Positions 1-29,119 of a DNA stretch of 29,119 nucleotides are shown piece after piece. The position numbers and the translations under genes are program-made. The notes beneath the pieces are model-generated. The model was not told the DNA's origin, ran no database searches, and saw only the letters and a program-made list of their open reading frames with translations. This DNA comes from a virus (lineage: Duplodnaviria; Caudoviricetes). The stretch lies in the IMG/VR virus record IMGVR_UViG_3300020388_000050, positions 1 through 29,119 of that record, one strand, 5' to 3'. Position 1 is the stretch's first letter; the number at the start of each line of letters is the position of its first letter.

Positions 1-246
1 TGCATTTTCATTTGTTGCTTGTCTTAAAGCAAGTGTAGAAATATCATTAACAATTTTATTATCGTCAAAAGATGATGCGTGTTGAGATACTGCACTAGCA
101 GGTATTCTTGCGTCAGGTATTGAACCTGAAGTTAAGTTACTTGCACTTAGATTTGTTAAATCAACAGCTGGTACGTTATCTAAATGTGTAGATTTAACGT
201 CTCCGTTATCATCTAATAAATCTGCTATTTTTCTATTTTTACTCAT
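1..246 (-). CDS. Partial (5' part) putative accessory tail fibre / virion protein, runs off the window
   Basis: Not in the ORF track. ATG at 246, frame open to position 1: MSKNRKIADLLDDNGDVKSTHLDNVPAVDLTNLSASNLTSGSIPDARIP... It shares the SASNLTSGxIxxxRxP motif with the tail fibre at 2662-4869 and lies in the tail cluster. Confidence 0.7.
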   Translation of the reverse strand, partial: MSKNRKIADLLDDNGDVKSTHLDNVPAVDLTNLSASNLTSGSIPDARIPASAVSQHASSFDDNKIVNDISTLALRQATNENA

Positions 247-257
247 AATTTTTTACC

Positions 258-1313
258 TCACCTTCCGTTTGCTGGTACGTTGTTACTTCCTACTAAACTT
301 TGACCAATAGCTAAAGCCACATAAGTGTTTCCATAAGTGTGATTAATATTGCTTGTTGCACTAGCTCTAACTTTTATCCCATTAGAAAGTAGGTCACAGG
401 CATAGTCACCTGTTGTTGCTACAGCATTTGAGCTATGAGGATAAACTACTTTACCATTTGGATTGTATGGAGCATTATAAATATCTACTATTCCTTGTCT
501 GCCACCATTATTTGTATTCCATAATAAAAAGAATTTTGGAGCAAAACCACAATATAAAAATGGCGTATGTGTTGCTTCCCCACTTGTAGTCCAACTTAAT
601 ATTTTTTGATAACCAGTTATGTCAGCAAAACAATATGCTACAAAATCGTGACCATTTGCGTTCATGTGACTGTCATTTGATACTCTAAAATTTACTGTGT
701 CAGGTGTAAAACTTCCCCAAGCACCATTACTTGTACTCCAAGTATTACTATAACTAAGCCAACCTCTACCTTGATTACCTGCACCTTCTGAATAAACTTG
801 CCAATCTTCTGATAATCCGAGAGACTTTACCCAAATCATTTTTGGAGCTTTTCCCAAACCATGTGGTATATAAGCACCATCTACTCCATTACCTGCCCAT
901 TTTATAATACTCATTCCATTCGTTTGATTAAAATTATAATAAGATGGTGTAATTGATGTTGTTCCGTTAGTCGTAATTCCTGATGTTGCTCCACCTTTCC
1001 AAAGATAATTAATGTGACTTTTTCCACTTTGGTTCATAGAACCATCACCTAATGTGTAACCATCACTATCAAAACTTTTAAGTAAAGTTGCATCTGTACC
1101 TTCTGCACTACTGCTACTAGGATAAATTCTTTTTGTAACACCTCTAACGCTATCAATAAAATAATGATTAGTTCCACTATCTGTAATATTTTTTGACCAT
1201 ATAATTGATGGTTGATGACCAACTCCAGTAATTGCTGTGTTATCAGTTGCATTACCAGTATGTTGCTTTACTGCAAATTGTGATGTGTAATTTGAAATTG
1301 TTGTGTATGCCAT
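258..1313 (-). CDS. Putative virion/tail-associated beta-rich repeat protein (marine phage MAYTTI family)
   Basis: 351 aa, G/S/T/N-rich, with three internal repeat units (GVGHQPSIIWSK, HGLGKAPKMIWVK, CGFAPKFFLLWN). TAATG-coupled to the upstream LamG gene. Confidence 0.6.
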   Translation of the reverse strand: MAYTTISNYTSQFAVKQHTGNATDNTAITGVGHQPSIIWSKNITDSGTNHYFIDSVRGVTKRIYPSSSSAEGTDATLLKSFDSDGYTLGDGSMNQSGKSHINYLWKGGATSGITTNGTTSITPSYYNFNQTNGMSIIKWAGNGVDGAYIPHGLGKAPKMIWVKSLGLSEDWQVYSEGAGNQGRGWLSYSNTWSTSNGAWGSFTPDTVNFRVSNDSHMNANGHDFVAYCFADITGYQKILSWTTSGEATHTPFLYCGFAPKFFLLWNTNNGGRQGIVDIYNAPYNPNGKVVYPHSSNAVATTGDYACDLLSNGIKVRASATSNINHTYGNTYVALAIGQSLVGSNNVPANGR

Positions 1314-2662
1314 TATTCGTTCATTCCTAAAGTTGTTAAGGCACTATAGCCTGTCGGTGGTTGATAATTAAATTTAGATTTGCCTTCTGCTCCTGCATAT
1401 CCATTTCCACTATTTGTTGTTATTGCTGTCGAAACAAAAACTCCGTTCCCAAAATTATAAGCAGGTTTATCAGAACCATATTTTGTTTCAGAATGAGGAG
1501 CATAAGTTAAACCTGCTGTAACTGGTAAAGCTCCAGTTTTACTTGCACCACTTGTCGGGTCTCCACTATTTAACCAACTTCCATTTTTTCCAACATATAA
1601 TGCTCCATTACTATTATCTAAAGCAAACATTAAAATATCGTTTGTTGTGTATGAAGATGCCCAAGAAGTATTACTAACTGTGCTTCCATTATTCTTAAAA
1701 CTTCCATCATTTTTCCACCCATAACAATCTGAGCTATCACTAGCTTGTACATTATTTGCTTCCTGTGAAATATTATCTAAATTTACTATTCCATGTAATT
1801 GACAAAAAGATGAACCCCAAACACCTATACATTTAATTTCCCAATAAATTTTACTTGTTGGGGGAATTGCTAGAGTTGTAGGTGTCGTTGTCCAAGAATT
1901 AGGAGATTGACTATAAATGTGAGTATTGCCATTAGTAATTGTTAATACACTACTTGATGGTTGTAATACATTTAATGTAGCAAAGTTATTACTAGGATTA
2001 TCTAAAGTTTGTGTAATAGTACCTGTTGTTGTGAGAGATAAATTATTGTCGCCACTATCTAAATCCATATTAGCAGAATTTTCAAATTTAAGATGACAAG
2101 AGTTTCCACCATTTCCACCATAATTTATTGTTGGTGAAGTTTTTGGTTTCCATTGACCAGTAGTTGCATCTGTTTCACCAAAAGTAGAAGCTGGATGTAT
2201 ATAACCTTGAATATAATATAAATCTGCTAAACAACCATTTAGATAATATGACGAACCAAACTGTACTCCTATTTCGAAATTCCAAGCATTAAACCAACCT
2301 ATATCAGCATTTTGTGATGGTGTTGTATTATATTGCAAACTTGTTTGTTCTTCACCATTAACATAAATTTTAACTTCAGGTGTAGATAAACTGACATCAA
2401 CTGTTGCAACTAGATGATACCAAGCTCCAACATCAGAAAAAGTTCTGTTTGTTGTATATCTCATAACATAAGAACCACCAATATAAGATGCAAATTGTAA
2501 TTTGTTTGCACCATTAAAATAAAACATAGCCCAATTAGAACCATCATTAGTATTACCGATAACTGATTCTTCTCCTGTACTTGACCTTTTAAGCCAATAA
2601 GAAATAGTTAATTTTTTTTCTGAACTTGCTGATGATGTTCTTGTAATTTTTGTTGAAGCCAT
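1313..2662 (-). CDS. Tail-associated protein with concanavalin A/LamG-like and SPRY-like domains (putative receptor-binding protein)
   Basis: N-half has LamG motifs (TISYWLKR, WYHLVAT, KIYVNG, LNGCLAD). C-half has SPRY-like motifs (KIYWEIK, DILMFALD, LYVGKNGSW). Directly downstream of the tail fibre. Confidence 0.75.
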   Translation of the reverse strand: MASTKITRTSSASSEKKLTISYWLKRSSTGEESVIGNTNDGSNWAMFYFNGANKLQFASYIGGSYVMRYTTNRTFSDVGAWYHLVATVDVSLSTPEVKIYVNGEEQTSLQYNTTPSQNADIGWFNAWNFEIGVQFGSSYYLNGCLADLYYIQGYIHPASTFGETDATTGQWKPKTSPTINYGGNGGNSCHLKFENSANMDLDSGDNNLSLTTTGTITQTLDNPSNNFATLNVLQPSSSVLTITNGNTHIYSQSPNSWTTTPTTLAIPPTSKIYWEIKCIGVWGSSFCQLHGIVNLDNISQEANNVQASDSSDCYGWKNDGSFKNNGSTVSNTSWASSYTTNDILMFALDNSNGALYVGKNGSWLNSGDPTSGASKTGALPVTAGLTYAPHSETKYGSDKPAYNFGNGVFVSTAITTNSGNGYAGAEGKSKFNYQPPTGYSALTTLGMNE

Positions 2663-4869
2663 TAATTAAATTGTCCCCCGTTTGATAATCCAAAGCTAGA
2701 AGTAAAACTAAAAGCTCTGTCTGTTGTTTGATTTTCTGCATCAGTTATTCTGATTGTAAAATTTGTTAAAGTTGCGGTTGTGCTACTTCCGCCAAAATCT
2801 GTTGTCTCTAATGCACCAGTTGATGAATTAAGAGTTACGTTGGCAGTTGCTAAATTTGAGCCAACTTCTGAAAATGTAATTGCACTATCTGATGAACCTG
2901 TAATCGTAGCTAATGTTCCTGAAGAATTACCTGCAAAAGTTCCTAATGAGCCTGCGTTTATTGTAAACGAAGGTGCTGTAGATGCCGTTAAAATATTATT
3001 TGTACTTCTTCCTGCGTTACCATCAGGATTTTCTACTCTTACATAGTAATTACCTGATGCTAAAGTTACATTTACTGAAAGCGTTGTAGCATTTGTAAAT
3101 GAAACTGTATTAGCAAGTGTAACTGAGCCATCTGTTTTTATAAACTCAACTATTGGTATTGATACAAAATTTGCTCCTGTAATATTAATCGTTGTAGCTG
3201 TTGCAGGTGCAATCGTTTGAGAAACATCTGCTACTGTTGGTACTACTGGTTGAGGTACTTCTGCAAAAGATAAGTTACCTGAACCATCTGTTTTAAGATA
3301 ATAACCATTAGTAATACTTTGAGGTAAAGTTAAAGTATAACTTTGACCTGCTGAATGTGGTGGTGATTTAATTTTTACACCATGTGAATTTTGTGAGCAG
3401 TTTAATTGAATAGCACCGTCTGTAGAAGAACCATCACCTTTAACTGTTAATACTGGTGAAGGTAATCTGTCTCCATTAATTGTGCCTGACGTTAAATTAC
3501 TTGCACTAAATGAAGCTAAGTTAAATGTACCATACGCCACGACTTGTAAAATATCATTAACTGAAGCACCACTAGCTAATACTATTGAAGTACCATTAGT
3601 TGCTGTAAAATCTGTTGTATCTAATTTAACACCATTTAAATAAATATCTGCAAAAGCTGTTCCTGACGCAACGTCATAAGTTAATGATGTTCCTGCGTCA
3701 TCTGTGGTAAATGTGGTTTGACCTGCTGTTGCAGTAAATTTAAATCTTTGTGATGTTCCATTTACACTTGACCCTGCAAGTGCATATGACGAACCATCAA
3801 AAACTTTTAGCTTTCCTGCCGTTTGGTCAAAAACGAGGTCACCCACATCATTATTTGATGAAGGTACTCCTGCTTGTACTCTGTATCTTTCTGCAAAACT
3901 ATTTACTCCAGATAAATTTGTAGCAACTGTATTTACATTTGCAATTGATCCACCTGTTAAATTTACATTAGCAATATTTGTTGCAACAGTGCCTAAATTA
4001 TTAGAACCATTTATATCACTAGCAATAGTTGTAATATTTGAGTTAGCTCCTGCAACTGTCGCTATGTTATTTGTTGGAGAAATTTGACCCGCAACAGTAT
4101 TTACATTTGTTTGGTTTGTAGATGAAAGTTGAACTTGTACCCATTGTGTATTTGATAAATCGTAAACTTTTAATAAATTATTTCCCGTGTCCCAGTATAG
4201 AGCTCCGTCTTGTAAAGTATTTCCATCATTATCAACAGAAGGGTTACTTGATTTAGCTCCTAAAAATCTATCGTCAAACGTATCATAAATAGTTTGTACT
4301 TGTGTTAATGCAGATTGTGCACTTGTGTTTGCAGTTTCAGCACTTGTTTTTGCTGTTTCAGCAGCCGTCTTTGCTGTTTCAGCAGCAGTCTTATAAGTAT
4401 TAACTGTAGAAACATCTGCCGCTAATTTTGTATCAACATAATTTTTAGTAGCCGCCCCTTGATTAGTTGTCGGGTCAGTTACATTTATAATCTTTTTATT
4501 ATCTGCGTCCCACTCATCACTACCTGTAAGACCAATAGTATTTTCTGTAACATCAATAGCTTCTTGTGCCATGAAGAAACTTTGGTTTCCATCTTGGTCA
4601 AGAGTAGCTTCTGTAAGTGTAGATCCATCTTGGTAATCTACAAGTCTAGCTGTTCTATTAGATGATCTAGTAAATTTTATAACTACACCTGACGCAGGTG
4701 CAGTTGAAAATGTAATTGTAGAAGAACTTGCAAACGTATAATCTGATGTTAAATTTTTAGTAACACCATCAAGTGTTACAACTACGTGTGCTTTTTCAAT
4801 GTAAGGGAAAGTAACACTGTAAGTTGTCGTGCTTCCATTTCCTGTGTATGTATCTATTGCAAACGCCAT
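2662..4869 (-). CDS. gp17: Tail fibre protein with T7 gp17-like N-terminal attachment domain
   Basis: N-terminus YTGNGSTTTYSVTFPY...LVDYQDGSTLTEATLD...FFMAQEA...ATKNYVD is the T7 tail-fibre N-domain pattern. It is followed by heptad repeats, NVxTVA repeats and Ig-like C-terminal domains. Position after gp16. Confidence 0.9.
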   Translation of the reverse strand: MAFAIDTYTGNGSTTTYSVTFPYIEKAHVVVTLDGVTKNLTSDYTFASSSTITFSTAPASGVVIKFTRSSNRTARLVDYQDGSTLTEATLDQDGNQSFFMAQEAIDVTENTIGLTGSDEWDADNKKIINVTDPTTNQGAATKNYVDTKLAADVSTVNTYKTAAETAKTAAETAKTSAETANTSAQSALTQVQTIYDTFDDRFLGAKSSNPSVDNDGNTLQDGALYWDTGNNLLKVYDLSNTQWVQVQLSSTNQTNVNTVAGQISPTNNIATVAGANSNITTIASDINGSNNLGTVATNIANVNLTGGSIANVNTVATNLSGVNSFAERYRVQAGVPSSNNDVGDLVFDQTAGKLKVFDGSSYALAGSSVNGTSQRFKFTATAGQTTFTTDDAGTSLTYDVASGTAFADIYLNGVKLDTTDFTATNGTSIVLASGASVNDILQVVAYGTFNLASFSASNLTSGTINGDRLPSPVLTVKGDGSSTDGAIQLNCSQNSHGVKIKSPPHSAGQSYTLTLPQSITNGYYLKTDGSGNLSFAEVPQPVVPTVADVSQTIAPATATTINITGANFVSIPIVEFIKTDGSVTLANTVSFTNATTLSVNVTLASGNYYVRVENPDGNAGRSTNNILTASTAPSFTINAGSLGTFAGNSSGTLATITGSSDSAITFSEVGSNLATANVTLNSSTGALETTDFGGSSTTATLTNFTIRITDAENQTTDRAFSFTSSFGLSNGGQFN
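4327..4389 (-). repeat. 3 x 21-bp imperfect tandem repeat encoding heptads TAAETAK-TAAETAK-TSAETAN
   Basis: + strand units gtttgcagtttcagcacttgt / ttttgctgtttcagcagccgt / ctttgctgtttcagcagcagt. Confidence 0.9.
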
Positions 4870-4871
4870 AT

Positions 4872-7800
4872 TTAATATAAACTCCTAGCTCCTTTGTCAG
4901 GTAATCCTGAATTATCTCTAATAAAATTAAGTACTTGATTTATTCCATATAAGTTTTGATAAGGAAGTATTCTCATCATTCTATTAAAATCCCCTTTACT
5001 AAATTGATAATCTGTTGTTGCCGCTTTTAAGCCCGCACCTAATGTAGGAAATAATTTTCCAAATACTAAATCGTATGTTGGGTTTCCTGTAATTAGATTC
5101 ATTTCTGCTCCTGATGATCTTGTATTAAATCTATGTTCAGGTGCTACTTGTCCTGTAATCATATCCATAAAAGGAGGCATCACAGAAGACCAGCCTGCTC
5201 TTTGGAAAGCGGCTCTTGCTACTTTACTGTAGTCACCTCTTTCACCAAGTCTTTTCTTAATATACTTTTTCTTTTCAGTATTAGACATACCTATAGTGTT
5301 GAAGTGAACTTGTGCGGTATATGCTAAACCACCAATCATTGTAGTAAAGACAAACATATTAAAAGTTTGTGCGTCCATCATTGCAACATTATGTAAAAAC
5401 TGTTTGTTCCAAGCATTCATAATGAATTGCCTAAACTGAGAAAATGTTTTTCCTAATGTGTTGTCAGTAAAGAATCTACTTGTATCTCCAATATGATTGT
5501 ACTGAACAGAACGTCTTGTAAACCTATTAACTGCTACTGCAAATCTTTTAACTAACTCTTGATCTTTCATAGCAACAAAATCAAAACTTAAAACTCTATA
5601 ACCTAAAGCATTTTTTGTTTTAACAACTTTAGAACTATTAAATTCTTTTGCTAATGCAACCAAATCACTATCACTCAATCCTAAAACTCGGTATCTATTT
5701 AATTTACCTTTAGATAAACTTTTTAAAACATTACCTTTAGCTCCAATTAAATCTTCGGCCATATTATTTACAAAGCCACGCATAGCTATTTTTCTTTGTA
5801 TGCTATCAATATGTAATAATCCTGATGAGTAACCTGTAATTTTTTCTGCCGCACCTGCTTGTGCTTTTGAAAGAATAGCACCTTTTTGAAAATCTGATTT
5901 TGCGGCACCTCTATCTAACACTTCTAAAGATTGGTGTAATCTATATAAATGATCATCTCCATTAGATGCACCAATAACAGCAAGATCTTTTCTAAATGTA
6001 TCAGGTAATTTACCTGCGGCCGCATCATCAAAAAGTTTTCTTAATGCAGGCATTTCATTAAGCATTGTTCTTAAACCAATTTGTGCAGTAACAACTCCAA
6101 ACTCAGGAAGCTGTGCAATACCTACTTGGTTTAGTACCCTAATAAAATTAAATCTTCTTAAATCTCTTAACCACGCTTGATAACCTGAAGATGGATCTCC
6201 GCCCTCTGTAGAACGTCCCATAAGATTATTAAAGAAACTATCTATAACTTTTTCTTCTTCTTTAATAGCTACATTATCAATATTTCTATTTTGAATGTTA
6301 ACAATTTGTCTTCCAACACCTAGTTTCTTTTGATCTCTGTATGAACTATTAATATCTCTTTTTATTTCGTTACTATACTTTAACCATTGGTTTCTACTTT
6401 TAACACCGAGTTTATCAGCTAAAGCATACCAACCTGACATTTCATTTGTATAAGAATGCCAAAGTAAATCTATGTCATTTTCAAACATTTCATCAAGTTT
6501 AACTTTTTGACCTGCCGCTTTACCTTTAGTTAAAACTTGTTCAAAGTTTTCATCTAATCTTATTCTTGCTTCAAATCTGCCTGATGTAATTAATTTTAAT
6601 TGATTTTGTAATCCATCAAATAATTCATTTCGTTGAGCATCATCTAAATTACCAAATACATCATCTATGTATTCTCTTAATAATTTTGGATCTCTAATTT
6701 TAACAAGTTGTTCAATATCAAAACCACCATATCTACTATTATATTTAGCCGCTTTCATTATAGCTTTAGCTAAAGCTTGTGCTTTTGTAATAGATATTTT
6801 TTCTGTTTTTGGTTTATCTTTACCTGTTTTAACTCTAATCTCTTGTGCTTCTGCAATAGGATTATCTAATCTATTTATAAGTGGTTGCTTTCTTGCGATA
6901 GCATTTGTAAGTAATTCTTCTATACCTTCTTCGCCAATTCTTCTTTCTAAATCAACAAAGCTATCAAAACTAACTTTTCTAGGAACATAATATCTACCAG
7001 TGTTAGCCGCTAAATCTTCTGCACCTTCAACACCAGCTTCTCTTAATTTGTTTACAAATAATTGAAAACCATCTGCATAAGCATTTGCACCCTTAACAAT
7101 ATTTGTATCGTTAAGTATTTCTAATTCATCTGAATTTCTAAGTTTAGCAGGCTTACTAAGAGCAATCATAGCTCTTTTAACTTTGTACATAAAATCTCTT
7201 TTATGACTAAACTGAAAGAAACCTTTAAGGTCACTTATCATACTACCACCATAACCTTTGGCTTTAAGATAACCTTTTACAGCATCATTAAGACCGCCTT
7301 TAGTATAAACAACGTTATGAGCTTCCATAACCATTGTATCTCTAATTATTTCTGTTGTAGGTGCTTGTGGTACAAAATCTTTTTGAATAATACCTGAATC
7401 TTTTGTTGCCCAACCAATAGGGTCTTCCATATTATCAAATGCAAATTTCTTTGCTAGTTTTGACATACTAGAACCTAATGATCCTGATCTAGTCATAGCT
7501 AGACCTAAAAATGGTAAATCTCTTGCAGTTGCAAAAGCAGGTTCTATAGCATCAATTTGATCTATCTCTTGCATCTCTTTTGTAAACTTTTTATTTTTAA
7601 GAGTATGCTTTACATTCTTAAATGTTGTTTCTTCTGCTTTCTTTGTAGGTATTAAACCATTTTCTAATAAGTCAGCTCTTTGAGTTGCAAGACCTACATT
7701 TTTTACAGATTTTGCAAATAATGCAGTTACTCCCCCTCCAAGAGTACCACCTAAAGCTGATGAGATAAGTATATCATTAAGACCCATTGTAGGGTTGTTA

Positions 7801-8939
7801 GCCGCTATTGGACTATATAAAGCACCTTCCATAGAGCCATAAGCTAATCCTGATTTAATAAAAGTTTTTCTTCTCGATAATCCTGTAAGAAAAGATTTAG
7901 CTTTCATTACTTTAGAGAGAGCTCCATAGCCTGTTAAATTTATAGGATCTAATAAAAATGTACCAAACTGTAATGCAATACCTTTCCAACCCATACTAGC
8001 TAACATCTCAGCATTCTTTTGGTGTCTTTGTGCTTTTTGTCCTAAGTACTCTAGGTGTCCAGTATTAAGAGCTCCTAAAAGCTCGTCCATGTAAGCACCT
8101 CTTAATTCATACTTTTTAATTGTATCTAAAAAATCTTGTTTGTTATTTTCGTAACTAAAACCATCTTCTTGAACAAATGTTTTATTAAAGAATAAATCAA
8201 AACCATTAGCAAATATTGTATTCTCTCTAATAGATGCTTTTACTGCGTGTGAAAATGTATTTTGATTAGCAATAAATTCTTGAAACTGACTGTGATTGTA
8301 TGCTTTATCTAAAAATAAACCTCTACTAACATCAGGTAATTCACTAAATAGATCTTTTTGTTTAGTTATATCTATTGGTGTAAACTTAGGAGTTTTTTTT
8401 TCGGTAGCTAATAAATCTGCTTCTTTGTTTCTTCTAGTGTTAAATTGATCTCCGAAGTTTCTTAAATTAGATTCAACAGCGTCCCAGTCTCCATCTCTAG
8501 CTTGTTTTATAAAATTCATTTCAGAACCATCTTTTCTTTTAAAAGCTGTTCCGTGTTGAAAACCAACAGACGCTACTGATGTAGCTTGTCCTATTGTTAA
8601 ATCATCAAAAGGTACTTTATGATCTTGACTTTCGTATGTTCTTTTAACTTGTTGTGCATACCAATTGTGACTTGCTTTATCTATTTCAGCTACTTGATCA
8701 TCAGTAATAGAAAAGTTTGTAGATGCTTCTTTAGCTTCATCACCAGACTTGCCAAAATAAGGCTGTAACACATCAATTGTTTCTGATGATATGCCCATTT
8801 CATTTAATAGATTTACATCTTTTTCTTTTAAATCAAATCCTGTAGCAACAGTTACACCTGAGTTATCACTAGGTACGTAAGCTTTATTTACTCCTTTACC
8901 TTCTAGGCTAGAAATAAATTCCCAATTTATGTTTTTCAT
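4872..8939 (-). CDS. gp16: Internal virion (ejectosome) protein D-like, with N-terminal pesticin-like muramidase domain
   Basis: 1355 aa and third of the gp14-15-16 block. N-terminus INWEFISSLEG...YVP...SGVTVATGFDL...FNTRRNKEADLL matches the pesticin/T4-lysozyme-like pattern. Confidence 0.85.
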   Translation of the reverse strand: MKNINWEFISSLEGKGVNKAYVPSDNSGVTVATGFDLKEKDVNLLNEMGISSETIDVLQPYFGKSGDEAKEASTNFSITDDQVAEIDKASHNWYAQQVKRTYESQDHKVPFDDLTIGQATSVASVGFQHGTAFKRKDGSEMNFIKQARDGDWDAVESNLRNFGDQFNTRRNKEADLLATEKKTPKFTPIDITKQKDLFSELPDVSRGLFLDKAYNHSQFQEFIANQNTFSHAVKASIRENTIFANGFDLFFNKTFVQEDGFSYENNKQDFLDTIKKYELRGAYMDELLGALNTGHLEYLGQKAQRHQKNAEMLASMGWKGIALQFGTFLLDPINLTGYGALSKVMKAKSFLTGLSRRKTFIKSGLAYGSMEGALYSPIAANNPTMGLNDILISSALGGTLGGGVTALFAKSVKNVGLATQRADLLENGLIPTKKAEETTFKNVKHTLKNKKFTKEMQEIDQIDAIEPAFATARDLPFLGLAMTRSGSLGSSMSKLAKKFAFDNMEDPIGWATKDSGIIQKDFVPQAPTTEIIRDTMVMEAHNVVYTKGGLNDAVKGYLKAKGYGGSMISDLKGFFQFSHKRDFMYKVKRAMIALSKPAKLRNSDELEILNDTNIVKGANAYADGFQLFVNKLREAGVEGAEDLAANTGRYYVPRKVSFDSFVDLERRIGEEGIEELLTNAIARKQPLINRLDNPIAEAQEIRVKTGKDKPKTEKISITKAQALAKAIMKAAKYNSRYGGFDIEQLVKIRDPKLLREYIDDVFGNLDDAQRNELFDGLQNQLKLITSGRFEARIRLDENFEQVLTKGKAAGQKVKLDEMFENDIDLLWHSYTNEMSGWYALADKLGVKSRNQWLKYSNEIKRDINSSYRDQKKLGVGRQIVNIQNRNIDNVAIKEEEKVIDSFFNNLMGRSTEGGDPSSGYQAWLRDLRRFNFIRVLNQVGIAQLPEFGVVTAQIGLRTMLNEMPALRKLFDDAAAGKLPDTFRKDLAVIGASNGDDHLYRLHQSLEVLDRGAAKSDFQKGAILSKAQAGAAEKITGYSSGLLHIDSIQRKIAMRGFVNNMAEDLIGAKGNVLKSLSKGKLNRYRVLGLSDSDLVALAKEFNSSKVVKTKNALGYRVLSFDFVAMKDQELVKRFAVAVNRFTRRSVQYNHIGDTSRFFTDNTLGKTFSQFRQFIMNAWNKQFLHNVAMMDAQTFNMFVFTTMIGGLAYTAQVHFNTIGMSNTEKKKYIKKRLGERGDYSKVARAAFQRAGWSSVMPPFMDMITGQVAPEHRFNTRSSGAEMNLITGNPTYDLVFGKLFPTLGAGLKAATTDYQFSKGDFNRMMRILPYQNLYGINQVLNFIRDNSGLPDKGARSLY

Positions 8940-11005
8940 TATGGTACTCTATCCTTTGTTTCATCAAATATTCTTTGCATTTTTTCTTTTCGTAATCGTT
9001 TTTTCTCAAACGCCTCTAAATCTTTTACTGCTTGTTCTTCTTCTTGACGTTTTACTTTGTCAGCAAAAGTATCTTTAACTAGCTTTAGAGGGAGTTGAAG
9101 CCAAACGGTTTGACCATCTTTGTACTCAACAGTTGCAGGCACTTCTAATGGAGATCCATCATCTTCTTTGAAGTAAACAACATCATCATTAGTATCTACA
9201 ATCAATTCATATTTATCTATGTCTATACCTTCAGTTTTGTTTGGTGGTGTCCCGTCTACATCAATATTAGTTTCATCATAAAAGAAACCAACTATATCTG
9301 TTTCTTGTATTATGTTTTTTTCTGTATTAAGTTTATCTTTAAGAACTTCAATTGCTGTAACTTTAAAAGCATCATAATTATCTTTAGTAACACCAAAAGC
9401 ATTTAATTTATATTTACTAATGTAACGATCATTAACAACTTCGTAATGCTCCTCTAAAAACTTTTCAGTTAATTTTATATAATCAGATTCAACGCCACCT
9501 ACTATATTTTTAAAGTATTTAGCAGTCATATAAGCTAACTCTTGGTTATTGGCGTTAGCCATATTTGCAGATGAAAATAGTTGTATCTTCTGTTTATCTG
9601 ATGAAGTTAAATCATTAATTTCTTGGGTAGTTGTATCCATAGAACCCATACTTTTAATAACATCTCTAGGGTCTTCACCTGCTTGTATTCTTAAATTAGC
9701 AACATAATATTTAAATTTATTTTTATCATTTTCTTCAAAGTAAATACCTGTAATTCCATTTTTTTCTAAAGCGGCATAAACTTCTAAAGCTAATTTATTA
9801 TCTTCAGTATATTCTCTAGTTAATGGCTTACTTAATAAATCTAATATAGGCTTTACTGGTTCATTTCTTTTTAAACCAGGCATTAAAGTTAAAGTAGTTG
9901 CTACAAACGCATCAGCATCAGACCTACCCTCTGATTTTTTAATTCTATATTCTTTGTTAAAAAGATCTGTACCTAATTGTGTTCTATCTGCTTTAGACAT
10001 AGAACCAACATTGCCTATAAACCAACTTGCACCATTATTATTTAAAGTTATAGCATCAGTTAAAGTTCCAATTAATTTTTCAACTCTTTGTCTATATTCT
10101 TTACTATTTAAAACTGAAGGTGTTCCATCAGGTCTATTAGAAGTTAATAATTCAATATATTCTCTTGAAAATCTACCATCTAATTTAGCGTGCTGTTCAG
10201 CAGAATTAATTAATATTTCATCAAAATCTTTTAAAGATAATGCAGGATTTCTATTTTCTTTCATATCATAAAACATATTTTTAAAATATTTAGACATATT
10301 CTTTCTAAAAAATTCAGCTTTTCTTTCCTTGTAGTTATTAGTGTTCATACCTTCAGGATCATTAGCTAATTCGTCAGTATAAAAATCTATTTCTAATTGT
10401 TCTTCAACTTTATTAGGTAAAGTTTGTAAAGATAAAGTAGCATTACCAAATACTTTATAACTAAGATCATCTTGTTGTTTTTCAAACTCTTGAACGTTTA
10501 ACCATTGTCTTAGTTTAGCTGTACCCTCATTATAAGCTGATGTAAAAAATTCATCACCTGCTTTATCTACTAAATACTTTTCACTTTCTTGATTATAATG
10601 ATCTTGCCAATTGTAGCCTGCTTCATTTCTTTGAGCATAATAATCGTTTTTAAATTGTGCATTAAAATCTTCTACAGAGTTAACAGCATATTGTTTGTAT
10701 GCACCGTATCTTGCCCAACCATTAAAAATATCAGGAAATCCTTTTTTATGTGCTTCTCTAGCTTCATCTAATGTCATTCCATTAATTTCAGCTTTACCTT
10801 GTTCAAAGTCTTTGTCTGCTTGATCTTTTAAATTTTGATCAGCTAATTTTTTAATAGTAGGATTAATTTTTGCTAATGATGCAGAAAGAGCTCCAAAAGG
10901 ATCTTTACCAACAATTTTTTCTTGGCCAACATTCATTACAGGTTTAGGCGTAGGTGCGTTTTCTAATGCAACATTTATTCCTAGATCTGTATTTGTTTTA
11001 GCCAT
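8939..11005 (-). CDS. gp15: Internal virion protein C-like (gp15 position)
   Basis: 688 aa helical protein between the gp14-like and gp16-like genes. Assigned by size and synteny. Confidence 0.7.
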   Translation of the reverse strand: MAKTNTDLGINVALENAPTPKPVMNVGQEKIVGKDPFGALSASLAKINPTIKKLADQNLKDQADKDFEQGKAEINGMTLDEAREAHKKGFPDIFNGWARYGAYKQYAVNSVEDFNAQFKNDYYAQRNEAGYNWQDHYNQESEKYLVDKAGDEFFTSAYNEGTAKLRQWLNVQEFEKQQDDLSYKVFGNATLSLQTLPNKVEEQLEIDFYTDELANDPEGMNTNNYKERKAEFFRKNMSKYFKNMFYDMKENRNPALSLKDFDEILINSAEQHAKLDGRFSREYIELLTSNRPDGTPSVLNSKEYRQRVEKLIGTLTDAITLNNNGASWFIGNVGSMSKADRTQLGTDLFNKEYRIKKSEGRSDADAFVATTLTLMPGLKRNEPVKPILDLLSKPLTREYTEDNKLALEVYAALEKNGITGIYFEENDKNKFKYYVANLRIQAGEDPRDVIKSMGSMDTTTQEINDLTSSDKQKIQLFSSANMANANNQELAYMTAKYFKNIVGGVESDYIKLTEKFLEEHYEVVNDRYISKYKLNAFGVTKDNYDAFKVTAIEVLKDKLNTEKNIIQETDIVGFFYDETNIDVDGTPPNKTEGIDIDKYELIVDTNDDVVYFKEDDGSPLEVPATVEYKDGQTVWLQLPLKLVKDTFADKVKRQEEEQAVKDLEAFEKKRLRKEKMQRIFDETKDRVP

Positions 11006-11565
11006 TATGGAGCATCTCCTACAAGAACACCTTGATTTCCTCCTGATGGAGTTTTAGGTGCTGAATTAGCCATATACATTCCACCAATATCAACACTTGC
11101 TTCAAGAGCATAGGTTGCCCAACTAGGTTTGTATGCTCTAGGTAATTTTAATATTTGATTGCTATACATTCTGTTTTGAGCAAGCCTGTTTGTAGCAATA
11201 CCTCTAATTTTATTTTCGTAGTTTAAATCTATTGTGTTTAGTTCTTTACCTGCATTTCGAGCTATATCTCCAAGTACGCTGACAAATAAATTACCACCAA
11301 CACCTTTCTCACCTAAAGATGCTCTAGCCTCACCTTCGACTTGTAATTTTCTATCTGATATTTTTGCTTTTTGAAAACTTGCTTTTTGATCAGCTTCTTC
11401 TTTTTTTCTAATAAAAGCATTGTCAGTGTAGATAGCTTCATCTCGTAAAGTAGCTGCTTTAGTTTGTGTATCCCTATTTATATTTTTAGCTTTTGCTTTA
11501 TCTGATTGGTACTGCGTATAACCTTGTAATACTCTAGTTGCTATATACGCTTCGGGTGTACACAT
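11005..11565 (-). CDS. gp14: Internal virion protein B-like (gp14 position)
   Basis: 186 aa with an MC- start, a helical Q/A/K-rich middle and a GEKGVGG motif. Synteny after gp13. Confidence 0.75.
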   Translation of the reverse strand: MCTPEAYIATRVLQGYTQYQSDKAKAKNINRDTQTKAATLRDEAIYTDNAFIRKKEEADQKASFQKAKISDRKLQVEGEARASLGEKGVGGNLFVSVLGDIARNAGKELNTIDLNYENKIRGIATNRLAQNRMYSNQILKLPRAYKPSWATYALEASVDIGGMYMANSAPKTPSGGNQGVLVGDAP

Positions 11566-11567
11566 AT

Positions 11568-12026
11568 TTATTTCTTCTCCTTATAAAATCCATAAAATAA
11601 AACATCGCTAAATGTTTTTTCGTTAATAATTCTAAACCCACACCATTTAAGCCAAGTTAAATGAAGTTTGTTTCTACTATCTATATAATTAAATAATACA
11701 GGAAACTTATCCTGCATTTCTTTGACTCTGTTTTTACACTCACGTAAAAACTTTATCTTAATCTTTTTAATTTTAGGTGTGCATAATAAAAATGGAGATC
11801 CAATAGTTTTGTCATCAAGTGCCGCCACTACTCCATAGATACCTACAATCTCATCATCTACAAAAAAGGATCTACAATAATCAGTCATTGTAAAACCTTT
11901 TAGTAAAGTTTTTTCTATATCATCTGTACCTGATTTAGCTTTTATTTCTTCTGCATCTTCAGGTCTTAAATCTTTTACTAATAATTTTATATGCTCTGCT
12001 GTTGCTTCTATTTCATCTATTTTCAT
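11568..12026 (-). CDS. gp13: gp13-like protein, GNAT acyltransferase-like fold
   Basis: Start re-called to ATG 12026 (TAATG-coupled to gp12), 152 aa. Motifs LRPEDAEEI, LFNYIDSRN and WLKWCGF are typical of the gp13 family and GNAT motif B. Confidence 0.8.
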   Translation of the reverse strand: MKIDEIEATAEHIKLLVKDLRPEDAEEIKAKSGTDDIEKTLLKGFTMTDYCRSFFVDDEIVGIYGVVAALDDKTIGSPFLLCTPKIKKIKIKFLRECKNRVKEMQDKFPVLFNYIDSRNKLHLTWLKWCGFRIINEKTFSDVLFYGFYKEKK

Positions 12027-14419
12027 TATGTTATTATTCGTTGAGAAAGAACAGAATATAATCCCTCCCACTCTGCCGATAAAAAGTTGCAAGGTAAGTA
12101 ACTATCGGAAGATATGAATATAACTGCATCTGTGTTTTTACATTGTATAGGAAATTTAAAAGTACCACTTTCTAAATTAGGTTGCCCAATAGTAAATGTG
12201 CTAGATCCTAGTACTTGCCCTGTAAATTTATATATAGATGTGTCTCTTGCTAATGGAGTTAGATTTACTTCAAAGAAACCTGTGTCTCCAAATATAATAC
12301 TCATTTTTTTAAGTTGTAATCTACCTGTATTAACAGATGTAGAATTACCACTTGCCTTTTGTTCTCTCACATAAAAAGTTGCAAATTGATATTTAAAAGT
12401 ATACTTACGTCCTGCTAACACTGGGTTAGCTGAATAATCACCATCTACTAGAATTGTAGTATTTGTTTTACTCGCAATAGGAATATTTCTACCTTTTTGT
12501 GTTGATGACCAAGCACCACCTAATACAACGTCCATTGATCCTGATTCTTCATATGGTAATGTAAATGTAGTTTTATCTGTGCCACTATCATAACTTCCTG
12601 ACAAACTCGTTTTTCGATCTAATAAAACAGGAAAATCTAAACCAGTATCTACTTCATTTGTTTTTAAATTTAACTTTTCTAAATATGTACCATCAGCTCT
12701 TTTAACAACCATATACAAATAGTTTTGAATACAATCTCCATCAAGTAATACATCTGCATCAGCAAATTTGTATTTAGACCAAGATCTTTGTAATGCTTTT
12801 GATCCTGTATCAAAGTAATACTTATAAACAAATAAAGAGTTTCTTTCCCCTGAAGCAAATGCAAACAATGTATTTTCAGCAGAAGATCCTTTTAGTCCTG
12901 TAAGGCCACCAGTAATGTATCTTGGTAAATTAACTGTTGTATCTAAAGCATCTTTAATTTCAGTATCAGCATTTACATAATATTCTCTAACACCTGCAAA
13001 ACTACCTCTAGATATTCCAAAGTAAATATTTTGTCCTAGACCAATAGGTTTAACACCATCATCTATTTCATACTCAGTAGTTTGATTAATAGATACAGTT
13101 TTAGCTGAAAGTATTTCTTCAGCATCTAATGTAAATTGTGATTGATCAGAAAATAAAACTAACTGTTCATTAAATGGTACAGCATATTTTAAGATAGAAA
13201 CTTTATTGTGACTAACAGCTAAATCAATCATATCATCATCAATTGATGTAGTTACTGTTGTAGCCCAAAATGTAAAAAACTTACCTGCTTTAGAAAAGAT
13301 TACATTTTCATCAGACAAAAAGCCAAGTCTATTTCTATAAAAGAATATATCATTTATTTTTCTTCCAACGAATGTAGGGTCGGGGCTTGTTACCTCGTCC
13401 CCTACAGTTCGAGATGCAAATTCAGGCTCCGTATATGAAGTACCACTAACCGTGTAAGATGAGCCGTCTGCTTTGCAAAACCTAAAATTTCCGTCAGCAG
13501 TTCGTATTAATAAATGTGGCATTGTTGATGTATCAAATGAATTATCTAATCCATCTTTTACAGTTTCAACCCAAGCAGTTCCGTCCCACTTTACAAAGTA
13601 ATTATCAAATTCAGTTCCGCCATCACCAACTATTTCTGTAACAAACCCATTGTATCCTTTATAGGGTAAGTCAGCAAACGAGTTAGTTTTATCTTTTACT
13701 AAAATTAAACCATCACCACCAAGTCCATCAGAAACTTCTGCTGTAAATGTTCCTGAATTTTTAGAAACATAAATAATAGAACCATCTCTACTAATTGTGT
13801 AACCTGATAAATTACTGTTTAAGTTGTTAGTTAATTGGGTTGCAATATTATCTGTAGTAATTGATGAAGCATTTGACGCATTAGAATTATCTAAAGTTGT
13901 AAAACTAGCAACAGACGCACCATCTATTTTAATTTCATACGTTGTTCTGTATTGACCATTCTTAACATAAAACAAAGCTTCATCAGGTCGTGTTGTAGAT
14001 GCACTTCCTGACATTGCTGTTGTTTTAGTTTTGTTAACAATAAAAGTATAGTCAGCAACAGTTACTAAATTAAAATCGTCTTGTGGTGCTGATGACGTTA
14101 AATAAGAAAGACCATCAGGTGTAACTACAGTTTTATTGTTACCTTGTAAGTCATAAACTTTTATAGATTGATTATTAACTAAAACAGCATACTGTTCATT
14201 TTGATCTCTATTAATAATATGTACTTTACTGTTTGTTAACGTATCAGTATTTAATTTTGCTATGTGTTCTGTAGGCGGTCTTTTACCTAAACCAGTAATA
14301 ATATCAGAAAGAGCATTTTCTTGTATAGTTGCTTGATTGGGTAATTTTATTGTGTCGGGTTGCTGTGACACCCCATTCAATAAATTTGGAATTGAATTTG
14401 AAATTAATCTTGCACTCAT
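12026..14419 (-). CDS. gp12: Tail tubular protein B (nozzle)
   Basis: 797 aa with SIPNLLNGVSQQP, GLGKRPP, TMPHLL, FYRNRLGFL and GRLQL, all T7 gp12 family motifs. Confidence 0.95.
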   Translation of the reverse strand: MSARLISNSIPNLLNGVSQQPDTIKLPNQATIQENALSDIITGLGKRPPTEHIAKLNTDTLTNSKVHIINRDQNEQYAVLVNNQSIKVYDLQGNNKTVVTPDGLSYLTSSAPQDDFNLVTVADYTFIVNKTKTTAMSGSASTTRPDEALFYVKNGQYRTTYEIKIDGASVASFTTLDNSNASNASSITTDNIATQLTNNLNSNLSGYTISRDGSIIYVSKNSGTFTAEVSDGLGGDGLILVKDKTNSFADLPYKGYNGFVTEIVGDGGTEFDNYFVKWDGTAWVETVKDGLDNSFDTSTMPHLLIRTADGNFRFCKADGSSYTVSGTSYTEPEFASRTVGDEVTSPDPTFVGRKINDIFFYRNRLGFLSDENVIFSKAGKFFTFWATTVTTSIDDDMIDLAVSHNKVSILKYAVPFNEQLVLFSDQSQFTLDAEEILSAKTVSINQTTEYEIDDGVKPIGLGQNIYFGISRGSFAGVREYYVNADTEIKDALDTTVNLPRYITGGLTGLKGSSAENTLFAFASGERNSLFVYKYYFDTGSKALQRSWSKYKFADADVLLDGDCIQNYLYMVVKRADGTYLEKLNLKTNEVDTGLDFPVLLDRKTSLSGSYDSGTDKTTFTLPYEESGSMDVVLGGAWSSTQKGRNIPIASKTNTTILVDGDYSANPVLAGRKYTFKYQFATFYVREQKASGNSTSVNTGRLQLKKMSIIFGDTGFFEVNLTPLARDTSIYKFTGQVLGSSTFTIGQPNLESGTFKFPIQCKNTDAVIFISSDSYLPCNFLSAEWEGLYSVLSQRIIT

Positions 14420-15033
14420 TATTCATCGCTAATTGTAGTTTTCGCAGGTTGAAAGTTATCTCTATCTATAACTCTATATGTACTGTAGTTATCAAAGATA
14501 CTATGATCTCTAGTATCTCCTTCGTGTTCTTTTAATGCAGATAAAGCTTGTAGTTCATCAACTTGGTGAAACGTATGTAAAGTTTCTGAAGCTAACATTC
14601 TATCTTGAAATATTCTTGCCGCACGAATTGTAATATATCTTCTTGCAGTTTCCGGTAATTCTATAAATTCTAAAAACCAAGTAATGTTAACTCTAATATC
14701 TTTAGTAATAGTGTAAGTATGGTTTTCTCTATCCCAAAGTTTTCTACCTCTTTCTACTAAATCTTTGTCAGCATCTTTATTTGAATTATCAACTCTCAAA
14801 GCATTAGATGGTAATTCAATTTGATTAGATGCGTTTTTAGTTAATAAATAATTTGTATCTGTGTTAAAATGCCAACCAACACTTTGTACTTCTCTTGATA
14901 CATTATCTAATATTTGTAAAGCAATTGATACATCTGTTGTAGTTGAAGATGTAATTGTGTTAACAGGGCTTTCCCCTATCGCTGTAAGCATTGTATTAAC
15001 TGCTTCCAATTTTGAAGTAACTGTAGTTGTCAT
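14419..15033 (-). CDS. gp11: Tail tubular protein A (adaptor)
   Basis: LEAVNTMLTAIGESPV, VQSVGWHFN and YITIRAARIFQ match the T7 gp11 family. Confidence 0.95.
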   Translation of the reverse strand: MTTTVTSKLEAVNTMLTAIGESPVNTITSSTTTDVSIALQILDNVSREVQSVGWHFNTDTNYLLTKNASNQIELPSNALRVDNSNKDADKDLVERGRKLWDRENHTYTITKDIRVNITWFLEFIELPETARRYITIRAARIFQDRMLASETLHTFHQVDELQALSALKEHEGDTRDHSIFDNYSTYRVIDRDNFQPAKTTISDE

Positions 15034-15045
15034 AATATAAATTTT

Positions 15046-15075
15046 ATAAAAGAGAGGCGACCGAAGCCGCCTCCC
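15046..15075 (-). terminator. Intrinsic terminator after the capsid gene (T-phi equivalent)
   Basis: Minus strand GGGAGGCGGC-TTCG-GTCGCCTCTC-TTTTAT: a 10-bp stem (2 G-U pairs), a C(UUCG)G tetraloop and a short U tract. Same position as T7 T-phi. Confidence 0.9.
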
Positions 15076-15097
15076 AAAGTAAAACTAACGTAATTAA

Positions 15098-16036
15098 TTA
15101 CGAAGTTTTGATTTCAATCGAACAGATTGGATTTAAAGGTGCGTGACCCATAGCGTATTTAGCTACCATTAACGTACCTTGTCTTTGGATTTGGTATTCC
15201 ATCTCCGTAGAAAGATCCATTAATTTAACTGTTCCAACTGCATTTTTCTGCCAAACACAACCAACTGTAGTTGAGAAGTTTCCAGCAAAATTTGTGCTAG
15301 AACCTTGATCAACACCAGAACTGATGTTTGAAGATGGTAAGTTGTTTGTAGGTACAATGTTAATACCTGCAACTTTAAGAACTTTACCATCAGAGTAAGA
15401 ACCTGATCCGCCCCAATCTCTGTTAATAACAGTAGTCGCTTGGATTAGATTGTAATATACCGCAGGAGAAACAGCACAATATCTGTCTTCCGCAGGTACA
15501 TCAGCTGCATCTAATTTTTCAGCCGCACTAAAAATAGTTGCTGCCGCAGAAGCCGCATTAGTTGCGAAGTCAGCGTCAGTTAGAGCTTCCCCTGCAGCTT
15601 GAGGTGCAGCAGCGCCTGCTCTACTATTTAAGATTAAGTTTTGATAGACGTGTTTGTCCATTTGATTTGCAAGAGCTCTACCAAGTTCTTTTGAGTAGAT
15701 AGATCTAACATCGTAATGAGACATTGCTTCGTCTATTTTTGCGATAAATACTGGTGCAATTAATAAGTTCTCAATAGAGATTGTTCTCTCATTGTGAGTT
15801 ATTGAACCACCAGTAATTTCGTTTCCTGCTGTGTGGTATGAAGCTGTTGCTTTACCAACGATAGGAAACTGTGCACTTTTACCAGAGCTAATAGTTCTGA
15901 CTAAGTGCTTGTCTAGTGTCGAGTTTGCTGTTTCAAAAGCAGTAATAACTTCTCCCGCAAATACTTTTAAAAAGTTTGCAGTAGTACTACCTGATCCAGC
16001 ATTCTGACCTATATTTGATACAGTATAATTTGACAT
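15098..16036 (-). CDS. gp10: Major capsid protein
   Basis: FLKVFAGEVITAF, RTISSGKSAQFP, HYDVRSIYSKELGRALA and AKYAMGH match the T7 gp10 family. Confidence 0.97.
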   Translation of the reverse strand: MSNYTVSNIGQNAGSGSTTANFLKVFAGEVITAFETANSTLDKHLVRTISSGKSAQFPIVGKATASYHTAGNEITGGSITHNERTISIENLLIAPVFIAKIDEAMSHYDVRSIYSKELGRALANQMDKHVYQNLILNSRAGAAAPQAAGEALTDADFATNAASAAATIFSAAEKLDAADVPAEDRYCAVSPAVYYNLIQATTVINRDWGGSGSYSDGKVLKVAGINIVPTNNLPSSNISSGVDQGSSTNFAGNFSTTVGCVWQKNAVGTVKLMDLSTEMEYQIQRQGTLMVAKYAMGHAPLNPICSIEIKTS

Positions 16037-16052
16037 TATATATATCTCCTTA
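16037..16052 (-). promoter_or_regulatory. Strong ribosome-binding site of the capsid gene
   Basis: TAAGGAGATATATATA-ATG, close to the T7 gene 10 leader AAGGAGATATACATATG. Confidence 0.85.
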
Positions 16053-16077
16053 TGTTATAGGTTAGTTGCTAATTAAG

Positions 16078-16136
16078 CGTAGTAATTTCAGTCACAGAAT
16101 TATCCGTCCTCAAACGGGTTAAGTCTTACTTTTACG
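16078..16136 (-). other. Candidate structured RNA element in the capsid 5' leader
   Basis: Inner hairpin CCGTT-TGAG-GACGG followed by ATAAT, enclosed by the outer pairing CGT(AAA)AGTAA...TTACTACG. Confidence 0.5.
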
Positions 16137-16142
16137 TGCTAT

Positions 16143-16159
16143 TCTAGGACAGCAATATA
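16143..16159 (-). promoter_or_regulatory. Candidate phage RNAP promoter (phi10 position)
   Basis: TATATTGCTGTCCTAGA shares the core TTGCTSTCYTRGA with the copy at 18910-18926. Confidence 0.5.
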
Positions 16160-16170
16160 TCCACAGAATC

Positions 16171-16914
16171 TTATAAAACTTTTGATCTAGATACTTTATC
16201 GGCAACCATTTTTCTAAATGCACTATCTGTAGCGTATCTAGGGTCTGCCATATCAGCTTTCATTTGACCAACACTTTCGTATGCTGTTCCTGATTGCTGA
16301 GCATTGTTACCTGTTACTAGATTTGGCTCTTTAGTTTCAGATTGATAACGAGCATACATACCTTTTATAGTAAATAATGCTGTATCATTATCTTTGCCAA
16401 TATTATCATTAAACTGTTGTATTTCAGCTTCAGGTAAATTTTCTGTAATCCAATCAGTCATCTTTGTATAATTATCTTCACCACCAGTGCTATCAAAAGC
16501 TTGTTGTTCAAACTTTGAAGCAACAGCATCTAAGCCAGCAAGATAATTATCTATATAAGATTTAGGTAATCCTGCTTTCTCTAGTGATTGAATTGTATCA
16601 TTACTAAGTTCACCATTTTCTTCAAACTCTTTTTCAGCAGAAGTAAAATCAAAATTAACAGGTTTATCTGCTTCAAGTTTTGTTTCTTCTTTTGGTGTCT
16701 CAGATTGTTTTCTTTCTAACTCTTGATAAGATTTAATTAAATCATCTTGTGATTTAAATTTACCAAGTATCAACTCCTCCTTTACAGGTTCGGGAGTTGG
16801 TGCTGTTTCATTAGTTGCAACGTTATTTGCATCATCAGCTTTTTTAGACATTTCGTCTATATATTCCTGCGTTTCTTTTACTTCTTCAGCAGGTACATCT
16901 ACTTTCTCGGCCAT
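16171..16914 (-). CDS. gp9: Capsid scaffolding protein
   Basis: Acidic protein with GKFKSQDDLIKSYQELE, GGEDNY...W and DMADPRYATDSAFRKMV. Lies between portal and capsid. Confidence 0.93.
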   Translation of the reverse strand: MAEKVDVPAEEVKETQEYIDEMSKKADDANNVATNETAPTPEPVKEELILGKFKSQDDLIKSYQELERKQSETPKEETKLEADKPVNFDFTSAEKEFEENGELSNDTIQSLEKAGLPKSYIDNYLAGLDAVASKFEQQAFDSTGGEDNYTKMTDWITENLPEAEIQQFNDNIGKDNDTALFTIKGMYARYQSETKEPNLVTGNNAQQSGTAYESVGQMKADMADPRYATDSAFRKMVADKVSRSKVL

Positions 16915-16923
16915 TGTTTCTCC

Positions 16924-18474
16924 TTATTGTTTTTTAGCTCGTTCTTTAAAACTATCCCTGACCATACCCATGCCTTCTTTTACGACAGCAGGGGAATTTT
17001 GTTGCATCATCATTTGTTCTTGCATTGCACTTTGCTCTGCTTGTATCTGTTCAGGAGATTTAATTAATCCTTCCATCTCCACACCAAGAGAAGTACCAAC
17101 TCGTTTAACATACTCATCTAAATTTAAATATGTCATTAGTTGTTCTGCAAATGGTTGTAGTTGTTGAACAAATGTGTTTAATCTTTGTAAATCACTTGAT
17201 CTACCTAAAGCTTCTAATCCTGTTACAATTTTAGGACGTATACTTTCTTTAGGTAAAGTAGGTAATGCTTTCTTTCTTTCCATTTGAAACATTAATCTGT
17301 TTATTAATGGAAGTTGTAATTCTTGCGATAATAAAGAATACAAGCCACCTAAACTATCGTCTAATTCTTTAGATACATAATTTATTTCTGTAGCTGTAAC
17401 TCTGTCATTATTTCTTTGTACAGATGTATTTAACATAAATGCAAACTGTAATCTTTCTTCAATCAATTTCATTGTTTGAAATGCTATATTAAAATCAGAA
17501 AACTTATTAACTTGAAGTGTAGTTACATCTTCAGCATTACCTTCACGGATTGCTCCATTAGGACTTTCTGACAATGTTTTTAAACGAGTTGATCCATTTG
17601 GTTTTACTAAAAATAAAACTTTACTTGCCGCCGCAGATCCTTCAACAACAGATCTGTATAATGCTTCAAGAGATCTAAGATCACCAATATATTCTTCTAT
17701 AAATCCTCTACCATAGTCAGCGTTATCTATTGAAGTATATCTTAAAGGTATAAATGCGTTTTTATCTATAGGATAAGTTCCTACAGATGAAGGTACTATT
17801 TGTTCATAAATTTCTTGATGTACTTCCCATTTTTTACCGTTAGCTGATCTTTTAACACAAGTGTAAATTTCACAAGTGTCATCATAACCATCTTTATCTT
17901 TATCTCCTTCAACTAATAATCTTTGTTCTTCAGTTAAAGATGATGGCGAAACCATATCTTTTGTAATAATTTCTAATACATTACCTATTCCATCTCTTTT
18001 AACTACAAATCTATCTAAATGATAAACTTTCATTTTAAGATCAGGTGTGATGTATAATAAAACATTACCACATATAATTAAATGTTTGATTGCTTCAAAT
18101 AATGCGTTTCTGAAATTGTTAACTTCCATTTCATTCATAACTACACGTTCTATAGAACCCATAGCTTTTTCAAACTCACCTTTCATATCATCTCGACCTG
18201 AAAGTTCAGACAAAGTAAACTCGTCTAACGTTAGTCTAAAGAATGGTTGATTAGGGGGAAGTAAAGCTAGAAGTAGCTTTGATGAAAGGTTATTAGTACC
18301 TCTAGCACCAATACCTTGATATGGAGTATGTAGTGTAGTGTGTTTACTGTGATATTCACGAGGCATTATAGATGGGATCGTAAACTCGGCACTGTCTCGT
18401 GCTCTATCTAAAAACGGATCTCTTATAGCTTCAAGAGTGTTATATCTTGATTTAGCTGTAGTATATTTTGCCAT
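16924..18474 (-). CDS. gp8: Head-tail connector (portal)
   Basis: PYQGIGARGTNNLSSKLLLALLPP, YGRGFIEEY, RVTATEI and TGLEALGR match the T7 gp8 family. Confidence 0.97.
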   Translation of the reverse strand: MAKYTTAKSRYNTLEAIRDPFLDRARDSAEFTIPSIMPREYHSKHTTLHTPYQGIGARGTNNLSSKLLLALLPPNQPFFRLTLDEFTLSELSGRDDMKGEFEKAMGSIERVVMNEMEVNNFRNALFEAIKHLIICGNVLLYITPDLKMKVYHLDRFVVKRDGIGNVLEIITKDMVSPSSLTEEQRLLVEGDKDKDGYDDTCEIYTCVKRSANGKKWEVHQEIYEQIVPSSVGTYPIDKNAFIPLRYTSIDNADYGRGFIEEYIGDLRSLEALYRSVVEGSAAASKVLFLVKPNGSTRLKTLSESPNGAIREGNAEDVTTLQVNKFSDFNIAFQTMKLIEERLQFAFMLNTSVQRNNDRVTATEINYVSKELDDSLGGLYSLLSQELQLPLINRLMFQMERKKALPTLPKESIRPKIVTGLEALGRSSDLQRLNTFVQQLQPFAEQLMTYLNLDEYVKRVGTSLGVEMEGLIKSPEQIQAEQSAMQEQMMMQQNSPAVVKEGMGMVRDSFKERAKKQ

Positions 18475-18483
18475 GTTTATCTA

Positions 18484-18711
18484 TTAAGGTACGTTTGCAC
18501 CTGTTCCACTTGAACCTACGCCAACTTGTAAAGGTATTCTTAATGCTTGTTTTCCTCTTTTTTTAGAATAGCTAACTTTACTAGATGTATTTGTTTGCAC
18601 TGCCTTTGGTGCTTTCTCTCTTAAACGAGTTGAAGAAGCATTGATTTCGGTTGCAGGCGGAGCTGGCACGGGAGGTGGTGGAGGTAATTTGGGTCTTGAA
18701 AATCCACACAT
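18484..18711 (-). CDS. Small virion protein (gp6.7/gp7.3-like)
   Basis: MC- start, poly-Pro stretch and KKRGKQALRIPL C-terminal motif. Immediately upstream of portal. Confidence 0.7.
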   Translation of the reverse strand: MCGFSRPKLPPPPPVPAPPATEINASSTRLREKAPKAVQTNTSSKVSYSKKRGKQALRIPLQVGVGSSGTGANVP

Positions 18712-18713
18712 AT

Positions 18714-18902
18714 TTATTTTATATCCTTGATTGTTTTGATGTTTAAAACGTTGTTTTCTTTATCATTTAGAATGTTTCTTAAATGAGATACAACACTTGA
18801 TTGACCTGCTTTAAACCATATTTGTCGTTCATTATCATTTAAATCAGGCGATTTATTAGGGAATTGTTTTTCTAAATAATCAATTAGTTCTTGCGAAATC
18901 AT
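18714..18902 (-). CDS. Conserved small T7-like protein (gp6.5 position)
   Basis: LIDYLEKQFP...P...IWFKAGQSSVV pattern. ATG at 18902 is preferred over TTG 18914, which falls inside the promoter-like motif. Confidence 0.65.
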   Translation of the reverse strand: MISQELIDYLEKQFPNKSPDLNDNERQIWFKAGQSSVVSHLRNILNDKENNVLNIKTIKDIK

Positions 18903-18909
18903 AGTTATA

Positions 18910-18926
18910 TCCAAGAGAGCAACTAT
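18910..18926 (-). promoter_or_regulatory. Candidate phage RNAP promoter (phi6.5 position)
   Basis: ATAGTTGCTCTCTTGGA, 14/17 identical to the copy upstream of SSB. Confidence 0.6.
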
Positions 18927-19255
18927 TTAGCTTGTATTTTTAGGGGGATAGGTACTACTTTAAGTACATTTTTGGTAGGAATGACCATAGTATTACCACC
19001 TTCAGCAATAACATATCGTCCATTTTTTTCATCGGTAGTAAAATCAGATGCTAATATAAAAGCATCTTCTGTCTTATTTATTAAGAAACCAACACTTAAA
19101 CATATTGTTGGTAGCATTTGTTCAATAGTCGTTAACTCGTTCCAACTACTGTCACTATTTGCGTCTTCCCAAAGTACAAAAACAAATTTATACTTCGGTG
19201 GGTTTTGACTGATCCAATGTAGGATCTTCTTTAGTAATTTTTTCATCTGTTTCAT
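18923..19255 (-). CDS. Hypothetical phage protein (WxDA...W...C.SVGFL family)
   Basis: Motifs VLWEDANSDSSW, CLSVGFL and MVIP. GAGGA RBS 5 nt before ATG 19255. Confidence 0.7.
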   Translation of the reverse strand: MKQMKKLLKKILHWISQNPPKYKFVFVLWEDANSDSSWNELTTIEQMLPTICLSVGFLINKTEDAFILASDFTTDEKNGRYVIAEGGNTMVIPTKNVLKVVPIPLKIQAK

Positions 19256-19436
19256 CAATTTCCTCTAATGTTGATCGAGTTTCTCTTTTTTCTAAAACTG
19301 TAAAAATTGCTTTATTACTTGGTGGAAAACTTAAATTAAGATTAGGTGTTTTAGCATAAAATACATCTTCCATAAGTATATCAGCACTTATGTATGTTTT
19401 CTTTTTCCATTTTTTTACTTTTGTAATATTACTCAT
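19188..19436 (-). CDS. Hypothetical protein
   Basis: 82 aa. Start overlaps the upstream stop with an AAGG RBS, and it fills the operon gap. Confidence 0.6.
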   Translation of the reverse strand: MSNITKVKKWKKKTYISADILMEDVFYAKTPNLNLSFPPSNKAIFTVLEKRETRSTLEEIDETDEKITKEDPTLDQSKPTEV

Positions 19437-19704
19437 TTTCTTTACCTTTTTCTTTTATAGGCTGTAAAGAACCATCATCATCAATTAAACTATCTACACT
19501 TTCAGTGTATATTTCATTTAATCTTTCATTGTTTCTTTGTATTTTCTTTTTAAGATGATCCTTTAAGTCTTGAATTTTAACATACAACATTTTATCTATT
19601 GTAGGATTTATTCCATACATAGGTAAATCATTTAATGAAGATATAATTCTTCTAAATCCTCTTGCTCTTTTTTCTAATTGTACTATTTGTTGTTCTTTAA
19701 TCAT
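19429..19704 (-). CDS. Hypothetical coiled-coil protein
   Basis: 91 aa, GAGAGGG RBS, overlapping-coupled in the operon. Confidence 0.65.
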   Translation of the reverse strand: MIKEQQIVQLEKRARGFRRIISSLNDLPMYGINPTIDKMLYVKIQDLKDHLKKKIQRNNERLNEIYTESVDSLIDDDGSLQPIKEKGKENE

Positions 19705-19936
19705 AATCCCTCTCTATTATCATTTCTAAATAATGAATTGCTTTTTCTATATCTTTACGTTTTCCTTTTTTAGAGTGTCTGCAAATGTACTTAATTGCAT
19801 TGCCTTCAGCGAATAATAATTTATTTTCATTTATAAACTGAGCAGGTTGGATTTTCATGCCTTTGTAATGATCTCCATCAACTTGTTTGTTTAATGAGTC
19901 ATAGGTCATATCTTTAAATATATCTTTACTTACCAT
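19697..19936 (-). CDS. DUF3310 family protein (related to T7 gp1.7 nucleotide kinase)
   Basis: QVDGDHYK...IQP...F...GNAIKYICR...K...DIEKAIHYLE signature. ATG 19936 has a GGAG RBS. Confidence 0.85.
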   Translation of the reverse strand: MVSKDIFKDMTYDSLNKQVDGDHYKGMKIQPAQFINENKLLFAEGNAIKYICRHSKKGKRKDIEKAIHYLEMIIERDYD

Positions 19937-20681
19937 TACCACTCCACAATATAGGTTGCTTCTTTTTAAAATCGTAATCAGTACTTCGTAATATACGAGC
20001 TAGTCTAGCTTGTACTAACGCATCATCATCAGTTAAACCCTGTTCTCTGTAACAATCTTTAACGACTTTCCATAAATTCTTTTTATTTGTAAGAGTCTTT
20101 TTAGTTTTTACTTCTCCATAAGTAGGTGCACCCTTATAATTATCTGTAGAGTCACCAACTAAACATTGATAATAAAAATTATAATCTGCTTGTTTCTTAG
20201 TAATACCATAAAATTCTTTTAGTGTTGGATTGTAATGTAATCCTGCTATTTGATTTAAATCTTTATCAATACTACAAATAATTTTATTACCTTTAATTAT
20301 TTTAGATGTTGCAAGTATTCCAAGTATATCATCAGCTTCTAATCTAGGTCTTACATAGCCATTATAGTTTTTAGATATATAGTCACGACAAAAAGATAAA
20401 GTTAGTGGCTTACGTTGTTTAGTTCTATTTAATTTATAATCAGGATATATTTCTTTTCTAAAATTATCTTTATCGCTAAAAGCAGATATGATTTCTTTAC
20501 ACTGTGTATCTTGTTTTAAAGTATTGTAGTAATCTTTGATTTTTCTTACGCAATCTAATTCATCACTATGTAATGTCCATATTGCGTATTCATCTTCTTC
20601 TTTACCCCATCTTATCGGCTCCTCTGTTGAGAAAGCAACTTGATAAGCTACTACGTCTGCGTCAACTAATAATGTACTCAT
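19926..20681 (-). CDS. gp6: 5'-3' exonuclease
   Basis: LLVDAD, NFRKEIYPDYKLNR, LEADD, SIDKDL, GDSTDNYKG and QARLARIL match the T7 gp6/FEN family. Confidence 0.95.
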   Translation of the reverse strand: MSTLLVDADVVAYQVAFSTEEPIRWGKEEDEYAIWTLHSDELDCVRKIKDYYNTLKQDTQCKEIISAFSDKDNFRKEIYPDYKLNRTKQRKPLTLSFCRDYISKNYNGYVRPRLEADDILGILATSKIIKGNKIICSIDKDLNQIAGLHYNPTLKEFYGITKKQADYNFYYQCLVGDSTDNYKGAPTYGEVKTKKTLTNKKNLWKVVKDCYREQGLTDDDALVQARLARILRSTDYDFKKKQPILWSGNGK

Positions 20682-20992
20682 TATCCATTTCCTTTTGGTT
20701 TTATTTTATTAAGATTTACGTGTATGACATTGCCATCACGATTTTTAATTTTGTTTCTAAAATCATCTTCATCAAAATCTTTTTCTTCAGCTTCTATCAA
20801 AGGTAATAAACCAAGATAAGCACCATGCTTTTCTATTGTTTTTAAAAATCCTGATAATATTGAACCAACTTGAACAGATGGACTATTAAGCATATCTTCG
20901 GGGTGTTCTCCGTCAGAATACTTTTCAAAGATACTATATTCTATCTTATCTTTGTCATCTTTCCTGTCGTGTAAAACTATAATAACTTGCAT
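20681..20992 (-). CDS. Hypothetical protein
   Basis: Start re-called to ATG 20992 (AAGGA RBS). TAATG-coupled to the exonuclease. Confidence 0.65.
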   Translation of the reverse strand: MQVIIVLHDRKDDKDKIEYSIFEKYSDGEHPEDMLNSPSVQVGSILSGFLKTIEKHGAYLGLLPLIEAEEKDFDEDDFRNKIKNRDGNVIHVNLNKIKPKGNG

Positions 20993-21339
20993 TTTATATC
21001 CTTTAGTTTTGCCCACCAAGCGTCTGCGATCTTGTACAAATCTATTGGTTGTTTAGCGTTTCCTTTTCTAACATTACAAGAATGACAAATGATCCATATA
21101 TTATCTTTCTCATAACCTTTATTAATATCTAGCCTATCTACTGAGGGAGAGTTTTTTTGTTTACCTTGTGGTACCAAAACAGTTTGACAACAAGGACAAT
21201 GACTTGGAGTTAATAAAATTAACTCGTCTATTGATAAACCACAATCGTGACCTTGACGTATCCGTTGATTGCATAACGCATTCGATGCCCACTTTCTCCA
21301 TTTTTTGTTAATGGGTTTGAGCCCAGTTTTTTCCAACAC
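20977..21339 (-). CDS. HNH-like (beta-beta-alpha-Me) Zn-finger endonuclease
   Basis: CPCC...SPSVDRLDINKGYEKDNIWIICHSCNVRKG. GTG start with GGAG upstream, overlapping the 3' end of the polymerase gene. Confidence 0.75.
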   Translation of the reverse strand: MLEKTGLKPINKKWRKWASNALCNQRIRQGHDCGLSIDELILLTPSHCPCCQTVLVPQGKQKNSPSVDRLDINKGYEKDNIWIICHSCNVRKGNAKQPIDLYKIADAWWAKLKDIKCKLL

Positions 21340-23062
21340 GGTATTCAGCTCCCAATGGTACCCTTAATTTAAAGTGATGCCCTGCCTCTTGTATACTTTC
21401 TACCGCTAACTTTCCTACTTTATCTGCAAGTTCGGGTTTAGTTTCTATTTGAAATTCATCGTGTATGTTTGCAATTACAAATGCGTCTATACCTTTTAAT
21501 TTATCCCAAAGTATAGTTAATGCTTTTTTCATAACTATTGCCCCGCAACTTTGGATCAACGCATTTAAACTCGAATGAGCACTTCGTATTGTAAGTATTC
21601 TTTGATCAATAGCTTTTATATATCCTGTGCTTTCTAATTTATAAATTATATCGTGTTTTATTTCTTGTAAGAAAGGCAACACTTTATAAAACTTTTCTAA
21701 TACTTCTTTAGCTTGAAAAATTGTACAGTCTAATATTTCTGAAACTCGTCTAGCACTAGCTCCATATAAAACTGCATAAAGAATAGTTTTTGCTAGAGCC
21801 CTAGATTTTAAATCTAAATTCTTTTGATTATATGTGTGTATGTCGCCATTTAAAATTAAATCTACATACTCTTTACCACCTGTGTAATTATAAATGTAGT
21901 GTGCAAGACATCGAGCTTCTAATCCTGACGCATCGCACCCTACAAGTACATAACCTAAAGAGGGAATAAAAAGCTCACGGCATTCTTTGCCGTAAGGAGA
22001 ATTTATACTAGGCACCTGCTGTAAGTTAGGTGACCTACTACTCATTCTGCCTGTAGTTATGTTCGTTATATAATTAGTATGTACTCGTCCATTCTTAACA
22101 ACTTTTAACCAAGCGTTTTTACCATCACTTAACATACCTAATCTTTTTTCAATTAATAAATATTCGTTTAGTTCTTTAGCTTCAGGATAATCTAAATGTC
22201 CTAATGTTTCTTCGTCTACTATTGGTAATCCTGTTTCAGAAAACTTTTTAGGTTTCCAGTTTCTTAATTCCATAAGTCTATTTGATATGTGTTGACGACT
22301 AGATGGATTAAACTTCATTGTTTTAGATTTTCTAATAGCTACACCTTTTTTATAACCAAGTTTTTTGTTATTAACTTTTGGTATAAATTCACCAAGATCT
22401 ACCTGCCAATCAGGAAATCTACTTTCTAAACTTAATTTAAGATCATGTGTTCTACCTAATAATTTAACGTGTAAATCTTGTGCTTTACTTTCATCAAAGC
22501 CAAATCCTTTTTCTTCTTGTTGTTTAAGTATGTTTGCTATCTCGTGTTCTAGATCTATACTTTCTTGACTAAATCCTTTTTCTAATAATTTTTTATAAAG
22601 TAATGATGTAAGTTTTACATCTTGAATACAATATTCAAGCATAGCAGGAGTAAAAGTATCAAAGCTATATATCTCTGCAAAATCACCTTTATGAAAATTT
22701 AATCTTTGACCCCAAGCTTTTAAACTATGTTTTCCAACTGTTGATCGTTCAATGCGATCACTTGCTAACAACTTATAATCTACGCTATTTGCGATGTCAG
22801 GGTAGATAAGACGGCTTAAACATAGAGTGTCGTGTACTAGATCAGGGCTATGATCATAGTCATACAAACGTTTAAGTACAGGAAGGTCGTACTTAATTAC
22901 GTTATGTCCCACGATTAAATTGTCAGCAAGTAAATCAATACCTTTCGGTATATCCCGTCCAACGAACGAAATTTCTTTTCCATCTTTTTGTAAGACTAGA
23001 CAATGTACCTTTGATGGTTTTAGACCATCTGTTTCTATATCAAAAATTATTGGTTGTTTCAT
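21308..23062 (-). CDS. gp5: DNA polymerase, family A (T7 gp5-like)
   Basis: Start re-called to ATG 23062 (584 aa). ExoI FDIETDG, ExoII GHNVIKYD, ExoIII YCIQDV, motif A DASGLEAR, motif B RALAKTILYAVLYG, motif C IHDEFQ. Confidence 0.97.
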   Translation of the reverse strand: MKQPIIFDIETDGLKPSKVHCLVLQKDGKEISFVGRDIPKGIDLLADNLIVGHNVIKYDLPVLKRLYDYDHSPDLVHDTLCLSRLIYPDIANSVDYKLLASDRIERSTVGKHSLKAWGQRLNFHKGDFAEIYSFDTFTPAMLEYCIQDVKLTSLLYKKLLEKGFSQESIDLEHEIANILKQQEEKGFGFDESKAQDLHVKLLGRTHDLKLSLESRFPDWQVDLGEFIPKVNNKKLGYKKGVAIRKSKTMKFNPSSRQHISNRLMELRNWKPKKFSETGLPIVDEETLGHLDYPEAKELNEYLLIEKRLGMLSDGKNAWLKVVKNGRVHTNYITNITTGRMSSRSPNLQQVPSINSPYGKECRELFIPSLGYVLVGCDASGLEARCLAHYIYNYTGGKEYVDLILNGDIHTYNQKNLDLKSRALAKTILYAVLYGASARRVSEILDCTIFQAKEVLEKFYKVLPFLQEIKHDIIYKLESTGYIKAIDQRILTIRSAHSSLNALIQSCGAIVMKKALTILWDKLKGIDAFVIANIHDEFQIETKPELADKVGKLAVESIQEAGHHFKLRVPLGAEYRVGKNWAQTH

Positions 23063-24626
23063 ATTCTTGTAACCTTCCTGTATCTGAATTGTATTGAAGT
23101 GTTGTTCCAATACCTGTGATACCTGCAAATCTATTTTTTAAAATTCTAACTAAAGTTTTCTTTCCATTCTCTTGATCAGAGAGTGATCTTTCTACACCAA
23201 CACAAATGTCACTTAATTGTGCAATACTTGCACTACCTCTTAATTGTCCTAGTGAAGTTTTTAAGCCATCAGTATGATCTTTATTTCCTTCGGGTCGTTT
23301 AAGATGTGAAATAATTATTACACCAATATTTAATTGTTCTGTTAATGCTCTTAATCTTGTCATTAACAAATCAATTGTTTTTCTTTCATCGTTAGTTTCA
23401 AGGCCACTAACAATAATTGATATGTGATCTATAAATAAATATTCTATGTCTAATGCTTTAGCAAAATACTTAATTTTATTTAATATTGTATTTTCTTCTA
23501 CAGATCCCCAATGATCATATAAAAATACGTTACCATTACCGATTGTTTCTTTGTATGCTTGTTCTAATTCTGTTTCAGAAACTTTATCTCTGTCTATATG
23601 AATAGGTTTATTTAAATGTAATCCTAATATACCCTCACAAGTTCTCTTTAAACTTTCTTCAAGAGATATAATCCCTATTCTTTTTCCTTTTTTTATTAAA
23701 TGGTAAGCAATTTCTTTAGTCATTAACGACTTACCAATTCCTGAACCACCACATATTGTGACTATTTCTCTTTTTCTAATACCAAATAGTTTTCTATTTA
23801 GTCCTTCATAAGGATAAAAAGCTGTCGCTTTCTCATCTTCTTTTTTAATTACTTCCCAAAGCTCCTCACCTGCAACTACACCATCAGGTCGGTAAGTCTT
23901 AGCTTCCCACATAGCTTTTATTACGTCTGAACCTAAGCCGTGTACTAACATTTCATTCACGTCTTTTAGTTCAAAGTTTGCTATTTTAGCTTTACCTACT
24001 GATAACAGTTCAGCACATTTCTTTGCACATTCTTGACCCGCATCATCTTGGTCAAAGAAAAATATTACAGATTCATAGCTTTCAATAAATTCTAGTTGCT
24101 TCTTTAACGACTTAACTGCCCCGTTAACTCCGTTAGGAATACCAACAACACTATATTTATGATTGAAAAGTTGAGATAAACTTAACGTATCTATCTCGCC
24201 CTCACAAACACATAAAATTTTAGCATTACCACTCCATAGGTTTTGGCCATATAGTGTAGCTTGGCTTATATCTCCAAGTGTTTTAAATTGTTTATCTTTG
24301 TATCTTAATTTTTGAAATACAGGTTTTTTACTTTTGTCGTAATAAGTTGCTACTTGTACAGGCTCATCATTAACTTCTGTAATTTTGTAATCCCATTTCT
24401 TACAGGTTTCCAAAGTAAGTTTTCTCTTTGGTAAACTAATTGCTTTACCTTGTAATAAATCTGTCCTAGTACTGCTTGTAGCCACCATATTATTATCATT
24501 CCCCCTAGTAGTAGTGTTGCAAACAAAACAAAAAGTGTGACCATCAGAATAGAGTGCCATTCCGTCAGACGAGGAACAATGTGTACACGGTAAATGTTTA
24601 ATAAACTCGCTGTCATCATTATTCAT
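23040..24626 (-). CDS. gp4: DNA primase-helicase
   Basis: Zn ribbon CTHC...CFVC, TOPRIM EGEID and FDQD, Walker A GGSGIGKS, IDHI and LRGSASIAQLSD. Confidence 0.97.
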   Translation of the reverse strand: MNNDDSEFIKHLPCTHCSSSDGMALYSDGHTFCFVCNTTTRGNDNNMVATSSTRTDLLQGKAISLPKRKLTLETCKKWDYKITEVNDEPVQVATYYDKSKKPVFQKLRYKDKQFKTLGDISQATLYGQNLWSGNAKILCVCEGEIDTLSLSQLFNHKYSVVGIPNGVNGAVKSLKKQLEFIESYESVIFFFDQDDAGQECAKKCAELLSVGKAKIANFELKDVNEMLVHGLGSDVIKAMWEAKTYRPDGVVAGEELWEVIKKEDEKATAFYPYEGLNRKLFGIRKREIVTICGGSGIGKSLMTKEIAYHLIKKGKRIGIISLEESLKRTCEGILGLHLNKPIHIDRDKVSETELEQAYKETIGNGNVFLYDHWGSVEENTILNKIKYFAKALDIEYLFIDHISIIVSGLETNDERKTIDLLMTRLRALTEQLNIGVIIISHLKRPEGNKDHTDGLKTSLGQLRGSASIAQLSDICVGVERSLSDQENGKKTLVRILKNRFAGITGIGTTLQYNSDTGRLQEYETTNNF

Positions 24627-24843
24627 TTAGAGGTATCCACCTTCCTGCGTTAAGGCGATCATCTTCTACCTTTTTAAGTTGTTGTTTTAATTCTGTGTTT
24701 TCAGATTGAAGTACACCATTTAATTTTTGATGTGCTTCACTAACAGCTTGGCTATCTTTAACTCGTTTATAAAGAGCCCGTATCTGTTCATCTTTTTCTT
24801 TTATTAATTTATTCCATTCGTCTGTTGTTTTTTGTATTTTCAT
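24619..24843 (-). CDS. Hypothetical coiled-coil protein
   Basis: 74 aa with a GAGGAAGGA RBS. Occupies the slot where T7 has gp3.5 but shows no amidase motifs. Confidence 0.7.
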   Translation of the reverse strand: MKIQKTTDEWNKLIKEKDEQIRALYKRVKDSQAVSEAHQKLNGVLQSENTELKQQLKKVEDDRLNAGRWIPLNE

Positions 24844-25258
24844 AATCCTTCCTCGTTATCCAATCATTAGGAATAACTTTGTCAGCAAATACAAATCCGT
24901 GTTTATTACACCAATCTGCATAACTTGTTTTAGATCCTTTGTAGATTTTGTTTCTAGAATTACCGAATACAAATCTAATATCTAAATCAGGTTGTTGTTC
25001 CTTGACTAACAAATGTTTTTTCCTATCTTCCCTTTTAAAAAAACCTTTGATCTCAATTAACACTCCGTTATCTAATTCAATATCGGGTGTATATTTATGT
25101 TTCGTTGAAGGCTTGAAGTAACAAACCACTCGTTTCTCATACTTAAAATTAATGTTTCTTTGTTTTAAGTTATTGATAACGTTTTCTTCAAGCCCACTCC
25201 GATAACTAGAAGTCCGCTTCTTGCGATACGGGTGCTTCTTTTTTCCCACTAGGTACAT
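24809..25258 (-). CDS. gp3: Endonuclease I (Holliday junction resolvase)
   Basis: YRSGLEE, YTPD, IEIKG, DRKKHL, LDIRFVF and SYADWC match T7 gp3. Start uncertain; ATG 25258 gives 149 aa. Confidence 0.93.
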   Translation of the reverse strand: MYLVGKKKHPYRKKRTSSYRSGLEENVINNLKQRNINFKYEKRVVCYFKPSTKHKYTPDIELDNGVLIEIKGFFKREDRKKHLLVKEQQPDLDIRFVFGNSRNKIYKGSKTSYADWCNKHGFVFADKVIPNDWITRKDYENTKNNRRME

Positions 25259-25799
25259 TGGAAACCTTTTCCTCTCCAAAGCCATAATCATAATCAGAAG
25301 ATTTTTTATCTCCGTTTGATTTTGGTTTCTCGGATACAACTTCAATTAATTGAACAGCTTTCAGTCTTAAACTTACTCCCACTCCTTGTAAGTTGTTATG
25401 CCAAGATACAGCTTGAAAGGCGATCTTCATTTTACTGCCACTATATACAGGTTGTTCTTCTGCTACAGTTTTGTCGGCATTTAAAATCTTCGGTCTTTGC
25501 TCGAAGTCAGTTCCGTCCCTCATTGTTACCTTTTGTTTGAGTTTAAATTTAAACTCTATGCCACCATCTTTTAAAACTTTGTATTGATTATGTGCTGATC
25601 TTTTGTCAGTATTTTCTTTTTGCTGACGTGCTTTCAACGTTTCCTCATACACTTTTACAAATGGTTTAGCTTCACTATCAGAAAGTATTAACTTTACAGA
25701 AAATACTCCTGCTTTTTCAAATTGCGTATCTGCCGTAAAAATATACGGATAATTCGCAACACCAACGGGTGTCGTATGGATTTTCTTTTCGTCTATCAT
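25206..25799 (-). CDS. gp2.5: Single-stranded DNA-binding protein
   Basis: TTPVGVANYPY, FKFKLK, GVSLRLKAVQLIE and a C-terminal ...EADF. GGAGG RBS. Confidence 0.92.
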   Translation of the reverse strand: MIDEKKIHTTPVGVANYPYIFTADTQFEKAGVFSVKLILSDSEAKPFVKVYEETLKARQQKENTDKRSAHNQYKVLKDGGIEFKFKLKQKVTMRDGTDFEQRPKILNADKTVAEEQPVYSGSKMKIAFQAVSWHNNLQGVGVSLRLKAVQLIEVVSEKPKSNGDKKSSDYDYGFGEEKVSNVPSGKKEAPVSQEADF

Positions 25800-25811
25800 A
25801 TGTGTTTTACC

Positions 25812-25828
25812 TCCAAGAGTGCCTCTAT
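25812..25828 (-). promoter_or_regulatory. Candidate phage RNAP promoter (phi2.5 position)
   Basis: ATAGAGGCACTCTTGGA, running into the GGAGG RBS of SSB. Confidence 0.6.
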
Positions 25829-25869
25829 GTTTGTTCTCCTTTGTGAGAATTTATTGAAAGCGAGACTAT

Positions 25870-26076
25870 TTACTTACAATAAAAACCTTGATAAGTTCCC
25901 TTATCATTATTTAAATACCAACCTTGACCTTTTGGATTATCCCAACTGTGTTTAGCATTTTTGTTACGCCACTTTTCAGCATAATCATAACACTTATCTA
26001 AACTATTAAATACTTTTGGTAGCGTAGCTTGTATTATAGTTCCATTAAACATTAATAATAACAAAGTTAGTTTCAT
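25870..26076 (-). CDS. Small hypothetical protein with hydrophobic N-terminus and two Cys
   Basis: 68 aa, MKLTLLLLMF...FNSLDKC...GFYCK. Starts 2 nt after the upstream stop. Confidence 0.65.
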   Translation of the reverse strand: MKLTLLLLMFNGTIIQATLPKVFNSLDKCYDYAEKWRNKNAKHSWDNPKGQGWYLNNDKGTYQGFYCK

Positions 26077-26078
26077 AA

Positions 26079-26450
26079 TTATTTTGGAAAATCATCATAT
26101 TCTCGCCACTCATAGTATTTTTCTTTTTTATTTGTAATTATGTTTAAAGATTTTAAGTCTTTCTTTTTAGGATAAATATATCCAAAGACACCTTTGTCTA
26201 TTTCTTTAAACTCATAACCCGCACCAAGTTCAATACGATTTGCATTACGCAAATCATCAGGATTAACTTCGTAAAGTTCTCCCTTAATTTTATATTGCGA
26301 ATCTTTTTTTTCCCATACCAACGGAAACCAAAAACCCGTCATCATAAAACCTTTTCGTTTTGTAATATAAGTTCCTATCTTTTTACTTTTAGATAATACG
26401 TAATTTAGTGCGTACCCTTCTTTAAGTGTTCCATATACAAATAGTTTCAT
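26079..26450 (-). CDS. Gamma-glutamylcyclotransferase-like (GGCT/AIG2/YtfP family) protein
   Basis: N-terminal LFVYGTLKEG loop, FP, and GELYEV...RIE...Y with the conserved Glu. Confidence 0.85.
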   Translation of the reverse strand: MKLFVYGTLKEGYALNYVLSKSKKIGTYITKRKGFMMTGFWFPLVWEKKDSQYKIKGELYEVNPDDLRNANRIELGAGYEFKEIDKGVFGYIYPKKKDLKSLNIITNKKEKYYEWREYDDFPK

Positions 26451-26504
26451 TAGTGCCCTTTCTGTTTTTTGTTATATATTATTTAGTATCGCTTTCGCAA
26501 CTAT

Positions 26505-28973
26505 TTAACTAAAAAAATACTTACTATGTGCAATTTCGTTGATGTCCAAATTTCCACGTGCAGGTGGTGGAGTTAAACGAGTTCGTAATTTTGCTGGCAG
26601 CTGAGCTTCCCAGCTCCTGTGTAACTCGTTAAGATAATCGTTTTTAAACAGGTCAATAACGACTTGTCTTATAATTTGATGCAGCTGGTCAACTCTATTT
26701 GGATTAGTAGCAAAACTATCGTGTACCATTAACAAATCGTTAATAGGATTTTCTGCATTTTTACAATACAAAGCAACTGCTTGGGCTACGCAACCATCAA
26801 GTGAGTGAACGATATTGGGTGACACCGATGAAGAAAATTTCCTAGAATCTTTACGATTTAGTTCTCTCCTATATGTTGTGTAAACTAATGATCCACTTAT
26901 TGCTGTTTTAACTTTAAATGGAATTAAATATCTATAGTCCATTTCCACAGGAAAACCCATAGGTGTAACCCATTTCATAACCATATTAGCTTTAGCAAAT
27001 AACTTTGCACAATCTTGAAACCACTTCATTAACTGTGCCTCTAAATCTATTTCTTGTTCCATTTTATCCCAAACTATTTTAGCTAACCAACGACAATCAC
27101 TAAAACCATCATCTGCTAACACTTTCTTTTCGGGATTAAATTCAATGATGCTTTTGTATTCATCAAAAATTTGTTGGCGAGCACCATAGGGTTTTAACGA
27201 GTACACATAAGTCATAATGTTTCGTTTTACTATTTTTCTTGTAATACCAAACTGTAACCAACGATTAGCCTCCTGTGATCCTTGTCCTGCTTTCAGTTCT
27301 ACTTCTGCTTTAACTTTTTCTGCAACTGCTGTGTAAATGTCTTGTGGTACATCACTAGGTAATACATTTACTTTTCTTGCTGTGTTTTCATCACGCATTA
27401 ATATAGATAAAACCTGAAGTCCTGAACAAGTAGCGTCCATTGACACAGGTAAATTACACAGGTACCCCAGACCTTGCTCTTTAACTCGTTTAAGGTGCAT
27501 ACAAGTATTAAGAAATTCCATAGGTTTATCTGCGAAGTTCCAACCCTTGTTATCCAGAGGGGCATCAGCGTAGCTGATAAACTCGTTAAGTTTTTCTTCT
27601 GTAAAGGCATAACGATCATTAAAAGAAACTTTATCATTACCCCAAGTGTTAGAAGCGTGAACATATAACCAAAATTTTCCTACCTCGTTAAGTGGTTCAC
27701 TATTTGCAAATGTTATTAACGACTTAATTTTTTGATCAGTCTGATAGGTGATGGTAGTTCCCATACAATACAACCTACCTCGTTTATCAGCAAAAATTGC
27801 AAAGTAAATTCTTTCAAATTCTAAATATTCAATAGCTAAATCAATAGCAACTAATGTATTTAATACTTTAGACGACCTAGCTATTTCATCATTGTAAACT
27901 CGGTTAAGATCTCTTTTGTATTTAATTCTTAGTTCAAGTATTTCATCTACTTTAGGATCTCTATAAATACCTTTTGGTTTACCTTTTTCATCAAGTAAAC
28001 TTTCTCTATCGGGAAACTTACCCAACCTTAAATTATTGTCCCATATAGTTTTAAATACATCAAACATATCCTTATCAATTTTAAACGGTACTGATTGCAA
28101 GTGATTTACTGCATCGTAAAAATCTTTTAGTTTATCGTTATCTAATGTGTGTAAATAAGTATAATCGTGAGTTTTAATTAATGGTTGTTTGGAAAGATAC
28201 TCATTATGAAAGCCCCCATTAAAAGGTGTAGAGTATGGTTTAGGTGGTACTATCATCGCTTTGTAATATGGCGTAAGTACACTACATTGAAACGAGTTAT
28301 CTTTAATTTTTTGCTCTACTTCAGGCTTCAATACTAAATAATTTACAGTTTTATCTTTACGTTCTCTAACAGGTTTTAACTGACAAAGGCCTGTACTTTT
28401 AATACAAAGATCAACCAACTTTAATCCAACAAGTGCTTGTTTTCTTATGTCCCATTTATCAACTTCAACTTTGTACTTGTTTAGGGTATGTGCAAAAACT
28501 CGTTTACGGTGTTTGACATTGCTAGTTCTTTTTAACAAATCTCTTAAAACAACTGTGTGAAGGTGAGGTTCTTTTGCTTTGAACACTTGGTTCTGAAGTT
28601 CAACTTCAATCATACTACCAATTTGTAATGCTGTCTGTGCTAAAGTTTTATGTGAGGCAATACAATCAATAATTATTTTTAAAGTTATAAGTGCAATTTT
28701 TTTAGAGTCGTTTAAATCTTTTAATGGTTCACTTGCTGTATGTCTTCGGCCTGCAACTTTGTATTGTGATTTTATAAATAATTCGATTCGTTCTGATAAA
28801 GGTACTAACAACTGTTTTTGAACATAGACAAATGGTGGTGTTACACTATTTCTACCTTTTGACTGATTCTTTCTTTCGGCTCGGTCATAACGGTCTTTAC
28901 CAAGTTTAATCCAAGTTCCTTCTCTAATTTGCTCTTGATCCTGTAAGCTCGTACTCGTACCTTCTTTTACCAT
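26505..28973 (-). CDS. gp1: Single-subunit phage DNA-directed RNA polymerase
   Basis: DKRGRLY, motif A DATCSGLQ, motif B RKIVKRNIMTYVY, PNIVHSLD and motif C VHDSF. GAGGAG RBS. Confidence 0.97.
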   Translation of the reverse strand: MVKEGTSTSLQDQEQIREGTWIKLGKDRYDRAERKNQSKGRNSVTPPFVYVQKQLLVPLSERIELFIKSQYKVAGRRHTASEPLKDLNDSKKIALITLKIIIDCIASHKTLAQTALQIGSMIEVELQNQVFKAKEPHLHTVVLRDLLKRTSNVKHRKRVFAHTLNKYKVEVDKWDIRKQALVGLKLVDLCIKSTGLCQLKPVRERKDKTVNYLVLKPEVEQKIKDNSFQCSVLTPYYKAMIVPPKPYSTPFNGGFHNEYLSKQPLIKTHDYTYLHTLDNDKLKDFYDAVNHLQSVPFKIDKDMFDVFKTIWDNNLRLGKFPDRESLLDEKGKPKGIYRDPKVDEILELRIKYKRDLNRVYNDEIARSSKVLNTLVAIDLAIEYLEFERIYFAIFADKRGRLYCMGTTITYQTDQKIKSLITFANSEPLNEVGKFWLYVHASNTWGNDKVSFNDRYAFTEEKLNEFISYADAPLDNKGWNFADKPMEFLNTCMHLKRVKEQGLGYLCNLPVSMDATCSGLQVLSILMRDENTARKVNVLPSDVPQDIYTAVAEKVKAEVELKAGQGSQEANRWLQFGITRKIVKRNIMTYVYSLKPYGARQQIFDEYKSIIEFNPEKKVLADDGFSDCRWLAKIVWDKMEQEIDLEAQLMKWFQDCAKLFAKANMVMKWVTPMGFPVEMDYRYLIPFKVKTAISGSLVYTTYRRELNRKDSRKFSSSVSPNIVHSLDGCVAQAVALYCKNAENPINDLLMVHDSFATNPNRVDQLHQIIRQVVIDLFKNDYLNELHRSWEAQLPAKLRTRLTPPPARGNLDINEIAHSKYFFS

Positions 28974-29022
28974 ACTCGTTATCTACTCCTCAAATTGTTA
29001 GGGTTAATAATAAAACAAAGTA

Positions 29023-29066
29023 TTGCAAATCCTTGTATGTGGGTTCGATTCCCACCGTTGCCTCCA
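29023..29066 (+). mobile_element. attP core: 3' half of a tRNA-Cys(GCA)
   Basis: TTGCAAA anticodon loop, TCCTT, GTAT, T-arm GTGGG-TTCGATT-CCCAC, acceptor strand CGTTGCC, U73 discriminator and CCA. No 5' half (D-arm or acceptor) upstream. Confidence 0.9.
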
Positions 29067-29092
29067 AAGTGTTGCAATACCTTATCATTTGT

Positions 29093-29119
29093 TTATTTAC
29101 TCATCGCTTCGTCTAAAGC
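29093..29119 (-). CDS. 3' end of an upstream gene, probably the tyrosine integrase
   Basis: ...ALDEAMSK-stop, open to the window edge. Integrase identity is inferred only from adjacency to attP and from the known int-attP-RNAP layout. Confidence 0.45.
   Translation of the reverse strand, partial: ALDEAMSK

Follow-up and report, generated by a model that had tools for sequence, protein, structure and literature searches.

A tRNA-Cys attachment site in the likely early operon of a T7-like SAR11 phage and its possible part in silencing the phage RNA polymerase

The window, a stretch of 29,119 nucleotides, is a 29-kb T7-like phage contig whose main genes all lie on the minus strand. The core genes follow the T7 order: RNA polymerase (RNAP), SSB, primase/helicase, DNA polymerase, exonuclease, head-tail adaptor, capsid, tail and internal protein. 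The closest cultured RNAP is that of pelagiphage HTVC201P with 31% identity, which is the maximum among cultured phages; the integrase reaches at most about 34% and no cultured phage has a blastn match to the window, so that these comparisons do not support genus-level relatedness to a cultured member. A gamma-glutamyl cyclotransferase-like gene is found immediately after RNAP (window 26079-26450, minus strand).

Over 7.1 kb the contig L001 matches the window at 99.35% identity. It continues through the last open reading frame of the window, which there proves to be the end of a 289-residue tyrosine integrase (PF00589), and on into a 118-residue regulator. The first-pass annotation had suspected a tyrosine integrase in the gene upstream of RNAP, this is confirmed by the domain match in L001. 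The regulator matches phrog_9665 (E=2e-19) and is 27-32% identical to annotated MarR-family phage genes, it has no Pfam match. The attachment site (attP) is intergenic and lies about 950 nt past the marR stop codon. Ahead of its early promoter, L001 also carries, in the other orientation, a gene resembling class II glutamine amidotransferases (L001 62-1069, minus strand).

The spacer between int and RNAP is 119 nt long and contains the 3' half of a tRNA-Cys(GCA) on the plus strand (Table 1). This 44-bp half and its flanks AAGTA and TCCTT are as first described; it comprises the GCA anticodon loop, the T-arm and the acceptor strand with CCA, and 49 nt separate the RNAP reading frame from the anticodon loop. 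The half is matched by the Rfam tRNA family (E=0.0012), and ARAGORN finds no whole tRNA in the window. Rfam matches to mir-5681 and to plastid families at attP were rejected, as hairpin shape alone lies behind them. The 44 bp hold as a tRNA half and not as an identity core: identity to SAR11 tRNA-Cys is limited to 17 bp (29022-29038) and the T-stem is swapped for compensated pairs. The phage T-stem GTGGG/CCCAC is present in none of the 120 host loci listed (at least 120 matched), 108 of which have the common host allele CCCGG/CCGGG. This swap explains why the genome collection contains no exact copy of a 40-mer taken from the phage half. All three T-stem alleles among relatives are paired, which implies selection for a working tRNA after integration. 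We regard attP as almost certainly real.

Table 1. Positions of the polymerase gene, attachment site and predicted RNA elements in the window.
Feature	Position	Strand	Basis
T7-like single-subunit RNA polymerase, 822 aa	26505..28973	-	PF00940 E=2.5e-94; phrog_414
Shine-Dalgarno-like GAGGAG of RNAP	28986..28991	-	Sequence; similar in relatives
Helix B 3' arm (predicted), covers 5' half of Shine-Dalgarno	28989..29004	-	Complement about 990 nt upstream, at marR end, L001 2698-2711 (beyond window)
Weak promoter-like match TTGCAA, 16 nt, TAACCC (low confidence); would survive integration	29001..29028	-	Relaxed pattern
Stem A 3' arm (predicted): overlap and RNAP-side core site	29014..29028	-	Fold and pairing comparison
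RNAP-side half of likely integrase core site (AAGTA)	29018..29022	+	Replaced by host sequence in attL L040; same TACTT flank in Leu-type relatives
7-nt anticodon loop, likely crossover overlap	29023..29029	+	Host-to-phage switch at or just beside loop in L040, L244, L263
tRNA-Cys(GCA) 3' half repairing host gene at attL	29023..29066	+	Intact tRNA-Cys in L040 = host 5' half + phage half (ARAGORN)
T-arm, phage-specific compensated stem	29039..29055	+	Three stem alleles among relatives, all paired; unlike 120 host loci
Stem A 5' (int-side) arm (predicted)	29072..29086	-	103/105 cells paired in 7 related sequences (overstates independent events); G.U on mRNA strand
Tyrosine integrase, last 8 codons + stop	29093..29119	-	Continues in L001 as 289-aa integrase with R-H-R-H-Y residues

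A metagenome scan returned 12 loci, of which 11 are attP and one is an attL (L040); the scan pattern included the phage T-stem, so that the host 3' half (attR) could not match. In L040, 60 bp of non-phage DNA are followed by an intact tRNA-Cys starting GGCAACG, int and marR. The upstream host DNA is identical to Pelagibacter locus L084 at 59 of 60 positions. Both an attL made of repaired tRNA and integrase side and a host tRNA-Cys beginning GGCAACG had been predicted; the former is seen in this metagenome contig and the latter is exact, in SAR11. The host tRNA-Cys 5' half occurs in at least 120 genome loci, and the organism is a member of the Pelagibacterales in 80 of 80 among the matches listed. 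Four DNA runs contain no att junction and no joint or loose end at att.

A search of 401 SAR11-family genomes for the RNAP gave matches in six. In G070 an attR (L244) is present at tRNA-Cys, with a phage RNAP 47% identical to that of the window; the host XRE gene comes first, followed by tRNA-Asn and the tRNA-Cys 3' half, both antisense, then by about 55 nt of leader from the phage, a small ORF and RNAP. L263 is a second attR of this type, from a more distant phage at the same tRNA-Cys. The predicted attR of RNAP side plus host DNA is thus seen in two more distant phages, and none was found for the exact clade of the window. Junctions between host DNA and RNAP are present at tRNA-Leu in four genomes, three of which have int 36-38 kb away on the same contig; G014 has RNAP matches with no tRNA junction. 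Whole permuted prophages of a related group, running from RNAP to int, occur in 3 of the 401 genomes, and a close integrase of the window's clade in none of them. The more distant relatives carry a small CxxC...CxxC ORF between att and RNAP (L244 1314-1490, L263 169-345, L264-L266).

Apparently complete T7-like prophages of 36-38 kb are found at tRNA-Leu in G050:C1, G247:C6 and G210:C2 (L257, L258, L259-L261). In these the host tRNA promoter faces RNAP, and a hairpin with a U-run lies between the two in some. Terminator scans of the three prophage attR regions found none; one hairpin with a U-run scores z -1.3, which is too weak to use. The tRNA-Leu prophages of the four genomes belong to the split-RNAP group. 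An interpretation of the split RNAP in the four SAR11 prophages as prophage inactivation was rejected, the split being a known lineage trait according to the available part of PMC6811365.

Integrases that are 73-88% identical to that of L001 target either tRNA-Cys or tRNA-Leu(TAA), in opposite orientation (L012, L014, L016-L019, L174). The phage-side core GGA-7 nt-TACTT (window 29018-29034) is common to Cys- and Leu-targeting integrases, and SAR11 tRNA-Cys and tRNA-Leu(TAA) share GGA/TCC beside the loop. Judged from these sequences, a new overlap and tRNA half may be enough for retargeting between Cys and Leu. In the Leu-type members the int side bears the 5' half of the tRNA in sense orientation, so that integration would leave the host tRNA-Leu promoter of attR directed at RNAP, with about 45 nt of leader between them; no terminator was found in the one Leu-type member scanned. 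At the Cys attR both host tRNAs are transcribed away from RNAP. Of 76 host loci, 73 have an XRE gene on the RNAP strand immediately past tRNA-Asn, and this gene points at RNAP.

Among 29 distinct integrase alleles with enough flanking sequence, att and marR are both present in 18 (11 of the Cys and 7 of the Leu type) and both missing in 11. The sequences are related, and a tree of low resolution points to perhaps three or four separate losses. Members of the close group that lack att have the promoter immediately in front of int, and int overlaps RNAP or stops within about 30 nt of it, so that RNAP there must be transcribed from upstream. The relatives lacking att and marR keep an intact integrase as the first gene behind the early promoter (L003, L013, L015, L026, L164, L175-L185). 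Their int has a dN/dS of 0.06-0.14 versus 0.06-0.20, the same purifying selection. No tRNA fragment above threshold occurs elsewhere in seven att-less loci or in five records, which are 47-75% complete and so leave room for another att. An intact int with no attP suggests that Int uses a different site or has a further function.

A TTGAC-17-TA promoter behind two short repeats is present in 22 of the 28 loci queried. In L001 it lies about 1.7 kb before RNAP, and pattern scans detect no same-strand terminator between early promoter and RNAP in L001 or L019. The early operon is likely to comprise the promoter, small ORFs, marR, int, attP and RNAP, and it is very probable that RNAP is fed by the upstream early promoter. 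We infer read-through transcription across att from the conserved promoter, the lack of a terminator, the abutting of int and RNAP in att-less relatives and the helices on the mRNA strand described below. RNAP is likely the last gene of the operon and integration would therefore remove its promoter. On this reasoning the claim of the first-pass annotation that RNAP is severed from upstream early promoters is supported, with one weak promoter-like match on the RNAP side (29001-29028) against it. A strict pattern scan of 28700-29119 finds no promoter; the one relaxed, host-type match partly overlaps the region 28974-29022, where an RNAP promoter active in the prophage would have counted against the annotation. 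The relaxed pattern occurs in the leaders of 7 of 8 relatives of the Cys type and in none of the 4 of the Leu type. RNAP had been thought to keep little more than its ribosome-binding site after integration; the 49 nt also hold the 3' arms of two predicted helices. The Shine-Dalgarno-like sequence is 12 nt from the RNAP ATG (window 28974-28991, minus strand). Relatives have their ATG three codons further upstream; the window reads ATA at that place, and its RNAP start may therefore be weak or non-AUG.

A motif ending CTCTTGGA is kept across relatives before SSB (25812-25828, minus strand) and before ORF 18914 (18910-18926, minus strand), and is a candidate promoter for the phage polymerase. 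A profile built from these same sites scores strongly at two positions in the window but at no position in the RNAP leader, where its best match ranks 2019 of 29097. A 197-nt contig from RNA library X20 bridges int, att and leader with no mismatches; it is strandless and may come from DNA, and is weak evidence. The RNA runs X16, X17 and X19 contain no att-bridging piece, at contig level, where gaps prove nothing; ordinary host tRNA-Cys is present in X17 and X20. A contig of RNA library X16 joins the promoter-proximal ORF region to the marR end (L001 2079-2704), skipping 624 nt, and is probably from a marR-less variant or relative.

Stem A is a predicted 15-bp stem that holds the att fragment in its loop. 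Its z in the window is -3.90 for the mRNA strand and -1.94 for the opposite one. Variation in the stem is mostly from G.U to A.U or U.G to C.G in the seven Cys-type sequences, two of which are nearly identical. In four Leu types the stem is weaker and has no mRNA-strand bias. Long pairing across att is also predicted in seven of nine cultured spacers with no consistent strand bias, so DNA arm sites stay possible there. The predicted stem A straddles the crossover and may be an RNase III site that separates the int message from that of RNAP. The sib retroregulation of lambda depends on an RNA structure beyond int that is separated from int by integration, with RNase III cleavage lowering the expression of int. 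Stem A may resemble sib in this respect but straddles the crossover itself, and its RNase III role is a prediction. Lambda sib is mentioned in the available text of PMC6379469.

Helix B is a predicted, covarying pairing of 12-18 bp in which the final five or six marR codons meet the ribosome-binding region of RNAP over a distance of about 1 kb. Exact copies of the motif occur in L001 at those two places only. In 16 loci with eight distinct 12-bp arm pairs, 96 of 96 cells are paired (91 Watson-Crick, 5 G.U, 0 A.C), counts which overstate the independent events since the sequences are related. Three columns have changed on both sides, and the loci include a subgroup with 55% integrase identity. 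In 9 of 12 loci helix B comes out best when set against 212-341 control windows, and it is missing from 11 of 11 cultured phages. Both Leu codons in the marR arm are the rare TTG in 16 of 16 loci (TTG is 8% of TTA plus TTG in 14 window genes); single-codon conservation is also found at 16 of 52 invariant marR positions. Global folding recovers helix B in full in L019 and in part in L001 (7.9 expected pairs). From the attP to the attR model the exposure of the Shine-Dalgarno sequence goes from 0.31 to 0.01 in L019, and it is unchanged at 0.24 in L001. A local Shine-Dalgarno hairpin was rejected as a general switch, being strong in the L019 attR model and weak in Cys types. Helix B probably acts as RNA, and it likely couples translation of RNAP to translation of marR. 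In MS2 coat-replicase and in rplJ-rplL, long-range coupling is brought about by pairing of the upstream coding end with the downstream start region. Helix B is similar in this predicted coupling, the downstream target here is the lytic polymerase.

These results bear on how a T7-like prophage keeps a self-sufficient polymerase silent. The best explanation of the above, which we consider fairly probable, is that the tRNA-Cys attP lies in the early operon and that integration strips RNAP of its promoter and splits the two predicted helices, as one layer of silencing beside MarR. The early transcript would run from the promoter through marR, int and att into RNAP, and stem A and helix B would process or restrain it. 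The two arms of stem A and of helix B are parted by integration, which would take away the promoter and the upstream helix arms together, and MarR or the marR message would add a second layer. That the cut contributes materially to silencing at tRNA-Cys is slightly more probable than the contrary. It is doubtful that the cut alone silences the prophage, and we think it unlikely that it suffices. A more tentative extension, which we rate as rather unlikely, is that the lysis-lysogeny switch may be written in RNA and flipped by recombination. A single transcript of the free phage would form both helices, and separation of their arms would alter the output of MarR, of the integrase and of the polymerase together. 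For example, a cut in helix B shortly ahead of the marR stop codon would then destabilise MarR until integration, and the marR message of the prophage could block stray RNAP message in trans. If true, this would be integration-dependent immunity through RNA structure and not through a protein tag.

Control could instead lie in repression by MarR on DNA. On this view the two inverted 12-18-bp copies serve as operators for MarR or as arm sites for the integrase, and it is incidental where attP lies. The MarR model is a hypothesis in the literature; the accessible part of the LUZ100 paper, which cites it from Boeckman 2022, places MarR sites on either side of a promoter upstream of RNAP (PMC10134795). 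It is in keeping with the presence of marR and att together in 18 of 18 alleles and the absence of both in 11 of 11, and with the inverted repeats that surround att in cultured phages with no consistent strand bias. However, five of five deviations between the copies are compatible with G.U pairing on the mRNA strand and none gives A.C, and the marR copy retains rare TTG codons where the leader copy tolerates the matching change. L001 has no copy at the early promoter. One copy lies about 960 nt from the crossover, which is far for an integrase arm site. We regard this alternative as unlikely.

It is less probable still that integration is a rare and transient by-product of lytic growth with no regulated lysogeny, in which the location of attP would have no regulatory role and the helices would process or tune the lytic message. 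Cyanophages integrate with no stable lysogens, at 0-1.6% in ocean data, according to the available text of PMC8776855; 11 of the 12 metagenome matches are attP, and relatives lacking att and marR are common, with int under the same purifying selection. A compensated tRNA half, however, matters only where the cell survives integration, and whole prophages of related T7-like pelagiphages are found in SAR11 genomes and in a complete Fonsibacter genome described in the available part of PMC6811365. We find it hardly credible that loss of the promoter through recombination suffices to switch the prophage off, with excision switching it back on. The lack of a strict promoter on the RNAP side and the direction of the host tRNAs at the Cys attR are consistent with such a switch, and recombination acts as one in mycobacteriophage BPs (PMC3694055, in the part available). 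It fails for the Leu-type alleles, 7 of the 18 with att, which belong to this clade and share its leader and in which the host tRNA promoter would face RNAP. In addition, marR is never lost while att is kept, and at tRNA-Cys the host XRE gene may read through into RNAP.

The layout of int, attP and RNAP is already known; repair by a 3' half, the joint loss of marR and att and the covarying predicted helices appear new against the literature searched. In HTVC019P-type pelagiphages attP lies between integrase and RNAP in all 12 that integrate (Zhao et al., 10.1101/410191); the accessible text of that work proposes no regulatory role for attP, and its main text has no occurrence of 'promoter'. 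The phage of the window is like HTVC021P, HTVC022P, HTVC121P and HTVC201P, as far as these are described there, in its MarR-like gene, tyrosine integrase, attP before RNAP and attB in SAR11 tRNA-Cys(GCA). HTVC201P and HTVC021P have the same loop orientation as the window. In the available descriptions the published Cys pelagiphages carry the tRNA 5' part or a short core, whereas the window has the 3' half, whose T-stem is swapped and which lies on the side of int. The spacer is 119 nt here and 158-284 nt in HTVC019P-type Cys pelagiphages, and helix B is absent in HTVC019P-type cultured phages.

LUZ100 and Pasto also have a marR-int operon read from a host promoter upstream of RNAP, with the first RNAP made by read-through; LUZ100 differs in that int is followed by a terminator and RNAP is preceded by a phage promoter, and control there is proposed to rest on MarR binding to DNA (PMC10134795, available part). 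Scans of the present sequences detect no such terminator and no such phage promoter, with one weak host-type match before RNAP. The T7-like cyanophages P-SSP7 and S-TIP37 share a tRNA-derived attP directly downstream of int, with site-specific integration shown; they differ in the tRNA-Leu target and in that no stable lysogeny was found, and T7-like cyanophages with this layout integrate rarely (PMC1079782 and PMC8776855, in the parts available). Mycobacteriophage BPs has a small integrase, and recombination at its attP alters the state of a control gene. There attP is inside the repressor ORF and a degradation tag is removed, whereas the site here is intergenic and recombination would alter transcript linkage and RNA pairing (PMC3694055, available part). 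No proposal that integration silences a T7-like RNAP was found in the literature searched, which included the available parts of PMC12753301, PMC7576135 and PMC10142737 and mostly excluded subscription journals; nor did a description of stem A or helix B surface in it.

The clade offers a 119-nt spacer, natural variants lacking att and marR, two target tRNAs with opposite transcriptional consequences, and two covarying helices whose pairing could be disrupted and then rescued. Together these features make integration as a switch testable in reporters. A repeat scan of window 14000-29119 gave nothing specific. A GC-containing palindromic element is found after RNAP (26485-26507, minus strand), with an inverted copy before SSB (25855-25872, minus strand). 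It is gone from both places in L002-L006 and kept in most relatives, and is possibly an operator or a processing site.
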